Assembly: GCA_041906785.1 (NCBI GenBank)
Contig: JAYRIM010000023.1
Span: 64,019-128,018, forward strand
Length of the DNA: 64,000 nucleotides
Direction: 5' to 3'
Source: Candidatus Levyibacteriota bacterium
Lineage (GTDB): Bacteria > Patescibacteriota > Microgenomatia > Levybacterales > UBA12049
Shown: in pieces, positions 1 to 64,000 of the stretch
How the letters are laid out: every line of letters starts with the position of its first letter
Position numbering within the stretch: the first letter of the stretch is position 1
The notes under the pieces: model-generated
What the model saw: the letters and a program-made list of their open reading frames with translations, nothing else
Told to the model about the DNA's origin: nothing
Database searches by the model: none
Made by a program: the position numbers and the translations under genes

Positions 1-153
1 TTCGTCTGCAAATCCTATACCACAATCGACAATAAGAATTTCATCTTTATACTCGTAGACATAAAGATTTCTGGTGACATCTTCAATACCGCCTAGGGGG
101 ATAATTGAAACACTTTCTTCGTGGGGAATATTTTGTTGTTTGTTCTGATCCAT
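1..153 (-). CDS. rnj: Ribonuclease J (metallo-beta-lactamase/beta-CASP RNase), N-terminal fragment running off window start
   Basis: Reverse complement from ATG at 153..151 reads MDQNKQQNIPHEESVSIIPLGGIEDVTRNLYVYEYKDEILIVDCGIGFADE, matching the RNase J N-terminus (..ALGGLGEIGKN.Y....DEI.LID.GIKFPED). Missing from the ORF track because it is short and partial. Confidence 0.65.
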   Translation of the reverse strand, partial: MDQNKQQNIPHEESVSIIPLGGIEDVTRNLYVYEYKDEILIVDCGIGFADE

Positions 154-241
154 TCGCAGCTTTATTTTACCTTTCTTATGGTTAATTGTCAAAAGGCTAT
201 CTTACATTGACAGAAAAATTTCCACATGCAATACTTTACCC

Positions 242-841
242 ATGTCTCCCCAACCTCTCAATACAGAGAAACAATTACCTTCACCTCATGATATGCAGCT
301 GCCAATGTCTCATTGGCAGTTATTACGTAAACCAACCTTCTCTGAAAAGTATAGATATTTTAGATGGCTTTTAATTTTATTACTTCTACCCCTCCTTTTT
401 TTTCTACCCGTACCGTATTATCAGAATAAAGTACAATGTCCTACAGATCCTGTCTCACCATGCCCAAAGGAAGGTTTTTACTTTGGGTTATCATTATGGG
501 AGCAAGTTATAATGACAAGACAAATTTCTCCAAACAATGAAATTTATATTTCACCTACAGCTATTCCACTATCTCCAAAATCAAGTTCCAATGAACTTAT
601 TGTCATCGATTTAGCTAAGAAAGATTTAGCTGCTAGATTAAAAATTAATACTGAAGAAATACAAATACAGTCTTATAAAGAAGTTAACTGGAATGATTCA
701 AGCCTAGGATGCGCAAAGCCTGGAATGAATTATTTGCAAGTTATTACACCTGGATATGAAATAATTCTTGAGGCTAATGACCAGGAGTATAGCTATCATA
801 CAAATACACAAACACGCGTAGTACTTTGCGATTTACAATAA
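242..841 (+). CDS. Hypothetical single-pass membrane protein (N-terminal TM WLLILLLLPLLFFLPVPYY, then Cys-containing extracytoplasmic region)
   Basis: 199-aa ORF with one strong hydrophobic segment. Convergent with the Lon-like gene and abuts its stop. No recognisable family. The opposite strand has stops in every frame, so this is not a Lon protease remnant. Confidence 0.4.
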   Translation: MSPQPLNTEKQLPSPHDMQLPMSHWQLLRKPTFSEKYRYFRWLLILLLLPLLFFLPVPYYQNKVQCPTDPVSPCPKEGFYFGLSLWEQVIMTRQISPNNEIYISPTAIPLSPKSSSNELIVIDLAKKDLAARLKINTEEIQIQSYKEVNWNDSSLGCAKPGMNYLQVITPGYEIILEANDQEYSYHTNTQTRVVLCDLQ

Positions 842-1978
842 TTACCAACTTGGAAGGAATTGTTTCACATTCTCTGCAGTGACACGAATAGGAGTAGAAG
901 CACCTTCGACAATTAATCTCGCAGCTTTACGACAAATACCAGATACTGTTCTTTCTAGGCTACGAATACCTGAATCATATCCTAATGGTCGGATGATTTG
1001 CATCCACAAATCCTCATCAATAGTAATATCGGTATCATTTAAGCCCATGTCGTCGCGAATACGTCTAAAAAGATAATTTTTTCCAATCGCCATTTTTTCT
1101 TCGTCAGTATATGAAGGCATTTGCAGTATTTGCATACGATCGAGAACAGCTGTTGAGACATTTGTGGTATTATTTCCTGTAGCAATAAATAGAACATTCG
1201 ACAGATCAAATGGATAGTCAATATAATGGTCTGTAAATGCTTTATTTTGTCCAGGATCTAAGAGTTCCAGTAATATACCCATAATATCCCCACGTGCGGC
1301 TTCTGTTACGCGATCAAGCTCATCAAGAAGAATAACAGGATTTCTGGTACCAGCATGAATGAGTTTTTTTATTACAGCACCTGGTTCTGCATCAGGAAAA
1401 GCTCGTGATTGTCCACGAATAACTCGCGAATCAGCCATTCCTCCGAACGGAATACGCTCAAATTGCCTACCAAGAGCTCTTGCAACGGAAATAGCTAATG
1501 TCGTTTTACCTGTACCAGCAAGTCCAACTAACATTAATACAGGCGCATGGCCAATAGATCTTCCTTTATTTCTTTGAAAGTTAAGAATAATTGTAGATAA
1601 ATATTCAAGAATCGCATTTTTAATATTTTCAATACCATAGTGATCCTCGTCGAGAACTTGTTTTGCTTTTTTGAGATCCAGAATATCTTGTGATTGTTTT
1701 TCCCAAGGCAAACTTGTTACCCAGTTAATATACGTCGAGGTACTTTCATATTCCGTAATATAGTTTGCGCTCATAAACCCTGATCCCTGTCGAATAAGCG
1801 CTAAACGAGCAACCCTATCAATAAGAATTTGTTTTATGTCTGCAGGCATTGGGGTTTGTTCAACTCTTTCGCCGAGTTTTCGTATCTGATCAGTAGAATT
1901 ATCAGTTAAACCTCCTTGTAATGGGGATGAAGCAGTAGTATCTTTTGGGGGAGATTGATCCATGGGTATATTATACAA
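842..1978 (-). CDS. Lon-family AAA+ ATPase module lacking both the N-terminal LON domain and the C-terminal serine protease domain
   Basis: LPWEKQSQDILDLKKAKQVLDEDHYGIENIKNAILEYL, then Walker A GLAGTGKTTLAISVARALGR, Walker B ILLDELDRV, and SGIRSLER (sensor-2). The ORF ends right after the AAA+ small domain (…ENVKQFLPSW*). No protease domain follows in any frame. Confidence 0.7.
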   Translation of the reverse strand: MYNIPMDQSPPKDTTASSPLQGGLTDNSTDQIRKLGERVEQTPMPADIKQILIDRVARLALIRQGSGFMSANYITEYESTSTYINWVTSLPWEKQSQDILDLKKAKQVLDEDHYGIENIKNAILEYLSTIILNFQRNKGRSIGHAPVLMLVGLAGTGKTTLAISVARALGRQFERIPFGGMADSRVIRGQSRAFPDAEPGAVIKKLIHAGTRNPVILLDELDRVTEAARGDIMGILLELLDPGQNKAFTDHYIDYPFDLSNVLFIATGNNTTNVSTAVLDRMQILQMPSYTDEEKMAIGKNYLFRRIRDDMGLNDTDITIDEDLWMQIIRPLGYDSGIRSLERTVSGICRKAARLIVEGASTPIRVTAENVKQFLPSW

Positions 1979-2123
1979 GAAGTATGAAAGGTATCAAATG
2001 TATCAAAAGTAAGGTGAAAGGGACAAATGAGACACAGGAGCCAAATGGGCCATAGGTTCTATCTATTTCTCTGATTTCCTTTGTCTCCTTTGACTCTTTG
2101 GTCCCTTCTGGTTCCTGATCTTT

Positions 2124-4490
2124 TCAATAGTGGGCTTTGCGGCCATATGATGGTTTTCGCTGCTGTGTTCTCTCACGCTGAAATTGTCTTGATAAAGGAT
2201 GTGCGCTGCGCATTCTATCATCTCGGTCAAATCCTCTTCTTTCACCACGATCAAAATTCTGTCGATCTCCTCTATCAAAACTTCTTCTTTCTCCTCGATC
2301 AAATCCTCTTCCTCGTCCTTGTGGTCGACTACTTCTTTCTGGGCGTTCTCTATTACCTGAATCTGACTCCCCAGAATCATCGAGTAACATAGTTAAATTA
2401 ATTCTTCCTTGGTCATCAATCTCAATAACTTTTACAGTCACTTTCTGACCTAAACTGACAACTTCTTCTGGATGGTTTACAAAACCTTTTGCCATTTTTG
2501 AAACATGAACCATGCCTTCTTTTCCTGGTAAGAATTCCACAAAAGCTCCAAAAGGCAAAATGCGTTTTACTTCACCTTCATATACCTCACCTGGTTTTAC
2601 TTCTTTTGTGATGCCTTGAACCATGTTTAAAGCACTCTGTACTGATTCTTCAGAAGTACCAGCAATAGTAACTGTACCATCATCTTCTACATCAACAGTT
2701 GCACCTGTCGTAGCGATAATATTTTTAATAATCTTTCCACCCGGACCGATCAGTTCACCAATCTTATCAACAGGAATTTGTAATAACTCTATCTTTGGTG
2801 CAAACTCAGAAACTTCATCACGTGATTGTGGAATAGCTTTTAACATTTTTTCAAGAATACTCATTCTTGCAACCCGAGCTCTTTCAAATATTTGTTCTAT
2901 CTGTTCAACTGTTAAACCTGGAATTTTGACATCAAGCTGTATAGCTGTTACACCTGTATCTGTTCCAGCCACTTTAAAGTCCATGTCACCTGAAAAATCT
3001 TCAAGACCGATGATATCTGTGAGCAATACATATTCTCCTTCTTTTGTGGATCCATGAGGATATGACATCATTCCTACAGAAATACCTGCAACTGGTTTCG
3101 TAATAGGTACTCCAGCATCCATTAATGCTAATGTCGAACCACATGTTGATGCCATTGATGTTGATCCGTTTGATGAAGTTACTTCAGAAACGAGGCGAAT
3201 TGTATAAGGGAATTTTTCTTTACTAGGTATAACGGCTTCGAGCGCACGTTCTGCAAGGGCACCATGCCCGATTTCACGTCGAGACGTAAAACCGACTCTC
3301 CCTGCTTCTCCTACAGAGTAAGGGGGCATTGAGTAATGATGGATATATCTTTTAGACTCTTCTCCTTCTGCTGACTCTATCAGCTGTTCCATTCTTGGGG
3401 ATCCGAGTGTAGCAATAGTAAGAACTTGTGTTAATCCTCTTTGAAATATCGCTGAGCCGTGTGTACGAGGGAGTACTCCTACCTGGATATCAATCTGACG
3501 AACTTCATCCATAGCACGACCATCAACTCTTTTATTCTTTTTAACAACATCAGAACGAATTCCTTGGAATAAGACATATTCCAATGCCTTTGCGATAATC
3601 TTAGAATCAATTTCACTTTCTGGGTTAGCCATTTTTTCCTGTTCATAAATTTTTTTGACTAGATCTTGTTCTTCTGTACCCCCGAACTCTTTATTTGCTT
3701 TCGCTTTTGCTAATGCCGTAACCTCATCTTTATATGCTTTTTCGATTCGCTTTGCCATTTCAGCCATCAGGGCATTTGGATAAACCTGTACCTTCTGTTG
3801 TCCAACTTTCCCAACCAAATCGATAATAAAATTCAAGACTTTGTCAGTTTCCTCATGTGCACGTTTAATCGCTTCAAGCATAATCTTTTCTGACACTTGT
3901 TTCGCGCCAGACTCAATCATGACTGTTTTTCCTTTTACCTGAGATACGACTAAATCTAAATCAGAATATGCCATTTCTGTGGCTGTAGGATTAATAATAT
4001 ATTGTCCTTCATCATTTTCACCACGAACATATCCTACGCGAACTGCTCCAATAGGGCCATTCCAAGGGATAGGAGATGTTGCTATTGCCGCTGACACTGC
4101 ATTTATTGCGAGGATATCTGGTGCATGTTCACCATCAACTGATAAAACAGTAACCATCACTTGTACTTCACGTTTAAATTCTTTTGGAAAAAGGGGTCTA
4201 ATTGAACGGTCTATTAAACGACCAATAAGGATAGCTTCGTCAGAAGGTCTGCCTTCACGTTTTACCCAACGACTTCCTTTTATACGCCCTCCAGCATACA
4301 AACGTTCGACATATTCAACTGAGAGAGGGAAATAATCGAGCTCTGTTTCTTTACCTAATACAACTGTAGCCAGAACCATGGTATCACCAATTCGTCCCAA
4401 TACAGAAGCTGTTGCTTGCGGTGCAAGCTTACCCGTTTCTAAGGTTAATGTTTTCCCTGCAAATTCTAACGTTTCTGAGGTCTTAGTCAT
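2124..4490 (-). CDS. pnp: Polynucleotide phosphorylase (PNPase) with an arginine-rich repetitive C-terminal tail
   Basis: Two RNase PH domains, KH and S1 domains across the full length. C-terminal ~80 aa is low complexity: GRGRGFDRGERRSFDRGDRQNFDRGERRGFDRDDR. Confidence 0.95.
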   Translation of the reverse strand: MTKTSETLEFAGKTLTLETGKLAPQATASVLGRIGDTMVLATVVLGKETELDYFPLSVEYVERLYAGGRIKGSRWVKREGRPSDEAILIGRLIDRSIRPLFPKEFKREVQVMVTVLSVDGEHAPDILAINAVSAAIATSPIPWNGPIGAVRVGYVRGENDEGQYIINPTATEMAYSDLDLVVSQVKGKTVMIESGAKQVSEKIMLEAIKRAHEETDKVLNFIIDLVGKVGQQKVQVYPNALMAEMAKRIEKAYKDEVTALAKAKANKEFGGTEEQDLVKKIYEQEKMANPESEIDSKIIAKALEYVLFQGIRSDVVKKNKRVDGRAMDEVRQIDIQVGVLPRTHGSAIFQRGLTQVLTIATLGSPRMEQLIESAEGEESKRYIHHYSMPPYSVGEAGRVGFTSRREIGHGALAERALEAVIPSKEKFPYTIRLVSEVTSSNGSTSMASTCGSTLALMDAGVPITKPVAGISVGMMSYPHGSTKEGEYVLLTDIIGLEDFSGDMDFKVAGTDTGVTAIQLDVKIPGLTVEQIEQIFERARVARMSILEKMLKAIPQSRDEVSEFAPKIELLQIPVDKIGELIGPGGKIIKNIIATTGATVDVEDDGTVTIAGTSEESVQSALNMVQGITKEVKPGEVYEGEVKRILPFGAFVEFLPGKEGMVHVSKMAKGFVNHPEEVVSLGQKVTVKVIEIDDQGRINLTMLLDDSGESDSGNRERPERSSRPQGRGRGFDRGERRSFDRGDRQNFDRGERRGFDRDDRMRSAHPLSRQFQRERTQQRKPSYGRKAHY

Positions 4491-4596
4491 TTAGTTTTTG
4501 TATATTCCTTTCGTTCATTGTATACGTGGAGGTTTGGAGTTAGTATACTCTTTCAATCTACACTACGTATTCATGAAATGTCAATTAATAAAAAGC

Positions 4597-4866
4597 TTAG
4601 TCTTTTAATCCAATTTTTTTTAATATTCCTGATGCTCGTTTATCGTCAACCTTCTTAAGAAAATTAACCAGTCTGCGTCTCTTCGCAATCATTGATAATA
4701 ATCCCCTTCTACTATGTGTATCATGTAAATGCTGCTTTAAATGCTCTGCAAGGCGATTTATTCTATGGGTCAATAATGCAATTTGAACTTCAGGACTTCC
4801 TGTATCTCCATCTACTGTCTGAAAATCTTTAATAATTTGTTGTTTTTGTGTTAGGCTCAATGGCAT
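4597..4866 (-). CDS. rpsO: 30S ribosomal protein S15
   Basis: 89 aa; LTHRINRLAEHLKQHLHDTHSRRGLLSMIAKRRRLVNFL is the canonical S15 signature. Sits immediately upstream of pnp, the classic rpsO-pnp arrangement. Confidence 0.95.
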   Translation of the reverse strand: MPLSLTQKQQIIKDFQTVDGDTGSPEVQIALLTHRINRLAEHLKQHLHDTHSRRGLLSMIAKRRRLVNFLKKVDDKRASGILKKIGLKD

Positions 4867-4931
4867 AGTCGTAATTATATCACAGAAAATCTGTTACCGG
4901 CAAGTAGGCAGACAGTTTAGCATATTTTTGC

Positions 4932-6065
4932 TTAAACGTTCGAAGATCCTTTATAGACTTTTGGCGTTAACCAATCAGTCGGAGGATTTATATCATCGAA
5001 ATTATTTTGCTGTTCCTGTGGTGGAAGAGTTACCTGCTGTAATTGTGGCTGTCTTTGCTGTACAGGCTGTTGTTGTGGTTGGGATTGCTGTTGATTTTGC
5101 TGAGCAGGTTGCTGCTGTTGGCGACGTTGATCAAACTGTGGTCTGCGATCCCTGTTATCATTTCTATCAGATTGACGTTGGTCGAATTGTCTTCTATCAC
5201 GATTATCTCGTTGCTGCTGAGACTGCTGTTGAGGTTGCTGTTGAACCACTGGGCGTTGTTGTTGAAAATTTCCTTGAGGTTGCGTCTGCGGTTGAGGTTG
5301 TCGCATTTGTTGTGTAGTTGTAGGCACTTGCTGAGTTCGTGAACGGACAGCTCCTTGTCTCATAAGAATACCTGCCATTTCAAAAGCTATGGGAGTTGTT
5401 CGTGGACTTTGGAAATTTTCTGTTCCATATGAAATACCATCAATAAGATTCTGAGCGATATCAACATCAAGTGGAGCTTTCAAGTCATTTAATACTTGAA
5501 CAATCTGTTCACTTACAGACGATGCTCGTGGATTTACAATAACAATATCGCCAAATCCTTGATTTTCTTGTTTATTATCGATGTTAACAAGTGTAACATT
5601 CTTTAACGCGTCAGGGCTAAATGCTGAATGAATATCTGCTAACCGTGGAGTACCAACCACAAAGAGTAAATCTAACTCACCATTTCCTCGGGTATAACGC
5701 ACATCTTGTTCACTGAATGTAAGGCCTTGGTCTCCAGCTTTAACGACAATATTCAGATACCCATTTTCGATCGTATATGATACTTTCTCGATGTCACCCT
5801 CACGATAGGGGAACGATACCACCAGATCAGCTCCTCCACCTTCATAACGAGTTTTTACTTTATCAACACCCACGAGGTTAGAGACTTCGACAATAGGTTC
5901 AGTAGCGGAAAGTACTGCAGTATTTTTACCCATAGCTTGGAGGGAGAGATAGAGAGAAAGAGCAGCAGCCATTTCATCAATTGAGGGCTCTTTACCCACT
6001 GCTACGGCTACTGATTTACTACGTTGTAGCGCTTCTTTTAGGCGCTGAAGTGTCGCATTGTCCAT
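4932..6065 (-). CDS. NrnA-like DHH/DHHA1-fold protein with degenerate catalytic motifs and a Gln/Pro/Arg-rich C-terminal tail
   Basis: Aligns to B. subtilis NrnA (LLFVVGTPRLADI ~ LVIVCDTANQERI; PRASSVSEQIVQVL ~ TSASSVSEMIYELY). DHH motif is IDNKQEN instead of IDHHPNE. The N-terminal DxD motif reads SID. No GGGH motif. Tail: QQQRDNRDRRQFDQRQSDRNDNRDRRPQFDQRRQQQQ… Occupies the infB/rpsO position where nrnA, rbfA and truB are often found. Confidence 0.6.
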   Translation of the reverse strand: MDNATLQRLKEALQRSKSVAVAVGKEPSIDEMAAALSLYLSLQAMGKNTAVLSATEPIVEVSNLVGVDKVKTRYEGGGADLVVSFPYREGDIEKVSYTIENGYLNIVVKAGDQGLTFSEQDVRYTRGNGELDLLFVVGTPRLADIHSAFSPDALKNVTLVNIDNKQENQGFGDIVIVNPRASSVSEQIVQVLNDLKAPLDVDIAQNLIDGISYGTENFQSPRTTPIAFEMAGILMRQGAVRSRTQQVPTTTQQMRQPQPQTQPQGNFQQQRPVVQQQPQQQSQQQRDNRDRRQFDQRQSDRNDNRDRRPQFDQRRQQQQPAQQNQQQSQPQQQPVQQRQPQLQQVTLPPQEQQNNFDDINPPTDWLTPKVYKGSSNV

Positions 6066-6090
6066 ATATCCTATATTATAATTTGTTCAA

Positions 6091-7551
6091 TTATGCGACT
6101 GATATTATCATATCTCCTATAGTAATGTCAAGCTGGTGAGACAAAACTATCCCTGCCTCACCTTTTGTTACTTTTGAAGTTACATTTTTACCTACTCTTA
6201 AGGATTGAATAGTAGTTTCTCCTATTACTGTGTCACCACGAAGAACACGTATTTTATCTCCACGAACGATTCTTCCTTCAATAATGGAAATTCCATAAGC
6301 AAATGTCTTTTCAAATGGAAACTTTGCAAGGATTTTTGCTTTTCCTAGTTCAGTCTCAAGCTGCATTTGTTTTTTACCTTCTATAACATCGGCTATCTCG
6401 TCAAGCATTTCATAGATAATCTGATAATTTTTAATTAATACCTTTTCAGCCAAGGCTAACCTTTGAACCTCGGGACGTATTTTTACATTAAAACTCAATG
6501 CTAGAGCACCTGTGGCTTTTGCCTGTAGAACGTCAGCCTCGGTTACCTCACCAGTTTTTTGTGTAACGATAGTCACTTCCTTCGGCAGTGCGGCTACAAT
6601 AGCCTCGAGTGCACCTTCAGTATCAGCTGCTAAAATAAGATAGAGCGTATCACCATCTTGAGGCTTATGATAGAGAACATCTTCTGGTTTTCTTTCAGCT
6701 TCCTTAGCTGAAACTGTAACTTCAGCTTGTTTGGGAGTCACTATGCTTCCAACAGGTAAAACATCAGGAGCGCCTAGAATTTCTACTCCTTCTCCTACTG
6801 AGGCTTTATCAATAGGTTTTCCAAGATAATTCAGTACTGTCCTTAACCTGAATGTTTTTCCTTCACATGATACTTCTTCTCGTGTATGTAAGGTTCCTTG
6901 CTTAATAATAATCGTAGATTTAGCACCAGCGCGTGGATCGAGCTTTGATTCAATAACAATAGCCTTCAAGGCAGCAGAAGAAGAAGCTTTTTGATGAACT
7001 CCCCGCAGTTCAGATACTAATAAAATAAGATCAAGTAATTCTTTCATATTCTCACCTTTTTTTGCAGATACTTCTATAACAGGAATATCGCCACCATATC
7101 CTTCAAGAAGTACATTTTCACGAAGGAGTTGTTGTTTCACTTTTTCTACGTTTTTCGTTGGTAAGTCACTCATAGTTAACACAACGATAATAGGAAGATT
7201 TGCTGATTGAAGTAATTTTATACTCTCTCGTGTCTGTGGCATTACACCATCGACAGCAGAAACAATCAATAATCCAATATCAGCAGCTTGTGCTCCACGA
7301 CTACGCATGTTAGTAAATGCTTCATGACCTGGAGTATCGATAAACGTTATACGTCTCTTTTTACCTTCGTATTCCACTTCAACAGAAGATGATCCAATTC
7401 CTTGTGTAATACCACCATACTCGCGTTGAGCAACTGAAGTTTTTCTTAGAGCATCTAAAAGAGTAGTTTTACCATGATCGACATGACCTAATACAGTTAC
7501 AACTGGAGGAAAATCCCAATTTGTTTTCTGCTCTATATGTGTATTCTGCAT
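6091..7551 (-). CDS. infB: Translation initiation factor IF-2, short form (G domain + domain II + C-terminal domain, no N-terminal extension)
   Basis: VVTVLGHVDHGKTTLLDALRKT, DTPGHEAF, NKxD-like TMSDL. 486 aa. Confidence 0.95.
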   Translation of the reverse strand: MQNTHIEQKTNWDFPPVVTVLGHVDHGKTTLLDALRKTSVAQREYGGITQGIGSSSVEVEYEGKKRRITFIDTPGHEAFTNMRSRGAQAADIGLLIVSAVDGVMPQTRESIKLLQSANLPIIVVLTMSDLPTKNVEKVKQQLLRENVLLEGYGGDIPVIEVSAKKGENMKELLDLILLVSELRGVHQKASSSAALKAIVIESKLDPRAGAKSTIIIKQGTLHTREEVSCEGKTFRLRTVLNYLGKPIDKASVGEGVEILGAPDVLPVGSIVTPKQAEVTVSAKEAERKPEDVLYHKPQDGDTLYLILAADTEGALEAIVAALPKEVTIVTQKTGEVTEADVLQAKATGALALSFNVKIRPEVQRLALAEKVLIKNYQIIYEMLDEIADVIEGKKQMQLETELGKAKILAKFPFEKTFAYGISIIEGRIVRGDKIRVLRGDTVIGETTIQSLRVGKNVTSKVTKGEAGIVLSHQLDITIGDMIISVA

Positions 7552-7585
7552 AATAATTCCTTCTTAAATGAAGCTTTCTACTGTA

Positions 7586-7674
7586 ATTTCCAATCACCAA
7601 TTGCAATTTTCGAATTAATTGACTAATTAACGAATTCATAATTAATTGGAAACTGGAAATTCGAGATTGGAAAC
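7586..7674. repeat. AT-rich imperfect inverted repeat (AATTTCCAATC … GATTGGAAA, with internal AATTAATT palindromes) in the nusA-infB intergenic region
   Basis: Outer arms are exact reverse complements (TTTCCAATC / GATTGGAAA). Three AATTAATT palindromic cores inside. Confidence 0.5.
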
Positions 7675-7698
7675 TCTCCTATCGAATTTCATAAATGA

Positions 7699-8919
7699 TT
7701 ACTTAGTCTCCTCAGTTGGCGTTTGCACATCATTCGAGGTTTCAACTGTTTCTTCAGGAGTCTCAACTGCTTCAGTAGTTTTTACTTCTTCGCTTGCCGT
7801 GGTCACATCTTGGGTATCATCTTGAGTTGTCTGCGATGATGAATCTGTTTGTACATCTGAAGATGTTGATTCCTTCGCTTCAGTTTCTTCAGCTGGCGCA
7901 GCGGCCTCCGCTTCTTTTGCTGCTCCGGGCTCCTCTTTTCCTTCAATCTCTATACGATATCCTGTTAATTTTGAAGCTATTCGAACATTTTGACCATCTT
8001 TTCCAATTGCCAATGATAATTCTTCTTTTGGAACTGAAACAACTGCAAGTTTTTCATCCTCTTTTAGCGTCACACTGATATTTTTCGCTGGGGACAATGC
8101 TTGTGTGATATATACTTTCGAATCTTCAGACCACTGGATGATATCAATCTTTTCAATGCCACCAAATTCTTGAATAATTGCTTGCACACGGACACCTTTT
8201 TGGCCAACACAACTTCCAACTGGATCAATTCCTTGCTGATTTGATGCAACGGCGATTTTCGTCCTATTTCCTGCTTCTCTCGCGATTGCTTTAACAATGA
8301 CACTACCTTGGGCAACTTCAGGTACTTCTCGACGGAATAATCCTTCAATAAGCCCTGCATGAGATCGAGAAACAACAATTTCTTCACCTTTTAATCCTTC
8401 TCTAATCTCCTTAAGATACACTGCAAATCGTTGATTTAAGTGATATTTCTCTTGGGAGATCTGCTCTGTCGGGGGCATAATAGCTTCTGTTTTTCCAATA
8501 TCAACAATAATATTTTGGCCAGCAAACCGTAGTACCATTCCATTGACGACTGTTCCAATTTTTACTCGATAATCTGAAAAAATTGCTTCTTTTTCCTTTT
8601 CACGAATTTTCTGCAAGATAACTTGTTTCGCAGTTTGCGCGGCAATTCTTCCAAATCCAGGAGGTGTTACATCTTCATCATTATGAAAGATTCTAGCTTC
8701 ACCTGTAGATGAATTAAGTTCTGCACGGTATTCTTCAACCTCAACTCCTGGATGATCCTTTCTATAAGCAGCGAGAATCGCGTTTTTTACAGTCTCTAAA
8801 ACAACATTTGGATCGACTCCTCGCTCGGAAGCAACCTGATTAAGAGCTAACACAAATTCTGATCTTTGTACAACTGGCATAGTAGGGTACAGTATAGCAA
8901 ATAAGCATGTTACGATCAA
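7699..8919 (-). CDS. nusA: Transcription termination/antitermination factor NusA with an acidic Thr/Glu-rich C-terminal tail
   Basis: N-terminal domain, S1 and two KH regions (GxxG: IGKDGQNVRIASKLTG). Likely true start at the internal MPVVQRSEF (about 8880). Tail AEETEAKESTSSDVQTDSSSQTTQDD…. Confidence 0.9.
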   Translation of the reverse strand: MIVTCLFAILYPTMPVVQRSEFVLALNQVASERGVDPNVVLETVKNAILAAYRKDHPGVEVEEYRAELNSSTGEARIFHNDEDVTPPGFGRIAAQTAKQVILQKIREKEKEAIFSDYRVKIGTVVNGMVLRFAGQNIIVDIGKTEAIMPPTEQISQEKYHLNQRFAVYLKEIREGLKGEEIVVSRSHAGLIEGLFRREVPEVAQGSVIVKAIAREAGNRTKIAVASNQQGIDPVGSCVGQKGVRVQAIIQEFGGIEKIDIIQWSEDSKVYITQALSPAKNISVTLKEDEKLAVVSVPKEELSLAIGKDGQNVRIASKLTGYRIEIEGKEEPGAAKEAEAAAPAEETEAKESTSSDVQTDSSSQTTQDDTQDVTTASEEVKTTEAVETPEETVETSNDVQTPTEETK

Positions 8920-8939
8920 CCGTAGGTTTCATATATAAG

Positions 8940-9614
8940 CTATTTTTCCTTTTTAAATAACTTATATTGTTGAAGAAGAAGAAAAAGAGCTGGCAATAAC
9001 AGAAGATAGAGAAAACCTACCGAACTACTGTGTTTAACTATATATTTATATGTAACATCACTAAAATAATAGAGAGCGATATTTGGCAGCTCAGAAAGTG
9101 CTGTCGCAAAGAAAAATATTCTAAAATTAATCTTACTTAGCCCTGCGATATAACTAATGAAATCCATAATAGGCGCTGTTGTCAAACGAATTCCCAAAAA
9201 TGCTAGAAATTCTTTTTTCCTTGAAACCTTTTCTTCCCAGGCATGTAATTGTTGGAGAGGTACAAAACGTGAAACTAATGGTTTTCGATATACTCGAGCA
9301 ATCCAAAAAGCTATCGATGCACCGATAATAATTCCTAAAAATGCGAATATATAAGACCACAACCATCCATAAATAGGAATTAATAAAAATGATAATATAC
9401 CCCCTGGAATGGGAGGAATAACTACTGCGAGGATACGCCAAATAATTACAATGATGGGAGCGAGAATAACGTGCGCAATTGCAAAAGCCACGATTTGTTC
9501 TTGATTTGCAGGAAACCAAAAAAGAAAAAAAATAATAAGCAAAGAAGTTATGAGAAAAGATATATTAATAAGTCCTCGGGATTTCATAGTAGTATTATCG
9601 GAGAACAAAGGCAT
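8940..9614 (-). CDS. DedA/TVP38/TMEM64-family membrane protein
   Basis: Multi-TM protein with the VIPPIPGG motif characteristic of the DedA/SNARE-associated family. Start overlaps the stop of the upstream ClpB-like gene (TAATG). Confidence 0.65.
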   Translation of the reverse strand: MPLFSDNTTMKSRGLINISFLITSLLIIFFLFWFPANQEQIVAFAIAHVILAPIIVIIWRILAVVIPPIPGGILSFLLIPIYGWLWSYIFAFLGIIIGASIAFWIARVYRKPLVSRFVPLQQLHAWEEKVSRKKEFLAFLGIRLTTAPIMDFISYIAGLSKINFRIFFFATALSELPNIALYYFSDVTYKYIVKHSSSVGFLYLLLLPALFLLLQQYKLFKKEK

Positions 9615-12187
9615 TATTGTACAGCAACTATAATAGTATTCCCTTCATCAGTCGTCATCGTAAGGGTATTACCACGTTGTATCTCATCACGAAGTTTTTT
9701 CTGTGCAATAATATCCTCAACAGTGTCCTGAATATATCGTCGTAAAGGACGAGCACCGAACTGTTGATTAAAGCCTTCTTTCATAACTTTATTAAGAAGT
9801 CTATCATCGTACGAAAATGTTATATCCTGTTCGGCCAATCGCTTTTTAATACCATCTAACATAATTCGTGCTATGGAGCCCATTTCTGCTTCTCCTAAAG
9901 GCTTAAAGATAATAACATCGTCAAATCTATTCAATAATTCAGGTCTAAATAAACCCTTTTTCTGCAATTCATCAAGTAATCTATTCGAAAATTCATCTGT
10001 GACAGCAGAACCCTTTTCAATCTCCTCACGAATAAATTCTGCTCCCGCGTTTGATGTAGCAATAACAATACTGCTCGCAAAACTTACTGTTCGCCCTTTA
10101 TTATCTGTCAATCGTCCATCTTCAAGTACTTGCAAGAATAAATCAAGAATTTTAGGATGCGCTTTTTCAAATTCGTCAAGAAGTACTAAAGAAAATGGAT
10201 GATCTGCAATTTTATCTGTTAGTTCACCCCGCTCTTGTCCTTCACCAGGAGGAGCCCCAAGTAGTCTTTTTTCTCCTTCTATATCTGAATATTCACTCAT
10301 ATCAAGACGTATCATTTTATCTTCTCCACCGAAATAAAGTTCTGCTAACGCTTTCGCTGTTTCTGTTTTACCTACGCCTGTTGGGCCAAGGAAGAGGAAT
10401 GAGATAGGCCGTTTCATTGTGGTCATCCCCGCACGTAATCTTCGCATCGCTTCTGCTATAGCACGAATAGCATCCTCCTGTGCAATAACTCGCTTGTGCA
10501 TCAATTCTTCAAGGTGTAGCAGTATATCTTTTTCTTTCGCCGTGGGTTGGGATATAACAATGTGCGTTTTTTCTTGTATTGCGGTAACAATATCATCACC
10601 TCCAACAAATACTGTTTTCGTCTTACTAAACAAACCGCCAGCACCATGACTACGTGATGCAACAGTGTGGGAAACATCTTCTAAAACATTTACAGCACTT
10701 CCAGGTAATGCAGCTTCCTGGAAAAATCTATCGGCGTAATCTACTGCATTTTCAATTGCTTTGTAAGTCAACACAACTCTATTTTTTTCTTCAACTGCCG
10801 ATGCCCTTTCGAGAACCATTTTCATAGCTGTATGTTTATCTGGCTCTTCTAACTTAATAACAGTAAATGCTTCGAGCAATGAACTTTTTTCAATAAATGT
10901 TTTAAAATTACCTACCGTGACTGTCCCAATAACAGGCGTTTTTCCGGAAGTTAGATAAGGATATAGTGCACCAGATAAATCAATTTCGTAGGATGACGAT
11001 CCTGTAATGTTCTGTAATTCAGGAATGTATATCACTACATTTCCTGAGTGACTAACTTCTTCAATGATGGCTTGTAAACGACTTTCTAATTCTGCACGAT
11101 TTGCAGCGCCTGCGATGAGAGGACCTACCATAAGCTCAAGAACCTTAATATGAGGAACGCTTAATGATGTACTGTGAAGAAAGCTTTCTGTTGCCAATAA
11201 AGATACAAGATTTTCTCTACCACTACCTGGATCACCAACTAAGAGTATACTATTATTTTCTCGTTTAGAAAGAGTCTCAAGCATCTGTATAAATTCTTTT
11301 TCCCTACCAGTAATTTCTGGTTTCTTTTCAAATGCTTCATAAGAAAAATTTACAGTATATTTTTTCGTCTCATATGTCCATCCAGTTGTGAGTCCTTCAC
11401 CAATTCCACTACCATACATATGAACACGGCGTTTTTTCGGTTTTTCCTCATAAGGATACATATGTCTTGCCCAAGAAAGAATTTGCATAAGTTCTTCTTG
11501 TTTCAGTTGATGATTGAAAAGCAATTTGGTTTGTTGTTCTGTTAAAAAAAGATACGATCCGAATATATCAATTGAAGTTATATATGTTCCGCGAACACTT
11601 TTCGCTAGTTCGGCTGCATAGGTTATAACCTGTGTTAATGGAATATCTAGCAGCTGTATCGATTGCTTTTCAACTGGAATTTTATTCATTATGAATTGGA
11701 CTTGTTCATAATCCAGTAAGGAATATACAACTTGTTTTGTATTCTGATATACCAAAATTTTTTCTAATGCCTCTCGAGTCATCGATTCATACCAATTTTG
11801 ATCTTTATTATTTACTACTGAAATAACGGGTAAAACCTTTGCTATTTTATGCCTAAAGAAAAGCTCGATCTGTAAAGTAACAGAAAGGAAAAAAAGTGGA
11901 AGTTTTATATTTCCATGTTCACGAAATGTATTAAAAAACCAAACAGAAATGAAAAAAAGAACAACGACTCGTAATGTTCTCATAAGCGCTGTCTTATAAA
12001 AGTGATAAATCTTTGTATACGCCACCATATTTAAAAATGTATAAAAAGCTGAACGATAGTTACAACAGGCCAGGCCAGAAATAAAAGGAGAAATGCAATT
12101 TGAAATATTAGGATAACTGATAATAAAAGGAAACTGATAAGGATAAGTAATGTTTTTATACCTATTCCCATTCCTATTGAAAACCAA
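9614..12187 (-). CDS. Membrane-anchored ClpB/ClpC-like double-AAA+ protein with a degenerate first Walker A and no M-domain
   Basis: N-terminus from MRTLRVVVLFFISVWFF (probable start near 11983) has about 2 TM helices. NBD1 Walker A reads GDPGSGRE instead of GxxGxGKT. NBD2 is intact: GPTGVGKTETAKALAE, LVLLDEFEKAHP, sensor RPELLNRFDDVIIF. No IGF/LGF ClpP loop. Confidence 0.75.
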   Translation of the reverse strand: MVFNRNGNRYKNITYPYQFPFIISYPNISNCISPFISGLACCNYRSAFYTFLNMVAYTKIYHFYKTALMRTLRVVVLFFISVWFFNTFREHGNIKLPLFFLSVTLQIELFFRHKIAKVLPVISVVNNKDQNWYESMTREALEKILVYQNTKQVVYSLLDYEQVQFIMNKIPVEKQSIQLLDIPLTQVITYAAELAKSVRGTYITSIDIFGSYLFLTEQQTKLLFNHQLKQEELMQILSWARHMYPYEEKPKKRRVHMYGSGIGEGLTTGWTYETKKYTVNFSYEAFEKKPEITGREKEFIQMLETLSKRENNSILLVGDPGSGRENLVSLLATESFLHSTSLSVPHIKVLELMVGPLIAGAANRAELESRLQAIIEEVSHSGNVVIYIPELQNITGSSSYEIDLSGALYPYLTSGKTPVIGTVTVGNFKTFIEKSSLLEAFTVIKLEEPDKHTAMKMVLERASAVEEKNRVVLTYKAIENAVDYADRFFQEAALPGSAVNVLEDVSHTVASRSHGAGGLFSKTKTVFVGGDDIVTAIQEKTHIVISQPTAKEKDILLHLEELMHKRVIAQEDAIRAIAEAMRRLRAGMTTMKRPISFLFLGPTGVGKTETAKALAELYFGGEDKMIRLDMSEYSDIEGEKRLLGAPPGEGQERGELTDKIADHPFSLVLLDEFEKAHPKILDLFLQVLEDGRLTDNKGRTVSFASSIVIATSNAGAEFIREEIEKGSAVTDEFSNRLLDELQKKGLFRPELLNRFDDVIIFKPLGEAEMGSIARIMLDGIKKRLAEQDITFSYDDRLLNKVMKEGFNQQFGARPLRRYIQDTVEDIIAQKKLRDEIQRGNTLTMTTDEGNTIIVAVQ

Positions 12188-12366
12188 ATTAATCCTTGTC
12201 TATACTCATTTTTAAGAGGCTGGAAAAATGTACGAAGTAAAAGTGGTAAAGAAAATAATTGTAAAAATGCAGTGTTAAATGATAAAAAATAACGGATAAT
12301 TTCTTCAGGAGCTTCCCGATACCAAAATTTTAAAAAATCTATAGGAAGAAATAAATATGTTTGCAT
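12031..12366 (-). CDS. Small hypothetical polytopic membrane protein
   Basis: 111-aa hydrophobic ORF directly upstream of the ClpB-like gene, in a different frame. No recognisable family. Confidence 0.3.
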   Translation of the reverse strand: MQTYLFLPIDFLKFWYREAPEEIIRYFLSFNTAFLQLFSLPLLLRTFFQPLKNEYRQGLIWFSIGMGIGIKTLLILISFLLLSVILIFQIAFLLLFLAWPVVTIVQLFIHF

Positions 12367-12405
12367 ATAGCTAGTATAGAAACGATATATGAAAATTACA
12401 AATAG

Positions 12406-12996
12406 CTAGCGTTTAATGAAGCTGAGTTTTTCAAACAAGAGAAAAGATGCGGCAACAGTTCCTGTAGACCAGATCTCTCCTTTCATAATCATACGATATA
12501 CCTCTTCAAACGATAATGTTAAGAGTTCAATATCTTCTGTTATTTCAAGTACTGGTTTTTGTTTTAAAAAAACATCTTTCGCAATAAACATATAAATGTT
12601 ACCTAGTTCTTTGGAAGGATTGTGATTGAACTTTGCTAAAAAGGAGATGGAATCGGATGTGTATCCTGTTTCTTCTAATAATTCTCTTTTTGCAGCTTCG
12701 AATGGGATTTCGTTTTCATCAATATATCCTGCAGGATATTCAATCATAAACTCTCCAACTGCGTGTTTGTACTGTTTTTCTAGAATCAACTTATAATCTT
12801 TCGTTACAGGAATTACCTGTGCAACAGATTTATCCTGCCAAATATAATAGTCGTCAAGAATTTTCCCATTTGGAAGTTGGACTGTGTCCTGGCGAACTTT
12901 AAACCACTTATGATCAAGAGCGAGTCGAGAAGAAAGAGTTTTCCATTTCTTCATATGAATTCCACACAGTATCTCATGTATATTAATCCTTTGCAA
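12406..12996 (-). CDS. NUDIX hydrolase (ADP-ribose/nucleoside diphosphate pyrophosphatase-like)
   Basis: Nudix box GYIDENEIPFEAAKRELLEETGY (GX5EX7REUXEEXGU). The track's first codon is TTG; a likelier ATG start is at 12954 (MKKWKT…). Confidence 0.8.
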   Translation of the reverse strand: MQRINIHEILCGIHMKKWKTLSSRLALDHKWFKVRQDTVQLPNGKILDDYYIWQDKSVAQVIPVTKDYKLILEKQYKHAVGEFMIEYPAGYIDENEIPFEAAKRELLEETGYTSDSISFLAKFNHNPSKELGNIYMFIAKDVFLKQKPVLEITEDIELLTLSFEEVYRMIMKGEIWSTGTVAASFLLFEKLSFIKR

Positions 12997-13321
12997 GGCT
13001 ATTTAGAAAAGAAGAAATAATGGAAAGAAGGACACTAAATAATAAAGCCCACCAAAAAGAGTTTACTCGAAATCCTTCAATAAGAAGGTCTGTAAGAGAA
13101 ATCATTAATGCATTGAGAACAAGCGCAAAAACACCCAATGTAACCAATGTTATGGGGAGTGTTAGGAAAAACAGAATTGGCTTAATTGAGGCGTTAATAA
13201 TGCCTAATACCAATGCAACAATTAAAGCAGTTACAAACGAATCAACATACACTCCTGGTAATAAATATGCCGCAACGAAAACAGCCATTCCACTTATAAA
13301 CCAGTTAATTAATATTTTCAT
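12983..13321 (-). CDS. DUF360 / phage-holin-4-superfamily small membrane protein
   Basis: 112 aa, about 3-4 TM, with GMAVFVAAYLLPGVYVDSFVTALIVALVLGIINASIKPIL matching the DUF360 (YvlD/YqxA-like) pattern. Its ATG overlaps the ClpC-NBD2 stop as ATGA. Confidence 0.6.
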   Translation of the reverse strand: MKILINWFISGMAVFVAAYLLPGVYVDSFVTALIVALVLGIINASIKPILFFLTLPITLVTLGVFALVLNALMISLTDLLIEGFRVNSFWWALLFSVLLSIISSFLNSLAKD

Positions 13322-14979
13322 GATGATTCATGTAATCCATCTACACCTGAAGCATTTATTTCCCCATTTTCTAGTACAGAAACATGAGCTTGTTCGTTCG
13401 CATAGTTTTGTGAGCCTAGACCTACTGTAGCACTTGTTCCTCCTGCCACATATGCTCCACCTGAAGCATAGTTTGGCGGCGGAGTACCTTGAATGAATTG
13501 ATTTGTAAATGATTGATTAGTTTGCACAGATGGCTCATCAGACGGATTTATAGAAGGTGTTGCTGTTGGGTGAGTCGAATCTGGAGACAAAACACTTAAA
13601 GGATCAAAAGATGTCGCTACTGTAGGCGCTGATTGGCCCGTCGAAGGAACTGTCTGCTGTCCATAAACATAAGGTTGCTGTGATAACTGTGGCGTTTGAG
13701 TACTAGAAACTTGAGGTTGAGTATGCTGATCAGGTTGGTCTGTTGTTGGCTGAACCGTGGGGTTGTTTGTCTCCAAAGTAGCTTGAGCTGGCTGTTTTCC
13801 ACCTTCAGGTTTTTTAAACAAGAATTGGTTTGTTCTCGTGTCGTAATCTATCACAATAGTATCTCCTTGAACAAATTGTTTCCCGATGATTTGCAGCGCT
13901 ATTGGATTTTCTATAGATGTCTGGATTAACCTGCGCAACGGACGAGCACCGTACATTGGGTCATAACCTTCTTGTGCAAGCTTATTTAATGCTCTATCGG
14001 TTACTTTTACTGCAAATCCTTGTTCTTTTAATAATTTTGCAGTTTTTTCAAGACCTCGTTTCGCAATACCTACCATATCAGATCTCTGCAGTGGTTTAAA
14101 AATAACAATATCATCATAACGATTAAGTAATTCTGGCCGGAAAAATTTCCGTAGTTCAGTATTAACGACTGTTGATAGTTCAGCAAAATCTTTTTCATAT
14201 TGTTCTTTTGATTTTTCTTTTTTCGCATCTTGTTCACCTAATTTTTCAGTGATCATACCACTACCTATATTAGATGTACAAATGACTATAGTGTTTTTAA
14301 AGGATATCGTATTTCCTTTATTATCAGTTAAACGTCCGTCTTCTAAAAGCTGTAACAGAATATTAAAAACATCAGGATGTGCTTTTTCAACTTCATCAAG
14401 AAGGACTATTGAATATGGTTTCGCTCGAACTGCTTCGGTTAATTGTCCACCTTCTTCATATCCTACATACCCAGGAGGAGCGCCTATTAACTTAGCCACT
14501 TCATGTTTTTCCATATACTCTGACATATCTAAACGAACCATTGCATCATCACGTCCGAATAAAATTTCAGCAAGAGTTTTTGCTAATTCTGTCTTTCCTG
14601 TTCCGGAAGGTCCTAAAAATATAAAAGAGGCAATAGGTCTCTGTCCGCTTGCTAAACCAATTCTGCCACGGCGTACTGCTTCTGCAACTTTAACCACTGC
14701 TTCTTCCTGATCAACAAGTCGAAGATGGATTCTATCTTCAAGTTGCAAGAGTTTTGCGCTTTCATCCTCTGTCAACTTAGAAATTGGTATCCCTGTCCAA
14801 CTACTTACCACATTTTCAACATCACGCTTTGTAACAGCCATGCTATTTTCAACAGGTTCTGGTGTAGTTTGCTTACTCGGTGTAGGTGTACCAGGAGCAG
14901 CAGAAACTGGCTGGACTTCTGTCGCTTGTTGTTTTTCTTCTTTTACATTTACTGTATTTTGGGTATTTTTATCGTTCAT
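13318..14979 (-). CDS. clpC: ClpC/ClpA-type chaperone, C-terminal half (NBD2/D2 AAA+ module) as a separate ORF with a Gln/Thr/Pro-rich C-terminal tail
   Basis: Begins MNDKNTQ…VTKRDVENVVSSWTGIPISKL (canonical D2 start). Walker A GPSGTGKTELAKTLAE, Walker B IVLLDEVEKAHPDVFNILLQLLEDGRLTD, sensor-2 RPELLNRYDDIVIFKPL. No [LIV]G[FL] ClpP-docking loop. Long PTVQPTTDQPDQHTQPQVSSTQTPQ tail. Confidence 0.85.
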   Translation of the reverse strand: MNDKNTQNTVNVKEEKQQATEVQPVSAAPGTPTPSKQTTPEPVENSMAVTKRDVENVVSSWTGIPISKLTEDESAKLLQLEDRIHLRLVDQEEAVVKVAEAVRRGRIGLASGQRPIASFIFLGPSGTGKTELAKTLAEILFGRDDAMVRLDMSEYMEKHEVAKLIGAPPGYVGYEEGGQLTEAVRAKPYSIVLLDEVEKAHPDVFNILLQLLEDGRLTDNKGNTISFKNTIVICTSNIGSGMITEKLGEQDAKKEKSKEQYEKDFAELSTVVNTELRKFFRPELLNRYDDIVIFKPLQRSDMVGIAKRGLEKTAKLLKEQGFAVKVTDRALNKLAQEGYDPMYGARPLRRLIQTSIENPIALQIIGKQFVQGDTIVIDYDTRTNQFLFKKPEGGKQPAQATLETNNPTVQPTTDQPDQHTQPQVSSTQTPQLSQQPYVYGQQTVPSTGQSAPTVATSFDPLSVLSPDSTHPTATPSINPSDEPSVQTNQSFTNQFIQGTPPPNYASGGAYVAGGTSATVGLGSQNYANEQAHVSVLENGEINASGVDGLHESS

Positions 14980-14981
14980 AT

Positions 14982-16628
14982 TTATACAGTTGGTGGTGGC
15001 GCAAAATCAGCAACTGTTGGCGCGCCATATCCTTGGATAGCACCTACTGGTCCATTTCCAATTTGTTCTTGCGCACTTGGTTCTGAGACACTCATCGGCG
15101 CACCTGGAGCAATTGACTCTTGCTCTGCCACCTCTTCTTTTGGTTTCTCTGTTTCTGTTTCTTTTTTATCAGAGCCAGGCTCAGTTTTAATTACTTCTAC
15201 TAATTCCTGCTGTGAATCTGTTTTATTTGAACCGATACGAGGAAGATGCGTTTCAGAACGGCCAAGTTTCACCCATGCAGCTGCTTCATCAAGTAAATCA
15301 ACAGCTTTATCAGGAAGATATCGCTCACCAATATATTTCTTAGATAATTTCACTGCTGCTTCAATTGTTGCATCGCTGATCGTAACACCATGGAACCGCT
15401 CATATTTAGACTTTAACACTTTTAACATCTCCATTGCTGCTTCTTCACTTGGCTCTTCAGCAAGCACAGGCTGGAATCGTCGCTCTAAGGCTTTATCTTT
15501 CTCAAAATTTTTTCTATATTCCATAGTAGTTGTCGCACCAATAATTTGCAATTGGCCACGAGCCAAATGAGGTTTAATTATATTTGACGCATTCATCGAA
15601 TCTCCACCGTCTCCCCCCGCACCCATAAGAATATGAATTTCATCAATAAAAAGAATAACTTGTCCAGCAGCAGCCATCGCTTCCTGGATGACAGTTCGTA
15701 ACCGTTCTTCAAATTCTCCACGATGACTCGCACCCGCAACAATAGATGATAAATCTAACTGAATAATCCGTTTATTAAGTAATTCTTTCGGTGCACTTCC
15801 AGCGACTATCGCTTGCGCTAATCCTTCTATAATGGCAGTTTTTCCTACACCTGCTTCTCCGATAATAATCGGGTTGTTTTTTGTTCTTCTGAGTAGGATA
15901 TGAACAAGTCTGTCAATCTCTTTATCTCTTCCGGCAATTGGATCTAGTTTACCTTCACGAGCTTGCTGGGTTAAATCAATACCAAACCGATCTAATACTG
16001 ACTTTTTCCCATATGCAGACCCATGGGTTTTGGCTAATTTATCCTGAACCTGTTCTTTCTGCATACCTTGTGTCTGTAATAAATTTGAAGTAGGTAACGT
16101 GTCTGAATATAAAGCTAATAATACATCCTCAGGTGTTATAAATGCGGATTCGCGGGATTTCGCATCTCGATACGCTTGTTCGAACACTTGTCTCGACTTA
16201 TCACTGAGGGTGGGCTGTCCCATAAATGATCCTGGTTGTTCTTTACTTTGAATTTCTCTGGTGACTTTTGCTGGATCAACAGAAAAATCTTCAAGTAATT
16301 TAAAAATATCTTCATCATAGAGTAAACCTATGAGAATCTGTTCAGGCTCAATAAAAGGTTGTCTAATTCTTTTCGTTTCCTCCTGTGCGTGTTGAAGAAC
16401 CTGTGTTGCTCGTTGATCTAAATGAGAAAGCGCTGACAAGTTTTGACGAAATGAAGCATTCATTTTAGAACCACCCATCTCTATCTGAGGATTCTGGGGT
16501 GGGGTATTGATGCCTCCACTACCGGACGATTGCATACCTGGCTGCTGTTGAGGGACACCTGCAGCCTGCGATTGCTGCATTGGTGGTGTTTCCTGTTTTT
16601 TAGATTGACTAAATAAATTACCAAACAT
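14982..16628 (-). CDS. clpC: ClpC/ClpA-type chaperone, N-terminal half (Q-rich extension + Clp-N repeats + NBD1/D1 AAA+ module) as a separate ORF
   Basis: Clp N-domain repeats, Walker [17 protein letters not shown], Walker [10 protein letters not shown], then [14 protein letters not shown]. It then runs into a disordered E/K/T/P-rich tail instead of an M-domain. Stop TAA at 14984..14982 is followed 2 nt later by the ATG of the NBD2 ORF (TAATATG). Confidence 0.85.
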
Positions 16629-16683
16629 AGTACTTACTTACCATTGTGTCGTCTTTCACAAGAATCGTCAAGTCCTCTGCCAT

Positions 16684-17100
16684 TTAACCGAATCCAGGGA
16701 TTTTAAGAATATCTTGTGTGATAACTTCGATGAACAGAAATCCAAAAACAGCGAGAAATAATCCTATTAGCGCATACATAATATAACTTTTTCCATTACT
16801 TAACTGTTGTGGATTACCTCTAGAAGTCATGATTAAATATCCGCCTATAATGATAAATAATAAAGAAAGACCACCAACTAGTCCTAAGCCCCATTTGTAA
16901 TATGTCTCAACAAATGAACCGACATCTGTGGGAATACAACCAAGATCTGATTTCACGCAGTTATCTTCTGCCAATGCATACGGGAGAGTATTTTTATTCG
17001 TTAGAAAAAACGAGAGGAAAAATAGAAAAAATAAGCCACGTTTAAAGGCAGTCATATATTCATCGTAACAGAGGATAAACAGAATTACAACATTGCACAA
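16684..17100 (-). CDS. Small secreted 2-TM protein, VirB2/TrbC-pilin-like topology (tentative)
   Basis: Signal-peptide-like N-terminus (probable start MTAFKRGLFFLFFLSFFL… near 17055), AxA-type cleavage site (YALA|EDN), Cys-containing short mature N-terminus, then two hydrophobic helices with GG motifs. Assignment rests on topology only. Confidence 0.35.
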   Translation of the reverse strand: MCNVVILFILCYDEYMTAFKRGLFFLFFLSFFLTNKNTLPYALAEDNCVKSDLGCIPTDVGSFVETYYKWGLGLVGGLSLLFIIIGGYLIMTSRGNPQQLSNGKSYIMYALIGLFLAVFGFLFIEVITQDILKIPGFG

Positions 17101-17163
17101 AATAAAGCTTGATTGCCTGTCTTATCAAAGAAAATGATAAGACAATACAATATCTTAAGTTAT

Positions 17164-18048
17164 CTATATTTGATACTTTTTTAACTTATTTGAATAATGA
17201 TTGAGAACAGATTTTCTATAATCAAATGGATGAAATGCTAAAAATGCGTCAGTTACTACTTCTGTCGTTAACGTCTTTCGTATCGAAAACAATTGAATTT
17301 TTTTTAAGAACAAATTTAATAAATAGAAGGCGGGCAGTACACTTACCATAAACAAATTTTTAACCAAACTTACTCTTTTCTGATAAAACAGTCTTTTCTC
17401 TTTTACATTTGGCATAAAAGCATATATCCACGCATTTTCTTGAAGGAGTTTTCTATATATATGTTTTTTATCCACAAGAGGATAAAGTTGTGCTAATTCA
17501 TGAGCTGTATAAACATCTTGCCGGTTTTTAGGAAAAACACATGAGTTCTCATCGATCATCATATTAATACACACGGTATTACTCTCATTATGCTGGTTTT
17601 TCTTCCTACGCACACCTAAAAACTCTAAGAGTATTAACATTAAGAAGCGAGAAATCCACAGGGTTTTTTTACTAGCAATAATAAAAAAATCTATATCATC
17701 ATCTCTTTCTGCGTTTTTTGCTGCTAGACTTCCACTTATCCCTATAAACTGTATGGTCGGGATGTTAGATAGTATATTTGCAATTTTTTTAGCTAAAGCA
17801 ATTTTTTTTCGATTCTCGTACTGTAATGAAATTCGTCTTTCAATAATAGATTCTCTATCTGCAAAAGAAAAAAATCCTCTTTTTTGAACGATTATGTCTT
17901 TTAAACTGTTAAGTGCTTTATTAAAATCTCCTTTATGTATTGGTTTTTTACTTTTTAAGTAATACCAAAGTTCCTTTTTCGTTAAAGGATAATTAAATAA
18001 ATCACTATAAATCAATGTCTGTAGAACTTGTTTTCTATAATATTCCAT
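17164..18048 (-). CDS. Polymerase-beta-superfamily nucleotidyltransferase-like protein
   Basis: GISGSLAAKNAERDDDIDFFII fits the G[SG]x(9-13)[DE]x[DE] NTase signature. About 90 aa of N-terminal and about 170 aa of C-terminal sequence of unknown fold. Its start overlaps the upstream SBP gene by 14 nt. Confidence 0.45.
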   Translation of the reverse strand: MEYYRKQVLQTLIYSDLFNYPLTKKELWYYLKSKKPIHKGDFNKALNSLKDIIVQKRGFFSFADRESIIERRISLQYENRKKIALAKKIANILSNIPTIQFIGISGSLAAKNAERDDDIDFFIIASKKTLWISRFLMLILLEFLGVRRKKNQHNESNTVCINMMIDENSCVFPKNRQDVYTAHELAQLYPLVDKKHIYRKLLQENAWIYAFMPNVKEKRLFYQKRVSLVKNLFMVSVLPAFYLLNLFLKKIQLFSIRKTLTTEVVTDAFLAFHPFDYRKSVLNHYSNKLKKYQI

Positions 18049-19723
18049 TTTTGGTGAAGACTGTTTTTACTCCATTAATAATGGTACTTACAGCAGACTC
18101 TATAGACGTATAAGAAAAAATCGCTTGTATCGCACGAGAAAGATACTCATTTAAATCTTCCGTAAATGTATCATCGTATGTATCACTCGCAAAGTAGCTT
18201 GATTTGGCATAGGGTGCTTGCTCAATAAATCGATATACCATTGGATTATTTTTTAACGACTCTGCCAAATCCTTTCTCGCATAAGGAGTACCAAATGCTC
18301 TTGTCTTACTACTTTCCGTATATAATTTTTGCACGACATCTTTTTCGCTTAAATATTTTAGAAACAATAATGCTTCTTTCTGATGTTGACTTTTCTTCGA
18401 CACACCATTTACCCAATAACTCGCTATAGTCATCTTGTCATGTTTCGGGATATAGGGGACAGGATATAGATCAAATTTTAAATTGACACCATTTTCTTTA
18501 CTTATTTTTTGAATGCTAAAAATATCCCAAGAGAAACCAAAATAAAATCCTACCTTTCCCTTAGCAAAAGCCGTCATAGAAGTGTTGGTTTTATCATTCG
18601 GATCCCACGTTCTATCTGAACTCGAAGCAAAAGGTGTATAGAATCGTAATGCAGCAACCATACTATCTGAAGTTTCAGCTAACTGATCAAATTTCATTCC
18701 ACTTTGTAAAAAAAGGAGAGAAACTATATCTGCTGCATGATTTATATTGTCGTAGGCTCCCATCGCAGCTCCTGAAATTGTGATTTTGTTATTATCTTTT
18801 GTCGTCATAGTCTTTGCAGCAATACTGAACTGATCCCATGTTTGCGGAATCTGAATCTGTGCAGCATTAAATATCTGCCTATTAACAAAAAGTGTAAGCG
18901 TATCAATGCCTTGGGGAATGCCATAGATTGCACCATTCAGAACCAGATCATCTAGAACAACTGGATAATACGTTGCCTTAAAATCATCTAACGTCACAAC
19001 ATCACTTGGCAATGGTAGTAAGACTTCCTGAAGAGTTGGTACCCATGTATTATGATAAGTAAACACATCAGGTGCCGTATTCGTCGTAGTTCTCCCTAGG
19101 ACTCTATCTTTATATTGTTTTTTATCGCGTTTTTCATATACCACTTTAATACCCGGATATTTTTTCTCAAAGTCATCGATAATAGGCTTTAGAGTCTTCG
19201 CATCTTCCCATAACCCCCAATAAGTAATTGTCGCATTGTTATACTTTTTATCACCAGAGAAAAAGCGAGATACTCCTCCTATAAGTAATGCTAAAACTAC
19301 GAGTATACCTATTCCTCCAAAAACCATTTTTAAAATTTTACTTCTAAGCGGACCAGCCATTGGCGGCGCTGAATCAGGAAGATTTCCTCCCATACTGTCA
19401 GGCGGAACATCAGGTGGAGGAGGCTCAGCCGGTCCTGATGCTTGTGGTAGTGGTTGCTCTACCGATGTTTCCTCTTGAGGTAGTGGTGGGGGTAGTATTT
19501 CTTCTGTTGGCTGTTGTGTACTATCAGGTTGTGCGACATCAGTCTGCGTAACTGGCGGAGATGGCTCTGAAACAGACTGTTCTACTGGCTGCGGAGGTTG
19601 TGATGCAGATGGTCCATATAAATCTTGCACTGTTATCCTCGGAGAATCTTGTGTAGCTGGTTGATTTCCTGCACTCTGGTCATTATTTGGTGGATTGTAG
19701 ACTACATTATTGTTTTCATCCAT
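18035..19723 (-). CDS. ABC-transporter extracellular solute-binding protein (family 1, sugar-type) with a Pro/Gln-rich N-terminal region and a TM anchor
   Basis: After the low-complexity N-terminus and one TM helix: TYWGLWEDAKTLKPIIDDFEKKYPGIKVVYEKRD…, typical of SBP_bac_1 proteins. Confidence 0.7.
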   Translation of the reverse strand: MDENNNVVYNPPNNDQSAGNQPATQDSPRITVQDLYGPSASQPPQPVEQSVSEPSPPVTQTDVAQPDSTQQPTEEILPPPLPQEETSVEQPLPQASGPAEPPPPDVPPDSMGGNLPDSAPPMAGPLRSKILKMVFGGIGILVVLALLIGGVSRFFSGDKKYNNATITYWGLWEDAKTLKPIIDDFEKKYPGIKVVYEKRDKKQYKDRVLGRTTTNTAPDVFTYHNTWVPTLQEVLLPLPSDVVTLDDFKATYYPVVLDDLVLNGAIYGIPQGIDTLTLFVNRQIFNAAQIQIPQTWDQFSIAAKTMTTKDNNKITISGAAMGAYDNINHAADIVSLLFLQSGMKFDQLAETSDSMVAALRFYTPFASSSDRTWDPNDKTNTSMTAFAKGKVGFYFGFSWDIFSIQKISKENGVNLKFDLYPVPYIPKHDKMTIASYWVNGVSKKSQHQKEALLFLKYLSEKDVVQKLYTESSKTRAFGTPYARKDLAESLKNNPMVYRFIEQAPYAKSSYFASDTYDDTFTEDLNEYLSRAIQAIFSYTSIESAVSTIINGVKTVFTKNGIL

Positions 19724-19825
19724 AGCATTTTTTAATTGTCGTTTATATATATGGTTAGGTAATAAATTTAGGGAGATTCAATACCGATTTTATAGTATAA
19801 TACCAAAGGGTACTTACGCAATATT

Positions 19826-21262
19826 ATGCCTTCTCTACTTTCAAAAATACCAAAAGATAAAAGACGATTTTTTTCTTCGCTATTAAATGGATATTTCTGG
19901 TTTATCTGTGGTGTTACGTTCGGTCTATTCTTTTTTATAAGCTTTCTTTACATCGTCCATAAAAATACATATCAATCGAAAATTTATCCTGGTGTATATG
20001 TCGACGGAAAAGATTTTGGAGGCAAAACGAAAGAACAGTTAGAAGATTATTTCCAGAAAAAAAACGAGAAAATACAACAATCCTTAATCATTTTTACGCT
20101 TGGAGATAAAGAGGCAACGGTATCAGCAAAAGAGCTTGAATTCGGATATAATCCTACGCTCCTGGCTGATCAGGCTTATAGCATAGGAAGAAGTTCTAAT
20201 ATGTTTTCTAATTTTAGTCTTATCACCCAAGCGTATTTTTCAGGTATTTATCTTCCTGCTACCTATCAATATCAAGTAGAGAAACTTGATGAACTTTTGA
20301 AACCCTTAAGAGATCTTGTGTATGCTGAACCAGTTGATGCAAGGTTTTCCTTTGAAGATGGTCGTGTAAAAGAGTTTAAGACTTCTTCAGATGGAAAGGA
20401 TATTGATATGGAAGTACTGAAATTACGTTTTTCAGAAAAAACACTGTCTGTTATTCGTGCTGAGAAACCTTTACGGTTAGTTATTCCTGTACCTGTCAAA
20501 ATCCTTAAACCAAAAGTTACTACTAATGAAGTGAACGACATAGGAATTACTGAGCTAGTGGCGAGTGGTTCTTCTCTCTTCGTCGGATCAATTCCTAATA
20601 GGATTTATAATATTACACTTGCAGCAACAAGGTTAAATGGCATACTGATTAAGCCAGATGAAATATTCTCTTTTAATAAAGCAATTGGTGATATCTCAAC
20701 ATTTACAGGGTATAAACAAGCATATGTCATCCAAAATGGGAGAACTGTTCTCGGTGATGGAGGAGGCGTATGTCAAGTTTCAACTACTCTTTTTAGAGCG
20801 GCATTAAACGCTGGACTTCCTATAATTGAGAGAAATCCACATGCTTATCGAGTGAGTTATTATGAGCAGGATCAAGGTCCGGGTCTTGATGCATCTATCT
20901 ATGTACCAACAAATGATTTTCGTTTCAAAAATGATACTGGCCATTATTTACTTATTCAAACGATTGTTGATCCTAACACTGGAAGTTTGACTTTCGAGCT
21001 GTATGGAACGAAGGATAATAGAGAAGTTACTATTTCTAAACCAGTCATTACATCAGTAACTTCTTCACCAGAACCACTTTATATTGATGATCCAACAATG
21101 CCTAAAGGAGAAGTTAAACAAATAGATTATGCAGTGTCAGGCGCGACAGTGTATTTTACGAGAGAAGTTAAGAAAGATGGACAAGTTATACTTTCAGATC
21201 GATTTAATTCTAATTATCGTGCATGGCAAGCAGTCTATTTACGAGGAACGAAAGAAGGATAA
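19826..21262 (+). CDS. VanW-family protein
   Basis: N-terminal TM, then the VanW core LGDGGGVCQVSTTLFRAALNAGLPIIERNPH. Confidence 0.8.
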   Translation: MPSLLSKIPKDKRRFFSSLLNGYFWFICGVTFGLFFFISFLYIVHKNTYQSKIYPGVYVDGKDFGGKTKEQLEDYFQKKNEKIQQSLIIFTLGDKEATVSAKELEFGYNPTLLADQAYSIGRSSNMFSNFSLITQAYFSGIYLPATYQYQVEKLDELLKPLRDLVYAEPVDARFSFEDGRVKEFKTSSDGKDIDMEVLKLRFSEKTLSVIRAEKPLRLVIPVPVKILKPKVTTNEVNDIGITELVASGSSLFVGSIPNRIYNITLAATRLNGILIKPDEIFSFNKAIGDISTFTGYKQAYVIQNGRTVLGDGGGVCQVSTTLFRAALNAGLPIIERNPHAYRVSYYEQDQGPGLDASIYVPTNDFRFKNDTGHYLLIQTIVDPNTGSLTFELYGTKDNREVTISKPVITSVTSSPEPLYIDDPTMPKGEVKQIDYAVSGATVYFTREVKKDGQVILSDRFNSNYRAWQAVYLRGTKEG

Positions 21263-21266
21263 GGAG

Positions 21267-21308
21267 AATGTCAAATTTCCAATGTCAAATTCCAAATGAC
21301 AAATGAAC
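21267..21308. repeat. Three tandem 14-nt repeats (AATGTCAAATTTCC / AATGTCAAATTCCA / AATGACAAATGAAC) between vanW-family gene and the cytidylyltransferase gene
   Basis: Direct reading of the sequence. Repeats begin right after a AAGGAG motif. Confidence 0.6.
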
Positions 21309-21368
21309 TTTCCCTTATTATTTGAAACTTGATATTTGGAATTGGTATTTATTTGAAATTTCACACCT

Positions 21369-21857
21369 ATGGAAAAAAAAATTGTAAGATTTGAGGAATC
21401 AGTAAACCTTACAAAACAACTACACAATAATGGAAAAAAAATTGTTGTGGCTGGTGGTTGTTTTGACATTCTGCATGTCGGACATATATCCTTTCTAGAA
21501 AATGCAAAAAAAGCTGGTGATATCCTTATAGTCTTTCTAGAAAGTGATAAACACATTGAACAGATGAAAGGAATTGGTAGACCGATTAATACTCAAATCG
21601 ATCGAGCAAGACTGCTAGCAGCGTTATCAATAGTAGATTATATTATTTTACTTCCTGATAATGTCAGTGACCAACTCTACGATTCTCTGATTTTAGATAC
21701 TAAACCTGCTATAATCGCTACAACCCAACCGGATGTAAATAGAAGGCATAAGGAACGACAAGCCAAAATGGTTGGGGGGACCGTAGTAGACGTAATCCCG
21801 AAAATTGAAAATCAATCGACGTCCCGTATAGCATCATTACTGGAAAAAGAAATATAG
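21369..21857 (+). CDS. Cytidylyltransferase-fold nucleotidyltransferase (RfaE domain II / TagD-like, HxGH motif)
   Basis: KIVVAGGCFDILHVGHISFLENAKKAGDILIV resembles HldE domain II and glycerol-3-phosphate cytidylyltransferases. Confidence 0.75.
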   Translation: MEKKIVRFEESVNLTKQLHNNGKKIVVAGGCFDILHVGHISFLENAKKAGDILIVFLESDKHIEQMKGIGRPINTQIDRARLLAALSIVDYIILLPDNVSDQLYDSLILDTKPAIIATTQPDVNRRHKERQAKMVGGTVVDVIPKIENQSTSRIASLLEKEI

Positions 21858-21858
21858 T

Positions 21859-22314
21859 ATGACAAGAAATAAAATATTTTTTATTGGCATTACTATCGTT
21901 TTATTAGCTGTTGTATTTCTCTCTTACGCGAAAGTACAAATGCTCTGGAATAAAACCGCTGTTATTAATGGGAAAACAATTACGCTCGACATTGCTAAAA
22001 CTCCTGATGAGCTGCAGAAAGGTTTATCTATTTACGACAAACTTCCCTCAGATAAAGGAATGCTTTTTCTGTTTAATAAGCCGGGAAGATATCAATTCTG
22101 GATGAAGGACATGAAATTTCCTATTGATATTATTTATTTAGATAATGAAAAAGTGGTTACTATTTTTGAAAATGTACCACATAAAATAGACAATGTGGCA
22201 AATCTGAATTTATACCAGCCTACACAACCAGCTACGCGTGTCTTGGAATTAAATGCAGGAAAGTCGAAAGAATTAAAACTGAAAGAAGGAGATACTATAA
22301 AATTAAATATTTAG
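21859..22314 (+). CDS. DUF192-family protein (COG1430)
   Basis: Signal anchor plus FWMKDMKFPIDIIYLD, typical of DUF192. Starts 2 nt after the preceding stop. Confidence 0.65.
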   Translation: MTRNKIFFIGITIVLLAVVFLSYAKVQMLWNKTAVINGKTITLDIAKTPDELQKGLSIYDKLPSDKGMLFLFNKPGRYQFWMKDMKFPIDIIYLDNEKVVTIFENVPHKIDNVANLNLYQPTQPATRVLELNAGKSKELKLKEGDTIKLNI

Positions 22315-22324
22315 AAAGAATTAG

Positions 22325-23236
22325 TTAAAACCATCCCTTATTTTTTTGTCCTTCGTTTTCAAACTCTTCAAGCAACTCTTTTTGTCTCTTCGTGAGCTTT
22401 TGTGGAATAGCAATCTTTATTCGCACATAATGATCTCCACGTCCCTGTCGTCGAAGAAGAGGAACACCTTTTCCACGTAAACGGATAAGCGTGCCCGGCT
22501 GCGTTCCTTCAGGAACACGTATTGTCACCTCACCATCAATTGTTTGTACAGGTAGTTCTGTTCCCACTGAAGCTTTCGCAAACGAAATTGTTTCTTCAGT
22601 AATAATATCTGCACCTTCTCTTTGGAATCGACTGTCAGAAGTAACATCTATAACGATATCATATGTATCAAATCGAATCCGAGAGCCTGAGTCTACTCCA
22701 GCTGGAATTTTAATTTTTTGTTTTTTACCTTCAATTGTTACTTCTTTCTCTACACCTTTTACTGCATCCATAAAAGAAATTGTTAGTGAATAAATAGGTC
22801 GCCTCTGTCGAGAACCGAATGGTGCACCACCAAAAAATTGTTCAAATATATCAAAAGGATCAGAAAATCCACCAAAGTCAAAACCTGCACCATCTCCTCC
22901 AGTTGAATACGTATATGTAAATGGACCGTACTGACCCGTTCTATTCCCACCAAACGGCCCCTGCCCGCCTTGAGCTCCGCCGAAGGGTCCAGCACCTTGT
23001 TCAAAAGCAGCTGCACCGAACTGATCATATGTTTGTCTTTTTTGCGGATCAGATAAAACCTCATACGCTTGTGTTACTTCTTTAAATTTGACTTCAGCTT
23101 CTTTTGTTTTGTTTCGATCAGGATGATACTGTAACGCTAGTTTGCGATATGCTCTTTTGATTTCATCTGCACTCGCATTTTTTGTAACCCCTAATGTTTG
23201 ATAATAATCTTTAGCCATATACTCTCCCTTTCTCAA
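22325..23236 (-). CDS. cbpA: DnaJ-class co-chaperone without zinc-finger domain (CbpA-like, J domain + G/F region + C-terminal domains)
   Basis: DYYQTLGV…[13 protein letters not shown] (HPD motif), Gly/Phe-rich linker, no CxxCxGxG repeats. Probable start MAKDYYQ at about 23218. Confidence 0.85.
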
Positions 23237-24191
23237 ACAAAATTATACCATTTTCTCCTTTTCTTCGTTGCCTTTCCAATCGATCACCTTTATATTTTCC
23301 AACCGTAAATTCATCCAGCGTCATGGGGCGTAAGACTCTCTGCTCCATGATAGCTACTTGTCTATTTCTCACCGCTTGTGCTGTAGGAACTTTCGGATCA
23401 TGAAATACTACTACCTCACCCACATGTAATCCATGGCTGTCAGATCCCGCATCAACCCCACCCAATAAATGTTGATATTTTTGAAAAATAACCTTAGCTC
23501 TTTTATTTGAGCTATATGATGGAAGTACGTTTTCTACCCGCCCACTCAATCCTTGAAGTAATCGATGTTTACCGATAAGTTTGCGTACTGTTCTTGATAC
23601 GTTATCTACATGGACGGAAGCCCCGTTATGAACTTCTATATTAAACTTATCTCTTATATTTGCCCCATCTCTACCCCAAGCGGCTATTAAAGCTACTATT
23701 TCAGCTTCTGTCATTGAAATATCACCCAATTCTGGATGAGCTATAGATACCATAACATCTTCCCATCCTGTCTGAGATCTCCTGCGAGAATTAACCTCTC
23801 GTAGTAATTCCGATACTGGAGCATTGGTTAACGGTGGTGAAGATTCACCAGAGAAATTCCAAATACGAATATGTCGTGGCGCCCATTGTTTTCTTTTTAG
23901 GTCATACATTAACTCGCTTATCGCTGTACTTTCTACACCAGGTATGAGTTTTATACCTATTTTTCGAGCTATCTCTATAGCATCAGGAATATGATGAGTC
24001 ATATCATGATCAGTCAAGCCAACGATATCTACACCTTGCCTTGCAGCATCATCAAGAATATCTTCAGTATTTCTTACTGCATCCGCCCCAGGGTTAACAT
24101 GGACATGCAAATCAGCTGCAACCATACCTGAAACGTACGGAATACCATATTGATGAATATAGGTTGCTTGCACATACTCTGCCGACATCAT
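23211..24191 (-). CDS. PHP-domain (polymerase/histidinol phosphatase family) metal-dependent phosphoesterase
   Basis: [14 protein letters not shown]…VGLTDHD…HPELG motifs of the PHP family. Inserted between dnaK and the dnaJ-like gene. Confidence 0.7.
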
Positions 24192-24257
24192 ATTTTGCCA
24201 AAAAAAACCTCGTGTTAAGAGGTATAATCTACGAGGTTATAAGAACAATGATGAGGT

Positions 24258-26174
24258 TTATTCAACAACTTCACCTTCTACAGGTTCATCACCTTTTTTA
24301 TCTTTTGTTTCATCTCTCCCTGGCTCTTTGGTCTCTTCTGTTCCTGGCGTTTCTTGTTGTCCTCCATTTTGTGGTGAGCTTGTCGAACCATACATCGCCT
24401 GCCCTATTTTTTGTAAGCTTTCAGAGAGATCTCGTGTCTTCATCTCTAGATCTTCTTTTGAACCTGATTCGAGAATACCTTTTAATACTGAGATTTTTTC
24501 TTCTATTTCTTTTTTAACATCTTCAGCTACTTTATCCCCCGCATCTTTTAAGGATTTTTCTGCCGTGAATATCATAGCGTCTGCTTGATTCCGTGTTTCG
24601 ACTCGAGCTTTCTTTTCTTCATCTTCTTTCGAGTGCAGCTCTGCTTCTTTCGTCATTTTCTCAACTTCTTCTTTCGAAAGACCAGTAGAACCTGTTATTT
24701 TAATACTTTGTTCTTTACCTGTTGCTTTATCTTTTGCAGTAACATGTAAGATACCATTTGCATCAATGTCAAATGTTACTTCAACCTGTGGCATACCACG
24801 CGGTGCTGGAGGAATACCATCGAGAATAAATCTACCCAATGATTTATTATCACCAGCCATTGGCCGTTCTCCTTGAAGAATATTTATTTCTACTTGTGTT
24901 TGATTATCTGCTGCCGTTGAAAAGACTTGTGATTTTGTTGTTGGAATTGTCGTATTTCTTGGAATTAGTGGGGTAGAAACACCACCAAGTGTTTCTAAAC
25001 CGAGCGTTAACGGAGTAACGTCAAGGAGAAGAACATCTTTTACTTCGCCACCGAGTACTCCTCCCTGTACTGCTGCTCCAATTGCGACAACCTCATCAGG
25101 ATTTACAGATTTGTTAGGTTCTTTTCCGAAAAACTTCGTGACGACTTCTACTACTTTCGGCATACGTGTCATACCTCCCACGAGTACAACTTCATCGACT
25201 TGTTTTTCTGTTATACCAGCATCTTTCAAGGCAAGCCGTACTGGATCTAAGGTCTTCTGGATTAACTCATCAACAATCGACTCTAATTTCGCCCGAGTCA
25301 AAGTCATGGTTAAATGCAATGGACCTTCTTTCCCTTGTGTAATAAATGGTTGGTTAATTTGTGCTTCCTGGGATGATGAAAGTTCTATTTTTGCTTTCTC
25401 TGCAGATTCTTTCAGACGTTGTAATGCTTGAGGATCTTTTCGTAAATCAATACCATTTTCTTTTTGAAATTCTGTGGCAATATATTCAATTATTTTCTGA
25501 TCAAAATCATCTCCACCGAGATGTGTATCTCCATTTGTTGACTTTACTTCATATACACCTTCTCCAAGTTCGAGGATAGAAATATCAAATGTACCTCCGC
25601 CCAAATCATATACTGCAATTGTATGTGCATTCTTTTTATCTAATCCATACGCAAGCGCTGCTGCTGTAGGTTCATTGATAATACGTTTAACATCTAACCC
25701 AGCGATTTCGCCTGCCTGTTTTGTTGCTTGTCTCTGACTATCATCAAAATATGCTGGAACAGTAATAACTGCTTCAGTTACTTTCGAACCGAGATAGCTT
25801 TCAGCATCTGCTTTAATTTTTTGCAGAATCATTGCTGAAATTTCCTGAGGTGTGTATGTTTTTCCTTCTACCTCAACCACAGCCATGTCATCACGTCCAG
25901 CTTTTACTGTATACGGTAGCCATTTCATGTCTCGCTGAACAGATTCATCATGGAATTTTTTCCCCATTAGTCGTTTTATAGAAAAAATAGTTCGTTTTGG
26001 TTTTAAGACCATCTGACGTTTTGCCACATCTCCCACGACACGACTCACTGGATCTACAACAGATGGGATAACATTTCTTCCTTCTGCTGAATGGATCACT
26101 TTAGGCTGTCCGCCTTCCATGACCGCTACACATGAATTTGTTGTTCCTAAATCAATCCCTATAATTTTTCCCAT
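24258..26174 (-). CDS. dnaK: Molecular chaperone DnaK (Hsp70)
   Basis: [22 protein letters not shown], full-length Hsp70 with substrate-binding domain and acidic C-terminus. Confidence 0.97.
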
Positions 26175-26250
26175 ATGTTCCTTTCAGTCAATCTAAAAAA
26201 TAAAAAATCAAATCTAAAATATCTTTGAGATTTAATCTTTAATTTTTTAT

Positions 26251-26766
26251 TTAACTTCCACTCCCTACTGTTACTTGTGCTGGCCTTAATATTTTATCAT
26301 GTAACAGATATCCTGCCCGTAACTCTTTAATAACCGTATTCTCCTTCCCTTCTTCTGTCGTAACAGCCTCCATAAGATGAGGATCAAACTCTTTCCCTAC
26401 TGTTTCAATCTTCGTAACACCTTCTGTTTTTAAAACATCGAGAAACTGGCCAATACTCACTGCAAGATTTTTATCATCGCTATGCAATTGTGCAAGCATG
26501 AGCGTATCTAAAACAGGAAGTATTCGTAAAAGCAACTCTCGATTTGCAGACCGAATCCATTCTGTACGCTGCTCTCGCATCCATTTCTCTTGGTTTTGAT
26601 AATCAGCAACTGCTCGTTTCCACTTCGCTTCTAGATCTCTTACTTGCTCTTCCAACTCCGCAACCTTTCTACTCTGTTTTCCCTTTGTCTCTTCTGGCCC
26701 TTTTGTCTCCTTTATTTCCGCCTGCTGATTATCAGTGTTGTCATTTTGTTTTTCGTCTTTTGCCAT
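26251..26766 (-). CDS. grpE: Nucleotide exchange factor GrpE
   Basis: Coiled-coil N-terminus and GrpE core …RILPVLDTLMLAQ…EFDPHLMEAV. Confidence 0.9.
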   Translation of the reverse strand: MAKDEKQNDNTDNQQAEIKETKGPEETKGKQSRKVAELEEQVRDLEAKWKRAVADYQNQEKWMREQRTEWIRSANRELLLRILPVLDTLMLAQLHSDDKNLAVSIGQFLDVLKTEGVTKIETVGKEFDPHLMEAVTTEEGKENTVIKELRAGYLLHDKILRPAQVTVGSGS

Positions 26767-26807
26767 TTTACAATTTTTATCTTTTAATTTTAACTTTTAA
26801 TTTACTA

Positions 26808-27551
26808 CTACCATCCTCTCACTATTTCAGGAATTAATATTTTAATGGTTCTCACTGTTGGAACAATATTCGTATAATTCAAACGGACAGGACCTATCAC
26901 TCCGATTATCCCTTTATGCTGCATTGGCGTTTGATAAGTGCTATATACTAAACTGTATGGACCTTGGAGCATAGATCCTAATTCATCTCCTAATAAAATA
27001 TGAACATCCTCATCTGTTTCTTCTGATTGCTGCAAAAGCTGTTGAATGTAATCTGCACTATCAATCGCCTCAAGTAAATTCTTTGTGACGTCGATATCAT
27101 AAAACTCTGGCATATCGAGAATATGAGCATAACCAGAACAATATAATTCCCCTTCATCAGTCGTCGCGATAGCAAGTGTCTTTGTTTTTTCTGCTAATGA
27201 ACGCGTCACTTCCCGCAGAAAGCGATTAGCTTGATCTCGATAATCCCACACTCGTTCTTTTAATGCAACCTCTTCTCCTACAGATAGCTCTTTTTCCTTC
27301 ATGAGCTCACTCACATAGAACTTCATACCGTTCGGAGTGGGCATTCTGCCTGCAGAAGAGTGCGGTTTTTGCAGGTAACCTAATTCTGTTAATCTAACCA
27401 TCTCGTTCCGAATAGTAGCTGGAGATGCACTAATACTGTGTCTTTTTTCGAGTGTTTCAGAACCAACCGGCTCTGCTGTCTTAATGTACTCTTCGATAAG
27501 CGCTTTTAGAATTTCTATTTGTCGTTGTGTTAAATTCTGTAGTCCTTCCAT
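26808..27551 (-). CDS. hrcA: Heat-inducible transcription repressor HrcA (short form)
   Basis: LTQRQIEILKALIEEYIKTAEPVGSETL…SPATIRNEMVRLTELGYLQKPHSSAGRMPT. 247 aa, shorter than typical HrcA. Confidence 0.8.
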   Translation of the reverse strand: MEGLQNLTQRQIEILKALIEEYIKTAEPVGSETLEKRHSISASPATIRNEMVRLTELGYLQKPHSSAGRMPTPNGMKFYVSELMKEKELSVGEEVALKERVWDYRDQANRFLREVTRSLAEKTKTLAIATTDEGELYCSGYAHILDMPEFYDIDVTKNLLEAIDSADYIQQLLQQSEETDEDVHILLGDELGSMLQGPYSLVYSTYQTPMQHKGIIGVIGPVRLNYTNIVPTVRTIKILIPEIVRGW

Positions 27552-27593
27552 AAATATAGTGTTAGTCTAATAATTCAATCGAAATGTTTCGTA

Positions 27594-28130
27594 ATGAAGA
27601 TTAGCAAAATAATAACACGACTGCCAAAGCCTGTCAAGTCCGGTATGCTTTCTCTTTCTTTTTTCTTACTCTTCTGTAACGCATCTATAAAATATTGTCG
27701 GTATATTTTTTATATGTTTGCATTACTCGTTGTCGTATTATTCGGTATTTTATTTTCGTTCTTTGCGACACAAAACACTCAAGGTGTCGGCATTCAATTA
27801 TTCCAATATCATTATGGTAATGTCCCTCTCTATCTTATAGCCCTTATCTCTCTTCTTCTCGGAGTATTTATCTCATGGCTTCTTAGTGTTATAGAATGGG
27901 CTTCAACGTCCCTAACACTTCATGGAAAAGATATGCATATTAAAAAATCTGAAAAAGCGATCGAGCATCTCCAACAAAGAATTTATGAACTTGAAAGAAA
28001 AAATGCTTTATTACAACATGAAAAGGAAGATGTGAAAGAAGACGCAAAAGAAGAAATACATGATGCGAAAGAAGAACAAATGCATCGTGGAAGCTTCTTC
28101 GACCACTTCCGCCACAAACCCGCAATTTAG
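27594..28130 (+). CDS. LapA-domain (DUF1049) inner-membrane protein with C-terminal coiled-coil/acidic region
   Basis: FFATQNTQGVGIQLFQYHYGNVPLYLIALISLLLGVFISWLL matches the LapA/DUF1049 domain. Probable real start at MFALLVVVLF (about 27714). Confidence 0.5.
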   Translation: MKISKIITRLPKPVKSGMLSLSFFLLFCNASIKYCRYIFYMFALLVVVLFGILFSFFATQNTQGVGIQLFQYHYGNVPLYLIALISLLLGVFISWLLSVIEWASTSLTLHGKDMHIKKSEKAIEHLQQRIYELERKNALLQHEKEDVKEDAKEEIHDAKEEQMHRGSFFDHFRHKPAI

Positions 28131-28140
28131 ATTTTCTCTC

Positions 28141-28923
28141 TCAATGTTCTTCTTCAATGAATTGCATTAATCTTATTAGTTCCTTATAAATATTCATTGT
28201 TCCATACTCATCATGCAAATCTGCCGTATCTCTTCTTTCTTGAGCTTCAGATTTTGTTAATTCCCTCGTTCGACCTGCATACGGTGTGAATGTATAAGTT
28301 AGTTGCCCTTCTTCAGCCTGTCTTGCGGTAAATAAACCGAAATGTCTTGTATCTAACATTGTAGTACCTCCAAAAGGATCTCTTGAATCATTAAATCCTA
28401 AAACATGTGCCTCTTCTATCTCATCAGGGTAATATACTTTAGCAATTGTCTGCATAACAAGAGGGAATTCAAAACAATTTGTTCTTCCATGCAGGGCTCT
28501 ATCTACTACTGAACCAAAATTTCCGAAGAAACCTGCTTTCACCATTGCTAGTGGATTTGCACCAAGGTTAACCGACAAATGTGGATATATATTTCCATTT
28601 TTTTTATTTAATTCATCTAATACAGAAAAAAAGTTTTTCTTTGGTAAATTCGCTAACTGTAACTCTTCGCGTAGCACTTGTGACGTCGCTGCAGATACTC
28701 CTGAAATATATGGATCACATGATTTTGTTGCAGGCTGCAATGTAGTATATCGCATTAATGCATGTATAAATTGTTTTTCATGAGATCTCAACGAAGGATT
28801 TCGTTCAATTCTTAGCAGATCTGTAGCTTGAATTGCTTTTGCTTCATGAACAGATTGTGTGATGCTATCTCTTTCTCCTCTAAACATGAAGCACATTCTA
28901 GTAGAAACCGTATCTGAGAGCAA
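28141..28923 (-). CDS. Hypothetical soluble protein (no family recognised)
   Basis: 260-aa ORF with coding-like composition, tightly linked upstream of tsaD. No motif recognised by eye. Confidence 0.4.
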   Translation of the reverse strand: MLSDTVSTRMCFMFRGERDSITQSVHEAKAIQATDLLRIERNPSLRSHEKQFIHALMRYTTLQPATKSCDPYISGVSAATSQVLREELQLANLPKKNFFSVLDELNKKNGNIYPHLSVNLGANPLAMVKAGFFGNFGSVVDRALHGRTNCFEFPLVMQTIAKVYYPDEIEEAHVLGFNDSRDPFGGTTMLDTRHFGLFTARQAEEGQLTYTFTPYAGRTRELTKSEAQERRDTADLHDEYGTMNIYKELIRLMQFIEEEH

Positions 28924-28937
28924 TAGTATACATTTAC

Positions 28938-30095
28938 TTAATAGTACAGCTCAGGATCAGCAATCACTTTTTCCCAGGAAGTAAAATTCCGATTATAAAA
29001 CCCTGCGGATGCGATCATGGCAGCGTTATCAGTACAAAGAGACGCAGGAGGAACAGAAAATGCCACTTTTTTTTCTGACCCTGCTATCTTTTTTTTAAAT
29101 TCTTCTACCAACTTTTTATTTGCAGCTACTCCTCCGCACATGATAAACGATGAAACATTATATTCTTCGATTGCACGCATCGTTTTTATCACAAGAGTAT
29201 CGATAATTGCTTTTTCAAGCGATGCACATAAATTATAAAGAATTTGTTTTTTTTCTTCTGGTAATGTTTCTTCTAACGCTATCTGATCCCATCCTATTTT
29301 TGCGTTTGAGGTTCGAGAAATTGGGAAGTACTGCTTCGTGAGGTTTAAAAATGATGTTTTTAACCCAGAAAAAGAGAATTCGAAATCGTGACTATTAAGC
29401 ATTGGCCGCGGAAGTGTAAATGCTTTCGGATCACCTTTTTCAGCAAGCTTCGAGATTTTCGGACCGCCTGGATAAGCATACCCTAATAATCGAGCACACT
29501 TATCAAAACACTCTCCTGCAGCATCATCGCGAGTTCCACCAATAACCTGCAAATCCCCATGATTTTTAATTAGTACTAAATCTGTATGGCCCCCAGACAC
29601 AACAAGAGCTAATGCCGGCAATTCAATATGAGCATAGGGCTTAGTGCTTAGGGCATAGGGTTGATTTTTATGCTGTTTACTCTTCGCTCTAGGCTCTACG
29701 CTCTCAGCTATCCAATTGGCATATATATGTCCATACATATGATTTACAGGAATAAGCGGAATATCCCAAATATACGAAAGGGTTTTTGCAGTTTCTACTC
29801 CTACAAGCAGAGAACCTATCAATCCAGGCCCATATGTCACAGCTATGGCATCTATATCCGGTTTTTTTTCATTAAAAACATTTGCTTTCTCTAAAGCCTC
29901 TTTAATTACTGGCTGTAAATATTTCACTTGTTCACGAGCAGCGATTTCCGGAATAACACCTCCAGTTTCAGCATGACTTGCTAGAGAAGTCGCTAAACTG
30001 TTTGATAATAACTGCACAGGCTCCATAAGACTTTTACCTTCAATAACAGCAGCCCCTGTCTCATCACAGCTTGTTTCAATACCTAAAATACGCAT
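28938..30095 (-). CDS. tsaD: tRNA N6-adenosine threonylcarbamoyltransferase TsaD (Kae1/Gcp family)
   Basis: MRILGIETSCDETGAAV…, metal-binding HMYGH-type motif (NHMYGHIYA), GGVAANKKL. Contains an about 40-aa insertion relative to typical TsaD. Confidence 0.9.
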   Translation of the reverse strand: MRILGIETSCDETGAAVIEGKSLMEPVQLLSNSLATSLASHAETGGVIPEIAAREQVKYLQPVIKEALEKANVFNEKKPDIDAIAVTYGPGLIGSLLVGVETAKTLSYIWDIPLIPVNHMYGHIYANWIAESVEPRAKSKQHKNQPYALSTKPYAHIELPALALVVSGGHTDLVLIKNHGDLQVIGGTRDDAAGECFDKCARLLGYAYPGGPKISKLAEKGDPKAFTLPRPMLNSHDFEFSFSGLKTSFLNLTKQYFPISRTSNAKIGWDQIALEETLPEEKKQILYNLCASLEKAIIDTLVIKTMRAIEEYNVSSFIMCGGVAANKKLVEEFKKKIAGSEKKVAFSVPPASLCTDNAAMIASAGFYNRNFTSWEKVIADPELYY

Positions 30096-30123
30096 AGCGA
30101 CATTGTACCTTCGTTAAGACTTA

Positions 30124-30152
30124 TTGACAAGCATTTATGATTTCTCTATACT
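30124..30152 (+). promoter_or_regulatory. Sigma70-type promoter: TTGACA (30124..30129), 17 nt, TATACT (30147..30152), upstream of greA
   Basis: Perfect -35 hexamer, 17-nt spacer, 5/6 -10 hexamer, about 65 nt upstream of the greA start. Lies in the divergent tsaD/greA intergenic region. Confidence 0.45.
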
Positions 30153-30217
30153 TTGTGTGATTATGATTTTGTCTCTTCTGAACTAGAGCTTTCGGAAGAG
30201 CTTTTCTTTTATAAACT

Positions 30218-30688
30218 ATGCCAATGAACGCCAAGAAAATCTTCCTCACCCAAAAAGGATTAGATGAATTAAAAAAAGAATATGATGAATTACTCCATCA
30301 TAAACGCCCAGAAGTTGTACAACGAGTTGCAGCAGCACGAGAAATGGGCGACCTTTCTGAAAATGCCGAATATTCAGCAGCACGGGAAGAGTTGGCATTC
30401 ATTGATGGACGAATAGAAGAACTCGAAGAATTATTAAAGCAGGTTAATGTCATTAGTGATCAAACAGCCTCAAATCAAGTAAAACTCGGCAGTGTTGTCA
30501 CAGTGAAACATAATGGAAATAAAACAGTATATTCTGTTGTCGGGGAATGGGAAGCTGATCCTGCAGAAAAGAAAATATCACATGAGTCCCCTCTTGGAAA
30601 AGCACTCATGGGTAAAGCTGTTGGTGAAACTGTCGATGTTCAGGCTCCAGCTGGAAAAATCGCTTATACAATAGTTGAAATTCAATAA
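30218..30688 (+). CDS. greA: Transcription elongation factor GreA
   Basis: LTQKGLDELKKEYDELL…GDLSENAEYSAAREELAFIDGRIEELE, C-terminal FKBP-like domain. Confidence 0.9.
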   Translation: MPMNAKKIFLTQKGLDELKKEYDELLHHKRPEVVQRVAAAREMGDLSENAEYSAAREELAFIDGRIEELEELLKQVNVISDQTASNQVKLGSVVTVKHNGNKTVYSVVGEWEADPAEKKISHESPLGKALMGKAVGETVDVQAPAGKIAYTIVEIQ

Positions 30689-30714
30689 CCTCCTTTACAT
30701 GGAGGAAAGATATT

Positions 30715-30906
30715 GTGAATACTATTTCTCCCGAACTTATTAAAGCATTAAAAGCACATACTATAACTCCTCTTGATCTTCATACTTCTTATGAAGAAAT
30801 GTATAAAGCAAAAACAGGTACTTCATGGAAAATAAAAAAAAAGAATGTAACTATAACCATTATAAAAAACAGCGAAAATAGTTATACTGTACAAACAGAT
30901 CAATAA
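30715..30906 (+). CDS. Small hypothetical protein (63 aa), GTG start
   Basis: GGAGG Shine-Dalgarno 9 nt upstream of GTG at 30715. Sits between greA and tdh with 7-nt spacing to tdh. No family recognised. Confidence 0.35.
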   Translation: MNTISPELIKALKAHTITPLDLHTSYEEMYKAKTGTSWKIKKKNVTITIIKNSENSYTVQTDQ

Positions 30907-30913
30907 TTTTTAT

Positions 30914-31933
30914 ATGGCAGATAAAACAATGCTCGCAGTCATAAAAGAAAAACCCCAGGCAGGTGTCGTGCTTAAACAAGTTCCAATACCAGAAACGAAA
31001 CAAGAAGAGGTGCTTGTGAAAGTTAAAGCCGCATCTATCTGTGGAACTGACGTTAGTATTTATAATTGTACTCCATGGGCTGAAGGTCATATTACCCCCC
31101 CAATTATCATAGGCCATGAAATTGTCGGTGAAGTTCTAGAAATAAATACATCGCTTCCCACCCATATTAAAAAAGGAGATCTTGTATCCTCAGAAACTCA
31201 TATTTTCTGTAATACATGCTATCAATGTTTAATAAATAACAGACATGTATGCGAAAAAATGGAACTTTTCGGCATAGGAAGGAATGGAAGTTTTGCTGAA
31301 TATGCTACTATACCTCTTCGGACGACTTGGAAAAATGATCCTTCTATTCCGCTTAATGTTATGAGCGTTCAAGAACCACTAGGAAATGCTGTTCACGTCG
31401 TGACAAAAGCACAAGTAGCAGGAAAGACTGTCTGTGTTTTCGGTCTAGGACCTACTGGTTTATGTGCTGTAGCTGCAGCAAAAGCATATGGCGCAAAGAA
31501 AGTCATAGGAGTAAACCGTGGTGAATATAGAAGAAATCTTGCTATGAAAATCGGTGCTGACGAAGTATACGATACATTACCTGAAACATATAATAATGGC
31601 TGTGATGTAGTTTTAGAGATGTCAGGTAATGCTCATGTTTTACAAGCTGCTTTGACTGCAGTTCGCATCGCAGGAACATTAGTCTTTTTCGGTATTCCGA
31701 AAGAACCAGCTACTATAGACATCGGAAAGTTTTTGATTAATAAAGAGATTAATACACATAGTGTTTTCGGAAGGCGTATCTGGGAAACATGGTTCCAAGT
31801 AACAGATGTACTTGTTAATAAGAAAGTTGATTTAGAACCAATGGTAACTCACACATTTACACTTTCTGAATTTGAAAAAGCTATGGATGTTATGAAAAGT
31901 GGAGAATGTGGAAAAATTCTTCTCATACCATGA
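30914..31933 (+). CDS. tdh: L-threonine 3-dehydrogenase (zinc-dependent MDR family)
   Basis: [42 protein letters not shown] Rossmann motif. Classic tdh-kbl pairing downstream. Confidence 0.85.
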
Positions 31934-33120
31934 AAGATTTCTACTCATATCTACATACTCAATTAGCAGATAAAACCGTTCCTACAGTCGAATCAGGCCA
32001 AGGAGCTTATTTAACAATTAATGGCAAGAAAAAGCTGAATCTTTGCTCAAATAATTATCTTGGATTTGCTGCAGATGAAAGATTAAAAAAAGCTGCTATA
32101 AAAGCAATCGAACAATATGGGGTAGGTACAGGTTCTGTACGTGCTTTATCAGGAACAAATACGCTACATATACAACTTGAGGATGCACTTGCGAAGTTCA
32201 AATATGCAGAAGGATGTATCGTTCTCACAGGAGGGTATATGGCAAATCTTGCAGCAATTCAAACGCTTATTGGGAAAGAAGATATAGTTATTTCGGATGA
32301 GTTAAATCATGCTTCTATTATTGACGCCATTCGGTTATCTGCAGTGAAAAACAAATTTATCTATAAACATGCCGATATGACCGACTTGGAGAGCAAACTG
32401 CAGGAAGCAAATAAAGTAGCACAGAATCCGAAATCAGATGGTCAACAGCCACTCATGTTACTTGTTACGGACGGTGTTTTTTCGATGGATGGTGATCTCG
32501 CACCATTACCACAAATTGTGACTTTAGCGAAACAATATAATGCAGTTACTATGGTTGACGATGCTCATGGTGAAGGTGTTCTTGGTACTCATGGACGTGG
32601 TATTGTTGATCATTTTAACCTTCACGGACAAATAGATATTGAAGTGGGAACATTATCGAAAGCATTTGGCGTCATGGGAGGATTTATTACTGGGAAAAAA
32701 GACCTTATTACATTTTACCGGCAAAAAGCTCGACAGTTTCTTTTCTCGAATGGATTATCTATTCCTGATACAGCCGCACTATTAGAGTCAGTTACTATTC
32801 TTGCAGAGTCTGACGAAGAAGTTAAAAAATTATGGAATAATGCGAAGTATATAAAAGAAAATCTTATTGCAGCGGGTTTTGATTGTGGAAAGTCAGAGAC
32901 GCCAATAACACCTGTTATGTTAGGTAACGAGGATACTGCCAAAAACTTTAGTGCAAAATTACTTGAACATGATGTATTCGCGACACCTATTGTATTTCCA
33001 ATGGTTCCAAAAGGGAAAGCCCGTATTCGTGTTATGCCTTCATCATCTCACGAGTTGAAGGATTTAGATTTCGGAATATCTATATTTAAAAAAGTTGCAC
33101 AGGATATGCAGATACTTTAG
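31930..33120 (+). CDS. kbl: 2-amino-3-ketobutyrate CoA ligase (glycine C-acetyltransferase)
   Basis: Full-length PLP-dependent aminotransferase class-II fold: [11 protein letters not shown]…[17 protein letters not shown]…[11 protein letters not shown]…VDDAHGEG…TLSKAF. ATG at 31930 overlaps the tdh stop (ATGA). The track ORF starts further upstream at 31906. Confidence 0.85.
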
Positions 33121-33151
33121 CCTCAATTTCTGCTATAATAAACCTCATCGT

Positions 33152-34330
33152 ATGGCTAGAAAAAGAATATCAGAATTCCGTGCAAAGACACTTCTCTATC
33201 AAGAACTTGGTGTCCCATATACAGGTATACAAGTCACCAATAAAAATCTTCCATTATTTCTCAATTCTCAATTCTCAACTCTCAATTCCGATCAGTATGT
33301 TGTAAAAGTAGATCAAGGTGTAAAAGGTCGATTTAAAAAAGGTCTCGTGTTACTCAACCAAACAGCTGAACAATTACCAAGAGCCTTAGAACAATTAAAA
33401 CAAAAAGGTTACTCTCAATTCCTCATCGAAGAAATGACCTCTCATGAACCATCAGACGAGAAATATCTTTCTATTGAAAGAGTGAGAGAAGGATATAAAA
33501 TTTTCTATTCTAAAACAGGTGGAGTGAATATCGAAGAATCTGGACATGTCAAACAAATAATTATTCCTTATTCAGAAGATTACTCAATGCAGACCGAAGA
33601 AATCGATTCAAATTTCCTACGCCAATTATTAAAAACCTTTGATACATACTATTTCTCATTCCTCGAAATTAATCCATACATAATACTTGATACAAAATAC
33701 TTACTACTTGACGCAGCTGTTGAAGTAGATAGCACAGCTGCTTTTTTCGTAAATAATGCATGGACTGAAAAGGATTTTACGGATGGGAGTATTAGGGAAA
33801 AAACTCCTGAAGAAAAGAATGTACAAAAACTAGCAGAAAACAGCCAAGCAGCATTCTCTCTCGAAGTTTTAAATCCAAATGGAAGTATTTTCATGATGTT
33901 ATCAGGAGGTGGCGCGAGTATCGTTCTTGCCGATGAGGTTTATAACGAAGGATACGGAAAAGAACTTGCAAACTATGGCGAATACAGTGGTAACCCAAAC
34001 GCAGAAGAAACATATATCTATGCAAAAAATCTTTTATCTCTTCTTCTACGATCAATTGCCAAAAAGAAGGTATTAATTATCGCAGGTGGTGTAGCGAATT
34101 TCACTGACGTCAGAATAACGTTTAAAGGTTTGATTAAAGCTCTAGATGAAGTCAAAACTCAGCTTCAGACACAAAATATACAGGTATTTGTCAGACGAGG
34201 AGGCCCTTATCAAGAAGAAGGTTTGCAACTTATGAAGCAGTTTCTTGAACAAAACCATTTATTAGGAGTAATAGCAGGACCTGAAATGGTATTAACTGAT
34301 ATTATTACGAAAGCAACTCAATCATTATGA
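33152..34330 (+). CDS. aclB: ATP-citrate lyase small (beta) subunit-like ATP-grasp protein
   Basis: Aligns with the N-terminal part of eukaryotic ACLY / Chlorobium AclB: KRISEFRAKTLLY, FLEINPY, LNPNGSIFMMLSGGGASIVLADE…ELANYGEYSGNPNAEETYIYAKNLLSLL, IIAGGVANFTDV…FKGLIKAL, VFVRRGGPYQEEGLQLM. ATG at 33152; the track ORF starts at an upstream TTG (33095). Confidence 0.75.
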   Translation: MARKRISEFRAKTLLYQELGVPYTGIQVTNKNLPLFLNSQFSTLNSDQYVVKVDQGVKGRFKKGLVLLNQTAEQLPRALEQLKQKGYSQFLIEEMTSHEPSDEKYLSIERVREGYKIFYSKTGGVNIEESGHVKQIIIPYSEDYSMQTEEIDSNFLRQLLKTFDTYYFSFLEINPYIILDTKYLLLDAAVEVDSTAAFFVNNAWTEKDFTDGSIREKTPEEKNVQKLAENSQAAFSLEVLNPNGSIFMMLSGGGASIVLADEVYNEGYGKELANYGEYSGNPNAEETYIYAKNLLSLLLRSIAKKKVLIIAGGVANFTDVRITFKGLIKALDEVKTQLQTQNIQVFVRRGGPYQEEGLQLMKQFLEQNHLLGVIAGPEMVLTDIITKATQSL

Positions 34331-36120
34331 TCGATATCGAATTATTACGAAATACGAAACATAAGATAATCTGTATTGGTTCGCATAAGCCGATCATTCA
34401 ATCAATGTTCGATTTTGATTTCCTCTCCGGAAAAACAGAACCAAGTATTATATGTATTATCGCTTCAGGAAGACGATTTGAACGCTATTTCTTTGGAAAA
34501 GAAGAAGTTCTTATTCCGGTATATGACTCTATAGAAAAAATTCCAGCCAGTATCAAAAAAAGTCTCACATTGTTTTTTAATACAACATCTGCTCGTCGGG
34601 CGAAGCAGAGTAGTATCGATATTCTAGAATCAATGCCCAATCTTCTTGGAGGAACTATTTTTGCAGAGGATGTTCCTGAGAAACACGCTTTAGAGTTAAC
34701 TCAATTTGTGAGTAAAAAAAAGCAATGGATTGTCGGACCAGCTAGTGTTGGTTTTATTATCCCTGAGTCTTTTAAAATTGGGGCAATAGGAGGAACTGAC
34801 TATAGACAGCTCGTCGCTTCAAATGTGTTAACTTCAGGAAATGTCGCTATTCTTTCTGCTTCTGGAGGCATGGTAAATGAAATAATTCGTATCTCAGGAC
34901 AAAATGAAAAAGCAATCTCCTTTTCATTATCGTTCGGTGGAGATCGATTTCCTATTCTTTCTCCGAAAGAAGCATTTCTGGCTGCGGAGAAAGATGCTCA
35001 GACCGAACATATCCTTTATTACGGAGAATTAGGAGGAAATGATGAATATGATATTATCGATTTAGTAACCTCAAAAAAGCTTACAAAACCTATTATCTGT
35101 TATATAGCAGGCACTGTTTCAGACCTTTTTGAAACCCCCCCACAATTCGGCCATGCGAAAGCAATGGCAAAATCCCAAGGTGAAAGCGCGAAAGAGAAAC
35201 GGGAAGCGATGAGAAATGCAGGAATAACAGTTGCTGAGACATTCGGCCAATTTGTGGGATATGTTAAACAAATACCATCGAAAAACTTGGTAGAAAAAGA
35301 TAAGTATAGTACAATGATGCAAACTATGACTGACAGAAAATCAGCTCTCATAACCTCAACGATTTCTTCCGATCGAGAAGGTGATGCTACTATTCTGGGA
35401 GAAAATCTGCTCTCTTTCGCAGAAACACGTACTTTCGCTGGAATAGTAAGTTCCCTATTTCTAGGCAAAAAAGATGTTTCGAAAGATTTAGAGACATTTA
35501 TAGATTTCGTACTTCGGTTATTAGTGGACCATGGGCCATATGTTTCAGGAGCTCTCAATACTATTGTTACCGCAAGGGCAGGAAAAGACCTCGTCTCATC
35601 TCTCTCTGCTGGTTTACTTACAATTGGCCCGCGTTTTGGCGGTGCTATCAATCAAGCTGCTATGAATTGGTTACAAGGTGTGATCGAACAAAAAAATGCA
35701 TACAATTTCGTAGAAGAATTCGCAAGTCAGAAGATATATATCTCTGGCATTGGACATCGTAAATATCGTATAGATTTTCCAGATCCACGAGTTACTGCTC
35801 TTTTAGAACATGCAAAACATCTTGAAAAAAAACGATTTACATATTTTGCCTTAGAGGTCCAAAAGATTACTACATCAAAAAAAGGTAATCTTATTTTGAA
35901 TGTTGATGGTGCAATCGCTGCAATACTTCTAGATATCCTTTCTGAAAAAGAAGGTATGTCAGATCACGAATTAAAACAACTCACTGAAACAGAATTTTTC
36001 AATTCTTTATTCGTACTTTCAAGATCCGTCGGCTTTATCGCCCATTATCTCGACCAGAAACGACTCGATGAAGGCTTATTACGATTACCAGATGAGTTAG
36101 TAAGTACAAGCGAAATATAA
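34327..36120 (+). CDS. aclA: ATP-citrate lyase large (alpha) subunit-like protein (CoA-binding/succinyl-CoA-synthetase-alpha-like + citryl-CoA-lyase domains)
   Basis: Phosphohistidine loop [32 protein letters not shown] (ACLY: [30 protein letters not shown]). Citrate-synthase-like C-terminus [47 protein letters not shown] (ACLY: [44 protein letters not shown]). Start overlaps the aclB stop (ATGA). Confidence 0.75.
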   Translation: [597 protein letters not shown]

Positions 36121-36173
36121 CTAGAAAAGTAATTTATTACTATGTTCAGTTTAAATTAAAAATAGTAATTATT

Positions 36174-37145
36174 ATGCATGTCTATACAGATTATCAGCTC
36201 TCAGATACCCTATGGTATAAAATCGGTGGAAAAGCGAGATATTTTATCCAAGCCTCAAGCAAAGAAGAAATTATACAAGCGGTAGAGTTTATTCACGAAA
36301 AAGGAGTTAAAAAAATATTTGTATGTGGATTAGGTTCAAATGTTGTCTTTACAGATGGCTTCTTTGATGGTGCTGTCATCCAGATAACGACACCTGATAA
36401 AAAAGATATTACACTTTTAGATGATAATCACATACAAGCGTTTGCGGGGGTGTTACTTGACGATGTTATAAATGTAGGATTTGAGAACCAACTTGTAGGT
36501 CTTGAATGGGCAGGAGGTTTACCTGGAACTGTAGGCGCTGCTGTGAGAGGCAATGTCGGAGCATATGGTGGGGAAATAAAAGATATTCTTCAAGAAGCTG
36601 AGGTTCTTATGCTTCTTGATGATGAAACATATGAGATAAAACGCTATACAAATGCAGAATTACGATTTACCTATCGGGGAAGCCTTATTAAAGAAAATCA
36701 TGGAAGAATGATCATACTTTCAGCTCTATTTAAACTCAAACGTGCATCTGAAAACGAACTTGTTGAAGCGAAACATATATACGAAAAGCATATTCAACAA
36801 CGAAAAGAGCGACATCCGCTCGAATATCCAAACACAGGATCCGTATTTAAAAATATTCGTGAACCTGAAAAAGTTGCTGAAATTATTAAAAAATTTCCTG
36901 AAATAAAAGATTTGGTTAAAGAAAAATGGTTTAATAAAGTTGCAGTAGCTTATTTCATTCAGAAATTTGGTTTACAAGGATATCGCGTTGGTGATGCGCA
37001 AATTTCAAAAAAACATGCACTCTTTATAGTTAATCTCGGCAAAGCTACAGCAAACGATGTGAAACAAGTCATTGAAAGAGTACAATCCACATGTAAAGAA
37101 ATGTTTGGATTCCCACTAGAAACCGAGGTTGAGATAGTAACATGA
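36174..37145 (+). CDS. murB: UDP-N-acetylenolpyruvoylglucosamine reductase
   Basis: FAD-binding domain (KIGGKARYFI…VCGLGSNVVF) and C-terminal MurB domain. Confidence 0.85.
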   Translation: MHVYTDYQLSDTLWYKIGGKARYFIQASSKEEIIQAVEFIHEKGVKKIFVCGLGSNVVFTDGFFDGAVIQITTPDKKDITLLDDNHIQAFAGVLLDDVINVGFENQLVGLEWAGGLPGTVGAAVRGNVGAYGGEIKDILQEAEVLMLLDDETYEIKRYTNAELRFTYRGSLIKENHGRMIILSALFKLKRASENELVEAKHIYEKHIQQRKERHPLEYPNTGSVFKNIREPEKVAEIIKKFPEIKDLVKEKWFNKVAVAYFIQKFGLQGYRVGDAQISKKHALFIVNLGKATANDVKQVIERVQSTCKEMFGFPLETEVEIVT

Positions 37146-38374
37146 AGATAGCTCAACCTCGACTTTTTGAACCAATTGATACAACACTTCGTGAAGGAGC
37201 ACAATCACCTCTTCTGGATGACACTAATAAATTTTTCTTTTCGCAAAAAGAGAAATTAGATCTTATTGATGCGTTATCTAGATTTGGTGTTCGCTATTTT
37301 GAAGTTTTTTCTCCTATAGTTAGTCAACAAGAACATCAAGATTTATTAGCAATAATTGCAAAGAAAAAAGAGCTTCAGGATGAACTGAAAACGAAAATTT
37401 TTATTTTGTCACATGTGCGTTGTCATCCTGCTGATATCGAATTAGCGATAAACGCAGGAGTAGACGGCTTAAATATATATATAGGGACGTCTGAACATTC
37501 ACGAAAGTATAATCATGGAAAAGAATTAGACACGATTATAGGAAAGGCCAGACCTCTTCTAGCTCAGATAAGAAAACAAAATCCTCATATGATAATTCGA
37601 TTTAGCGGAGAAGATGCATTTCGAACTTCTGAAAAAGATCTTTTTTATGTCTATGATCAGATAATAGAATATGTCGATCGACTCGGTACACCAGACACTG
37701 TTGGAATAGCAGATCCAGAACATATTGCTAAAAGAATACAAGCTCTAAAAAAACGCTATCCTCATATACCGCTTGAAGGACACTTTCATAATGATCGGGG
37801 TTTTAGTTTAGTGAATGCATTGACTGCTGTGTATAATGGAATGGAATTTATCAATACCTCTATTTTAGGATTAGGCGAACGTTCTGGAATAACTTCAATG
37901 ACTGGTCTTTTCCTTAATTTATATCTACACGATCCTACGTATTTAAAAAAATTTGACAGTTCTGTTATGTACGCTTTAAACGTATTAGTGGCAGACATGT
38001 TAAACATACAAGTACCTACAACAGAACCTGTCAGTCTTACAAACCGAACCCATTCTGCTGGTGTACATACAGGTGCTCAGCTGAAAGGTAGTAGCGCATA
38101 TGAAGCACTTCCTTTAGCGGAGTTTGGGGTGAATGAGACGAGATTACTCCTAGGACCGCTCAGCGGATCACATATTATTCGGTATTATCTCAAACATATT
38201 TTAAATTATGCAGTAAATGATGAAATTGTTCCAGTGATTACTAACGAATTTAAAAATCGGATATATAAAAAGACAAAAAAACAAACTCCAACAGTAGTAT
38301 TAGAACAGATTGCCAAATCATTTAAAATCCCACATATTTCAAGACCTGTAGCACACGAGGAGTATCTTCAGTAG
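37142..38374 (+). CDS. LeuA/NifV-family (DRE-TIM metallolyase) 2-oxoacid:acetyl-CoA condensing enzyme - homocitrate/citramalate/Re-citrate-synthase-like
   Basis: DTTLREGAQSP (canonical DTTLRDGEQ), LEGHFHNDRGFSLVNALTAVYNGMEFINTSILGLGERSGITSM (HxH…GxGERxGN), LLLGPLSGSH (LGKHSGRHA). 410 aa. ATGA overlap with murB. Confidence 0.7.
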   Translation: MKIAQPRLFEPIDTTLREGAQSPLLDDTNKFFFSQKEKLDLIDALSRFGVRYFEVFSPIVSQQEHQDLLAIIAKKKELQDELKTKIFILSHVRCHPADIELAINAGVDGLNIYIGTSEHSRKYNHGKELDTIIGKARPLLAQIRKQNPHMIIRFSGEDAFRTSEKDLFYVYDQIIEYVDRLGTPDTVGIADPEHIAKRIQALKKRYPHIPLEGHFHNDRGFSLVNALTAVYNGMEFINTSILGLGERSGITSMTGLFLNLYLHDPTYLKKFDSSVMYALNVLVADMLNIQVPTTEPVSLTNRTHSAGVHTGAQLKGSSAYEALPLAEFGVNETRLLLGPLSGSHIIRYYLKHILNYAVNDEIVPVITNEFKNRIYKKTKKQTPTVVLEQIAKSFKIPHISRPVAHEEYLQ

Positions 38375-38392
38375 ATAAAGATGAAGAAAAAG

Positions 38393-39883
38393 TTAGTATT
38401 TGTACGGATACCCGCTATTGCCTGTATTTAACATAAAGTAAACAATAACAATTGCGACAATAAAGTACACAAGAAGCCAAAGGAAAGTTGCCACGAAGTT
38501 CAAAACTCCCCAGACCAATCCTCGTTTCGTACCTATAATATATGAAGGAGCTATGAGTAATGCGAAGTACACACCGAGAGAGAAAACCAGTATCATTAGT
38601 GACAGTAATGTATTAAAGGTATAATCATATGAATATTTGTTTATAACGAATGAATACAGGAAAAATATAAGTAGCGTATGTATAGTCGCGAAAAGTGAAG
38701 TGAAAAAACTTACGCCAGATGTAATAAGAAAGCTTTTTTGTACTGATGATAATAACGCATGTTGATCTGTCGCAGGCTGTACATTTCGCCGGGATCGTAT
38801 TTTCTTAATCATTATAAAAGCTATAATAATAATTACTGCTAATAAGAAAAGTAATACAAGAGCTCCTATGAGTACCTCTTTACCGTATAGTCTCCATAAG
38901 CTTTTCGCATATGCACCTTTCACCGTATAGGTTTCCATTGGACTCAAATTACTTGCATATTTTGTTAAAGAACCATAGCCGATATTATTTATGAAATCAT
39001 CAAGTTGATAGCTGCGAATTTCATCATCAGAATCAAATGATGAAGGTCGTAATGAAGTGCTAAGTCCCTGATTATATCCTACAGAACCTGATCCACCTTT
39101 AAGAACATAATCCTGTTCTGTAGAAATACCTACTTGTAATGAACTGATGGTGTTGTCTGTCTTTAATGTTTTAAATTCATATCGATAGACTTGAAACAGA
39201 TCTTCTGAAGTAAAATCAGAAGTTCTATAACTTAGTAAAAGAGTAGTAGATTCATTTGATGAGGTAGGATTTGGTAAGGTTATTTTTAATCTGTCTCCTT
39301 CTCTATCTACAGATGCTTTTTTGTATATATAGCTACTGGAACTATAATCTGTATAACAATCATCATTAGGAACTGGATATGCTTTCGACGATTCAGAATA
39401 TCCAGGGGTAGGTGTAATTGGATATGCAGTGGGAGTTGGATAATAATATGATCCATCTTCCTTATACATTGGTTCTGAAAGTGGATATGGAGGATTAGGA
39501 AGATATGGATAACATGATTTTTGTGGTCTATATAACTGCTCAAGTGCTACTACATCACGTATTTCTTGAGAACTCGGTAATTCATAAGTTAAAGTTTTAA
39601 TTGAACCTTCACTTATACTAGATAAAAGTACCCGTAGACTGACAACTGCCTCACCATTACCCCGAAGATATACAGAATAATAATGTGTCTCACCAAAAAA
39701 GAGTGGCTGCTTATATGAAGGTGGAGGAACTCGAATTGGCATTAATTTTTCCTGAGCTCTACTTTGTGAAATAAAGAGAGGTAAACCGAAAAGTAAAAGA
39801 CCTATGGTGATGAATGTTAAACGAAGAATATGATTTCGCATACTAAATATAGTAGAGCATATGAATAGAGCGATGTCAATCAA
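38393..39883 (-). CDS. Hypothetical secreted/membrane protein: signal peptide, Pro/Tyr/Ser-rich extracytoplasmic domain, multi-TM C-terminal region
   Basis: Probable start MRNHILRLTFITIGLLLFGL (about 39841). Low-complexity PTPTAYPITPTPGY region. About 5 C-terminal TM helices. No family recognised. Confidence 0.45.
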   Translation of the reverse strand: MIDIALFICSTIFSMRNHILRLTFITIGLLLFGLPLFISQSRAQEKLMPIRVPPPSYKQPLFFGETHYYSVYLRGNGEAVVSLRVLLSSISEGSIKTLTYELPSSQEIRDVVALEQLYRPQKSCYPYLPNPPYPLSEPMYKEDGSYYYPTPTAYPITPTPGYSESSKAYPVPNDDCYTDYSSSSYIYKKASVDREGDRLKITLPNPTSSNESTTLLLSYRTSDFTSEDLFQVYRYEFKTLKTDNTISSLQVGISTEQDYVLKGGSGSVGYNQGLSTSLRPSSFDSDDEIRSYQLDDFINNIGYGSLTKYASNLSPMETYTVKGAYAKSLWRLYGKEVLIGALVLLFLLAVIIIIAFIMIKKIRSRRNVQPATDQHALLSSVQKSFLITSGVSFFTSLFATIHTLLIFFLYSFVINKYSYDYTFNTLLSLMILVFSLGVYFALLIAPSYIIGTKRGLVWGVLNFVATFLWLLVYFIVAIVIVYFMLNTGNSGYPYKY

Positions 39884-42182
39884 CCGCTTCCCTCCTAGCC
39901 TGAAAAGCTCTATAATAGCACCTATGTACTGGGCTGATACTATTGCAAAAGAAATTAAAAAACGCGGTCTTACTCTAGAATGGGTTGATGATATGAAAAC
40001 ACCCTCTGGAAGAATTCATGTAGGATCTCTTCGTGGTGTAATCGTACATGATCTTGTATATAAAGCCTTAAAAGATACAGATGTGAAAACTAAATACACC
40101 TATGTTTTCGAAGATCAAGACCCTATGGATGATCTTCCTGTATATTTACAACGAGAAAAATATGAAAAATATCTGGGACTACCTCTTTTTAAAGTTCCAT
40201 CTCCAGAACCAGGATATGCTCACTATGGAGAGTTTTTTGCTTTAGAATTTAAACAAGTTTTTAATGCTATTGGTTGTCAACCAGAAATTATTTGGACTTC
40301 CCACCTCTATAAAAGTGGAAGAATGAATACAGACATCAAACTGTGTCTCGATAACGCTGCAGATATTCGAAAAATCTATGAGGAACTGTATAAAAAACCT
40401 ATGCCAAAAGATTGGTATCCTTTTCAAGTGTATTGCGAAAACTGTGGGAAGGTTGTAACGACAAGAGTATTTGCTTGGGACGGTGTAAAAGTTTCATATA
40501 GATGTGTAAAGAATGCGGTAGACTGGACTAAAGGATGTGGATATGAAGGAAAAGTAACACCTTTCAGTAACGAACAAGGAATGACAGGAAAGTTACCATG
40601 GAAAATAGAATGGCCTGTCAAATGGAAAGTTATTGGAGTGACTGTCGAAGGAGCTGGAAAAGACCATATGAGTGCCGGTGGATCACATGATTTTGCTAAA
40701 TTAGTTTGTGAACGAATTATAGATTACCCAGTACCCTATCCTTTACCATATGAGTTCTTCCTTGTTGGAGGTAAAAAAATGTCCTCTTCAAAAGGCAGAG
40801 GTACTGCAGCTATAGATATGCTCGAAATCTTACCTCCAGAAATTCTTCGATTCCTTATGGTAAAAACAAAGCTAAATCAAGCAATCAATTTTGATCCTTC
40901 TGGAGATACTATTCCTAAATTATTTGACGAATATCAAAAAGCAGCAGAAGCATATTTAGAGAAAACTGATACTGATTTAGCGAGAGAATTTGAATTATCC
41001 CAAATAGATGGAGTACATAAACCACCTACTATACGCTTTTCAGCACTTACCCAGTGGATACAAATGCCTAATATGGAGAGCAAAATAAAGGACGAAGGAT
41101 TAGAAGAGTGGGCCAAATTTGCTCGTACATGGGTTGACCGATATGCGCCAGAATCAGAAAAATTTGTTGTTCAAAAAAATACACCGTCTGAAGCAAATAA
41201 TTTAACCTCCAATCAAAAATATTATTTACAATTAATCGCTGATGAACTTGAAAAAACTCGTAGCCCAGAAGAATTACAATTAAGAATGTATGAAATTTCT
41301 CAAGAAAGAAATCTCTCTTCTAAAGAAGCTTTTGCTGCCATTTATACTGCTTTACTAGGTAAAAACCATGGTCCTAAAGCCGCATGGCTGTTATTATCTC
41401 TTGATAAACAGTTTGTAAAAGAAAGATTCACAAAAATCTCATCCAATAAAACCTCTCAGGAAAACCCAAGAAATATTACAAAACTTAATCGTCCCGAGTT
41501 ATTTCACATAGACAAGCAAGTCAGCGGAAACTATCCCACGATCTCTGTCGGTTTAGCAATAATAAAAAATATTAACGTTCGTAAAAGTAATGATACTCTC
41601 GAGAAAGAAAAAGAGACGCTTCTAAAAAATTTTGAGGAATTAACAACAGAACAGCTTGGGGCATATCCAGAAATACAAAGTTATAGAAAATTATATAAAC
41701 AGATGGGTGTTGATTGGCATTCACGTCGGCCAAGTCCCGAAGCACTGCTCCGAAGAGTGGCGTTAAAAAAAGGACTTTACACCGTAAATACGTGTGTCGA
41801 TGCGTATAACCTTGTTGTAATGAAAGAAAGAGTTTCAGTAGGAGCGTTTGATTTAGATAAACTGCAATTCCCAACTCTTATGCGTTTTCCTAAACCGGGT
41901 GAAGAAATACTCCTCTTAGGAGATAGTGAACCAACTGCGTATAAAGAGACAGAGCTTGCATATTTTGATCAACAGGGAGGATATAACATTGACTTCAATT
42001 ATAGAGATGCTCAAAGGACGGCAGTGACTGAACAAACAAAAAATGTATATATAAATGTTGATGGTATTTACGATATTACTCCAGATAAAGTGCAACAAGT
42101 TCTAGAAGAAACCTGCGAGATTATAATGAAATATTGTGGGGGAAAATTAGAACTTTTCGGTGTACAATTAGCAAAAGAATAG
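39861..42182 (+). CDS. lysS: Class I lysyl-tRNA synthetase fused to a C-terminal B3/4-type domain (PheT editing-domain fold)
   Basis: Class I aaRS motifs PSGRIHVGSLRG (HIGH-type) and KMSSSKG (KMSKS), archaeal-type LysRS-I core. Residues about 530-773 carry YPEIQSYRKLYKQMGVDWHSRRPSPEALLRRVALKKGLYTVNTCVDAYNLVVMKERVSVGAFDLDKL, resembling the B3/4 domain. Probable start MYWADTIAKE (about 39924). Confidence 0.8.
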   Translation: MNRAMSINRFPPSLKSSIIAPMYWADTIAKEIKKRGLTLEWVDDMKTPSGRIHVGSLRGVIVHDLVYKALKDTDVKTKYTYVFEDQDPMDDLPVYLQREKYEKYLGLPLFKVPSPEPGYAHYGEFFALEFKQVFNAIGCQPEIIWTSHLYKSGRMNTDIKLCLDNAADIRKIYEELYKKPMPKDWYPFQVYCENCGKVVTTRVFAWDGVKVSYRCVKNAVDWTKGCGYEGKVTPFSNEQGMTGKLPWKIEWPVKWKVIGVTVEGAGKDHMSAGGSHDFAKLVCERIIDYPVPYPLPYEFFLVGGKKMSSSKGRGTAAIDMLEILPPEILRFLMVKTKLNQAINFDPSGDTIPKLFDEYQKAAEAYLEKTDTDLAREFELSQIDGVHKPPTIRFSALTQWIQMPNMESKIKDEGLEEWAKFARTWVDRYAPESEKFVVQKNTPSEANNLTSNQKYYLQLIADELEKTRSPEELQLRMYEISQERNLSSKEAFAAIYTALLGKNHGPKAAWLLLSLDKQFVKERFTKISSNKTSQENPRNITKLNRPELFHIDKQVSGNYPTISVGLAIIKNINVRKSNDTLEKEKETLLKNFEELTTEQLGAYPEIQSYRKLYKQMGVDWHSRRPSPEALLRRVALKKGLYTVNTCVDAYNLVVMKERVSVGAFDLDKLQFPTLMRFPKPGEEILLLGDSEPTAYKETELAYFDQQGGYNIDFNYRDAQRTAVTEQTKNVYINVDGIYDITPDKVQQVLEETCEIIMKYCGGKLELFGVQLAKE

Positions 42183-42277
42183 AAGCACTACAAATATTTT
42201 AGCGATTTACTACCTCTAATACTTTTCCCACCTTTGATACCTTTTTCTTTTTTGCTATAGTATCATTTATCTGCGTT

Positions 42278-43147
42278 ATGAAGAAACTCGCATATCTGCT
42301 TATCCCTATTATTATAGTAGGGTTTATAGTATACGCACTCTTTACATTCTTTATATTCAGCGATAATGGCAAGGGAGCACTTCAAATAACATCAAAACCT
42401 TTTAGTAAAGTCTATTTAAACGGTTCTTATATAGGTACAACGCCATTATGCCGATGTGAAGCGCATACAATGATCGCAAGTGGAACATATACATTAAAAC
42501 TCGTACCTTTAGAAAAAGGACTTCCTGAATATGAGGAACAAGTAAAAATAAATAAAGGAGTTTTGTCAGTTGTAGATAGAAAAATTGATACAGGAGTGTA
42601 TTCAGAAGGAAGTGTTATTACGTTAGATACTCTTCCTGATAAAAATGCTGCAGAACTTTTAGTCATCACATTCCCCGATAAAGCTGACGTATTTATTGAT
42701 GCAAATCCGGAGGGGACATCTCCTTTACATCGAACAGAGCTCACAGATTCTGACCATACCATAAGAATTAAAAAAAATGGCTATAAAGATAAAACTGTAA
42801 GGATACGTACTCCTTCAGGTTATAAGCTCACAGCACGTGTCTATCTAAGTATTCTCAAAGACGATGAACAGATACTGCCAATACCGACTCAAGCAGTTAC
42901 ACCATCTATTACTCCAGTACCGACAGGAAAACAGCAAATATCGATTCGAATTCTTGAAACCCCAAATGGATTTTTACGTGTTCGGGAACAAGCCTCTACT
43001 GATGCTTTAGAAATCGGCAGAGTGTCTACTGGAGAAACATTCCAGGTGCTTGAAGAACAAAAAGGATGGTATAAGATTTCTCTCCAAAATGGAACAATTG
43101 GTTGGATCAGCGGCCAATATGTTACCAAACTAACGACTAACGACTAA
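42278..43147 (+). CDS. PEGA-domain protein with C-terminal SH3b-like domain
   Basis: N-terminal TM, PEGA-like FIDANPEGTSPL motifs, C-terminal GWYKISLQNGTIGWISGQYV typical of bacterial SH3. Confidence 0.6.
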   Translation: MKKLAYLLIPIIIVGFIVYALFTFFIFSDNGKGALQITSKPFSKVYLNGSYIGTTPLCRCEAHTMIASGTYTLKLVPLEKGLPEYEEQVKINKGVLSVVDRKIDTGVYSEGSVITLDTLPDKNAAELLVITFPDKADVFIDANPEGTSPLHRTELTDSDHTIRIKKNGYKDKTVRIRTPSGYKLTARVYLSILKDDEQILPIPTQAVTPSITPVPTGKQQISIRILETPNGFLRVREQASTDALEIGRVSTGETFQVLEEQKGWYKISLQNGTIGWISGQYVTKLTTND

Positions 43148-43159
43148 CGACTTTTTATT

Positions 43160-44119
43160 TTACGTTTGTCCCCCAATAACGTAGATAATAATCATTACCA
43201 TTAATGCCCAGAGAACAACAGTTGCTAAGAGCGGTCTATCTGAAAAAAGAACTCTTTCGGGACTTTCACCTTCATGTTTCTCATAGATATCTTGAAGATA
43301 CCGCATCAAACCGTATACTACAGGTAGAATTGTTAACATGAGCCATTTTCGTTGTAAATATGCTGGGAGATATTCTGGTAAAAAAAGATCATTCGTAACT
43401 GTTAGTGATTGTTGCGAGTTTTCTAGAAATGTAAACAACGCATATGAAATAAATGTAGATGTAGCGAAAATAGAAGCATAGACATCTAATAAACGTTCAG
43501 AATAGTGAGAGAGAGATTTTCTTACCGCTGTGATATTTGCACTATTATGCTGAGAAACAAGAGTTAACTCTCTTCTTCGTTTTCCTACAGCGAGAAAAAG
43601 TGAAAGTGAAATAGTCGTTAATAACAACCAAACTGAAATATGATATTGAAAACCAATTACTACTTCTCCAGCATATACCCGAAGTATATATCCTCCAGCT
43701 AAAGCCAGAATATCAATGATCGCAATATGTTTCAAAAACATAGAATACGAGAGTTGCAACACAAGATAAATAATTGTGATAGCTAAAAATGCAGGCGAAA
43801 TTAGATAACTTCCTATAAGTGAAAACGTAATTAGGACAAAAGAAAGCACTTTCGCCATGTGTACTGGTATATCATTATTTGCCAGAGGTCGGAATCGTTT
43901 AAAAGGATGAAGTTTATCCTTATCTTTATCAAATATATCATTAATTATATAAATCCCGCTTGATATGCCACAGAAAATTATGAATCCATAAAAAACTCTG
44001 AGAAGATACTCTTCATAGAATAGAAGACCTGAAAACAAAATAGCAGCAGTAATCGCGAAGTTTTTAATCCATTGCCTGGGACGCAATAATCTAAAATAAT
44101 TACGTAGTAGTTTTTTCAT
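43160..44119 (-). CDS. UbiA-family prenyltransferase, decaprenyl-phosphate phosphoribosyltransferase (DPPR synthase)-like
   Basis: LLRPRQWIKNFAI…NDIFDKDKDKLHPFKRFRPLANN closely follows the Rv3806c-type motif (LRPKQWVKN…ND..D...D..HP.K..RP.A.G). Confidence 0.7.
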   Translation of the reverse strand: MKKLLRNYFRLLRPRQWIKNFAITAAILFSGLLFYEEYLLRVFYGFIIFCGISSGIYIINDIFDKDKDKLHPFKRFRPLANNDIPVHMAKVLSFVLITFSLIGSYLISPAFLAITIIYLVLQLSYSMFLKHIAIIDILALAGGYILRVYAGEVVIGFQYHISVWLLLTTISLSLFLAVGKRRRELTLVSQHNSANITAVRKSLSHYSERLLDVYASIFATSTFISYALFTFLENSQQSLTVTNDLFLPEYLPAYLQRKWLMLTILPVVYGLMRYLQDIYEKHEGESPERVLFSDRPLLATVVLWALMVMIIIYVIGGQT

Positions 44120-45182
44120 GCTTTTGACGCAAGAGTATATGTAAAAAAGATAAACCTCCTCCTACGATTGCAAGCAGCATGATTAATGCAAATAATTTAT
44201 TTCTACTTTGCAAATGCAATGCAGCTATTCCTAATATAGCAGATATTGACCAGTAAAACAACGCAATTTGTCTTTGTGTCCAACCAAATTGTAATAAAAG
44301 ATGATGTAAATGTTTTCTATCCCCTCTAATTGGAGATTGTCTGGTTAAAATTCTTCTCATTATAGTAAATAAGGCATCAACAGTAGGTATTCCTAACACT
44401 AAGATTGCTGTTGCCAGTTTAGCGCTCGATAACATTGAAACTACTGCGAGCAGCAAATATAAGGATGTTGCTCCATAACCAGGAAAAATTTTTGCAGGAT
44501 GAAAATGATAAAAAAGAAAACCTAAACTACTTCCAGCAATTATAAACGACAGTTTTGCTTCTACAATAACGTTTGGATCTAATAGAGGAAAACGTAAACT
44601 TAATATTCCTATAACGATAGCGGCAATAGCGACGATACCCGGCATCTGACCATCAACTCCACTACTCCAATTAAGCATATTCACTACCCAAATAATCCAT
44701 ATACCGGCAACTAATTGCGAAAGCAGAATATATTGGTCAAATAATAACGGAATTCTAAAGGTATCAAAATGAAGGATTCCACCAAGCGGACTTGTTATAA
44801 ATGGAACAGTTACTCCGCTTCCCACCACAATAATCGCACATAAAATATTAACTAGGAAACGAAAATATGGCGAAAGATCTTTTGATTCAGCATTCAATTT
44901 GTCATCGATAACACCAATAGCGAGAGCTACAAAAGCTGAGAGAAAAATTGCAGCTATCATATTAGTCCATGGAAGAAAAAAAACTGCTGGGATAAAACAA
45001 CCAAAAAACAGTGCTATACCTCCGCCCCGAGGAATGGGTTTCGTGTGAAGAATAGCTGGATGGTTTCTTTTAGGATCATCTAAAAGCCCATATTTTGTAG
45101 CGTATCGGATAACAAACGGCGTTAAAAAAATTGTCACAAGAAAGGCAATAGTTAGAGGTAAAAGTAATATATCAATATACAT
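44100..45182 (-). CDS. Glycosyltransferase family 4 polyprenyl-phosphate N-acetylhexosamine-1-phosphate transferase (MraY/WecA-like)
   Basis: 10-11 TM, YGLLDDPKRNHPAILHTKPIPRGGG and DDKL…motifs of the MraY/WecA superfamily. Overlaps neighbours at both ends. Confidence 0.8.
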   Translation of the reverse strand: MYIDILLLPLTIAFLVTIFLTPFVIRYATKYGLLDDPKRNHPAILHTKPIPRGGGIALFFGCFIPAVFFLPWTNMIAAIFLSAFVALAIGVIDDKLNAESKDLSPYFRFLVNILCAIIVVGSGVTVPFITSPLGGILHFDTFRIPLLFDQYILLSQLVAGIWIIWVVNMLNWSSGVDGQMPGIVAIAAIVIGILSLRFPLLDPNVIVEAKLSFIIAGSSLGFLFYHFHPAKIFPGYGATSLYLLLAVVSMLSSAKLATAILVLGIPTVDALFTIMRRILTRQSPIRGDRKHLHHLLLQFGWTQRQIALFYWSISAILGIAALHLQSRNKLFALIMLLAIVGGGLSFLHILLRQKHEKTTT

Positions 45183-45185
45183 ATT

Positions 45186-45539
45186 TTATATAACAAGTAA
45201 ACTTGTCCTGATAATAAAAATTGATAACGCGAGAGTCACAAATAACGTTGTTATACTCACCATACGGACAATAAGAGGCATATGTTTATATGCGTATTGT
45301 GAAAAAATAATATTAATAAGAATAATACCACCCGTTAAAATAATTGGTAAGAATAACGTTACTTTCCCACCTAATCGTTCCATTCCCCATGGCAGTTGAT
45401 TAAAAACAGGAATGAATGGCGGAAACCTTCCGTATAAAAAAATTGTATAAAAGAAAGTAATTGCCAATAAAAAGCAGGAAACTAAATAACTTCTTTTAAC
45501 AATTCTATCTCTTTTTAAAGTGTTAAAGGCTTCTCTCAT
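45186..45539 (-). CDS. Small hypothetical 3-4 TM membrane protein within the glycosyltransferase cluster
   Basis: 117-aa hydrophobic ORF tightly packed between the GT-C and GT4 genes. Confidence 0.4.
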   Translation of the reverse strand: MREAFNTLKRDRIVKRSYLVSCFLLAITFFYTIFLYGRFPPFIPVFNQLPWGMERLGGKVTLFLPIILTGGIILINIIFSQYAYKHMPLIVRMVSITTLFVTLALSIFIIRTSLLVI

Positions 45540-47043
45540 AAATTTCTGTTCCTTCTAGTGAAAATAAGTACCTATATTCTTCCGGAATAAAAGATGGATA
45601 TTTTTCATCAGTCGTAATTATAATATATTTAGGTTTTACCTTCTTCATATCCTGCTCCATTTGAGTTACTGCTTCTTTCATGACAATATGATATGCGACA
45701 GTGTATTTATTAATCGGTTGTGTTTTTGATAAATAGTAAATTTGTGCACTATTACTCCATATAAAAACTTTATCATCTGCTTTAGTATGCTTTCTCAAGA
45801 ATGTTGCAATTGCATAGTCTCGTACATTACCATAATCGAAAAAACTTTGGTATGATGCAAAATTTTTTCTATGTACAATAAGGTCTATAAAATTTTGATA
45901 ATATTTTATAGTTTTTCTAGTAGTCCAATTATCGAAATGTTTATTCATGACAAAAAATGAAATTACTAAAAGCGTAAAAACCACGAGATTAGATACTGAT
46001 TTTTTCCTTATAAAAAGCAACCCAATCATGAGAGAAAAAGCAGGTAATGTAACAAGTATATAGTGGGTGTAAGGACGTTGTGAAAAAAAAGCATTAAAAA
46101 GAGAAAACGCAACCCAGATAAAAATAAATAGTATATATTTCTCAATTCGGTTTTTGAAATGATAAAGAACAAAAAGAGTGAAAAGTAATAAAAGACATTT
46201 TATAACAAGTAATCCTTGACCAAAAATAAATTCATTTTTCCATCCTACATATGACAAATTACCTGCTAGTGTGGCATCAAGAAAAAATCCTAAAGAACCT
46301 ATACTTACATAGTAAGCTAAGCAGAAAGAATAAGGCAATAAAAATCCGACTATAAAACTAAGAAGAAACTTTTTACTGTGTTTTAATACTTTAGCTATCT
46401 CCATATATGAACCATTTAATTTTGAAAACAAATAAAACATAAGTAAGGTAAGGAAATCAAACGCTGCAACAACTTTAAAAAGAAAGCTAATTCCTAAAAA
46501 CAAACCGCATCCGAAGATTAAGCTGTTATGTATTTTTTTTCTATTTAAAACTGTATAAAAGATAAAAAAAGAAAGAAGTGTAGGTAAGATCATAAAGTTT
46601 TCCGCATTTGCGATATTTCCTTCGATAATAGGTGAACCAAAAAAAACAGCAAATATCCCGGTACTTATAAAAGCTATACGGTTCTCCTTAAAAAGCGATT
46701 TCGCAAAAAGAAAAAACCAAACAATTGCTCCCATTCCTATAATGAGAGAAGCTGTACGAATTAAGAATAAATCACCATGGAACAATGCGTATACACTATA
46801 TAAAAGAGGCGGTTTGTTATCCCAAATATCTCTATAAAGTAATTTTCCTGAAAGCATTCCCTGAGAAACTGTCTGTGTAATACCTTCATCGCCATACCAA
46901 TAAGGCTCAAATAATGAAGGAAAACGTAGTAGAAAAAATCCAAAAATAAATACAAGAAGCAACCAAAAAGATTTACTTTTCTCTATTCGATCTATTATTT
47001 TCATAATTTTCCATTTATCATCTTCCATTTTTGTTTCCTTCAT
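45523..47043 (-). CDS. GT-C fold glycosyltransferase (ArnT/PMT family, GT39/GT83-like), polyprenyl-phosphate-sugar dependent
   Basis: Multi-TM with YWYGDEGITQTVSQGMLSGKLLYRDIWDNKPPLLY, resembling the first extracytoplasmic loop (DE motif) of ArnT/PMT-type enzymes. Confidence 0.7.
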   Translation of the reverse strand: MKETKMEDDKWKIMKIIDRIEKSKSFWLLLVFIFGFFLLRFPSLFEPYWYGDEGITQTVSQGMLSGKLLYRDIWDNKPPLLYSVYALFHGDLFLIRTASLIIGMGAIVWFFLFAKSLFKENRIAFISTGIFAVFFGSPIIEGNIANAENFMILPTLLSFFIFYTVLNRKKIHNSLIFGCGLFLGISFLFKVVAAFDFLTLLMFYLFSKLNGSYMEIAKVLKHSKKFLLSFIVGFLLPYSFCLAYYVSIGSLGFFLDATLAGNLSYVGWKNEFIFGQGLLVIKCLLLLFTLFVLYHFKNRIEKYILFIFIWVAFSLFNAFFSQRPYTHYILVTLPAFSLMIGLLFIRKKSVSNLVVFTLLVISFFVMNKHFDNWTTRKTIKYYQNFIDLIVHRKNFASYQSFFDYGNVRDYAIATFLRKHTKADDKVFIWSNSAQIYYLSKTQPINKYTVAYHIVMKEAVTQMEQDMKKVKPKYIIITTDEKYPSFIPEEYRYLFSLEGTEIYERSL

Positions 47044-47098
47044 TGACTTGTCTATTCCTTAAATGACAAATGGAACTTGGAAAATGAAAAATAAAATA

Positions 47099-48592
47099 TT
47101 ACACCTTATCTGTTACCTTATATTCTAAACGCTTGCCAAGCATTAACTGGGTATGAGAAATGAGGGCAGGCAAAGCAGAAAGAAAAAATCCGACAATAGG
47201 CATAAGTATAAACTCAAACGGAAAAAGTATTTTTTTATAACGAGGTAAGTCTTTATTAGTAGGTCTATTTTTATAATCAATATAAATCATTGCTACTAAC
47301 GCAATGAGTGTAGACGTTAAAATTAAACCAGCAAGCTGTGGTAGTTTATATCCTAAAGCCGTCCGTGAATATACAGGATTAAGTATAGGCATAATATTTG
47401 CAAAAACAGTAATAATAAACCAATTCACCGGCCACAGTAAGTGATCGCTGAAGACATTAAATAGTAATAACGTTTTTCTAAAAAAAGGAACTCCAGGAAC
47501 AGTAAACCACCATTTAATAAAAAGCGGATTATCTGAAACACCCCATGACCATCTCCGTTCCTGGTTATATTTATTCTTTAGACTATTTATATAACCTGCA
47601 GATAACGCTGCGTCCATTGATGTTTTTAGAAATAAAGGGTCAACCCATATATTCCCTTTTTTATGATAAAAAGCCTTGAAAAAAATACGATAATCTTCTG
47701 GAATAACATCTGCATCCCAAAAATCTACTTCCTTCAGTAACTGAAAGGACAATGAATAAGTAGAATGGGTGAGTAAACGATCTCCTTGAATAAGTAATGC
47801 TATACGCCATAAACTGCCGAAAAATGAAATAACTCTAGTAGGAGCTGGAACTTGCCAAATGTTGTTATAAAAAACAATAGCAGATTGCCAGAACTTGTTA
47901 TAGCGTTTTTTATCTGAGAGGAAAAGATATCCAAGATATGCAAAAAACTGCTTATCAAAAATAGCGTCAGCATCAGCTGTAGTTACAGTCGCGTATTGTA
48001 TATCGAGTTTTTCAGTTTCAAAAAGTTTTTTATCTACTTCCCTTGCAGCGTATGCTTCATTTGATGATTTTCCTTTCACTTCACCTGGAACATCTGGGTG
48101 ATATGTAGCAATAATGCCTCCGAAAATCGAATTAAATTCACTAATTAGTACCTCTGCCTTCTCTTTTGCTGTTTCTTCACGCTCTTCCATGGCTAGCACT
48201 ACATATATATTCTTTAAAGGAAAGGTCTGGAGTGATAATGTTTGTATGGTTCTTCGCAATTTTTCAACTCTCTCTTTATAATTAGGAAGAATTATAATAT
48301 GTGAAACTTTTTTGTTATGTTCTAAAGTAGTAAATTTTTCAAGCCAATTTTCTTCTTCAGCTTTACGGATCTTCTTAGAAGCCATATATGCAGTAACAGA
48401 AAGGAGAAAAGATTTATAAAAATAATATACATCAAAAAACAGTATGGCATATGCTAGCATTGCGGGAAAAAAGATAGATCCCCAAAGTGGAAGAGTAATA
48501 ACAGTCCAGGTTATAAATCCAGGTAGGATTTCTAAAAACCGACGGGTTTTTATTGGATACCTTGTAAAAATCTTTTGAAAAAATGGTGTCAT
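47099..48592 (-). CDS. Membrane-integrated processive family-2 glycosyltransferase (cellulose/hyaluronan-synthase-like; DxD and QxxRW motifs)
   Basis: TADADAIF (DxD), QERRWSWG (Q[RQ]xRW). TM helices at both N- and C-termini flank the cytoplasmic GT-A domain. Confidence 0.7.
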   Translation of the reverse strand: MTPFFQKIFTRYPIKTRRFLEILPGFITWTVITLPLWGSIFFPAMLAYAILFFDVYYFYKSFLLSVTAYMASKKIRKAEEENWLEKFTTLEHNKKVSHIIILPNYKERVEKLRRTIQTLSLQTFPLKNIYVVLAMEEREETAKEKAEVLISEFNSIFGGIIATYHPDVPGEVKGKSSNEAYAAREVDKKLFETEKLDIQYATVTTADADAIFDKQFFAYLGYLFLSDKKRYNKFWQSAIVFYNNIWQVPAPTRVISFFGSLWRIALLIQGDRLLTHSTYSLSFQLLKEVDFWDADVIPEDYRIFFKAFYHKKGNIWVDPLFLKTSMDAALSAGYINSLKNKYNQERRWSWGVSDNPLFIKWWFTVPGVPFFRKTLLLFNVFSDHLLWPVNWFIITVFANIMPILNPVYSRTALGYKLPQLAGLILTSTLIALVAMIYIDYKNRPTNKDLPRYKKILFPFEFILMPIVGFFLSALPALISHTQLMLGKRLEYKVTDKV

Positions 48593-48608
48593 ATTAAAGC
48601 TACAATTT

Positions 48609-48704
48609 CATCCGAATAGTAGAAAAATTCTATTATATACGAATTTCTACGAATAATTAGATATTCGAATACATTCGAATATAATTTGTAGTCATTCGGA
48701 TTAC
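48609..48704. repeat. Inverted-repeat-bounded element (ATCCGAAT … ATTCGGAT) enclosing 4-5 direct TTCGAATA/TACGAAT repeats, upstream of the GT2 gene
   Basis: Arms 48611..48618 and 48696..48703 are reverse complements. Internal TACGAAT / TTCGAATA copies at about 48639, 48649, 48664, 48674. Confidence 0.55.
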
Positions 48705-49501
48705 CTTAATTTACCAAATATAGTATACACGTTCTTTGTGGTTTGTTCTACGAAATCCTGATATGGTACTGTTTTTAACTCTGCAAGGAATTTTGCAGTA
48801 TGAATGATATATGCAGGTTCATTTCGCTCCCCTCTATGTGGAACTGGCGTTAAAAATGGCGTATCTGTCTCAACAACCATTCTTTCTATTGGAACATAGG
48901 CTGCAATATCTCTCAGATCTGTACTTTCACCGGGTGCTAAACCTTTATAAGTAATATTCCCATCAAAACCTATAAAAAAATCTAAATCTAAAGCATCTTT
49001 TAAAAATTGCATAGACCCTGCAAAACAATGAAACATTCCTGGCACTTTCAGCAAAGAATTCTTATAATATCGTAAAATTTCTATAACATCCTCCCCAGCC
49101 TGTCTATTATGGATCTGCAATGGTAACTTTAACTCGTAAGCCAATTCTATTTGTTTCTCAAATGTTTCTTTCTGTATTTTTGGATCAACTATTCCATTTG
49201 ATTTATAGGAAAAATAATCCATGCCGATTTCTCCTATCCCTATAACTTTTTCATGGTTTGCAAGTTTCCTCAGTTCCTCCAACCAATTATCCTCAAGTTT
49301 ATCAGCATGGTGTGGATGGTATCCGACTATTGCATACATCTGCTCATATTGCTCTGCGAATAGGACTGCCTTCTGACTTGAATCGAGCTTTGTCCCAACA
49401 TTTATTATCCGTGTCACTCCAGCATCAAATGCTCGTTTTGCTACGGCTTCATAGTCGTTTTGAAAAGAGTGAAATTGTAAATGACAATGAATATCGATCA
49501 T
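48701..49501 (-). CDS. tatD: TatD-family metal-dependent hydrolase/DNase
   Basis: MIDIHCHLQF…VGYHPHHAD…GEIGMDY…ETDTPFL. Confidence 0.85.
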   Translation of the reverse strand: MIDIHCHLQFHSFQNDYEAVAKRAFDAGVTRIINVGTKLDSSQKAVLFAEQYEQMYAIVGYHPHHADKLEDNWLEELRKLANHEKVIGIGEIGMDYFSYKSNGIVDPKIQKETFEKQIELAYELKLPLQIHNRQAGEDVIEILRYYKNSLLKVPGMFHCFAGSMQFLKDALDLDFFIGFDGNITYKGLAPGESTDLRDIAAYVPIERMVVETDTPFLTPVPHRGERNEPAYIIHTAKFLAELKTVPYQDFVEQTTKNVYTIFGKLR

Positions 49502-49518
49502 ATGCAGTAGGTTATGTT

Positions 49519-50223
49519 TTAGAAAAGACGAACGAAGGCAGCAAAAACAGTACCAACAGTATACGCTATTACGCTATATGTTGCTAAAGGATATCTTTTA
49601 TATTCACTTTTCACTTTTATAAAAAAATATACGCTGATACCAGTAAAAATAACTGCATATACTAAACCGACTAAAACTTTATCAAATGCAGCGTACGCGA
49701 AAATCGCAAAAGCATAGATAAACGCATTCAAAATCAGTAGTAGCATTTCTTTTTTCCTCATCTGTTTTTGTGGATTTTTCTGTTCAAACAATAACAAAGG
49801 TAGATTCATCAATATTGCTCCAATAAAGTAAAGTATGTTTCCAAAATAATAATCATTGAAGAACATTCCATTACACTGGATTGTACTTAAACGGTCAATA
49901 GGACAGTATGTATTAAAAAAGAAACTCGCAAGCTCGTGAATACCATTTCCTGTTGCATAGAAATAAATGCCACTAATAAAAATAACTCCTAATAGTATTC
50001 CTCTCCTTGTTTTTAATAAATCAAAATTTCTCGTCACTTCTTTTAACAACAAAAATGGAATGATAACCGTAAAAAGAATTAACGTAACAATCTGAAACAC
50101 CTCATGTAAACGTAGGAAATTAAAAGGTTGTAGTAGAACCTTCGTCGTGAAAGAAAAACGCTCAATAGTCACTAATAAAACGTTTAAAGAGGAAAAGGAA
50201 ATAAGATAAAGTATTCGTTTCAT
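49519..50223 (-). CDS. Hypothetical polytopic membrane protein
   Basis: 234 aa, about 6 TM. Overlaps the upstream HAD gene by 4 nt. Confidence 0.4.
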   Translation of the reverse strand: MKRILYLISFSSLNVLLVTIERFSFTTKVLLQPFNFLRLHEVFQIVTLILFTVIIPFLLLKEVTRNFDLLKTRRGILLGVIFISGIYFYATGNGIHELASFFFNTYCPIDRLSTIQCNGMFFNDYYFGNILYFIGAILMNLPLLLFEQKNPQKQMRKKEMLLLILNAFIYAFAIFAYAAFDKVLVGLVYAVIFTGISVYFFIKVKSEYKRYPLATYSVIAYTVGTVFAAFVRLF

Positions 50224-50870
50224 AAAGTATTAAATAATTGTTGAACCTCATTCCATGATTTAATTGTGTAGTCTGGCTTTGTCTGTTTCAACTGATCAAA
50301 ACTATAAATCTTTTTATGTTCTTTCGGAAAGAATAGCGCTGTTTTCGCCCCTGCTGCCTTTCCCATTATCATATCGCTTTTTGAATCTCCTATCACTAAG
50401 CATTCTTCAGGAAGTACTTTTAATGCTGAGCTAGCTTTTATTACAGCATCAGGCGCTGGTTTAGGATTCTCTACGTCTTCATAGGCTAAAACTATTTGGA
50501 AGTAATCTTTTAAAGCATGTGTAAGAAGCATCCGATCTATATACCATCTGTACGCAAAAGAAATAACCCCTAAATGTATATTCATTCCTTTTGCAGATTT
50601 CAAAACTTTAACAACATCGGAGAAAAGCGTCGCTTTTGCTGAAAATTCTTCGCAAGCACTAAAATATATCCTTTTAAATTCATTTACATGTTCAGGAATA
50701 CCAAGATTTTCACAAATAGTTTCTTCTGTTTTACCAAAACACTGCTCAACAATTTCTTTTTCTGTGAGAAAAATATCAAAAGTTTTGAGTGCTCTACTAT
50801 ACGCTTTTGGATATAACCATAGAGTATTTATTATTGTCCCGTCGAAATCACAGAGTAGTGCTTTTATCAT
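50220..50870 (-). CDS. HAD-superfamily hydrolase, subfamily IA (phosphatase/beta-phosphoglucomutase-like)
   Basis: LLCDFDGTII motif I, motif II/III present (…ISFAYR…, GDSKSDMIMGKAAG). Confidence 0.75.
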   Translation of the reverse strand: MIKALLCDFDGTIINTLWLYPKAYSRALKTFDIFLTEKEIVEQCFGKTEETICENLGIPEHVNEFKRIYFSACEEFSAKATLFSDVVKVLKSAKGMNIHLGVISFAYRWYIDRMLLTHALKDYFQIVLAYEDVENPKPAPDAVIKASSALKVLPEECLVIGDSKSDMIMGKAAGAKTALFFPKEHKKIYSFDQLKQTKPDYTIKSWNEVQQLFNTL

Positions 50871-52291
50871 TGTTTTATACGTGGAAACAAGGATTGCTGG
50901 GAAGTAACTTTTGGTCCTTTAAATTGCTCCAGAATTCTCCCAGCAGTTTCGGGTAGAAATGGTTGCAAATGGTAGCCAATATATTGGATATGTTTCGAAG
51001 CAGTAGTCAAAACTTCGACCAATTCTTGACCTGACAATTTCCATGGTTCTTTTTCATTAATATACTTATCTGCTTCGCGAATTCTGTCCCAAAGAATTGC
51101 AAGTGCTTCATGAAAAAGAAATTGCTCTATCTTAGAGTCAATATGCTCATCAAATATACCTGAGAATTCAGGAATCGTTACATCATTCTTTTCGATCAAT
51201 TTCGCGACACGTGCTACGAGATTTCCTAATCCATTTGCTAAATCTGAATTATATGTCTCTATAAGCTTCTCTTCAGAAAAATCGCTATCAGCAAAAGGCG
51301 ATATCTTCGCAAGACAATAATACCGCAACGCATCTGTACCATATTTATTCACCATTTCTACTGGATCTATTACATTTCCTACAGTTTTCGACATCTTCTG
51401 TCCGTTAACTGTAATATATTCATGAACAAAAAGCTTTTTAGGAGTCTGAAGTCCAGCAGAAAGTAACATTGCAATCCAATAAATTGCATGAAATCTCGTA
51501 ATACCTTTACCCACGACTTGAACATCTGCTGGCCACCATTTATTAAACTTCTCTTCGTCTGTGCCAAATCCTATACCACTTAGATAAACAATTAATGCGT
51601 CAAACCATACATAAATACGCTGTGTATCATCAGCCGGAACAGGGATTCCCCAATTTTTTGCTCTTTCATTACTACGTGATATGCTAAAGTCTTGTAACCC
51701 CGATTTTATAAATACTAATACTTCATTCTTTCTATGATCAGGAATTATAGTAAACTTTCCTGATTCGATAAGCTCTACTAACGCATTTTGATAGTTTGAA
51801 AGTTTGAAAAAGTAATTCTCTTCTGAAACTTCCTCTAATTTTTTACCTGGATGTTCAGGACATTCACCTTTATCATTAAGATCACTCTGAGTTTTAAATT
51901 CTTCACAGCCGATACAATATAAACCTGTATAAGATTTTTTATAAATATCTCCTTTCTTGTTACAAAGTTCCCATAGTTTTTGACTTGCTATTTTATGATT
52001 TTGAAGACTCGTTTTTTGGAAAATATCAAGTTGAACTTGTAGTTTTTTTGCAACTTCCTCGAATAGACGCGCGTTTTCATCAATATAAGTCTGAATAGGT
52101 AAACCTGCTTTTTCTGCAGACTGAACATTTTTTATTGCGTTTTCATCACTTCCCCACAAAAAATATGTTTCATCTCCGATTACTCTATGATATCGTGCAA
52201 TAACATCACTTTGAATAACCTCTAAAGCATGGCCTATATGAGGCTTATCATTTACATAAGGAATTGCTTCTGTTAGATAAAATTTGTTCAT
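50867..52291 (-). CDS. metG: Methionyl-tRNA synthetase (short form without C-terminal tRNA-binding domain)
   Basis: PYVNDKPHIGHAL (HIGH), zinc knuckle CIGCEEF…CPEH, KMSKTVGN (KMSKS). Confidence 0.9.
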   Translation of the reverse strand: MNKFYLTEAIPYVNDKPHIGHALEVIQSDVIARYHRVIGDETYFLWGSDENAIKNVQSAEKAGLPIQTYIDENARLFEEVAKKLQVQLDIFQKTSLQNHKIASQKLWELCNKKGDIYKKSYTGLYCIGCEEFKTQSDLNDKGECPEHPGKKLEEVSEENYFFKLSNYQNALVELIESGKFTIIPDHRKNEVLVFIKSGLQDFSISRSNERAKNWGIPVPADDTQRIYVWFDALIVYLSGIGFGTDEEKFNKWWPADVQVVGKGITRFHAIYWIAMLLSAGLQTPKKLFVHEYITVNGQKMSKTVGNVIDPVEMVNKYGTDALRYYCLAKISPFADSDFSEEKLIETYNSDLANGLGNLVARVAKLIEKNDVTIPEFSGIFDEHIDSKIEQFLFHEALAILWDRIREADKYINEKEPWKLSGQELVEVLTTASKHIQYIGYHLQPFLPETAGRILEQFKGPKVTSQQSLFPRIKQ

Positions 52292-52336
52292 ACCAGGACG
52301 ATTGTAGCAAAGCTAGCCTTGAATAACAAGAAATTA

Positions 52337-52690
52337 TTATTTTCTTCTTGTCCAGGAAGTGATCAAAAGTTCAATAGTAATTACTGTGCTTGCAAGTAAA
52401 ATGAAGAAAAGAGGGTTTCTCAAATTATTAATTAAAAAAACACCCGAAATTGTGAAGAAAATCCCTACAAGCAATGCATAAATTTTATTTTGTAATATTG
52501 CTAAAGTGATAAAAAACGAAACACAAAAAACTAGGAAATAGAAAATATATAGTACAGGTAAAAAAATTCCTGAAAAAAGTGGATATATATAATCTGGGGG
52601 AACATTGAAGATAAATAATAACAAAAAACAGATAAAAATAATTGCGAAAAAAAACGAGAGTCCTCTTTTCTTTTTTGTATGAGTCTTCAT
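52337..52690 (-). CDS. Small hypothetical membrane protein
   Basis: 117-aa hydrophobic ORF. No family recognised. Confidence 0.3.
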   Translation of the reverse strand: MKTHTKKKRGLSFFFAIIFICFLLLFIFNVPPDYIYPLFSGIFLPVLYIFYFLVFCVSFFITLAILQNKIYALLVGIFFTISGVFLINNLRNPLFFILLASTVITIELLITSWTRRK

Positions 52691-52694
52691 AGTA

Positions 52695-53477
52695 TTAATA
52701 CCCGGGGAATGTTTCCTGTATGATTCCAGATTCTTCCACTAAATGTTCTTGTAATAAAGTTCTCATTGCGTCAACCATTTGTCCTGGACCAGCAATATAA
52801 TACGTATATTTATCTAATTCTCCAAGATATCTTTTTAAAAGCTCTTCAGAGATTCTACCTATTTCACCTTTCCAAACATTTCCCAGTACAGAACCAGTAA
52901 CTGTATATATCATAGCAATGTTCTTATTTTGTTTTGTAAGAGCATGTAGCTCATCATAAAAAACTATATCATCTATACTCGAAAATGATGAGAAAAGCGT
53001 TATAGATATATCCACCTTTTTCTCTGCGGCGTACATAACCATACTATAAAAAGGCGTAATTCCTATTCCTCCTGATATAAAGACAAGAGGTTTTTTTACT
53101 TCCTCAGGCAGAATAAATGTACCTACTGGACCCCAAAATTGGACTTTTTCACCCTCCTTTAATAGCAACAAATGTTTTTTAAATGTACTTTCAATAATCT
53201 TAATAGTAAGAATAAAAGAATCTTTTTGAAGTGGTGATGAGGCTATAGTAAAAAACCGAGAAGTTCCCCTAGAGTCAGGACTATCATGTGGTAATACCAT
53301 ACGTATATATTGTCCAGCAGAAAAATCCCAATCTGTTATTTTTTTATTCTCATCGTTAGTAAGATCTTTCCTATCAAAGTAAAATGCATAGGTGTCTCGT
53401 GTTAACTGTACTTTCTTCAAAAATGTTGATAAAAACTGCTCTGTCATAAAGTGCTGATATTGTGATATAAATAACAC
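52695..53477 (-). CDS. Ferredoxin-NADP reductase-family FAD/NAD(P)-binding oxidoreductase
   Basis: RFFTIAS (RxY[ST] FAD motif), GGIGITPF (NAD(P) motif), YIAGPGQM C-terminal motif. Confidence 0.7.
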   Translation of the reverse strand: MLFISQYQHFMTEQFLSTFLKKVQLTRDTYAFYFDRKDLTNDENKKITDWDFSAGQYIRMVLPHDSPDSRGTSRFFTIASSPLQKDSFILTIKIIESTFKKHLLLLKEGEKVQFWGPVGTFILPEEVKKPLVFISGGIGITPFYSMVMYAAEKKVDISITLFSSFSSIDDIVFYDELHALTKQNKNIAMIYTVTGSVLGNVWKGEIGRISEELLKRYLGELDKYTYYIAGPGQMVDAMRTLLQEHLVEESGIIQETFPGY

Positions 53478-53518
53478 TTTCCTTGCAATAGGTATTGTCT
53501 ATATGTTAGCCTAAAAAT

Positions 53519-53752
53519 ATGAAACAAAGAGTAAAAAGACGGAAAAAAGGTACAAAGTATTCAACAGGACATGTCTATTTTTCATTACTGATAGGATTAG
53601 CAGTCATTGCATTCTGGCGAGGAGCATGGGGACTTATGGATCTTTATCTCTTACCGGAAAATCCGACTCTTAGTTTTATCTTATCTCTTTTTCTTGGATT
53701 TGTTGTACTCCTTATAACCCATTATCTTATTAAAGAACTTCTGGGTGAATAA
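53519..53752 (+). CDS. Small hypothetical membrane protein (77 aa, 2 TM)
   Basis: Basic N-terminus then two hydrophobic helices. Lies just upstream of the helicase-nuclease gene. Confidence 0.35.
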   Translation: MKQRVKRRKKGTKYSTGHVYFSLLIGLAVIAFWRGAWGLMDLYLLPENPTLSFILSLFLGFVVLLITHYLIKELLGE

Positions 53753-53787
53753 TACTACCACATAAGTATGGTAGAATAAATGTCCAC

Positions 53788-56712
53788 ATGGCAGACACCA
53801 TAGCCTTCAACGAAGAACAGATAAAAGCAGTACAGCATGGAGATGGTCCACTGCTGATAATTGCTGGTGCTGGAACAGGTAAAACAACAGTTATCACACA
53901 GCGCATAAAGTATCTTATTTTAGAAAAAAAAGTTGATCCATCATCGATCTTGGCATTAACCTTTACTGAAAAAGCTGCGAAAGAAATGGAAGAACGGGTA
54001 GATATCGCACTTCCTTATGGGTACACGCAACTTTGGATTTCTACTTTTCATTCTTTCTGCGACAGAATCCTCCGAGATGAAGCTGTTCATATAGGTCTTA
54101 ATCCGGCTTTCAAATTATCTACAGAAGCAGAATCAATGCTCTTTTTGAAAAAAAATCTTTTTAAACTCCAATTAGATTACTTCCGTCCTTTAGGTAATCC
54201 TTACAAGTTTCTTCAGGGAATGCTGCAGCATTTCAGCCGTGTGAAGGATGATGATATTACTCCAGAAGATTATTGCAAATTTGCAGAAGAAATGAAGCAA
54301 AATACAGCTGAAGATCCACTAGAAGTTAAAAAAGTGGTTGAGCTTGCATACGCTTATAAAACGTATGAAGAACTAAAAGTTAAAGAAGGTATTATGGATT
54401 TTGCTGATTTAAATGCTAATGTTCTTAAACTTTTCCGAATGCGTTCAAATATTCTCGCCTATTATCAAAAAAAATTTCAGTATATTCTCGTTGATGAATT
54501 CCAAGATACAAATTATGCCCAAAACGAATTGGCAATGTTGCTCGCAGGTAAAAAAAGAAATATTAATGTGGTAGGGGACGATGACCAATCAATTTACCGT
54601 TGGCGTGGAGCAGCAATTGCAAATATCATTCACTTCCGTGAACACTATCCTGAAGCTGCAATTGTAACATTAACTCACAATTACCGCTCGTCAGAAGAGA
54701 TCCTTGATGCTGCATACAGACTCATTCAACATAATAATCCTGACAGGTTAGAAGTAAAAGAACATATAAATAAAAAACTACTAGCTGTACGAGGAAAAGC
54801 CAAAACAGAAGTCGAATTCCTGTATGCAAATAGGGTAGAAAATGAAGCAGAAGCCGTAAAAAACACTATTAAAAAGCTCGTCAAAGAGAACAATCTCAGC
54901 TTTAGAGATATTGCTATTTTAGTTCGAGCAAATGACCATGCCCAGCCTTTCGTCCGGGCACTCGAACGGGCGAAAATACCCTATCAGTTTTTAGGACCGG
55001 GGCATTTATTTCATCAGGAAGAAATTAAAGATTTAATTGCGTATTTAAAAGTGCTTTATAACTTTGAAGATAATGCAGCAATGTATAGAGTGTTAACACT
55101 ACCCATGTTTCAATTAGAAGCGCGGGATATTGCTGCTTTACTGAACCATGCAAAAAAGCAGAATTGCACGCTATTTGAAGCTTGCGAGCAAGCAGAAACG
55201 CTTTACCTACAAGATAAGACGAAAACAAATATAAGCAAACTTATTGCGATGATTAAAAAACACTTACAATCAGTCCCACGTGAGACAGCTGGACAAATTC
55301 TATACTACTTTCTAGAAGATTCAGGATTACTCCAACAATATCTCGGTGCTCAGCTACCACAAGAAGAAAAAAAAGCGCAAAATATTGCAAGGTTTTTTGA
55401 GCGTTTGAAGTCATTTGAAGCAGGGCATCCTGATGCATCTGTTTTCGCTGTGGTTGATTGGATCGAGCTTGCCATGCAATTAGGAGAAAGTCCGCTTGCA
55501 GCAGATATGGATTGGTCGATCAATAATGCTGTCAATATACTAACTGTTCATTCAAGTAAAGGATTAGAGTTTCCTGCTGTATTTCTCGTCAGTCTTGTCT
55601 CACAACGTTTTCCGACAAGAGATAGAAAAGAACAAATCCCAGTGCCCGAGAACATGATTAAAGAGCAACTTCCAGAAGGTGACTATAATCTTCAGGAAGA
55701 GCGCCGGCTTTTCTATGTAGGTATGACTCGTGCGAAAGATTTCTTATTCCTTTCTGCGTCACAATTTTACGGAGAAGGACGAAGAGAACGAAAAATATCT
55801 CCATTTGTCTTCGAAACACTTGGCGAAAACAAAATTAATACAATTATTAAGAAAGAAAAGGATGCACAAGTTGTTCAGCAACTATCTTTATTAGATCTCG
55901 CGAATGATAAAATCCAGCAAGAAAACCCGACAACTCATACCCCACAACTCACAACCCACAACTCACAACCAATTTCATATATTTCTTATTCTCAAATTCA
56001 ATCTTTCGATATATGTCCCCTGCATTATAAATTGCGATATATTTTAAAAGTACCTCCAGTTACTACAGCTGCCCAAAGTTTCGGCATGAGTGTGCACGCT
56101 GTATTGCGTGATTATTACCAACATATGATTAATGGTGAGCCTATTGAAAAGCTATCAATTGAAACGCTCTTACGGGACCGCTGGATTCCAATCGGATTTG
56201 AAAGTAAAGAACACGCAGCATCAGCATTTGAGGAAGCAAAATCGGCTCTTATCCAATTCGTGGAAAAGAACGGAAATGCTTCAGTAAAACCGCTGGGATT
56301 AGAAATACCATTTTCTTTCTATATGAATGGTATTAAAGTTGCTGGACGGATAGACCGTGTTGATGCATTACCAGATAATAAGATTGAAATTATTGATTAT
56401 AAAACAGGCTACCAAATACCAGATGAAAAAAAACTAGGTGATGACTTACAGTTATCCTTATATGCACTTGCTGCTTCTGAAGTTCATGATGTAATTTTTA
56501 ATAAAAAACCTGAAGAAATAATTCTTTCGTTATGGTATGTTGAAAAGGACGTAAAAATCTCTACCACTCGAACTGCCGCAGAACTTGAAGTCGTAAAACA
56601 GCAACTGCTAGAAAAGATTGAACAGATCAGTAAAAGTCCGTTTACCTGTCGTGGAAGTATGCTTTGTAATAATTGTGAATATAAAATGCTTTGCCAGACC
56701 TTTTTAAGTTAA
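53788..56712 (+). CDS. UvrD/PcrA-family SF1 helicase fused to a C-terminal PD-(D/E)xK (RecB/Cas4/AddB-type) nuclease with Cys cluster
   Basis: Helicase motifs GAGTGKTT, DEFQDTN, VGDDDQSIYRWRGA, VHSSKGLEF. C-terminal IDRVD…IIDYKTG…QLSLY nuclease motifs and FDICPLHY…CRGSMLCNNCEYKMLC (4 Cys, Fe-S-type as in AddB/Cas4). Confidence 0.8.
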   Translation: MADTIAFNEEQIKAVQHGDGPLLIIAGAGTGKTTVITQRIKYLILEKKVDPSSILALTFTEKAAKEMEERVDIALPYGYTQLWISTFHSFCDRILRDEAVHIGLNPAFKLSTEAESMLFLKKNLFKLQLDYFRPLGNPYKFLQGMLQHFSRVKDDDITPEDYCKFAEEMKQNTAEDPLEVKKVVELAYAYKTYEELKVKEGIMDFADLNANVLKLFRMRSNILAYYQKKFQYILVDEFQDTNYAQNELAMLLAGKKRNINVVGDDDQSIYRWRGAAIANIIHFREHYPEAAIVTLTHNYRSSEEILDAAYRLIQHNNPDRLEVKEHINKKLLAVRGKAKTEVEFLYANRVENEAEAVKNTIKKLVKENNLSFRDIAILVRANDHAQPFVRALERAKIPYQFLGPGHLFHQEEIKDLIAYLKVLYNFEDNAAMYRVLTLPMFQLEARDIAALLNHAKKQNCTLFEACEQAETLYLQDKTKTNISKLIAMIKKHLQSVPRETAGQILYYFLEDSGLLQQYLGAQLPQEEKKAQNIARFFERLKSFEAGHPDASVFAVVDWIELAMQLGESPLAADMDWSINNAVNILTVHSSKGLEFPAVFLVSLVSQRFPTRDRKEQIPVPENMIKEQLPEGDYNLQEERRLFYVGMTRAKDFLFLSASQFYGEGRRERKISPFVFETLGENKINTIIKKEKDAQVVQQLSLLDLANDKIQQENPTTHTPQLTTHNSQPISYISYSQIQSFDICPLHYKLRYILKVPPVTTAAQSFGMSVHAVLRDYYQHMINGEPIEKLSIETLLRDRWIPIGFESKEHAASAFEEAKSALIQFVEKNGNASVKPLGLEIPFSFYMNGIKVAGRIDRVDALPDNKIEIIDYKTGYQIPDEKKLGDDLQLSLYALAASEVHDVIFNKKPEEIILSLWYVEKDVKISTTRTAAELEVVKQQLLEKIEQISKSPFTCRGSMLCNNCEYKMLCQTFLS

Positions 56713-56764
56713 ACAAGCCTGAAAAATTGCTAAAAAAGAGCCTATAGCATTCGATTTAAGAAAA

Positions 56765-56778
56765 TGGTATACTATAAT
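56765..56778 (+). promoter_or_regulatory. Extended -10 promoter element (TGgTATACTATAAT) immediately upstream of the rnpB 5' end
   Basis: TG-n-TATACT overlapping TATAAT, ending 2-7 nt before the predicted RNase P RNA P1 helix start. Confidence 0.4.
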
Positions 56779-56779
56779 T

Positions 56780-57159
56780 GTTCTGAGAATCTGAACCACT
56801 ACTCCGACGTACGTCGGAGAGGAAAGTCCAGACAGCAGTATGCATGGAGCGGAGTGTAAACTCCGGCTAGCAATAGCCAGTGTCTTGATTGCTTTTCCAC
56901 ATATGTAATCAAGAACAAATTCTGAATTGACAGAATTTGAGAGGAACAGAGACGAGTGGAGATGAAACGGCCAATCCTACCTGCTGCAACTTCCGAACGG
57001 TACGTTATTACCAGCATACGGAAGTACCAAAGTTAGAAGGCATTCCGATAACATCGGAACAATGTGACTTAACATCATATTGAGAGAGATTGTGGTTAAA
57101 CCCGACTTCGCTAAAGCTATGACGGGTGAAACAGAATCTGGCTTATACATTCTCAGAAC
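56780..57159 (+). ncRNA. rnpB: RNase P RNA (bacterial RNase P RNA)
   Basis: P1 helix GTTCTGAGAAT (56780..56790) pairs with ATTCTCAGAAC (57149..57159). Conserved P4 strands GGAAAGTCCAGAC (56821-) and ACAGAATCTGGCTTATAC (57131-), and GTAAACTCC. Terminator follows. Confidence 0.85.
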
Positions 57160-57163
57160 ATTA

Positions 57164-57193
57164 AAAATCCCCCCTTGAAAAAAGGGGGGGTTT
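57164..57193. terminator. Bidirectional rho-independent terminator (AAAAATCCCCCCTT-GAAAAA-AGGGGGGGTTT) shared by rnpB (+) and the ABC permease operon (-)
   Basis: Perfect GC-rich stem CCCCCCTT/AAGGGGGG flanked by an A-run upstream and a T-run downstream, between convergent transcription units. Confidence 0.7.
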
Positions 57194-57198
57194 AATGG

Positions 57199-57981
57199 CT
57201 AACTGCTCGCACTCGAGTATTGTCGTAGAGCATATCTCCAGAATGAATAGCTTAAAATCAGCGACAGCATACTAAAACCACAAGCCAAAAAAATACCTTG
57301 CAAAGATACCAAACCCAAAACAGCTTTTGCCGGAATTGTGATCATAGCTGCAACTGGAATAAAAAAGGTAAGGATCCATCGAAATGGATCTTTATAAATA
57401 TCTATCGGTATTCTTCCGAGTTGAGAGATATTTCTAAACATCCAAACTGCGTTATCCACCTCAGTTGTGATAACTCCCAATGAGAGAACAAAAATATGAA
57501 AAGAGATTGCGATAAGAATACCGTTCATTACTAATGTTACATACAGAATAATATCTATCAATTGTATATTCCCTATTTGCTGAAAAACATACGCGATATA
57601 CAGTCCCAGAGGAAATAATGTAAATAAATCTAAGATATCCGGCCCCCCAAAAAGACTTTGAAACAATGGCGACATGGGTTTTAATAAGAGATAATCAAAA
57701 CTTCCAGTTACTATATGGGATCTAAACCTGTAGACTTCTCGTAGAAGAAACTGGGCGATAATATCAACTAAATTATAGGTTAGAAAGAAAACAATTGCTT
57801 GCCACATACTGTATGTTCCTAATGATTTTGTTTTTCCTAAAAGAAGCATAAGAAATATGAGGAAAAAGGTAAACCGAATGATTTTTCCAAACAGAAAGAG
57901 AAGTACTCCAGACCGAGATGACATAGTTGTTTGTAATGTGCGCTGCATAATAATAATCCAGATATATAAATACTTTTTCAT
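57199..57981 (-). CDS. ABC-2-family transporter permease (paralog 4 of 4)
   Basis: About 6-TM ABC-2 type permease, 260 aa. Last gene of the minus-strand ABC operon. Confidence 0.65.
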   Translation of the reverse strand: MKKYLYIWIIIMQRTLQTTMSSRSGVLLFLFGKIIRFTFFLIFLMLLLGKTKSLGTYSMWQAIVFFLTYNLVDIIAQFLLREVYRFRSHIVTGSFDYLLLKPMSPLFQSLFGGPDILDLFTLFPLGLYIAYVFQQIGNIQLIDIILYVTLVMNGILIAISFHIFVLSLGVITTEVDNAVWMFRNISQLGRIPIDIYKDPFRWILTFFIPVAAMITIPAKAVLGLVSLQGIFLACGFSMLSLILSYSFWRYALRQYSSASS

Positions 57982-58805
57982 CTTCCTTGTGCTGTATATT
58001 CTTTAATACCTTTTTGCCAGATATAGCGTGTTAATCCATAAATGATAAAAACCCAGAATATCCCTATCAAAAACCCTTTAAAAATAAATATGTAAGATAT
58101 ATGCCCAAGATATACTTTTAACGGAAAATAAACCAAATACATAAAAGGTAAAAGCTCGAAAATACCATATACAGCTCTCGGAAGAATATCGAGAGGGAAA
58201 AGTCCCCCGGAAAAGAAACCTAATAATGTAATAAAAAGAAATCTTGGTCCCCATACTTCGTTACTCCAAAACCCATAGAAAGAAATAACAACACTGATAA
58301 AATAAAACAACAAAATTCCAATTATAATTGCTACTAGGAAAAGCACTAAATTTACAATATTCGTTTGCAGAAATATTGGCGGTTTTAATAAAAAATATAA
58401 AATAATAAACTCAATACATGCGAAAAAAACATTCATGGTTTTATCTGCGATATCTTTCGCGAAGTAGTACCTTAAATACTTAACAGGACGAAGTAAATAA
58501 TTTGAGAGGTTCCCATTGTTTATATCATCACCTATTTTTGACGTTTGAGATGAAAAAACTAAGGCTGTAATCACAGTCATTCCGAAAACATATGTTAAGA
58601 TTTGTGACCTTGAATAGTTAAAGATCGCTGTTTGATTTCCTAATACTCCTGTCCAAAGGAAAAACAATGTTAATACTTCAAGAACACTTCGAACTCTCCA
58701 AATAGCGAAGCTTACTCGATAGGTTACTGCTTCTTCCCAGGTATTTCTAGCGACAATAAAATATTTTTTCATACCAAATTTATCTGCAACTATGTGACTT
58801 TGCAA
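57978..58805 (-). CDS. ABC-2-family transporter permease (paralog 3 of 4)
   Basis: 275 aa, 6 TM. 4-nt overlap with the downstream permease. Confidence 0.65.
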   Translation of the reverse strand: MQSHIVADKFGMKKYFIVARNTWEEAVTYRVSFAIWRVRSVLEVLTLFFLWTGVLGNQTAIFNYSRSQILTYVFGMTVITALVFSSQTSKIGDDINNGNLSNYLLRPVKYLRYYFAKDIADKTMNVFFACIEFIILYFLLKPPIFLQTNIVNLVLFLVAIIIGILLFYFISVVISFYGFWSNEVWGPRFLFITLLGFFSGGLFPLDILPRAVYGIFELLPFMYLVYFPLKVYLGHISYIFIFKGFLIGIFWVFIIYGLTRYIWQKGIKEYTAQGR

Positions 58806-58820
58806 CTCTGCAACTCTTAA

Positions 58821-59609
58821 TCATCCACTCGCACTTGTGTAGTATCGTAATGCAAATTTCCAAAATGTTCTAGAAAGGAAGAAAAATAAAAATGCGAAAA
58901 AGAATAAAGCAACTACTTCAATTTTATCTGCTTTTCCTAATAAAAATTTTGTTGGAACAGACACCACCAAAGTAAATGGCATAAATACTAACAGACTAAA
59001 TAAAACGAGATTATCAAAAATTTCTCGCGGATATCTTGTGAGACCTGTAAACTGATCCAATAGCGCCTTTAGATTCATCAAATTTGTAAACCAGATGGTA
59101 AGTGTCATTATCATAAGCCATATACTGTATATAATAAGTAAACCAGCGATCAAAAGAAATAAAAAAAGAAAAAAATCTAAAAAACCTGGCGATTTTCTAA
59201 GTAGATGAAGCAAATAAAATGTAATTCCAATAGCAACAGGGATTCTGAAAAAAGCTCCAATATTTACATATCTGAAACTCATCCAAAATTGTGCATCTAC
59301 TGGTTTAATAAGATATTGATCTAATTTCCCGAAATGTATTATCCAAGCAAATCTATCCATATTTTTAGCTACAGTAGTTCTAAATATACCAATCATAATA
59401 TTAAAAATAGCAGTTAGCAGAAATAACTCTTCTCTTGTCCAGCCTTGCACAGACTTTGTTCTTGAGGTTAAAAGAAACATAACGATAAATGTAAATGATC
59501 CCCATGCCAAATGCGAAAATAAACTGTTGTAAAAACTCAGACGAAACGCGGTCATTTCTAAAAAACTATATTTTATAAAAAGATAATAAATATACATGTA
59601 CCGTTTCAT
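58821..59609 (-). CDS. ABC-2-family transporter permease (paralog 2 of 4)
   Basis: 262 aa, 6 TM, same family. Confidence 0.65.
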   Translation of the reverse strand: MKRYMYIYYLFIKYSFLEMTAFRLSFYNSLFSHLAWGSFTFIVMFLLTSRTKSVQGWTREELFLLTAIFNIMIGIFRTTVAKNMDRFAWIIHFGKLDQYLIKPVDAQFWMSFRYVNIGAFFRIPVAIGITFYLLHLLRKSPGFLDFFLFLFLLIAGLLIIYSIWLMIMTLTIWFTNLMNLKALLDQFTGLTRYPREIFDNLVLFSLLVFMPFTLVVSVPTKFLLGKADKIEVVALFFFAFLFFFLSRTFWKFALRYYTSASG

Positions 59610-59611
59610 AA

Positions 59612-60403
59612 TTATTGACCCATCCCTGTAAATTTTCTAATTCCTTTATTCCAGAGAAACCTATATAGCATCGCAAAAATCCCTATCCATAGTAGTTGAT
59701 TACATATCACATAGACTACACCTAATAAAGGTAACTTCCCTTGAAAACTAATTACTGGATAATAAATCATATAAGAGAAAGGTAATGCTTTTGCTATTCT
59801 ACTTATAGTGTCAGGCATAAGATCCAAAGGTAAAATATATCCTGCAAAAATTGTGATAGCAATATCAATAAAACTATAGAATCCTCTTGCATCTGTAAAC
59901 CAAAACGCGGTTAATCCAAGTACCATTTTGAAAACATGAGATAACATAAATGCAAAGATAACAGTTATGAAAGAGAGTAAAATAATAAATATATTTGAAG
60001 ATATTGTGAAAAATTGACCAAACAGATTTACAAAGAACAAACAAACTATAATTCCAAAAAAACCTTGTAGTAAACGATATGGAATTTCTCGAATAAAGTT
60101 TATCCAATAGTAAGAAAAAGGTTTTATAATGTATTTTACAAGCTGTCCTTGTTCGATATCTTCATGAGCTACATCATCTTCAATATGTGACATAAGCATT
60201 GCGCTTGCAATTATTAATAGAAAATAATAAGAAGCGACAGAAGAAAGTGACCACCCGTTAATACTCCCTTTCGTCAGAACACTTTTCCAAAAAAAAAGAA
60301 AAATTAAAGGGTCAAAAAGAGCGATAAGAAACCATACGAGTGAAACTCCTCGTCTTTCGAACACATATTGGAAATGGAGCAAAAAAATTCTGACATAACG
60401 CAT
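59612..60403 (-). CDS. ABC-2-family transporter permease (paralog 1 of 4)
   Basis: 263 aa, 6 TM, same family. 2-nt gap to the next gene. Confidence 0.65.
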   Translation of the reverse strand: MRYVRIFLLHFQYVFERRGVSLVWFLIALFDPLIFLFFWKSVLTKGSINGWSLSSVASYYFLLIIASAMLMSHIEDDVAHEDIEQGQLVKYIIKPFSYYWINFIREIPYRLLQGFFGIIVCLFFVNLFGQFFTISSNIFIILLSFITVIFAFMLSHVFKMVLGLTAFWFTDARGFYSFIDIAITIFAGYILPLDLMPDTISRIAKALPFSYMIYYPVISFQGKLPLLGVVYVICNQLLWIGIFAMLYRFLWNKGIRKFTGMGQ

Positions 60404-60472
60404 AAAAAGAATTAGCGATTAGCGAATAAGCGATTAGCTTCTAGATTTTAACTAAACGCTAGACCTCATGTT

Positions 60473-61450
60473 CTAAACGCTTTTCTTAGTAAATATATCC
60501 CTAATAATATCTTCTATATCTGGCTCTTCGATATTAATATCATCAACTGGAAATTCTTCAAGCAACTTCGCTGCTACATGTTTCGTTTTTTCAAATGGAA
60601 CAGATAAAACTACTTTTGGGAAATCATATTGTTCAATGTTACCTAATTTTTCCAGTTTTTCTTTCGAAACTTTTTCTTCAAAGGTTACAGAAAGATATTT
60701 ATTTGCAGAATATTCTTTTACGATATCAGCTAATTTTCCATCATAGAGAATTTTTCCATGGTCAATGATGATAACCCGCTCACAAAGTTGACGGACATCT
60801 TCCATATAATGACTGGTTAATAAGATAGTCGCTTTATATCGAGCATTATATTCTTTAATAAAATCGCGAAGTTTCTTCTGCATAACCACATCAAGCCCGA
60901 TAGTTGGCTCATCAAGAAATAAAACTTTTGGCGAATGAATTAACGCAGCGATAAGTTCACATTTCATCCGCTGCCCGAGTGATAATTTTCGCACCTGGAC
61001 ATTCAATACATCTTTAACGTCGAGAAGTTCTGATAATTCATGTAATACTTCGTGATATCTCCTGTCTGGAACTTCATAAATTTCTTTATTTAATAAGAAT
61101 GAGTCTATAGCTGGGAGATCCCACCATAATTGGTTTTTTTGCCCCATGACGAGAGCTATTTTCTTTAGAAAATTGTTGTTTCGTTCAAATGGAGTGAAGC
61201 CAAGAACGTTCACATCGCCGCTCGTCGGATAGAGGAGACCAGATAAACATTTTAATGTCGTAGTTTTACCAGCGCCATTTGGACCGATAAATCCGACAAG
61301 TTCACCTTCTTCTATAGAAAAAGAGATAGCATCTACAGCTTTTGCATCATAATGTTTTCTATTAAAAAGAGATTTTAAAGAACCGATAAAACCAGGCTCT
61401 TTTTGATAAACTTTGTAATACTTTGAGAGATTGGATACTGATATTACCAT
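60473..61450 (-). CDS. ABC transporter ATP-binding protein
   Basis: Walker A GPNGAGKTTTLK, signature LSLGQRMK, Walker B VLFLDEPTIGLD, H-loop TSHYM. 325 aa with a C-terminal extension. Confidence 0.9.
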   Translation of the reverse strand: MVISVSNLSKYYKVYQKEPGFIGSLKSLFNRKHYDAKAVDAISFSIEEGELVGFIGPNGAGKTTTLKCLSGLLYPTSGDVNVLGFTPFERNNNFLKKIALVMGQKNQLWWDLPAIDSFLLNKEIYEVPDRRYHEVLHELSELLDVKDVLNVQVRKLSLGQRMKCELIAALIHSPKVLFLDEPTIGLDVVMQKKLRDFIKEYNARYKATILLTSHYMEDVRQLCERVIIIDHGKILYDGKLADIVKEYSANKYLSVTFEEKVSKEKLEKLGNIEQYDFPKVVLSVPFEKTKHVAAKLLEEFPVDDINIEEPDIEDIIRDIFTKKSV

Positions 61451-61463
61451 AAGCGTAAAGCAA

Positions 61464-61841
61464 CTAGCGTTTAGCGTCTAGATTATTATTCATTTTTTTA
61501 ATCATTGAATTCAACATACGTAAAACCTCGTCTAGTAATTGTTCTGCTTTCAAAAAATATTCATTCTCTGTTAGTTGAAGTTCTTTCGCAATAAGCATTT
61601 GTGTTTCTAGCTCAAGAGCAGATCCATATGATATCAGACATGCATGAATATATTCTTTTTTCGATCCTCTGCCATATCCTTCAGCAATATTTGATGGTAT
61701 AGAGACAGATGCTTTACGCATTTGTATGATAATGCCATACATCTCTGATTTTGGAAACTTTTCTGTTACTATATACACTTCTTTTACTAACTCTATAGAT
61801 TTTTTCCAAACAATTAATTCTTTATATGTTTTAATGTACAT
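61464..61841 (-). CDS. Four-helix-bundle protein (TIGR02436 family; '23S rRNA intervening-sequence protein'-like)
   Basis: YKELIVWKKSIELVKEVYIVTEKFPKSEMYGIIIQMRKASVSIPSNIAEGYGR…EYIHACLISYGSALELETQMLIAKEL matches this family's characteristic pattern. Confidence 0.75.
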   Translation of the reverse strand: MYIKTYKELIVWKKSIELVKEVYIVTEKFPKSEMYGIIIQMRKASVSIPSNIAEGYGRGSKKEYIHACLISYGSALELETQMLIAKELQLTENEYFLKAEQLLDEVLRMLNSMIKKMNNNLDAKR

Positions 61842-61896
61842 TATCTAAACGCTATACGCTAATTTACTAATTACTCTGCTACATATGATTATAACA

Positions 61897-61930
61897 AAAG
61901 AAGCCCTTCAATAATATGAAGAGCTTCTTT
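61897..61930. terminator. Hairpin terminator downstream of the HU gene (AAAGAAGCCCTTCA-ATAATAT-GAAGAGCTTCTTT)
   Basis: Imperfect 12-13 bp stem with A-rich and T-rich flanks, 20 nt past the HU stop codon. Confidence 0.5.
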
Positions 61931-61950
61931 ATATAAAACGAGTAACAATG

Positions 61951-62253
61951 TTATTTAATCGATCTTTTAAATGACTTTCCTGCAGTAAAACCAGGTGTTT
62001 TTCTGGCTGGAAGTTGAATTCTTTCTCCAGTCTTTGGATTCCGTCCTGGTCGAGCTTTTTTCGGACGAAGACTAAATGTTCCAAATCCGGTTAATACTAC
62101 TTTCTCTCCTCGCTTTAAAGAATCTTGAACAGTTGAGAGAAACGTTTGGACGACATCACGCGTGGCTTTACTAGTAAGATTCGTTTTTTTCGCAACAACT
62201 TCAATAATATCGTTCTTAGTAATATGAATCACCCCCCAAAAAAGTCTGATCAA
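61951..62253 (-). CDS. hup: HU/IHF-family nucleoid-associated DNA-binding protein
   Basis: GFGTFSLRPKKARPGRNPKTGERIQLPARKTPGFTAGKSFK (HU beta-arm). The true start may be the internal GTG (MIHITKNDIIE…) just after a GGGGGG run. Confidence 0.85.
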   Translation of the reverse strand: MIRLFWGVIHITKNDIIEVVAKKTNLTSKATRDVVQTFLSTVQDSLKRGEKVVLTGFGTFSLRPKKARPGRNPKTGERIQLPARKTPGFTAGKSFKRSIK

Positions 62254-62352
62254 ATGGAGATATTTTCGCAGATAATAAATAGTATGAGCAGTTTGTCATG
62301 AACAACGACGAACAGATTAACAATACAATGAAAACGAAGTGTTTGTCAAGAG

Positions 62353-63660
62353 TTATGCAATCATTCTTTCAGGATATACAGCTCGGAATTCTCGTATTGC
62401 TGTCACTTTCACTTCTCCAGGAACCGCAAGAGATTTACTGACTTCTTCTTGAATTTTTCGTGAGATGAGTAACGTCTGATTATCATCAAGAACTCCAGGA
62501 TTTATAATAACACGTAATTCACGACCAGCCTCAAATGCATACGCATCTTCTACGCCTTCATACCGTTTTGCGATCTCTTCCATTTCCGTCAAACGCTTTG
62601 CGTAGTTTTCAATATCTTCATATCTCGCACCAGGCCGCATGCCTGAAATTTTATCTGCAGTCGCAACGACGATAGATTCTATTCTCGAAAATGGCTTATC
62701 TTCATGATGTTCAGCAACACAGTCAATAACTTCTTCAGGAAAGTTATATCGTTTTAAGAAATCAACACCGAGTTTCACATGGCTTCCTTCACCTTCGAGA
62801 ACTTTTCCTATATCATGAAAGAGACATCCAAGTCTAACAATATCCACATTCGCGCCTATTTCTTGTGCGAGATGAATACCAATCTTTGTTTCCTCAAGCG
62901 TATGCACTACTAAATTCTGTCCGAAAGATGTACGGAATTTAAATCGCCCGAGTGCTGCATATAAATCTGCTGAGAGATTGAAAACGCCTACTTCTGCTGC
63001 TAATTTCTGTCCTTCATCTAGCATAATCTTCTCAACTTCTTTTTTCGTTTGTTCTACGACTTCTTCAATTCTGAAAGGCTGAATTCTCGCATCTTTGAGA
63101 AGAATTAATAATGCGCGGCGTCCGATTTCCCGACGGACTGAATCAAATGATGAAAGTTTAATCACTCCTTCTTCATCCAAATCTACATCTACACCAGTCG
63201 CCTGCTCAAAAGCACGAATATTCCGGCCTTCTTTACCGATAATTCGTCCTTTCATTTCTTCATTTTCGACATGAACGATTGAAACAGTATATTCTGGAAT
63301 ATAATTTATCGCGCCATGGCGAATACTATCGAGGAGGATTTCCTGAGCTTTTACATCTGCAGTCGCTTTCGCTTCTTCTTCACGTTCTTTTATAATTTTC
63401 GCCATTCCAGCTGCAGCGAGCTGTTCTGCTTCTTTTAGAAGTTCTTCCTTCGCCTCATCTCGAGTTAAAGAAGATACTTTCTCAAGCTTTTCGAGATAGT
63501 CTTCTTGTTTTTGCCTAAGCTGCTCGTCTAACTTTTCAAGCTGTTCTTGTTTTTGTTCGAGTTTCTCTTGACGTTCTAAAAGTTTTTTCTCAAGAAGTAT
63601 TAAATCTTGCTGTGTTGCTACATCTGCCATACTATTTTCTAGGCAATAAGAAGAAACCAA
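62353..63660 (-). CDS. rny: Ribonuclease Y (KH + HD domains), apparently without N-terminal TM anchor
   Basis: Coiled-coil N-terminus, KH (IGKEGRNIRAFEQATGVDV), HD (HSLEVA-like …LFHDIGK…). ATG start at 63630 (MADVATQQ). Confidence 0.85.
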   Translation of the reverse strand: MVSSYCLENSMADVATQQDLILLEKKLLERQEKLEQKQEQLEKLDEQLRQKQEDYLEKLEKVSSLTRDEAKEELLKEAEQLAAAGMAKIIKEREEEAKATADVKAQEILLDSIRHGAINYIPEYTVSIVHVENEEMKGRIIGKEGRNIRAFEQATGVDVDLDEEGVIKLSSFDSVRREIGRRALLILLKDARIQPFRIEEVVEQTKKEVEKIMLDEGQKLAAEVGVFNLSADLYAALGRFKFRTSFGQNLVVHTLEETKIGIHLAQEIGANVDIVRLGCLFHDIGKVLEGEGSHVKLGVDFLKRYNFPEEVIDCVAEHHEDKPFSRIESIVVATADKISGMRPGARYEDIENYAKRLTEMEEIAKRYEGVEDAYAFEAGRELRVIINPGVLDDNQTLLISRKIQEEVSKSLAVPGEVKVTAIREFRAVYPERMIA

Positions 63661-63753
63661 GTTGGACTTGGTTGTTTATGCTTCGTATAACGAAAGAAGG
63701 ACTCTTAACATAAATACGTAAGTGCAATCTTCTCTTGCCACTCTTAGAAGGTA

Positions 63754-64000
63754 TTATACTCCATCACGTAAAACCTCGTCAATGCTGGACTTAATCGTGT
63801 CCCAATCAAAACCTCTTCGTGCTAGGTGAGCGCCGAGCTTTTGATATATTTCATATTTTGGTAGATCTTTATATTTTCCAATCTTTTTCTCAACTATCTT
63901 TTTCGCAGACTCATCATCATTCTGAATTCTTAATTCTGAACTCTGAAGTACTTTATCGATAATATCTTGTCCAATTCCTTTTTGTTTCAATTCCAGTTTT
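63754..64000 (-). CDS. recX: RecX-family regulatory protein, C-terminal part (N-terminus beyond window end)
   Basis: …KYEIYQKLGAHLARRGFDWDTIKSSIDEV resembles the last RecX repeat. The reading frame stays open to the window edge, so the track's TTG start is not a true start. Confidence 0.55.
   Translation of the reverse strand, partial: KLELKQKGIGQDIIDKVLQSSELRIQNDDESAKKIVEKKIGKYKDLPKYEIYQKLGAHLARRGFDWDTIKSSIDEVLRDGV

Follow-up and report, generated by a model that had tools for sequence, protein, structure and literature searches.

On the minus strand of a 64,000-nucleotide stretch of DNA from a Candidatus Levyibacteriota bacterium (GCA_041906785.1 JAYRIM010000023.1:64019-128018; here referred to as the window), the two halves of a ClpB/ClpC-like Hsp100 ATPase are followed by a small DUF360 membrane protein and a NUDIX hydrolase. 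The initial annotation, made from the sequence, regarded this combination as unexplained and proposed either a stress- or nucleotide-signal-responsive membrane module or a toxin/immunity- or defense-like arrangement. The locus thus raises the question of which of these genes, if any, belong together. The answer that we consider on balance probable is that these are ordinary chromosomal genes, with DUF360 ending a clade-specific Hsp100 unit that would have a role in membrane stress and with the NUDIX gene present as an incidental passenger. DUF360 and NUDIX both belong to well-populated known families, and the three-gene combination is not upheld as a unit.

Gene order and junctions at the locus

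Direct reading of the open reading frames, together with Pfam searches, gave the order Clp_N+NBD1, NBD2, DUF360, NUDIX, TM111, and Clp2 along the minus strand from 16628 to 9614, with the following features:

16628..14982, minus strand: first half of the split Hsp100, 548 aa; Clp_N, NBD1, and lid, then a low-complexity tail (Pfam Clp_N, AAA, AAA_lid_9)
14979..13318, minus strand: second half of the split Hsp100, 553 aa; NBD2 and D2-small (Pfam AAA_2, 3.5e-66; ClpB_D2-small)
13321-13318, minus strand: ATGA overlap of the NBD2 stop codon (TGA) and the DUF360 start codon (ATG), read directly as 'tcatcATGAaaata'
13321..12983, minus strand: DUF360 (PF04020, YvlD/LiaZ family), 112 aa; TAA at 12985-12983
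12954..12406, minus strand: NUDIX hydrolase of the NudF/ADP-ribose-pyrophosphatase type, 182 aa (PF00293)
12366..12031, minus strand: TM111, a small membrane protein, starting 39 nt past the NUDIX stop codon and ending 2 nt before Clp2
12028..9614, minus strand: Clp2, a second Hsp100-like ATPase, 804 aa (Pfam AAA_2, ClpB_D2-small, and a weak AAA_lid_9)

The gene order, the gene identities, and the ATGA overlap between NBD2 and DUF360 are those of the initial annotation, and its estimate of about 15 to 30 nt between the DUF360 stop codon and the NUDIX start codon becomes 28 nt with the ATG at 12954. We take this ATG as the NUDIX start because a 100%-identical public protein of 182 aa (P0121, carrying PF28549 NDPSase_N and PF00293) and the lengths of homologues (177 to 188 aa, aligned at 97 to 99% coverage) agree with it; an in-frame upstream TTG (12996) has no such support from homologues or from the public protein.

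Close spacing is common throughout the window. Besides the NBD2/DUF360 junction, five exact 4-nt overlaps occur elsewhere, about half of the ~45 same-strand junctions overlap or are separated by ≤30 nt, and the Clp, DUF360, and NUDIX genes are among 16 minus-strand genes that follow one another without interruption (842-19723). Because 4-nt overlaps and short gaps are common in this compact genome, the packing around DUF360 and NUDIX is not unusual, and tight packing alone is not meaningful at this locus. The same features favor a reading in which the genes have no functional relationship: they would be neighbors through the compactness and co-directionality of a CPR genome, and the order NBD2 to DUF360 would persist by descent and not by selection. 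We regard this as a serious possibility, although one that falls short of probable.

A Pfam scan of the neighboring genes found Clp, NUDIX, VTT, T4SS pilin, and Polbeta domains. No minus-strand terminator-like site lies between the Clp, DUF360, and NUDIX genes, the only ones being within the coding regions of DUF360 and VTT, and scans for promoter-like and terminator-like sites gave no excess over shuffled sequence. The absence of intergenic terminators is compatible with co-transcription and is not evidence for it. The window contains no match to the CIRCE or CtsR heat-shock operators. In the reading that we prefer, DUF360 of the window is probably co-transcribed with NBD1 and NBD2 and would be coupled translationally to NBD2 via the ATGA overlap.

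A split Hsp100 related to ClpB and ClpC

The first half of the split Hsp100 corresponds to positions 3 to 398 of the NCBIfam ClpB model and the second half to positions 526 to 849; the split falls exactly at the position of the ClpB M-domain, and the M-domain region is missing. Like ClpB and ClpC, the two genes jointly hold Clp_N, NBD1, NBD2, and D2-small, and they match both structures with E values of ~1e-110, resembling ClpB and ClpC equally. Unlike those proteins, the Hsp100 of the window is encoded in two genes, carries low-complexity tails, and has DUF360 behind it. A further difference is that no IGF/VGF-type ClpP-docking loop was seen in NBD2, in which 'EKLGEQD' aligns with 'ERFGELD' of ClpB (structure 4d2q); the lack of an obvious docking tripeptide in this loop agrees with the description of the protein as a protease-independent unfoldase.

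The NBD2 protein ends in a Q/P/T/S-rich tail of ~170 aa that reaches the ATGA overlap with DUF360. Long Q/P/S/T-rich low-complexity tails are carried by, or form the ends of, both Clp halves. The split and the tails are common to the related loci L001, L004, L167, and L168, and the length of NBD2 varies from 538 to 670 aa.

DUF360 is a full-length member of the YvlD/LiaZ family

DUF360 matches PF04020 at 118.6 bits (cutoff of 28.8; E value of 2.3e-34) over profile positions 1 to 105 of 105, and 563 homologues were found, the closest in Patescibacteria, which marks the host as a CPR bacterium. A confident AlphaFold model (pLDDT of 91.2), for which 36 homologues were used, has long helices at residues 2-20, 29-53, 65-80, and 89-111 and a short helix at residues 55-60, and in this model the four transmembrane helices of the family are present. 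Seven residues (N43, P48, T54, P56, G63, G83, and F84) are invariant, being common to 35 homologues. There was no match to DUF360 in NCBIfam or, by profile-sequence search, in the PDB, and a fold search with the model returned no PDB match at an E value of ≤0.001. The model also contains an internal two-fold repeat of helix, short strand, and helix, with the motifs LLPGVYVDSF and LIEGFRVNSF, which points to DUF360 having arisen through the duplication, long ago, of a two-helix unit.

Those members of this family that have been studied all act in envelope-stress responses. The yvlABCD genes are part of the core sigma-W regulon (PMC3498285), and their enterococcal counterparts, liaXYZ (corresponding to yvlB/pspC/yvlD), are regulated by LiaR (PMC7033496). 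LiaZ contributes to membrane remodeling and to the redistribution of phospholipid microdomains; the start of liaZ overlaps liaY, LiaZ is reported to interact with LiaY, and cells clump when liaZ is expressed without regulation (PMC11601895). In Listeria, exposure to a membrane-active bacteriocin raises expression of the YvlD (DUF360) homologue (PMC12791056). The window protein resembles YvlD of B. subtilis, LiaZ of Enterococcus, and Lmo2484 of Listeria in matching PF04020 over its full length, in its size (~110 to 118 aa), and in its four membrane helices. It further resembles these relatives as a chromosomal gene that ends a stress-related unit and whose start overlaps the upstream gene, as in liaY/liaZ. 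It differs from them in its CPR host and in having an Hsp100 NBD2 as its upstream partner, and a Pfam search of the neighboring genes found none of the PspC-domain or toastrack (DUF4097) genes of YvlABCD/LiaXYZ near it. A clade-conserved position right behind a split Hsp100 is a new genomic context for the family. By analogy with YvlD of the sigma-W regulon and LiaZ of the LiaFSR regulon, DUF360 would most likely help to keep the membrane or envelope in balance during stress. It would make sense to find such a protein in the company of a chaperone that unfolds proteins; a direct physical partnership between the two is something that we would only infer.

DUF360 follows the split Hsp100 in related lineages

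The contexts of DUF360 homologues were compared over a range of identities. The loci were as follows:

L001, L002, and L003 (identical DNA, three samples), DUF360 85% identical: window order including NUDIX, TM109, and Clp2; ATGA overlap
L004, DUF360 75% identical: NBD1, NBD2, DUF360, TM109, Clp2, without NUDIX; 51-nt spacer
L167, DUF360 68% identical: NBD1, NBD2, DUF360, FtsK; 114-nt spacer
L174, DUF360 67% identical: Clp not nearby
L168 and L169, DUF360 66% identical: NBD1, NBD2, DUF360, TM109, Clp2, without NUDIX; 59-nt spacer
L170, DUF360 65% identical: NBD2, DUF360, FtsK; 35-nt spacer
L175, DUF360 63% identical: Clp not nearby
L005, DUF360 60% identical: SecA, DUF360, Fic; Clp not nearby

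DUF360 sits directly behind NBD2 on the same strand in five further lineages of Patescibacteria as well, where it is 65 to 85% identical and lies -4 to 114 nt from NBD2. Of these, only the nearest relative (L001) retains the ATGA overlap; L004, L167, L168, and L170 have spacers of 35 to 114 nt. Both the genes upstream of NBD1 (a T4SS pilin, a 1236-aa protein, or a 505-aa protein) and those downstream of DUF360 (NUDIX, TM109-Clp2, or FtsK) vary by lineage. Since the flanks differ on both sides, NBD1-NBD2-DUF360 is the minimal shared block; it is a conserved block restricted to one clade, and across the five lineages rearrangement breakpoints lie at both of its ends and never within it. The idea that the linkage is conserved among relatives therefore stands for DUF360 behind the split-Clp NBD2 and does not stand for NUDIX.

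Outside this clade, the association with Clp was not seen. Among 80 GTDB species, no DUF360 locus (47 to 61% identity, mostly Bacteroidota and Patescibacteria) has an adjacent Clp gene, the nearest DUF360 in that scan being 61% identical and the close relatives listed above having been drawn from individual contig look-ups. The immediate DUF360 neighbors in 75 to 77 GTDB species are mixed housekeeping genes. DUF360, NUDIX, and TM111 are likewise absent from all 80 generic ClpB/C loci taken from metagenomes (≤55% identical), a set that serves as a negative control only: it was seeded with the NBD2 motif DMSEYMEK, and because this seed is universal, the scan gave only generic ClpB/C loci.

In 7 of 77 GTDB loci (L033, L036, L039, L042, L046, L054, and L076), probably all Flavobacteriaceae, a trigger-factor gene follows DUF360 on the same strand. 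Trigger factor was identified by ORF length in these loci and confirmed by Pfam in L039 only, where the run behind DUF360 is tig, clpP, and clpX (L039:407-4236). The Flavobacteriaceae loci place DUF360 next to Clp/proteostasis genes a second time, independently of the Patescibacteria block.

These comparisons bear on the reading without any functional relationship from both sides. The mixed housekeeping neighbors of DUF360, the disappearance of the Clp adjacency by ~60 to 67% DUF360 identity, and the loss of the ATGA overlap outside the nearest relative all speak for that reading, and the block itself could simply reflect synteny that has stayed unbroken because the relatives are fairly close. 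The position of the breakpoints exactly at the block ends in five lineages, however, argues against mere persistence by descent, as does the separate arrival of DUF360 next to tig-clpP-clpX in Flavobacteriaceae. We prefer the reading in which DUF360 ends the split Hsp100 unit within one CPR clade. If the link between DUF360 and the Hsp100 is functional, it would hint at a coupling of protein unfolding to the membrane in CPR bacteria.

A stronger version of this link, in which DUF360 serves the split Hsp100 specifically as its membrane partner (an anchor, adaptor, or client gate) and brings the unfoldase to the membrane, appears unlikely to us. It would fit the conserved NBD2-DUF360 junction with its ATGA translational coupling in two lineages, the next unit at the locus, in which a Clp that is probably membrane anchored likewise has a small membrane protein beside it, and the precedent of LiaZ and its upstream, start-overlapping partner LiaY (PMC11601895). 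All the evidence for it from this locus is synteny, however, and the link is missing outside one clade, with DUF360 occurring elsewhere without a Clp neighbor.

The spacers between NBD2 and DUF360 in the relatives hold -10-like hexamers, one of which, in L168, is a perfect TATAAT placed 7 nt ahead of the ATG, and so DUF360 may have its own promoter in the relatives with spacers. Visual inspection picked out terminator-like sequences behind DUF360 in L004 and L167, but folding gave them no support (z of 0.47 and 1.73, respectively). Right behind the DUF360 stop codon in L004, where the window has NUDIX, lies an element of ~105 nt (L004:7813-7917) whose edges are a perfect 12-nt inverted repeat (ACCCCGTTAGAA…TTCTAACGGGGT) and which forms a long hairpin (-37 kcal/mol; z of -4.1). 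Candidate identities for this element are a MITE-like scar, a structured RNA, and a terminator.

The neighboring TM111-Clp2 pair

TM111 belongs to a Patescibacteria-restricted family of ~109-aa membrane proteins (111 aa in the window) with 141 homologues, all unnamed, and has no Pfam or NCBIfam match. Members of the family lie directly upstream of a Clp2 homologue in L001 to L004, L168/L169, L058, and L062. The start of Clp2 is set by its L001 counterpart, to which it is 77% identical from residue 1 onward. Its translation has two hydrophobic segments at the N terminus, degenerate motifs in NBD1 (GDPGSGRE and IYIPELQ), and a canonical NBD2; the protein is probably membrane anchored. The TM111-Clp2 pair is kept down to 37 to 40% Clp2 identity, beyond the linkage of DUF360 or NUDIX.

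The presence of this pair invites a broader proposal, in which DUF360 would have been recruited, within one Patescibacteria clade, to a split Hsp100 without an M-domain or ClpP loop and would form, with TM111-Clp2 and the DedA/VTT protein, an island for membrane-protein quality control peculiar to these bacteria with reduced genomes. We consider this improbable.

The NUDIX hydrolase looks like a passenger

NUDIX matches PF00293 at 38.1 bits (cutoff of 21.1; E value of 1.9e-9), and its Nudix box, read directly from the translation, is complete (G76-Y98, GYIDENEIPFEAAKRELLEETGY) and matches GX5EX7REUXEEXGU. A proline ~15 residues after the box is a mark of the ADP-ribose/NDP-sugar pyrophosphatase subfamily; Pro113 of the window protein lies 15 residues past the box and aligns with the proline in 'fhpqPS' of Ndx2. 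The best solved relatives are NudF (5c7q; 4e-21 over query residues 4 to 173), Ndx2 (2yvm), ADP-ribose pyrophosphatases, and NUDT5. The protein is thus like NudF of Bdellovibrio (5C7Q), Ndx2 of T. thermophilus (2YVM), human NUDT5, and E. coli NudE in its complete Nudix box and N-terminal NDPSase_N domain, in its length of ~182 aa, in the conserved proline past the box, and in NudF matches that span nearly the whole protein. Unlike these enzymes, it scores far under the NCBIfam equivalog cutoffs, the best being NudE at 68.6 bits against 169. Because every equivalog cutoff is missed, the sequence places the protein in the NudF/ADP-sugar pyrophosphatase class and does not assign its exact substrate.

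A NUDIX gene occupies the gap between DUF360 and TM111 only in the window and in L001 to L003; it is not at the corresponding site in L004, L167, L168/L169, or L170. In L001 to L003, the gene has lost 1 nt shortly past codon 5 or so (ATGAAAAAATGGAATAAATTTCTTCAGAGCTAG; L001:10363-10400) and reaches a stop after 10 codons, homology resumes in another frame, and gene callers give a 136-aa N-truncated product. This frameshift agrees in three independent assemblies (L001, L002, and L003). NUDIX as a conserved member of a module is accordingly not borne out, its site being shared with one close relative only, in which it is frameshifted. An HMM search over 1.27 Mb around DUF360 in 80 species found no adjacent NUDIX of the window type, and a recurring set of NUDIX, DUF360, and split Clp was found at none of 80 DUF360 loci and none of 80 Clp loci elsewhere.

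Because its orthologues elsewhere have unrelated neighbors, NUDIX looks like a passenger that is incidental to the Clp-DUF360 block. The orthologues in L172 and L173 are 51 to 54% identical, and that in L173 adjoins a HAD hydrolase. A single gain in the lineage of the window and L001 would be a more economical reading of the distribution than repeated loss. NUDIX would then be a house-cleaning enzyme that entered the gap between DUF360 and TM111-Clp2 in the sublineage of the window and has been carried passively.

In L172, a CPR-like genome, the NUDIX orthologue (54% identical) lies beside trigger factor, ClpP, and rpoB and directly upstream of the first two (L172:6001-8543), a placement with proteostasis genes that is probably a coincidence. 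L174 encodes a 131-aa NUDIX protein on the strand opposite DUF360 and 2 kb away from it; this protein is unrelated (no tblastn match), and we take its presence as chance.

Holin, toxin, and defense readings of DUF360

Like phage holins, DUF360 is small and multi-pass, and it carries the labels 'Phage_holin_4_2' in Pfam and 'holin superfamily IV' in TCDB. Unlike them, it has neither a phage or prophage context nor an adjacent endolysin, and it ends in a short C-terminal tail with weak charge (…NSLAKD). PHROG gave no family match for DUF360 at an E value of ≤0.01, BFVD gave no viral fold at ≤0.001, and the PADLOC models gave no match for DUF360 or TM111. A Pfam scan of the neighbors found no endolysin, phage, or toxin-antitoxin gene adjacent to it; its flanks are Clp ATPases, NUDIX, and VTT, with NusA/IF-2 in relatives, and not a lysis cassette. 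'Holin' is thus only the Pfam name of this family, the holin, toxin/immunity, and defense readings are not sustained, and the label 'Phage_holin_4_2' should not be read as evidence of holin function or toxicity.

In PADLOC, NUDIX weakly matches the candidate singleton PDC-S07 (5e-8), and the Clp genes match DolB and PDC-M37B via the generic AAA_2 domain only. We rejected membership in a defense system, since the matches of Clp and NUDIX are to generic domains and form no one system.

That NUDIX, DUF360, and the unfoldase act together, as a nucleotide-signal membrane system, a holin-like toxin/immunity arrangement, or an anti-phage defense, is very improbable: the Pfam name of PF04020, the weak PADLOC matches, and the clumping upon unregulated liaZ expression (PMC11601895) lean that way, but NUDIX is missing at the site in four of the five related lineages and frameshifted in the fifth, DUF360 has neither a phage or defense match nor a neighbor of that kind, and the PADLOC matches make up no complete system.

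DUF360 in public records

An exact look-up of the DUF360 protein returned no public record, because the gene caller had chosen an antisense ORF. On a 100%-identical public contig, a spurious antisense ORF of 136 aa was placed over DUF360 (L171:961-1371, corresponding to 13020-13430 on the plus strand of the window), and greedy longest-ORF selection also picks this antisense ORF.

Follow-up and report, generated by a model that had tools for sequence, protein, structure and literature searches.

The genes for the two ATPase rings of a class-I Hsp100/Clp protein of a candidate phyla radiation (CPR) bacterium were found to be separate in the window (the whole 64-kb stretch of DNA analyzed), where ORF1 encodes the D1 subunit and ORF2 the D2 subunit; the split is genuine, is maintained by selection, and took place on at least two occasions among relatives. 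It probably goes back to a gene fission, now fixed, in a class-I Hsp100/Clp ATPase specific to Patescibacteria, whose translationally coupled D1 and D2 subunits would form a non-covalent two-tier unfoldase. Double-ring AAA+ unfoldases such as ClpA, ClpB, ClpC, Hsp104, p97, and NSF are normally single chains, and the communication between their rings is still debated. Natural rings made as separate subunits, kept by selection and of at least two origins, would show that the two rings need not be covalently joined in vivo. The features of the locus are given in Table 1.

Table 1. Features of the split Hsp100 locus, in positions of the window.
Feature	Position	Strand	Details
ORF1, D1 subunit gene	14982..16628	-	548 aa plus TAA stop
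ORF1 residues 1-56, Q/P-rich disordered N-terminal extension	16461..16628	-	Opens with conserved MFGNLF
ORF1 residues 57-203, Clp N-terminal domain, two helical repeats	16020..16460	-	Pfam Clp_N at residues 81-128
ORF1 residues 204-463, D1 AAA+ module	15240..16019	-	Pfam AAA and AAA_lid_9
ORF1 residues 464-548, E/K/T/P-rich disordered tail	14985..15239	-	pLDDT <50; alignment A1
Junction	14977..14984	-	TAA stop 14982-14984, spacer 'AT' 14980-14981, ORF2 ATG 14977-14979
ORF2, D2 subunit gene	13318..14979	-	553 aa plus TGA stop
ORF2 residues 1-45, N/K/Q/T/P-rich disordered head	14845..14979	-	pLDDT <50; opens with conserved MND.N
ORF2 residues 46-400, linker helix VTKRDVENVVSSWTGIP and D2 AAA+ module	13780..14844	-	Pfam; 376 bits against E. 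coli ClpB
ORF2 residues 238-279, counterpart of the ClpA/ClpC ClpP-docking loop	14143..14268	-	Reads IGSGMITEKLGEQDAKKEKSKEQYEKDFAELSTVVNTELRKF; regex over TSN...FRPE
ORF2 residues 401-553, Q/T/P-rich disordered C-terminal tail	13321..13779	-	pLDDT <50 from residue 405
Candidate promoter TTGACG-17-CACAAT	16643..16671	-	14 nt upstream of the ORF1 ATG; consensus scan, 9/12 match

The 19 closest homologues of ORF1 (70-100% identity) were all D1-only proteins of 471-568 aa, and from protein P0020 onward the matches were mostly single chains of 826-957 aa plus a few shorter partial entries. The 24 closest homologues of ORF2 were D2-only and lay on contigs whose lengths equaled those of their D1 partners. 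Each of these D1-only and D2-only proteins stands for a cluster at 90% identity, and the clusters were drawn from the NCBI, JGI, ENA, and Logan collections and derive from unrelated metagenomes; an entry 100% identical to the ORF1 protein (P0001) was present in the NCBI and Logan data. The D1 gene was followed by the adjacent D2 gene, in that fixed order, in 11/11 loci inspected, none of which contained a single half only. The proportion of non-synonymous differences (pN) in the D1 and D2 cores was 0.07-0.11 and 0.05-0.13, respectively, compared to synonymous values (pS) of 0.71-0.85, which are saturated, and the D2 core showed zero gaps over 340 codons; these values show that strong purifying selection acts on both halves. 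The ORF1 tail had a pN of 0.31-0.43 versus the low value of the D1 core. The initial annotation had taken the locus for a real Hsp100 made of two polypeptides rather than the result of a recent mutation, and the D1-only and D2-only clusters, the adjacent loci, and the purifying selection bear this out.

The junction in the window reads TAAATATG (...ACT GTA TAA at ATG AAC...), with ORF2 offset by +2 relative to ORF1. The proper ATG in another frame and the 2-nt gap that had been noted for it were thus correct, although the string TAATATG quoted with them lacked one A. As in a coupled gene pair, the stop lies near or overlaps the next start (spacer of 2 nt in the window and -4 to +7 nt in relatives), and no promoter-like or terminator-like site was found at the ORF1/ORF2 junction. 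This tight spacing across the loci fits translational coupling. No recognizable Shine-Dalgarno sequence precedes ORF2, and ORF1 likewise has none. The number of promoter-like sites across the region equaled chance expectation, so the site upstream of ORF1 is regarded as a candidate. The gene neighborhood includes hrcA-grpE-dnaK-dnaJ, and 1.1 kb downstream there is a second Hsp100-like gene, a membrane-anchored paralog whose D1 is degenerate and whose D2 is intact.

The domain content given in the initial annotation was supported by Pfam, with Clp_N, AAA, and AAA_lid_9 in ORF1 and AAA_2 (3.5e-66) and ClpB_D2-small (1.5e-22) in ORF2, and by the NCBIfam ClpB profile, of which ORF1 covered positions 3-398 and ORF2 positions 526-849. 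The N-terminal extension of ORF1 starts with a motif in which M1, G3, N4, L5, and F6 were at least 90% conserved (90-sequence alignment A2), and AlphaFold2 predicted nine helices at residues 58-201 of the Clp N-terminal domain with pLDDT >90. The D1 module contains the Walker A GEAGVGKT (257-264), the Walker B LFIDE (326-330), a pore loop, and a lid closing with an invariant AWVKLGRSE helix, the last D1 helix being predicted at residues 440-458. The Walker A and B, sensor, and arginine-finger motifs and the segment ERRFQ were invariant in alignments of relatives, and in the D1 pore-1 loop a histidine replaces the canonical tyrosine (SHR versus KYR), such that this ring may not grip substrate as ClpB or ClpC do. 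The D2 module includes the Walker A GPSGTGKT, the pore loop GAPPGYVGY, the Walker B LLDEVE, the sensor-2 GARPLRR, and the D2-small domain; GPSGTGKT, LLDEVE, TSN, GARPLRR, and the D2 pore loop were invariant among relatives.

AlphaFold2 folded both cores confidently and gave pLDDT <50 for ORF1 residues 1-53 and 464-548 and for ORF2 residues 1-45 and 405-553, in agreement with the disordered junction reported earlier. Disorder flanking the junction amounts to 118-236 residues combined across loci, with D2-protein heads of 45 to 135 aa in the 11 loci. Short motifs are conserved within these regions, including LPRI, LV.VI.T, and [ST][IF]A.GA.P with an invariant G509 in the ORF1 tail (alignment A1), the start motif M[ND][DN]..N in the 20 clade-A D2-only proteins with an intact start, and Y.YGQ, FDPLSVL, and ANE..V...G in the C-terminal tail of most clade-A D2-only proteins.

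The initial annotation had also held that D2 has no [LIV]G[FL] loop. Taken literally, the absence of [LIV]G[FL] is inaccurate for ORF2 as a whole, which has tripeptides of that type at IGL 107, VGI 303, and VGL 519, but holds for the ClpP-loop position, where the segment between the sensor-1 TSN (235-237) and FRPE (280-283) reads ...EKLGEQDAKKEK... and a regex search for [LIV]G[FL] within it found none. The tripeptide was also missing from 91/93 single-chain relatives with a readable loop, with only LGV in the other two, and a hydrophobic [LIVM]G[FL] was present at the docking-loop position in 0/93, the loop being hypervariable and charged. Across these sequences, lack of the ClpP tripeptide is a family-wide trait unrelated to the split, and the split Hsp100 is predicted to be ClpP-independent.

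The ClpB-profile M-domain positions (~399-525) had no counterpart in ORF1 or ORF2, and the M-domain had been suggested to be replaced by two flexible tails. This does not hold, as the nearest single-chain relatives and ~70 other single-chain Patescibacteria relatives already lack an M-domain and have a D1-D2 linker of exactly 30 residues, counted up to WTGIP. Since relatives share this linker, the tails are low-complexity expansions of a short linker and not a coiled-coil substitute. A subset of single-chain relatives has 41-66 low-complexity residues in the D1-D2 linker, and a linker HMM gave 15.0 bits on the ORF2 segment VTKRDVENVVSSWTGIP. Relatives that were uniformly single-chain with an M-domain had been named as evidence against a natural split; the relatives in fact include D1-only/D2-only pairs, and the single-chain ones have no M-domain. 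A neighbor-joining tree (127 sequences, 707 columns, 100 bootstraps) recovered clade A (the window and four loci) and clade B (L017 and L018) with 100% support each. An exclusive A+B clade was found in 0/100 bootstraps, and clade A nested beside the single-chain P0020 and P0021 (supports 77 and 82), which indicates at least two independent fissions.

According to the preferred model, the ancestor was a single chain with an N-domain, D1, a 30-residue ClpA-like linker, D2, and a C-terminal tail, lacking both M-domain and ClpP tripeptide. The linker would have gained low-complexity insertions in some lineages, and in at least two of them a stop and a start codon would have arisen within the insertion. 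One transcript is expected to carry ORF1 and ORF2; after ending at the ORF1 TAA, ribosomes would start again at the ORF2 ATG 2 nt further on, and this termination-reinitiation would yield the D1 and D2 subunits in roughly equal numbers. The D1 subunit, with the substrate-binding N-domain and the first ring, and the D2 subunit, with the second ring, would then assemble into a non-covalent 6+6 two-tier ring, stacking as proposed by analogy with engineered ClpB halves, and thread its presumed cellular substrate proteins through a common pore. As a stand-alone machine, such a complex would unfold or disaggregate proteins independently of ClpP and with no M-domain route to DnaK.

An offset of 2 nt between the two parts of a gene that is usually single classically points to an indel error, and the junction could in principle reflect an indel introduced in sequencing or assembly, or else an inactivating mutation of recent date (pseudogene) in this one genome. 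This reading is already effectively refuted: an independent Logan assembly (L020, SRR26835457) carries the identical window junction, the split is common to at least 23 distinct 90%-identity clusters for each half, from different projects, and both cores are conserved at saturated synonymous sites with the D2 codons free of gaps. The flanking low-complexity tails also far exceed the ancestral linker, and removal of a single base would not recover the ancestral protein. A single chain produced by programmed frameshifting or stop readthrough, with the split only apparent, is extremely improbable. The +2 frame of ORF2 in the window and in 6/9 clade-A loci is compatible with frameshifting, as are the in-frame genes of L017, with TAA plus one codon between them, with readthrough. 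Against this, spacers of -4 (ATGA), 1, 2, 3, 4, 5, and 7 nt, the relative frames 0, +1, and +2, and all three stop codons occur across the 11 loci without a conserved slippery sequence, a variety that excludes a shared recoding signal. The ORF2 frame is moreover open for just 8-36 codons upstream of the ATG, and the ATG and the start peptide (MND.N or MQDP) are conserved.

The halves might instead have subfunctionalized into two independent single-ring AAA+ machines, with the N-domain and D1 as a lone holdase or ATPase and D2 acting alone, like human CLPB/Skd3, or paired with another partner, for example the neighboring membrane-anchored Hsp100 paralog. Single-ring activity is known both for the NBD1-M fragment of ClpB, which has ATPase activity (PMC4239642), and for human CLPB/Skd3, an active single-ring protein of the D2 type (PMC7343390). 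The long combined disorder is not needed as a tether, and the Hsp100-like gene downstream with its degenerate D1 and intact D2 offers a possible partner. Independent machines nevertheless appear unlikely given the strict adjacency, fixed order, and near-zero spacing in 11 loci and two independent fissions with no lone half seen, the same low rate of evolution in both cores, and retention in the ORF2 head of the ancestral linker helix, which packs between rings. A non-covalent complex might also still feed the ClpP peptidase by a non-canonical contact, making it a protease ATPase rather than a stand-alone chaperone. The ORF2 docking-position loop, 13 residues longer than in ClpB, is of ClpC-like length at 42 residues (37 in B. 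subtilis ClpC) and has KLGE where ClpC has YVGF, consistent with a degenerate docking loop, and relatives are publicly annotated as 'ATP-dependent Clp protease ATP-binding subunit'. Coupling to ClpP is very unlikely, as opposed by the uniform lack of [LIVM]G[FL] in the hypervariable, charged loop of relatives, by the best match of D2 being ClpB, and by the absence of clpP from the window and from five related loci.

All four class-I Hsp100/Clp Pfam domains passed their cut-offs, spread over two polypeptides, with the single-chain relatives carrying them on one chain; the Walker, sensor, and arginine-finger motifs are intact in D1 and D2, and the single polypeptide of that class is interrupted by a stop and new ATG between D1 and D2 in the 11 loci. 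The label 'ClpC/ClpA-type' given initially applies loosely, in that the linker architecture is ClpA-like, but both halves are nearest ClpC/ClpB (335-376 bits) and far from ClpA (~240 bits). Among solved structures, ClpC (S. aureus/B. subtilis; PDB 6em8, 3j3s) matched the D1 half best (335 bits) and the D2 half nearly best (370 bits), sharing an N-domain with two Clp repeats, two AAA+ modules, and a D2 post-sensor-1 loop of similar length. The ClpC M-domain is the element for MecA and resting-state control. The split protein lacks this coiled coil (~50 residues) and the [LIV]GF tripeptide of the D2 loop (VGF in ClpC), has SHR in place of KYR in the D1 pore, and differs in its low-complexity termini and two polypeptides.

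ClpB/Hsp104 (E. coli ClpB, PDB 4d2q; TIGR03346) provided the best NCBIfam model for the halves (417.2 and 468.9 bits) and was the PDB entry that D2 matched most closely (376 bits), and it shares the missing ClpP tripeptide and a gene location near hrcA-grpE-dnaK-dnaJ. However, neither the split protein nor any single-chain relative has the ~125-residue M-domain (399-525), the DnaK-docking element by which ClpB is defined, and the summed score of 886 is below the 1232-bit cut-off. ClpA (E. coli, PDB 1ksf) shares the order N-domain, D1, short direct linker, and D2 without an M-domain, and the ancestral linker (e.g., LSNTSGKRTDNQVKKTDIEQVV) resembles that of ClpA, LMPVSKRKKTVNVADIESVV. The short linker of ClpA (TIGR02639) is found in the ancestral single-chain form, and in the window it is expanded and cut; either half scored ~240 bits against ClpA itself and 366 and 338 bits on its profile versus a cut-off of 993 bits, with no IGL tripeptide and on two chains.

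Separately expressed T. thermophilus ClpB NBD1-M and NBD2 fragments reportedly reconstituted chaperone activity in work of Beinker et al. in 2005 (J Biol Chem 280:37965, pmid 16162497; cited in PMC4239642), covalent ring linkage being said not to be required for it. That engineered protein resembles the split Hsp100 in having D1 and D2 on separate chains with the cut between the D1 lid and D2, but it is laboratory-made, its D1 fragment still carries the M-domain, and no tails have been added, compared to a natural split kept by selection, with at least two origins and long disordered regions bearing conserved motifs. ClpI of Actinomycetota is likewise a lineage-specific double-ring Clp unfoldase class, recognized only recently, with one sub-class lacking the ClpP-binding LGF motif (PMC10149685). 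It retains a ClpC-length M-domain on a single chain and belongs to a different phylum.

As a tentative extension that is less likely than the gene fission itself, the family could constitute an unclassified Patescibacteria Hsp100 class (N-domain, His-loop D1, no M-domain, D2 without ClpP loop, and conserved low-complexity termini) in which the linker is a hotspot of expansion and repeated fission and the D1/D2 subunits form a natural non-covalent double-ring motor. The tail motifs LPRI..LV.VI.T and [ST][IF]A.GA.P in the D1 tail and MND.N in the D2 head might then mediate ring docking or partner exchange, possibly with the adjacent membrane-anchored paralog. A large CPR-specific Hsp100 family without the DnaK-coupling M-domain or ClpP loop bears on proteostasis in minimal-genome bacteria, and the split form is tractable for mixing wild-type and mutant rings and for studying ring-ring affinity and the role of the disordered tails. 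Automated annotation pipelines label the halves as 'ClpA', 'EcfA2', 'MoxR-like ATPase', or 'DNA polymerase III delta prime', and such genes could be lost where pseudogenes are filtered out.

The Hsp100/Clp ATPase was encoded by two consecutive genes, ORF1 for the Clp N-domain with the first ATPase ring (D1) and ORF2 for the second (D2), as listed in the table below. At the junction (ACT GTA TAA at ATG AAC), the TAA stop and the canonical ATG, which lies in another frame, are separated by two bases. The initial annotation described the ORFs, junction type, domains, and disorder accurately according to ORF calls, Pfam, NCBIfam, and AlphaFold2, but its junction string TAATATG was wrong and should read TAAATATG. 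Pfam matches comprised Clp_N, AAA, and AAA_lid_9 for ORF1 and AAA_2 plus ClpB_D2-small for ORF2, and the proteins covered positions 3-398 and 526-849 of the NCBIfam ClpB model, respectively, such that the M-domain positions have no counterpart in the pair. AlphaFold2, run with family alignments for both ORFs, folded residues 57-463 of ORF1 and 46-400 of ORF2, with pLDDT values <50 for the ORF1 N-terminus (1-53) and tail (464-548) and for the ORF2 head (1-45) and C-terminal tail (405-553). The extreme N-terminus of ORF1, MFGNLF (residues 1-6), was near-invariant, with M1, G3, N4, L5, and F6 at least 90% conserved in an alignment of 90 family members, both split and single-chain, and is followed by a hypervariable Q/P-rich segment.

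The split is genuine: ORF1 and the junction were reproduced base for base in an independent Logan assembly of run SRR26835457, and D1-only and D2-only relatives were adjacent, D1 then directly D2, in 11/11 loci inspected (the window, L001-L004, L021-L024, L017, and L018). The comparison with related genomes proposed in the initial annotation likewise showed a conserved split, as the 19 closest ORF1 homologues from NCBI, JGI, ENA, and Logan were all D1-only (471-568 aa, 70-100% identity) and the 24 closest ORF2 homologues were D2-only, on contigs matching those of the D1-only partners in size. Past the first 19, most ORF1 homologues were single chains (826-957 aa). Several D2-only halves (90%-identity clusters P0123, P0145, and P0148) carried automatic JGI names such as [quoted passage not shown] "DNA polymerase III delta prime subunit," and "MoxR-like ATPase," annotation pipelines evidently having been misled by the split.

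Over the eleven loci, the D1-D2 spacers measured -4 (ATGA overlap), 1, 2, 3, 4, 5, or 7 nt, the D1 stop codon was TAA, TGA, or TAG, relative frames 0, +1, and +2 were all present, and no slippery sequence was common to the eleven junctions. This variety points to two separately translated, tightly coupled genes and cannot be reconciled with a conserved signal for frameshifting or readthrough. One ancestral frameshift, giving the same relative frame everywhere, held for the first five loci and failed with more loci, the frames being +1 and +2 in clade A (the split lineage of the window) and 0 and +1 in clade B (a second split lineage). Protein trans-splicing by a split intein was also rejected, as the tails had neither an N-terminal Cys/Ser intein start nor a C-terminal HN motif and were hypervariable low-complexity sequence. 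By Nei-Gojobori counts between clade members, pN was 0.07-0.11 in the N-domain/D1 core and 0.05-0.13 in that of D2, against saturated synonymous differences (pS 0.71-0.85), and the D2 alignment was gap-free over 340 codons, supporting that both halves were long kept functional after fission. The catalytic motifs were invariant in both rings.

The origin of the split was traced through the linker, measured from the end of the D1 lid to the D2 start (WTGIP) in single-chain Patescibacteria relatives. It was exactly 30 residues in ~70 of these, a direct linker of the ClpA kind that is too short to hold an M-domain, so that the M-domain had already gone in the single-chain ancestor and was not, as initially annotated, replaced by the two tails. 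A subset of single-chain relatives had linkers of 41-66 residues with an E/K/T/P/Q-rich surplus, and the D1 tail plus D2 head totaled 118-236 residues in the split proteins; this series indicates that the tails are expansions of the short linker and that fission occurred inside such an expansion. The ancestral linker helix was retained in the ORF2 head (VTKRDVENVVSS), scoring 15.0 bits against an HMM of the 22 residues before WTGIP built from 91 single-chain relatives, with D2 heads in general scoring 11.8-20.8 bits. Fission by partial tandem duplication was considered as the conserved segment ELVEVIKT in the ORF1 tail was suspected to be a copy of the linker helix (DIEKVVS), and was rejected because no second linker copy was detected in any D1 tail with this HMM (all ≤ -1.1 bits, below the shuffled maximum of 5.3). 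A neighbor-joining tree of concatenated D1+D2 cores (127 sequences, 707 columns, 100 bootstraps) gave 100% support to clade A and to clade B (L017 and L018, whose D2 proteins begin MQDP). A single origin of the split was rejected, with an exclusive A+B clade in 0/100 bootstraps, and clade A was nested, at supports of 77 and 82, beside two single-chain proteins with 30-residue linkers (P0020 and P0021). The parsimonious reading is at least two independent fissions, the exact number being uncertain because the deeper nodes are weakly supported.

In the best-supported of the proposed mechanisms, a single mRNA would carry ORF1 and ORF2, and ribosomes stopping at the ORF1 stop would re-initiate at the ORF2 ATG to yield near-equimolar subunits. 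D1 and D2 could then stack, as hexamers or as D1-D2 heterodimers, into a two-tier unfoldase that needs neither ClpP nor an M-domain. As a precedent for this model, the NBD1-M and NBD2 fragments of ClpB, expressed separately, reportedly reconstitute chaperone activity (Beinker et al. 2005, pmid 16162497). The main rival, that the halves are now separate single-ring machines, is disfavored by adjacency, order, and coupling that are invariant in the two apparently independent fissions. The disordered D1 tail contained the conserved short motifs LPRI, LV.VI.T, and [ST][IF]A.GA.P (G509 invariant) that may, speculatively, be candidates for ring-ring docking of the stacked subunits. All parts are familiar AAA+ components and ordinary proteostasis is the likely function; as a real and evolutionarily recurrent event, the split is useful for experiments on inter-ring coupling. 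In the literature searched, neither a natural Hsp100 split nor this CPR family was found described, which is not proof of absence.

The ClpP-docking tripeptide of ClpA and ClpC lies between the D2 sensor-1 (T[ST]N) and FRPE. The corresponding ORF2 loop has 42 residues and starts IGSGMITEKLGEQDAKKEK; the initial claim that D2 has no [LIV]G[FL] was literally incorrect, since ORF2 contains IGL, VGI, and VGL, yet it stands for the ClpP-loop position, where none occurs. The tripeptide was also absent from this position in 91/93 single-chain relatives with a readable loop, the remaining two carrying only LGV ([LIVM]G[FL] in 0/93), and tblastn with E. coli ClpP gave no clpP match in the window or the first five related loci. 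The loop sequences suggest ClpP independence. D1 scored 335 bits against Staphylococcus aureus ClpC and 321 against Mycobacterium tuberculosis ClpB, D2 scored 376 against E. coli ClpB and 370 against ClpC, and ClpA gave ~240 bits against either half, placing both halves, by sequence, closest to ClpC and ClpB and well away from ClpA. The pair reached none of the curated NCBIfam cut-offs. The canonical D1 pore-1 loop of ClpA, ClpB, and ClpC is K-Y-R; throughout the family it was SHR, not KYR (ORF1 residues 300-302), with S301 invariant and H302 at least 90% conserved, and the D2 pore loop GYVGY was canonical. The family is seemingly a lineage-specific Hsp100 class combining ClpC/ClpB-like modules with a ClpA-like linker architecture, and its named relatives were from Levybacteria, Microgenomates, and Patescibacteria. 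The MAGs of L001-L005 (binchicken co-assemblies) are titled "uncultured Gammaproteobacteria bacterium" in GenBank, and their gene content, together with the named proteins nearest to theirs (Candidatus Levybacteria, Microgenomates, Patescibacteria group), points to CPR bacteria; the taxonomy in these titles seems to be a placeholder or an error.

Coordinates of the split Clp genes and neighboring features in the window and related loci
Feature	Locus	Coordinates	Strand	Remarks
ORF1 (D1 half-gene)	window	14982..16628	-	548 aa
MFGNLF	window	16611..16628	-	
D1 pore-1 site	window	about 15723..15731	-	
ORF2 (D2 half-gene)	window	13318..14979	-	553 aa; next after ORF1 on the same strand
PF04020 ("Phage_holin_4_2") gene	window	12983..13321	-	112 aa; four-TM protein; Pfam
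PF04020 gene	L001	9266..9604		
Hsp100-like paralog	window	9614..12187	-	about 806-857 aa; 1.1 kb downstream of ORF2
Hsp100-like paralog	L001	10578..12998		
nusA	window	7699..8919		
pnp	window	2124..4490		
T4SS_pilin-family gene	window	16684..17100	-	directly upstream of ORF1
Heat-shock gene cluster	window	22325..27551	-	~6 kb from the Clp pair
DnaK	window	24258..26174	-	confirmed; 59.5% identity to E. coli DnaK
Repeat membrane protein	L002	192..3893		upstream
Repeat membrane protein	L003	1866..5891		upstream
Repeat membrane protein	L004	1849..5886		upstream
Repeat-bearing ORFs	L005	1027..5577 and 5602..9978		

The Clp pair sits in a conserved housekeeping and heat-shock neighborhood, where hrcA, grpE, and dnaJ were placed within the heat-shock cluster by position and synteny with L017 (gene order hrcA-grpE-dnaK-dnaJ, two more genes, D1, D2, nusA, infB). 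A candidate promoter-like TTGACG-17-CACAAT was identified upstream of ORF1, and no promoter- or terminator-like site was found at the ORF1/ORF2 junction. An upstream CIRCE element, the HrcA operator (TTAGCACTC-N9-GAGTGCTAA), was rejected, with no match in the whole window at up to 3 mismatches. The PF04020 gene start overlaps the ORF2 stop codon as ATGA, as also in L001, and in all clade A loci checked (including L021-L024) the gene came directly after the D2 gene; it may be a third coupled operon member. The Hsp100-like paralog has a hydrophobic, transmembrane-looking N-terminus, a D1 with a degenerate Walker A (GDPGSGRE) and weak AAA_lid_9, and an intact D2 (AAA_2 1.6e-45, ClpB_D2-small), and was kept at the same position in relatives, including L001 and the end of L022. 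Several relatives had, in place of the T4SS_pilin-family gene, an upstream membrane protein of 1233-1516 aa built from ~40-residue repeats (ANP...D.EK....L...L.KES..GN.LA..IL). The same repeats were present in the C-terminal extension (~600 aa) of the 1458 aa single-chain Clp homologue of L005, which hints at a functional link between the Clp family and the membrane protein.

Follow-up and report, generated by a model that had tools for sequence, protein, structure and literature searches.

A predicted two-subunit ATP-citrate lyase shared by Levybacteria-like CPR bacteria and its likely role in citrate cleavage for biosynthesis

The presence of a two-subunit ATP-citrate lyase (ACL) in CPR bacteria was published in 2019, when an archaeal-like enzyme of this kind was described in a Gracilibacterium and proposed to form acetyl-CoA and oxaloacetate from citrate of external origin (Sieber et al. 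2019, mBio; PMC6851277). That enzyme carries a GHAGA motif and is encoded near candidate citrate transporters, and ACL was then considered to be 'rarely detected in CPR' (PMC6851277). Saccharimonadia MAGs have also been found to be enriched in aclAB (PMC12577380). The locus analysed here lies in a 64-kb window (the whole stretch of DNA under study) from a tiny-genome, Levybacteria-like CPR (Patescibacteria) host, in which aclB and aclA make up a full two-subunit ACL by their sequences. The pair is adjoined by threonine-cleavage, cell-wall and lysine-pathway genes, and ordinary housekeeping genes flank the eight-gene cluster to which it belongs. The finding is well supported and its kind is not new. 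ACL is common in the Levybacteria-like lineage, and the original prediction overstated the case in calling the enzyme unexpected, given a CPR genome of this type, a clade-wide distribution and the published precedent. We infer that this clade-inherited ACL most likely cleaves acquired citrate for biosynthesis, with a probability of roughly 0.6.

Different features of the aclB/aclA products identify them, at the level of sequence, as a true ATP-citrate lyase, in agreement with the original prediction. The aclB-type subunit (392 aa; 33152..34330, + strand) combines an ATP-grasp with a citrate-binding domain and matches PF24948 (102.7 bits against a cut-off of 83) and PF16114 (Citrate_bind, 2e-56). 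It scores 201 bits against the N-terminal half of human ACLY, 196 against Methanosaeta/Methanothrix concilii, 132 against C. limicola and 50 against CcsA, and in the alignment it keeps residues of the human ACLY citrate site (G309, N346, T348 and R379). The aclA-type subunit (597 aa; 34327..36120, + strand; PF00549 Ligase_CoA, PF13607 and PF00285 Citrate_synt) consists of a CoA-ligase alpha-like part with the phosphohistidine loop, followed by a fused citryl-CoA-lyase domain. Its E114, H276, H402, H477, R478 and D527 correspond to human E599, H760, H900, H975, R976 and D1026, so that the His/His/Asp set of the citrate-synthase-like domain is present; all of them except R478 are invariant in 14 CPR homologues. 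The phosphohistidine loop reads GHAKA instead of the canonical GHAGA, and its Lys is likewise invariant in the 14 homologues. Some public records call homologues 'succinyl-CoA synthetase alpha subunit', 'citrate/2-methylcitrate synthase' or 'hypothetical protein', which would fit a pair mistaken for a lyase while being in fact a succinyl-CoA (SCS) or citryl-CoA (CCS) synthetase. This identity is scarcely credible and was rejected: the fused lyase domain retains H402, H477 and D527 intact, the citrate-binding domain is found, and solved ACLs reach 330-350 bits with AclA (M. concilii 348, human ACLY 328; C. limicola 234) when CCS, citryl-CoA lyase (CCL) and SCS attain just 50-70 bits (SCS-alpha 70, CCL 63, CcsB 55). 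The two proteins group with none of these three families.

The same ACL is encoded in at least 140 species-level CPR genomes of Levy-, Roizman- and Woesebacteria and Saccharibacteria. More than 120 homologue clusters were found at 60-71% identity, and just 140 clusters in total at the 50% identity level with E<=1e-30 when 1.84 billion representatives were searched. In a neighbour-joining tree the CPR ACLs are monophyletic and stand nearer to a DPANN archaeon and to long fused forms than to Chlorobiaceae AclA. By these comparisons the CPR enzyme is of the archaeal/eukaryote-like type, inherited within the clade formed by Levy-, Roizman- and Woesebacteria and Saccharibacteria. GC (0.35-0.40) and GC3 (0.22-0.26) are alike across the cluster genes, which argues against a recent transfer. 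ACL is the usual marker gene of the reductive TCA (rTCA) cycle, and the enzyme could be read as a sign of autotrophic CO2 fixation. That reading is disfavoured as highly improbable, since its ACL is farther from the rTCA enzyme of Chlorobiaceae than from the archaeal/eukaryote type and the partner genes are missing: 2-oxoglutarate:ferredoxin oxidoreductase, fumarate reductase, PFOR and other TCA genes are absent from the 64-kb window, and in 80 loci none of them appears among the recurrent annotated families neighbouring aclBA. The host itself speaks against it as well, because CPR lineages are generally held to be non-autotrophic (PMC12577380).

At the level of organization, the eight predicted + strand open reading frames are all present, and the gene names are backed by profiles. 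Upstream of them, the divergent tsaD/greA spacer carries a sigma-70-type promoter (TTGACA-17-TATACT; 30124..30152, + strand) with 11/12 consensus positions. As predicted, this near-consensus element is there, and it is the sole match in 64 kb, where 0.03 would be expected by chance; the same arrangement is also found 5' of greA in at least nine related loci. The promoter is separated from the start codon of greA by a terminator-like leader hairpin with a 10-bp stem and a U-run (30173..30210, + strand; -13.1 kcal/mol, z = -2.1), so the promoter would reach the downstream genes only with readthrough. A GC hairpin followed by a U-run is kept 5' of greA in the window and in loci L003, L004, L007, L008, L009, L016, L018, L031 and L062, and the element resembles the leader terminator of E. 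coli greA (GraL). No convincing + strand terminator was found from greA to the end of the last gene of the cluster, and the anticipated ATGA overlaps were seen at three junctions (tdh/kbl, aclB/aclA and murB/LeuA-like gene). It is therefore plausible, as a prediction from these features, that the eight genes are co-transcribed as one operon behind the greA promoter and leader. The predicted frames hold, but two start sites need correction: kbl starts at ATG 31930, and for aclB the most likely start is ATG 33152 and not TTG 33095, which gives a 392-aa product, as in its homologues; the gap between kbl and aclB is then 31 nt.

The first gene, greA (30218..30688, + strand; PF03449 and PF01272; NF001263 186.6 bits against a cut-off of 145), encodes the transcript cleavage factor and is a syntenic anchor, located upstream of aclBA in 14 loci. 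The 63-aa frame that follows (30715..30906, + strand) has a GTG start and a good Shine-Dalgarno sequence (GGAGG, 8 nt upstream). It is nevertheless a doubtful gene in view of its aberrant composition (GC 0.27, GC3 0.125), the lack of any Pfam or NCBIfam match and its lack of a tblastn match in any related locus, the closest relatives included; the greA and tdh matches are just 19 nt apart in L004 and 16 nt in L062. The tdh gene (30914..31933, + strand) encodes a zinc-dependent L-threonine 3-dehydrogenase, for which TIGR00692 (348 bits) and NF003808 (343 bits) lead other profiles twofold, yet remain under their equivalog cut-offs. Among solved structures, archaeal L-threonine dehydrogenases are its best matches (288 bits, the next non-TDH family reaching 120). 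The kbl product (31930..33120, + strand) is a glycine C-acetyltransferase (2-amino-3-ketobutyrate CoA ligase) with 460.9 bits for NF005394 (cut-off 460), 505.6 bits for TIGR01825 and 260-317 bits against KBL structures. The proposed neighbourhood of Tdh and Kbl with an acetyl-CoA-condensing enzyme is present, with both names supported by profiles.

Behind aclA, murB (36174..37145, + strand; UDP-N-acetylenolpyruvoylglucosamine reductase, TIGR00179 200.9 bits against a cut-off of 144.5) precedes the LeuA-like gene (37142..38374, + strand; PF00682 HMGL-like and PF22617 HCS_D2), which encodes a condensing enzyme for acetyl-CoA and a 2-oxoacid of homocitrate-synthase (HCS) type, similar to LysS. 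TIGR02146 is its top profile (251.8 bits, under the cut-off of 413). The protein keeps R12, E13, H72, R133, S135, T166, H195 and H197 of the T. thermophilus HCS, with the site for a dicarboxylate 2-oxoacid conserved. It scores 212 bits with that enzyme and 205 with the S. pombe HCS, against 65-89 bits for isopropylmalate and citramalate synthases. Of the identities put forward earlier (Re-citrate, citramalate or homocitrate synthase), the homocitrate type is upheld by the dicarboxylate site, citramalate or isopropylmalate synthase is unlikely, and a Re-citrate synthase activity is possible. The assignment to the condensing-enzyme family was likewise correct, and the suggested partnership with ACL was not borne out: the gene is linked to aclBA in this window only, and a 57%-identical homologue in L085 lies within a lysW-X-Y-Z-J ... 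HCS-lysK cluster, where the same lysK comes immediately after it. In the window, lysK (39861..42182, + strand; PF01921 and PF03483) encodes a lysyl-tRNA synthetase of class I that carries a B3_4 domain at its C-terminus; it is found downstream of aclBA in 11 loci and is the conserved anchor on the downstream side of the interval. The LeuA-like gene thus looks like a homocitrate synthase belonging with the adjacent lysK/lysine block, not with ACL. Its role in lysine formation is not secure, since homologues are orphans in 5/7 contexts examined; an Anaerolineales homologue sits 5' of the large and small aconitase subunits, and other aminoadipate-pathway genes were not found in the 64-kb window.

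The comparison of 81 related loci does not sustain the original idea of eight genes forming one coupled unit, which is lineage-specific. Only aclB-aclA is constant, adjacent in 79/79 loci having both genes. It could then be argued that nothing is functionally coupled beyond this pair, and that small-genome gene packing and inherited synteny (tsaD ... greA ... lysK) have brought independent neighbours together. The restriction of the eight-gene arrangement to this window, the widely differing contents of the greA-lysK interval among relatives, the small unrelated inserts between aclA and murB in many loci and the surrounding housekeeping genes all fit that explanation. It is judged rather unlikely, because two different peptidoglycan genes, murB and ddl, as well as lysine genes and tdh-kbl, turn up repeatedly by aclBA in separate subclades and in differing orders, which descent alone hardly explains. 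Of the 73 loci with enough flank, 29 have a co-directional murB 3' of aclA, and in 5 this murB overlaps the stop codon of aclA. The tdh-kbl pair is linked to aclBA in 8 loci of at least three subclades (upstream in 7, downstream in L003), ddl is directly 5' in 4 loci, and 4-5 loci have lysine (DAP) genes downstream (DAP genes in L003, L007, L017 and L074), with a LysA-like and an M20 gene nearby in L028. Of 16 Saccharibacteria loci, most have a GNAT gene directly 5' of aclBA, and in Levy loci additional GNAT genes come after aclA or murB. As the Saccharibacteria GNAT adjoins tsaE/tsaB, it may be the rimI of the common tsaE-tsaB-rimI-tsaD neighbourhood. These patterns, drawn from related genomes, amount to few independent events, and gene order kept by descent, with no bearing on function, may account for the linkage of murB or greA.

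Regarding function, it is generally accepted that CPR organisms of this kind have no TCA cycle. Citrate obtained from a host organism or the surroundings would be cleaved (citrate + ATP + CoA -> acetyl-CoA + oxaloacetate) to provide a minimal cell with biosynthetic acetyl-CoA and a C4 skeleton. Oxaloacetate would lead through aspartate to diaminopimelate and lysine, and acetyl-CoA would serve acetylation reactions and homocitrate synthase. Tdh-Kbl, recurring yet optional, might be a second source of acetyl-CoA (threonine -> glycine + acetyl-CoA) or, run in reverse, might form threonine from glycine and ACL-derived acetyl-CoA. The genes that recur around aclBA have biosynthetic functions, namely murB, ddl, GNAT acetyltransferases and a DAP/lysine series that ends with lysK. 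Cleavage costs one ATP per citrate, an expense for a fermentative cell that counts against this role. It also counts against the role that a citrate transporter, aspartate aminotransferase, PEP carboxykinase or malic enzyme was seen beside aclBA in none of 80 loci. The citrate fermentation suggested earlier found no support: besides the biosynthetic nature of these neighbours, the 64-kb window contains neither a citrate transporter nor an oxaloacetate decarboxylase nor any other TCA gene, and none was recognised among the recurrent annotated neighbour families of 80 loci. Alternatively, ACL could run backwards as an ATP-yielding citrate synthase (acetyl-CoA + oxaloacetate + ADP + Pi -> citrate + CoA + ATP) fed with acetyl-CoA by Tdh-Kbl, the citrate being excreted or passed through aconitase and isocitrate dehydrogenase to 2-oxoglutarate for the adjacent homocitrate synthase. 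The reaction is near equilibrium, and Moeller, Schauder, Fuchs and Thauer reportedly observed in 1987 that Desulfobacter postgatei runs ACL in the citrate-forming direction. The genes tdh-kbl-aclB-aclA would then encode successive steps and share a strand, with junctions that overlap or are short; linkage of tdh-kbl is seen again in three or more subclades, in two different orders; and an HCS-type enzyme requires 2-oxoglutarate. However, about 90% of ACL loci lack tdh-kbl, the HCS gene is in this locus only, in 80 loci no aconitase-family gene lies closer than 10 kb to aclBA, and no source of the stoichiometric oxaloacetate required is evident. Citrate formation is hence unlikely, and cleavage is the better match to GNATs and DAP genes, which use acetyl-CoA or aspartate-family precursors.

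Among known systems, the top-scoring solved relatives are M. concilii ACLY-A/B (PDB 6hxi, 6znw), which is also encoded by two genes, and human ACLY (6hxh, 6poe and others). Both have the same domain order and share all catalytic and citrate-site residues with the CPR enzyme, but identity is just about 35-40%, they carry GHAGA where GHAKA is found here, and the host is a minimal-genome bacterium instead of a methanogen or a eukaryote. Chlorobium AclBA (6hxj) has two subunits and the same chemistry but is more distant (234 and 132 bits; 34% identity for the Chlorobiaceae cluster) and serves an autotrophic rTCA cycle of which there is no sign here. Hydrogenobacter CcsAB/Ccl (6hxq, 6hxp) performs the same two half-reactions with homologous modules (50-63 bits), its lyase being a separate protein, whereas here it is fused to the alpha-type subunit as in the ACL architecture. 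As in the E. coli kbl-tdh operon, neighbouring overlapping genes encode a zinc-dependent TDH together with a KBL that uses PLP, although here tdh precedes kbl, archaeal enzymes are the nearest relatives of the TDH and the pair is ACL-linked in 8 CPR loci. For the HCS-like protein, T. thermophilus LysS (2ztj) and S. pombe Lys4 (3ivs) are the best solved relatives, sharing the 2-oxoglutarate and metal ligands; it differs from aminoadipate-pathway enzymes in falling under the NCBIfam equivalog cut-off (252 vs 413) and in having mostly orphan CPR homologues, one of which resembles that pathway in its lysWXYZJ cluster adjoining lysK. Finally, judging by the published description, the Gracilibacterium ACL is likewise a two-subunit CPR enzyme, from Gracilibacteria and not Levybacteria/Microgenomates. 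In contrast to it, the ACL described here has the GHAKA loop, lacks neighbouring transporter genes and occurs commonly throughout a single large clade, and its genes are linked with tdh-kbl, murB, ddl and lysine genes.

At the sequence level, aclB and aclA encode what is very probably a genuine ATP-citrate lyase (ACL) of a conserved CPR clade. The beta-type subunit AclB, whose start was refined to ATG 33152 to give a product of 392 aa as in all homologues, is recognized by the ACL ATP-grasp profile PF24948 (102.7 bits; cut-off 83) and by the citrate-binding profile PF16114 (E = 2e-56), and the alpha-type subunit AclA carries Ligase_CoA and Succ_CoA_lig domains followed by a C-terminal Citrate_synt domain (PF00285, 8.9e-23) over residues 337-584. 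AclA scores 348 bits against the ACL of Methanosaeta concilii (6hxi_B), 328 against human ACLY and 234 against Chlorobium limicola AclA, versus 70 bits for the alpha subunit of succinyl-CoA synthetase (SCS), 63 for citryl-CoA lyase and 55 for the citryl-CoA synthetase (CCS) subunit CcsB; the corresponding values for AclB are 201 (human), 196 (M. concilii) and 132 (C. limicola) versus 50 for CcsA. Residues E114, H276, H402, H477, R478 and D527 of AclA align with human E599, H760, H900, H975, R976 and D1026, which include the catalytic glutamate (E599), the phosphohistidine (H760) and the His/His/Asp set of the lyase domain (H900, H975, D1026), D527 being the counterpart of the aspartate changed to Ala in entry 6znw. 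In a phmmer alignment to 3mwd_A, AclB keeps G309, N346, T348 and R379 (human numbering), the citrate-binding residues of the 3MWD work, within the motifs YGEYSG, ANFT and RRGGP. The phosphohistidine loop of AclA reads GHAKA instead of the usual GHAGA with the histidine itself retained, and its Lys278 is invariant among 14 CPR homologues. This agreement between domains, citrate-site and catalytic residues and bit scores upholds the original prediction that the pair is an ACL. A mis-called SCS or CCS is effectively excluded, because the scores contradict a grouping with either family and the His and Asp residues of the lyase domain are present. Several public records name ACL subunits succinyl-CoA synthetase, citrate/2-methylcitrate synthase or hypothetical protein.

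Close homologues with a named source are few and come from 'Candidatus Levybacteria', and when one genome per species was scanned, 140 genomes proved to encode a relative. The 80 of these that were retrieved comprise Levy-, Roizman- and Woesebacteria, Saccharibacteria/Saccharimonadia and unclassified Patescibacteria. The ACL family is small: among 1.84 billion cluster representatives, searched exhaustively, only 140 clusters reached E<=1e-30. In a crude neighbour-joining tree, which was built without bootstrap or CCS/SCS outgroup but is consistent with the pairwise scores, the CPR sequences fall into a single clade among the ACL representatives, placed among two-subunit and long fused forms that include a DPANN archaeon (Norongarragalinales) and far from the Chlorobiaceae enzyme of the reductive TCA (rTCA) cycle. 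Recent horizontal transfer of ACL or of the homocitrate synthase (HCS)-type gene of the cluster into this genome was rejected, as GC and GC3 match those of the neighbouring genes and the AclA tree broadly tracks lineage labels. The synteny of the window (SBP, VanW, cytidylyltransferase, DUF192, tsaD, greA) matches that of a Levybacteria MAG. Many of the ACL-bearing MAGs (within the compared loci L004-L066) carry the title 'uncultured Gammaproteobacteria bacterium', a label contradicted by genes and synteny that are those of Levybacteria or other Patescibacteria, so the taxonomic titles of those records are unreliable.

All eight plus-strand ORFs expected within 30124-38374 (greA, a 63-aa ORF, tdh, kbl, aclB, aclA, murB and a LeuA-like gene) are present, and seven of them were named by profile searches. 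The proposed promoter, TTGACA-17-TATACT, is the sole such site in the 64-kb window, where 0.03 would be expected by chance. After refinement of the starts, including that of kbl to ATG 31930, the junctions from greA to the last gene measure 26, 7, -4, 31, -4, 53 and -4 nt; the shared strand, the short or overlapping junctions and the single upstream promoter are those of a putative operon, and the search for an internal plus-strand terminator within the eight genes gave no convincing candidate. Between the promoter and the greA ATG lies a terminator-like element, a GC hairpin of 10 bp with a U-run after it, with the consequence that downstream co-transcription would depend on read-through of the greA leader. 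This leader (30124-30217), in which the near-consensus promoter and the GC-rich hairpin with its U-run stand directly 5' of the greA start, keeps its layout in nine related loci (L003, L004, L007, L008, L009, L016, L018, L031 and L062) and is similar to GraL, the E. coli greA leader with its terminator, a similarity which suggests that greA may be under attenuation control in CPR bacteria. A further promoter-like site at 33474, inside aclB, agrees with 10/12 consensus positions, and such sites are no more frequent in the region than in shuffled sequence (30 vs 36.7). Scans of the 64-kb window detected neither tRNA genes nor any above-threshold Rfam family, and so no riboswitch or T-box hinting at lysine, glycine or threonine regulation. 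The 63-aa ORF (30715-30906, + strand) has a strong Shine-Dalgarno sequence; it is doubtful as a gene because of its low GC (0.27; GC3 0.125) and because it has no family match and is missing from the closest relatives, whose greA and tdh lie 16-19 nt apart; it may be a small gene specific to the lineage or else AT-rich spacer sequence.

Elsewhere in the window, a ClpB/ClpC-like chaperone is apparently split into two adjacent genes, one for Clp_N and the first AAA module (14982-16628) and one for the second AAA module and D2-small (13318-14979), next door to a separate full-length paralogue (9614-12187). Housekeeping genes surround a holin-family (Phage_holin_4_2) protein (12983-13321) and a type IV secretion pilin-like protein (16684-17100), and an unusually repeated transporter array (57199-61450) consists of four ABC-2 family permease genes in tandem and, after them, a single ABC ATPase gene.

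The gene order around aclBA was surveyed by mapping reference proteins onto 81 non-duplicate loci and by clustering the neighbouring ORFs without prior assumptions. The two subunit genes are adjacent in 79/79 loci where both were found and are the only universal element, the eight-gene set as a unit being found in 0/80 other loci; as a unit, therefore, the cluster of the original prediction is a lineage-specific arrangement, of which relatives keep only aclB-aclA constant. Genes for the cell wall are among the recurrent neighbours. In the window, MurB is recognized by TIGR00179 (200.9 bits vs cut-off 144.5), and murB lies on the same strand within 1.7 kb downstream of aclA in 29 of the 73 loci with enough flank, overlapping the aclA stop in five. 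In other loci the two genes are separated by unrelated small insertions, four-helix '23S rRNA IVS' proteins among them. One member of this '23S rRNA intervening sequence' four-helix-bundle family is encoded in the window (61464-61841) and others lie between aclA and murB in four loci (L022, L024, L026 and L033), so that these proteins behave like mobile fillers of intergenic space. A second peptidoglycan gene, ddl, stands directly upstream of aclB in one other subclade (L005, L012, L014 and L020) and 5-7 kb upstream in three distant loci.

Lysine and threonine genes also recur near aclBA. Locus L003 has the order greA-aclB-aclA-tdh-kbl-aminotransferase-lysA-aspartokinase-dapB-dapA-asd-lysK, diaminopimelate (DAP) genes lie between aclBA and lysK in L007 and L017, and asd-hom-aspartokinase is found near aclBA in L074. 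In L017 an acyl-type DAP branch (13759-21163: M20 peptidase, DapD-like hexapeptide acyltransferase, aminotransferase, LysA, aspartokinase, DapB, DapA) lies in the stretch from aclBA-murB to the locus end, and in L028 LysA-like and M20 genes precede lysK (13019-17356), contents which indicate that the same slot holds different lysine-pathway variants in different genomes. The L003 aminotransferase was first read as an aspartate aminotransferase; its position by lysA suggests a DAP-pathway aminotransferase instead, and with that rereading no oxaloacetate-to-aspartate enzyme was identified among the neighbours. In 16 Saccharibacteria loci a GNAT gene adjoins aclB at a median distance of -4 nt (same strand in 14, immediate same-strand upstream gene in 12), and several Levybacteria loci have further GNATs after aclA or murB. 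Beyond this GNAT, the Saccharibacteria loci (L058-L083) carry tsaE and tsaB on the opposite strand, with pilB-pilC-pilM downstream of aclBA. The order tsaE-tsaB-rimI-tsaD is a common neighbourhood, and the Saccharibacteria GNAT may thus be rimI, given that it adjoins tsaE and tsaB. In Levybacteria, tsaD is located 3.6-6 kb upstream of ACL, and the proximity of ACL to threonylcarbamoyl-adenosine (t6A) genes in both lineages may be an ancient shared synteny. The variable gene content of the interval would fit the view that nothing beyond aclBA is functionally coupled and that packing and inherited synteny alone explain the neighbourhood; we consider this unlikely, as different biosynthetic neighbours recur in different orders.

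The last gene of the cluster was proposed to be a condensing partner of ACL. Its product combines HMGL-like and HCS_D2 domains and has as its best NCBIfam model the fungal/archaeal homocitrate synthase TIGR02146, with 251.8 bits against a cut-off of 413.55, a score below the equivalog cut-off for which we file it as HCS-type and not as a proven LysS. Among solved structures it is closest to the homocitrate synthases of Thermus (212 bits) and S. pombe (205), versus 65-89 bits for isopropylmalate and citramalate synthases. Aligned to 2ztj and 3a9i, it keeps all of the 2-oxoglutarate ligands (R12, H72, R133, S135, T166) and metal ligands (E13, H195, H197) of the T. thermophilus enzyme, and this conservation points to a dicarboxylic 2-oxoacid as the probable substrate. 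A citramalate or isopropylmalate synthase was accordingly discarded, the dicarboxylate-binding Arg, Ser and His being kept and the IPMS and CimA scores being much lower. Sequence neighbours of the protein come from Shapirobacteria, other Patescibacteria and Anaerolineae. Among seven genomic contexts of HCS homologues, five are uninformative orphans, one (L087, Anaerolineales) has the gene ahead of an aconitase-family enzyme of two subunits, which would suit homoaconitase, and one (L085, Microgenomates-like) displays the order greA ... lysW-lysX-lysY-lysZ-lysJ-orf-HCS-lysK, with 54%, 56% and 57% identity to the window in GreA, LysK and HCS, respectively. No homoaconitase, homoisocitrate dehydrogenase or LysW/X/Y/Z/J/K of the aminoadipate pathway is encoded in the 64-kb window, tblastn gave no match to LysW/X/Y/Z/J or homoaconitase subunits in any ACL locus, and the window is the only ACL locus with an HCS-like gene next to aclBA. 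The proposed partnership with ACL is thus not sustained, as the gene adjoins aclBA in the window only and its L085 homologue sits in a lys cluster by lysK. From these gene orders we conclude that its position would reflect an HCS-lysK (lysine) neighbourhood; for the enzyme itself, a lysine-pathway role in this genome or a Re-citrate synthase activity are both possible. The lysK gene downstream (39861-42182, + strand) has a product of ~770 aa in which a class I lysyl-tRNA synthetase carries at its C-terminus a B3_4 domain, a fold found in the PheRS beta subunit; the same fusion occurs in L085 (9296-11602). The lysK start overlaps by 23 nt that of a divergent gene for a 496-aa membrane protein (38393-39883).

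At the metabolic level, the recurrent neighbours of aclBA use, or act downstream of, both ACL products, which favours cleavage of acquired citrate. Our preferred reading, with a probability of roughly 0.6, is that a genuine ACL of the CPR clade would cleave acquired citrate to acetyl-CoA and oxaloacetate for biosynthesis; this estimate combines the high confidence in the enzyme and its clade with close to even odds on the cleavage direction and biosynthetic purpose. Both the direction and the citrate source are presumed. Oxaloacetate would be converted to aspartate, which together with pyruvate would enter DAP/lysine synthesis, acetyl-CoA would be used by GNATs and homocitrate synthase, and MurB and Ddl would build the peptidoglycan precursor, with N-acetyl groups and DAP/lysine drawn from the same pools. 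The idea of a compact acetyl-CoA node is in this sense partly right, because producers and consumers of acetyl-CoA are indeed adjacent; the LeuA-like gene drops out of it as a lysine-pathway neighbour. Citrate fermentation, which had also been suggested, is unsupported, since the 64-kb window holds no gene for it. The same window has no TCA or rTCA genes, including 2-oxoglutarate:ferredoxin oxidoreductase, fumarate reductase, PFOR and other TCA enzymes, and CPR bacteria are generally regarded as lacking both the TCA cycle and autotrophy. On the gene content of the 64-kb window, and with no aconitase-family gene near aclBA in 80 loci, an autotrophic rTCA function, which ACL usually marks, is very improbable.

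The threonine genes bear on the direction of the reaction. Tdh is best assigned to the zinc L-threonine 3-dehydrogenases (288 bits against solved archaeal TDHs vs 120 for the next family), which remain clearly its best family even with scores below the NCBIfam equivalog cut-offs (348 vs 458; 343 vs 380), and Kbl, a PLP-dependent glycine C-acetyltransferase, gives 260-317 bits against solved KBLs. Joined by an ATGA overlap, the two genes complete a Tdh-Kbl threonine cleavage pair in the window, and they are linked to aclBA in 8 loci from at least three AclA-tree subclades, upstream in seven and downstream in L003. The pair may serve as a second source of acetyl-CoA, it may supply an ACL working backwards, or its own two steps may be reversed. 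In the second case ACL would act as an ATP-yielding citrate synthase supplied with threonine-derived acetyl-CoA, which would turn tdh-kbl-aclBA into consecutive steps and for which Desulfobacter postgatei reportedly offers a precedent of ACL as a citrate-forming enzyme; the absence of tdh-kbl from about 90% of ACL loci and of any aconitase-family gene near aclBA in 80 loci makes this improbable. In the third case ACL would head an amino-acid-building route from scavenged citrate, a proposal that we hold only very tentatively. Oxaloacetate would lead through aspartate to diaminopimelate and lysine for peptidoglycan and protein, reversed Kbl would join acetyl-CoA to glycine and reversed Tdh would reduce the product to threonine; the L003 array would be a single operon leading from citrate to lysine and threonine, and the window a reshuffled version in which an aminoadipate-type entry enzyme replaces the DAP genes. 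If true, reversed Tdh-Kbl would constitute a natural threonine route bypassing homoserine.

The main value of these findings lies in a caution for rTCA marker-gene surveys and in a testable lead on what CPR cells take up from their hosts. The bona fide ACL of this clade, present in at least 140 CPR genomes at species level, comes with no sign of autotrophy, so that metagenome surveys, which routinely count ACL genes as markers of rTCA carbon fixation, can be misled. If conserved, the route from citrate to acetyl-CoA and oxaloacetate would name a concrete metabolite that host-dependent CPR cells take from their partners, and it would also supply precursors for the cell wall and lysine. The closeness of the CPR clade to archaeal and eukaryote-type ACL may in turn bear on studies of the origin of ACLY.

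The presence of ACL in CPR is already known; the present analysis adds how widely it occurs in Levybacteria and Saccharibacteria, the GHAKA signature and the repeated linkage to cell-wall, lysine and threonine genes. Literature searches pairing citrate or citrate lyase with Levybacteria, Microgenomates or Patescibacteria returned passing mentions only, searches for a Levybacteria ACL clade or for aclBA gene neighbourhoods found no paper, and other matches name ACL only as an rTCA marker in other phyla. A 2022 preprint points out mis-annotated citrate-cleavage enzymes in CPR and DPANN, and a groundwater study of 2025 lists aclAB among the genes enriched in MAGs of Saccharimonadia (PMC12577380). 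From a closed Gracilibacteria genome, Sieber et al. (2019) reported an ACL of two subunits, remarking that it is 'rarely detected in CPR' and similar to proteins of archaea; in their proposal the enzyme turns external citrate into acetyl-CoA and oxaloacetate (PMC6851277). The role favoured here resembles that of ACL in the eukaryotic cytosol and is the same as the one proposed for the Gracilibacterium enzyme (PMC6851277).

Follow-up and report, generated by a model that had tools for sequence, protein, structure and literature searches.

Among amino-acid specificities, lysine alone is served by two unrelated synthetase classes, neither of which is known to carry a post-transfer editing domain. 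According to published descriptions, lysyl-tRNA synthetase (LysRS) has no hydrolytic editing domain appended to it, yet it is known to misactivate or mischarge several amino acids; its reported fidelity comes from discrimination in the active site, from pre-transfer cyclisation in class II and, for Ser- and Thr-tRNALys, from trans factors. In the window, by which we mean the whole 64,000-nucleotide stretch of the Candidatus Levyibacteriota contig analysed here, a single gene joins a class I LysRS to a C-terminal B3/4-family module. The features of the gene are as follows.

39861..42182, + strand: fusion ORF (LysRS and module), single frame, no internal stop
39924..39926, + strand: probable start codon ATG (M22); homologues begin with MYWAD or MFWAD
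39924..41435, + strand: complete class I LysRS body, residues 22-525 (Rossmann catalytic domain, Zn-type insertion, anticodon-binding helices; TIGR00467, PF01921, PF19269)
40002..40025, + strand: class I signature 1 (HIGH-like), PSGRIHVG, residues 48-55, nearly invariant in alignments
40776..40796, + strand: class I signature 2 (KMSKS-like), KMSSSKG, residues 306-312, conserved in 61 homologues
41436..41492, + strand: variable linker, residues 526-544, predicted flexible; alignments show no consensus
41493..42179, + strand: CtdA-like B3/B4 module, residues 545-773, supported as a complete unit of the stand-alone deacylase family by HMM, profile, fold and matching start points
41712..41756, + strand: motif DWHSRRPSPEALLRR, residues 618-632, with an S-x-E-A-L-x-R-R core common to the family (alignment)
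41787..41810, + strand: motif NTCVDAYN, residues 643-650; N650 aligns with CtdA N105 and E. coli PheRS-beta N254 (alignment/profile)
41835..41852, + strand: motif SVGAFD, residues 659-664; G661 aligns with CtdA G116, F663 with CtdA E118 and PheRS F267 (alignment/profile)
41976..42008, + strand: motif GGYNIDFNYRD, residues 706-716; N709, D711, Y714 and D716 align with CtdA C166, R168, W171 and Q173 (alignment/profile)
42051..42065, + strand: motif INVDG, residues 731-735; N732 aligns with CtdA I189 (alignment/profile)

The maximal ORF runs through 773 codons and a stop in a single frame, with no internal stops or frameshifts, and thereby reproduces the one ORF that the initial annotation had placed at 39861-42182. 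Homologues cover the query from residue 22 (‘MYWAD’; 97% query coverage) and, because they begin there, the start was placed at M22; the ATG at 39924 is probably the true start, which would give a product of 752 aa. The 63 nt upstream of M22 overlap the maximal ORF of a divergent gene.

Such an architecture could arise if two adjacent genes were merged by an error of sequencing, assembly or gene calling, a reading for which it may be said that body and module lie in different frames at one related locus (L062) and that a stand-alone module gene exists (L058). Against it stands the uninterrupted ORF: the initial annotation had allowed that the extension might be a separate gene behind a hidden frameshift or stop, and re-inspection found neither. 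Both Pfam domains are present in 120/120 best homologues, which come from independent assemblies. The survey of LysRS-I architectures proposed in that annotation found the class I body and module in-frame at 60 of 69 related genome loci (two of the 60 are cut by a contig end). In the alignments, the junction is an in-frame linker, and the module has no conserved start codon of its own. The intact ORF, the two-domain homologues and the in-frame loci refute an artefact, to which we assign practically no probability.

The synthetase portion fits its first description, namely about 520 residues of class I LysRS bearing PSGRIHVG and KMSSSKG. The NCBIfam equivalog TIGR00467 (lysS_arch) matches residues 22-525 at 356.6 bits (cut-off 147.55) and spans model positions 1-513 of 515; Pfam tRNA-synt_1f (PF01921) covers residues 23-381 (E 6e-89) and PF19269 gives a weak match at residues 445-524. 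Both motifs were found, and K285, M286 and S289 of KMSSSKG (752-aa numbering) are invariant in 61 sequences. As part of the best explanation, the gene product would be a functional class I LysRS, with charging activity predicted. In a full-length model of the 752-aa form, residues 510-515 have pLDDT < 50 and pTM drops to 0.67, and hence no confident inter-domain geometry can be derived.

The C-terminal ~240 residues, including the segment YPEIQSYRKLYKQMGVDWHSRRPSPEALLRR, had been assigned to the B3/4 family, and the HMM, the predicted fold and more than 100 homologues all agree. Pfam B3_4 (PF03483) matches residues 608-760 with E 1.2e-21 and 77.6 bits, above the gathering score of 29.3, and over profile positions 2-174 of 174. 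The homologous unit exceeds the Pfam match, extending over 229 residues from about residue 545 (‘PELFHID’) to the C-terminus; both a stand-alone version of 229 aa and the fusions to class II LysRS start at this same point. The module was modelled with pLDDT 93.1 and pTM 0.91, and Foldseek matched it with probability 1.00 to over 30 PheRS-beta chains as well as to CtdA, identifying a B3/B4 alpha/beta fold.

The further specification as a PheT-editing-type domain is not the best description; the free-standing trans-editing-like proteins, to which the initial annotation alluded only briefly, are the closer match. Against the CtdA structures 9mkl and 9f7e, the module model gave TMq 0.78 and TMt 0.83 over 231 aligned columns (E ~2e-15), compared with TMq 0.53-0.60 for PheRS-beta, and the whole-protein CtdA topology, including the CtdA-specific helical insert, is present. 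The profile search ranks the two in the same order (CtdA, E 5e-7; PheRS-beta, E 4e-4). With TIGR00472 the protein reaches just 20.5 bits, far under the cut-off of 402.65, and the module does not lie inside a multi-domain PheT beta subunit. Fold and profile comparisons thus support the module as a complete CtdA-like unit from a free-standing branch of the B3/B4 superfamily rather than a PheT-type domain.

CtdA is an experimentally proven aminoacyl-tRNA deacylase (PMC10018355, PMC12449066), and its mutational analysis allows the pocket to be read position by position, with the mapping made by sequence and profile alignment at 16-17% identity. The N105A and G116H/W variants of CtdA are inactive, the strictly conserved C166 and Q173 set its canavanine activity and specificity (PMC12449066), and E118, Q173 (Gln or Glu in the family) and I189 line the canavanine pocket. 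N650, the N105 equivalent, does not vary among 61 fusions drawn from Microgenomates, Anaerolineae, Peregrinibacteria and Gracilibacteria, and G661 is invariant within the Microgenomates set. The specificity positions F663, N709, D711, D716 and N732 differ from CtdA and form a set that is invariant within the group. Of the six experimentally defined CtdA pocket residues, four are replaced (E118F, C166N, Q173D and I189N); at the C166 position, other LysRS fusions carry N, T, C or A. The module is also under stronger constraint than the synthetase body, with a mean pairwise identity of 63% vs 49% across 55 fusions, and dN/dS values of ~0.04-0.09 indicate purifying selection.

Pocket composition varies with the fusion partner. 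C-terminal LysRS fusions have F/Y at 663 (35/36), D716 (33/36) and D711 (31/36), ArgRS-fused modules retain a CtdA pocket of the canavanine type (E663, 6/6; E/Q716, 6/6; W714, 5/6), and TyrRS-fused modules show a third pattern. Stand-alone relatives without known function frequently have F/Y663 (62/82) and D716 (66/82), so this signature is not unique to LysRS fusions; D711 is the only position clearly enriched in them (31/36 vs 13/82 stand-alone). A few LysRS2 fusions, P0214 (C-terminal) and P0186 and P0192 (N-terminal), have a canavanine-type pocket, an argument that the substrate does not invariably follow the fusion partner.

The module is not confined to class I enzymes. It is also fused to class II LysRS bodies, where it is 58-70% identical to that of the window and has the same pocket motifs. 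Three of these bodies score 440-554 bits with TIGR00499 (cut-off 427.6) and a fourth, L060, falls just under it at 414.7 bits; the class II bodies form three groups that are 35-48% identical to one another. A stand-alone gene of 229 aa (L058/P0125) has a pocket identical to that of the fused module, as expected for an autonomous enzyme. In Levybacteria, LysRS1 with module, LysRS2 with module and plain LysRS2 occupy one shared locus, with the order lysS, rdgB/Ham1, then serS or PEGA/SH3-UbiA. As judged from sequence, this is an exchange in situ of the class I body for a class II body, with the 3' module retained. Many Levybacteria have plain LysRS2 at this locus, so the module is dispensable in some lineages, and close relatives of ~523 aa in Anaerolineae are class I LysRS without the module.

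From these observations, the module is, with somewhat better than even probability, an aminoacyl-tRNA deacylase on a tether, proofreading tRNALys that carries a near-cognate amino acid in place of lysine. The LysRS body would bind tRNALys and charge it; the module, tethered to the LysRS C-terminus by a flexible linker of ~20 residues, would then sample the aminoacylated 3' end, hydrolyse the ester bond when a non-cognate amino acid fits its pocket, and reject Lys-tRNALys. Fusion would thereby lend the module proximity and a specificity for tRNALys, both missing from a small deacylase on its own. In the pocket, the Asn that places the water for hydrolysis and the small Gly known from CtdA are both kept, and the canavanine-recognising residues are swapped for an invariant Phe, an Asn, an Asp pair and a further Asn. 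The Asp pair suggests that the substrate may be a cationic near-cognate of lysine, such as a shorter diamino acid (ornithine), a lysine analogue with a hetero-atom, or arginine; Orn-tRNA is believed to cyclise by itself (PMC8001834), which weakens ornithine as a target. The initial annotation had offered tRNA-binding help and hydrolysis of mis-acylated tRNA as options, of which the latter is favoured because the catalytic-site Asn is kept, because the pocket, though re-tuned, does not vary, and because the module occurs as an independent gene too.

Those same features bear on the alternatives. As a non-catalytic RNA-binding appendage of the Trbp111/EMAPII/Arc1p kind, the module would raise the affinity of LysRS for tRNALys or help to hand it on. 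B3/4 folds can bind RNA or the ribosome, with Foldseek also matching LRRC47 on the 40S subunit (8xp3); the basic motifs SRRPSPEALLRR and KK are conserved in the module, the linker is flexible, and amino-acid activation by class I LysRS requires tRNA, such that added affinity could help. We nonetheless regard this as unlikely, given that the Asn essential in CtdA is invariant in fusions of four lineages, that the Gly is kept in Microgenomates, and that the module is found as a free gene. Within the group the residues lining the pocket do not vary, and from one fusion partner to another they change with the partner, which fits recognition of a substrate and not binding of a backbone. Moreover, one module serves LysRS of both classes, which reach the acceptor stem of the tRNA from opposite sides.

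The module might instead be an active deacylase whose substrate is unrelated to tRNALys, engaged in general or other-tRNA trans-editing (for example of the canavanyl-tRNAArg type) and co-translated with an essential housekeeping enzyme for stoichiometry in very small genomes. CtdA itself works in trans on tRNAArg (PMC10018355), the flexible linker leaves domain geometry unfixed, three LysRS2 fusions have the canavanine-type pocket, and the neighbouring genes give no clue to function. The probability of this is nevertheless low: the CtdA residues replaced in the module include C166 and Q173, and retention of the CtdA pocket in ArgRS-fused relatives implies that partner and pocket normally match. 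The LysRS link also recurs in both classes, in at least three class II body types and in several phyla, and survives the in-situ body swap, which is hard to explain without a lysine-linked function. Very unlikely, in turn, is action on cognate Lys-tRNALys (through regulated discharge, or by binding to channel lysine) or on a lysyl ester outside translation. Some LysRS fusions are known to serve functions other than translation, such as the LysX/MprF type (which appeared as an NCBIfam model hit), and the acidic D711 and D716 could bind the lysine epsilon-amine. However, constitutive hydrolysis of its own product would be a futile ATP cycle, the precedent in the family points to rejection of the cognate amino acid, and no transferase-like domain or conserved partner gene was found nearby at the LysRS loci compared.

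Proofreading of mischarged tRNALys thus remains our preferred reading. No fusion of LysRS with a CtdA-like module was described in the literature searched, and databases label the fusion proteins only as ‘lysine--tRNA ligase’, which is all that annotation pipelines now provide. The same module on both unrelated LysRS classes of related uncultured bacteria suggests a lysine proofreading step hitherto undescribed. More tentatively, and at slightly less than an even chance, LysRS would have gained a hydrolytic editing domain in several uncultured lineages (Microgenomates, other CPR groups and Anaerolineae), as a portable cassette common to both LysRS classes and swapped at one locus. By fusion (‘Rosetta stone’) logic, the stand-alone B3/4 proteins outside CtdA-1 would be tRNALys-linked deacylases against a cationic lysine near-cognate, and the ArgRS- and TyrRS-fused relatives would make the CtdA fold a re-tunable proofreading module for several synthetases. 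A deacylase-type module following lysine across both classes would imply a tRNALys fidelity problem yet unrecognised, for which the amino acid removed by the module offers a testable entry point. It would also provide a functional hypothesis for a large stand-alone B3/4 family, the only characterised members of which edit canavanine. The in-situ replacement of a class I body by one of class II is an unusually clean natural case of modular synthetase evolution. Practical value is modest, though such modules could serve in engineering fidelity or analogue resistance.

Among known systems, canonical class I LysRS of the archaeal type (TIGR00467) resembles the window body in its full-length equivalog match and both class I motifs; the canonical enzyme, for example that of Pyrococcus horikoshii, ends at ~520-530 aa and has no editing domain. 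The nearest relative of the module is CtdA, a canavanyl-tRNAArg deacylase of the ‘CtdA-1’ clade (PDB 9f7e, 9mkl; PMC12449066), with which it shares the whole-chain fold, the helical insert, a size of ~229 aa, the essential Asn and small Gly and, by prediction, aminoacyl-tRNA ester hydrolysis. CtdA is a stand-alone, arginine-related protein, and the Microgenomates module also stands alone in L058; that of the window is fused to LysRS and additionally carries R168D and W171Y. With its LysRS partner and its canavanine-recognition residues replaced, the module is predicted to have a substrate different from that of CtdA, and is placed in the large non-CtdA-1 branch, possibly as a candidate ‘CtdA-2’-like member.

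The B3/B4 domain of PheRS beta, which hydrolyses Tyr- and m-Tyr-tRNAPhe, has the same Pfam family, core fold and Asn as the module and, unlike CtdA, the ‘AFD’ motif (F267 and D268 for F663 and D664, in alignment to 3pco_B). Like the LysRS fusion, it lies in cis within a synthetase polypeptide. It differs in its helical inserts and topology, in having H265 in place of G661 and G318, the structural equivalent of CtdA Q173, in place of D716, and in sitting among domains B1-B8, whereas the module hangs by a flexible linker on a monomeric class I enzyme or on a class II LysRS. The INS/YbaK/ProXp superfamily and AlaX/AlaRS, although unrelated in fold and not known attached to LysRS, likewise present one deacylase fold in free and in fused form, its specificity adjusted through changes in the pocket, and the dependence of YbaK on ProRS for tRNA specificity follows the same logic as that proposed for LysRS tethering. 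What sets the LysRS module apart from these systems is that a single lineage of it is common to two synthetase classes that charge the same amino acid without being homologous.

The fusion gene occupies one frame of the window; residue numbers below refer to its maximal ORF unless 752-aa numbering is stated.

39861-42182, + strand: fusion ORF, 773 codons in a single frame, no interruption
Residues 48-55, + strand: class I motif PSGRIHVG
Residues 306-312, + strand: class I motif KMSSSKG

The N-terminal body is an intact class I lysyl-tRNA synthetase (LysRS1), as proposed in the initial annotation. The archaeal-type LysRS equivalog of NCBIfam matches residues 22-525 over nearly its full length (356.6 bits; cut-off 147.55), PF01921, the Pfam class I LysRS catalytic family, matches residues 23-381 (E 6e-89), and both signature motifs are present. 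The C-terminal B3/4 domain claimed alongside it was recovered by Pfam as PF03483 (B3_4) at residues 608-760 (E 1.2e-21; 77.6 bits, gathering score 29.3). Homologues begin at the MYWAD at residue 22, which makes the ATG at 39924 the probable true start of a 752-aa protein; codons 1-21 of the maximal ORF (39861-39923) are probably untranslated. This short stretch overlaps the maximal ORF of a divergent membrane-protein gene (38393..39883, minus strand), and a TATAAT-like box lies immediately 5' of the ATG at 39924.

The initial annotation had asked whether a frameshift or stop hidden in the extension might make it a separate gene, and had proposed a survey of LysRS architectures in relatives. 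No such break was found. The ORF is continuous over its whole length, both domains occur in 120 of the 120 best database homologues, and the class I body and the module share a frame at 60 of 69 related genome loci, two of the 60 being cut by a contig end. A hidden frameshift or separate gene is thereby ruled out, and the chance that the fusion is an artefact is vanishingly small. The sole frame change among the 69 loci occurs at L062:2287-4597, where the LysRS1 body lies in frame 1 and the module in frame 2; possible causes are a frameshift, an error in sequencing or a genuine division into two genes.

The homologous unit exceeds the Pfam match, running from about residue 545 (PELFHID) to the C-terminus. 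A stand-alone gene of 229 aa at the related locus L058 begins at the same point, with its own ATG and an upstream neighbour on the opposite strand, so the module also exists in autonomous form; in fusions to class II LysRS (LysRS2) it likewise starts at the equivalent of about 545. A profile of 21 modules retrieved CtdA, the stand-alone canavanyl-tRNAArg deacylase of the B3/B4 superfamily, as its top PDB match (9mkl, 4.9e-7; 9f7e, 4.4e-6), with PheRS-beta second at 4e-4 and weaker. The AlphaFold model of residues 531-773 (pLDDT 93.1, pTM 0.91) aligned in Foldseek with the whole CtdA chain (E ~2e-15, TMq 0.78, TMt 0.83, 231 columns), whereas TMq reached only 0.53-0.60 against PheRS-beta B3/4 domains. 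By the whole-chain match and the profile ranking, the module amounts to an entire CtdA-like protein and has the helical insert that sets CtdA apart from PheRS (PMC12449066). The B3/4 family assignment of the initial annotation therefore stands at the level of Pfam, but its PheT-type designation does not: profile and Foldseek searches both rule out a PheRS-type editing domain as nearest relative in favour of the CtdA type.

We mapped the pocket by profile alignment to CtdA residues known from structure and mutagenesis (N105, G116, E118, C166, Q173 and I189).

CtdA pocket positions and their equivalents in the window protein
CtdA N105 (= PheRS N254): N650, kept
CtdA G116: G661, kept
CtdA E118: F663, replaced; Phe as in PheRS F267
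CtdA C166: N709, replaced
CtdA R168: D711, replaced
CtdA W171: Y714, replaced
CtdA Q173: D716, replaced
CtdA I189: N732, replaced

CtdA is inactivated by N105A, G116H/W and Q173G, and its specificity for canavanine versus arginine is tuned by C166 (PMC12449066). None of the eight mapped positions varies among 21 Microgenomates modules, irrespective of partner. In 61 class I fusions drawn from four lineages, N650, the hydrolysis-critical Asn, is invariant and D711, R715 and D716 nearly so. Because N650 and G661 are kept while the other mapped positions are replaced yet invariant, the alignment argues for a retained catalytic framework with a different, fixed specificity-determining lining that is not a canavanine pocket. 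We reject canavanine editing: C166, Q173, E118 and I189 are replaced here and kept in ArgRS-fused relatives.

The module is strongly constrained. Among 55 class I fusions its mean pairwise identity is 63%, against 49% for the synthetase body, and dN/dS in the closest pairs lies at ~0.04-0.09 in the module, compared with 0.03-0.14 in the body; both ranges are approximate, dS being near saturation. The linker (526-544) has no consensus in alignments. In the full-length model both parts reach pLDDT 93, pTM drops to 0.67, and pLDDT dips below 50 at residues 510-515 (752-aa numbering); the latter two values indicate a module held by a flexible tether and not rigidly docked.

The module recurs on both LysRS classes. 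In 69 species-level module-bearing genomes (Levy-, Gottesman-, Roizman-, Daviesbacteria and other Microgenomates), six carry a class II LysRS with the module at its C-terminus, in the architecture OB-fold, tRNA-synt_2, B3_4. Three of the class II bodies score 539, 440 and 554 bits with TIGR00499 against a cut-off of 427.6, with L060 lying slightly under at 415; the class II bodies form three groups of only 35-48% mutual identity. The modules they carry are 58-70% identical to the window module, have the same pocket motifs, and branch from three points within the class I-fused ones in a rough NJ tree that is indicative only. Synteny is the stronger evidence. At one Levybacteria locus, ordered (murB ... 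M20 peptidase), lysS, rdgB/Ham1, serS or PEGA/SH3, UbiA, GT4, we found LysRS1 with the module (L001, L007 and others), LysRS2 with the module (L008, L010) and plain LysRS2 (L071, L072). The shared position argues that these lysS forms are alternatives at one locus, and the 64-kb window contains no second, plain LysRS. As the three forms share this locus and the fused class II body is 73-81% identical to plain Levybacteria LysRS2, the catalytic body has been swapped in situ between LysRS classes that are not homologous, the 3' module staying in place; in some lineages the module disappeared or was transferred to a gene of its own. The most informative finding of this analysis is that the module follows lysine rather than the class I scaffold.

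The neighbourhood (murB, HMGL-like gene, membrane protein, PEGA/SH3, UbiA, GT4) gave no operon or functional clue, the 64-kb window contains no tRNA genes, and a promoter/terminator scan gave no signal above shuffles. Relatives have an rdgB/Ham1-like gene, often with serS, directly 3' of lysS (L007:4690-5301, L008:4823-5446); the window lacks the rdgB/Ham1-like gene at 42183-42277, where 95 nt separate lysS from the PEGA/SH3 gene. Elsewhere in the window, four co-directional ORFs at 30914-36120, one of which (34327-36120) joins CoA-ligase and citrate-synthase C-terminal domains, form an ATP-citrate-lyase/citryl-CoA-type cluster adjoining a homocitrate-synthase-like (HMGL) gene at 37142-38374; such central-carbon genes are unusual in a small Microgenomates-type genome. 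A 974-aa AddA/PcrA-like fusion of a UvrD-type helicase and a PD-(D/E)XK nuclease lies at 53788-56712.

An exhaustive module-only search of 1.84 billion cluster representatives returned 1,979 matches at E <1e-3. Among the best 150 of these, 82 modules stand alone, 36 are C-terminal to LysRS (22 on LysRS1, 14 on LysRS2), two are N-terminal to LysRS2, six are N-terminal to ArgRS in five proteins, one of which has two copies, and three are N-terminal to TyrRS, one also with a YbaK-type domain. The C-terminal LysRS fusions within this set carry F/Y663 in 35/36, D716 in 33/36 and D711 in 31/36. F/Y663 together with D716 is also what many stand-alone relatives usually carry; D711 alone shows a clear enrichment among the LysRS fusions (31/36 versus 13/82 stand-alone). 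ArgRS-fused modules have the canonical CtdA pocket, with E at the E118 equivalent and E/Q at the 173 equivalent in 6/6, W at the 171 equivalent in 5/6, and mostly Cys at the C166 position. TyrRS-fused modules show a third pattern (H/Y, T/C, W, Q). By these alignments the pocket tracks the fusion partner, with three exceptions, the LysRS2 fusions P0214, P0186 and P0192 (764 aa), which have a CtdA-1-like (canavanine-type) pocket; their module lies at the N-terminus in P0192 and P0186 and at the C-terminus in P0214. Class I fusions are also present in Peregrinibacteria and Gracilibacteria. Anaerolineae, outside the candidate phyla radiation (CPR), have them too, in one case on a 6.2 Mb contig, and close LysRS1 relatives of ~523 aa there are without the module.

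The metagenomic ArgRS proteins (P0190, 1124 aa with two tandem copies, P0197, P0221, P0223 and P0254) retain the E118, C166, Q/E173 and I/V189 equivalents and look like cis versions of canavanyl-tRNAArg deacylase. The TyrRS proteins are P0206 and P0266 (B3_4 + TyrRS) and P0226, with two different editing-type domains in series (YbaK-type tRNA_edit + B3_4 + TyrRS). An extra HD-domain (PF01966) occurs in P0427, P0428 and P0435 (~930 aa, LysRS2 + module) and in P0333 (992 aa, LysRS1 + module), and P0134 (973 aa), P0136 (906 aa) and P0148 (1072 aa) extend C-terminally beyond the module. Many MAG records with a Microgenomates-type gene and synteny (L001, L003, L006, L007 and others) are titled 'uncultured Gammaproteobacteria', the LysRS2 fusion P0134 is labelled Promethearchaeota, and other homologues are labelled Xanthomonadales, Methylomirabilota or Eisenbacteria; the taxonomic labels on these fusion-bearing records look unreliable.

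We favour, with somewhat better than even confidence, a role for the module in tRNALys proofreading. It would act as an aminoacyl-tRNA deacylase that strips a non-cognate amino acid from tRNALys, LysRS providing proximity and tRNA specificity much as YbaK relies on ProRS. The change of R168 and Q173 to two invariant Asp, and of E118 to Phe, suggests a pocket that might recognise a protonated amine with its far end closed or shortened. Speculative candidate substrates are ornithine or diaminobutyrate, arginine, and hetero-atom lysine analogues. Ornithine is weakened as a candidate because Orn-tRNA is expected to self-cyclise and Orn-tRNALys is reported to be made by LysRS2, not LysRS1 (PMC8001834).

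Other readings carry less weight. The module could serve as a non-catalytic tRNA-binding domain, which is unlikely; the hydrolysis-critical Asn is kept. It could also be a trans-editing enzyme of unrelated function that happens to be tethered to LysRS, to which we give a similarly low probability; the tether is flexible, but the pairing recurs in both LysRS classes. A module that acts on the cognate product, or has a non-translational role, is very improbable. Beside these, proofreading of tRNALys remains our preferred interpretation.

The accounts of LysRS fidelity in the searched literature describe active-site discrimination, class II pre-transfer cyclisation and trans factors for Ser/Thr-tRNALys. 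They include no appended hydrolytic domain. In the literature searched, with partial journal coverage, we found no description of LysRS + B3/4 or ArgRS + CtdA fusions, and the CtdA papers, which portray CtdA as strictly stand-alone, never mention lysyl-tRNA synthetase or fusions. The fusion sequences are public, annotated only as 'lysine--tRNA ligase'. Here a familiar editing fold has joined a synthetase that is not known to carry one. For the aaRS field, this is a module that spans the divide between class I and class II at a single locus; the fusion poses a concrete, testable fidelity question. Compared with known systems, the window module lacks the canavanine-enzyme residues of CtdA (C166, Q173, E118, I189) as well as H265 and G318 of the PheRS editing site, and lies inside both Pfam B3_4 and the CtdA structural family.
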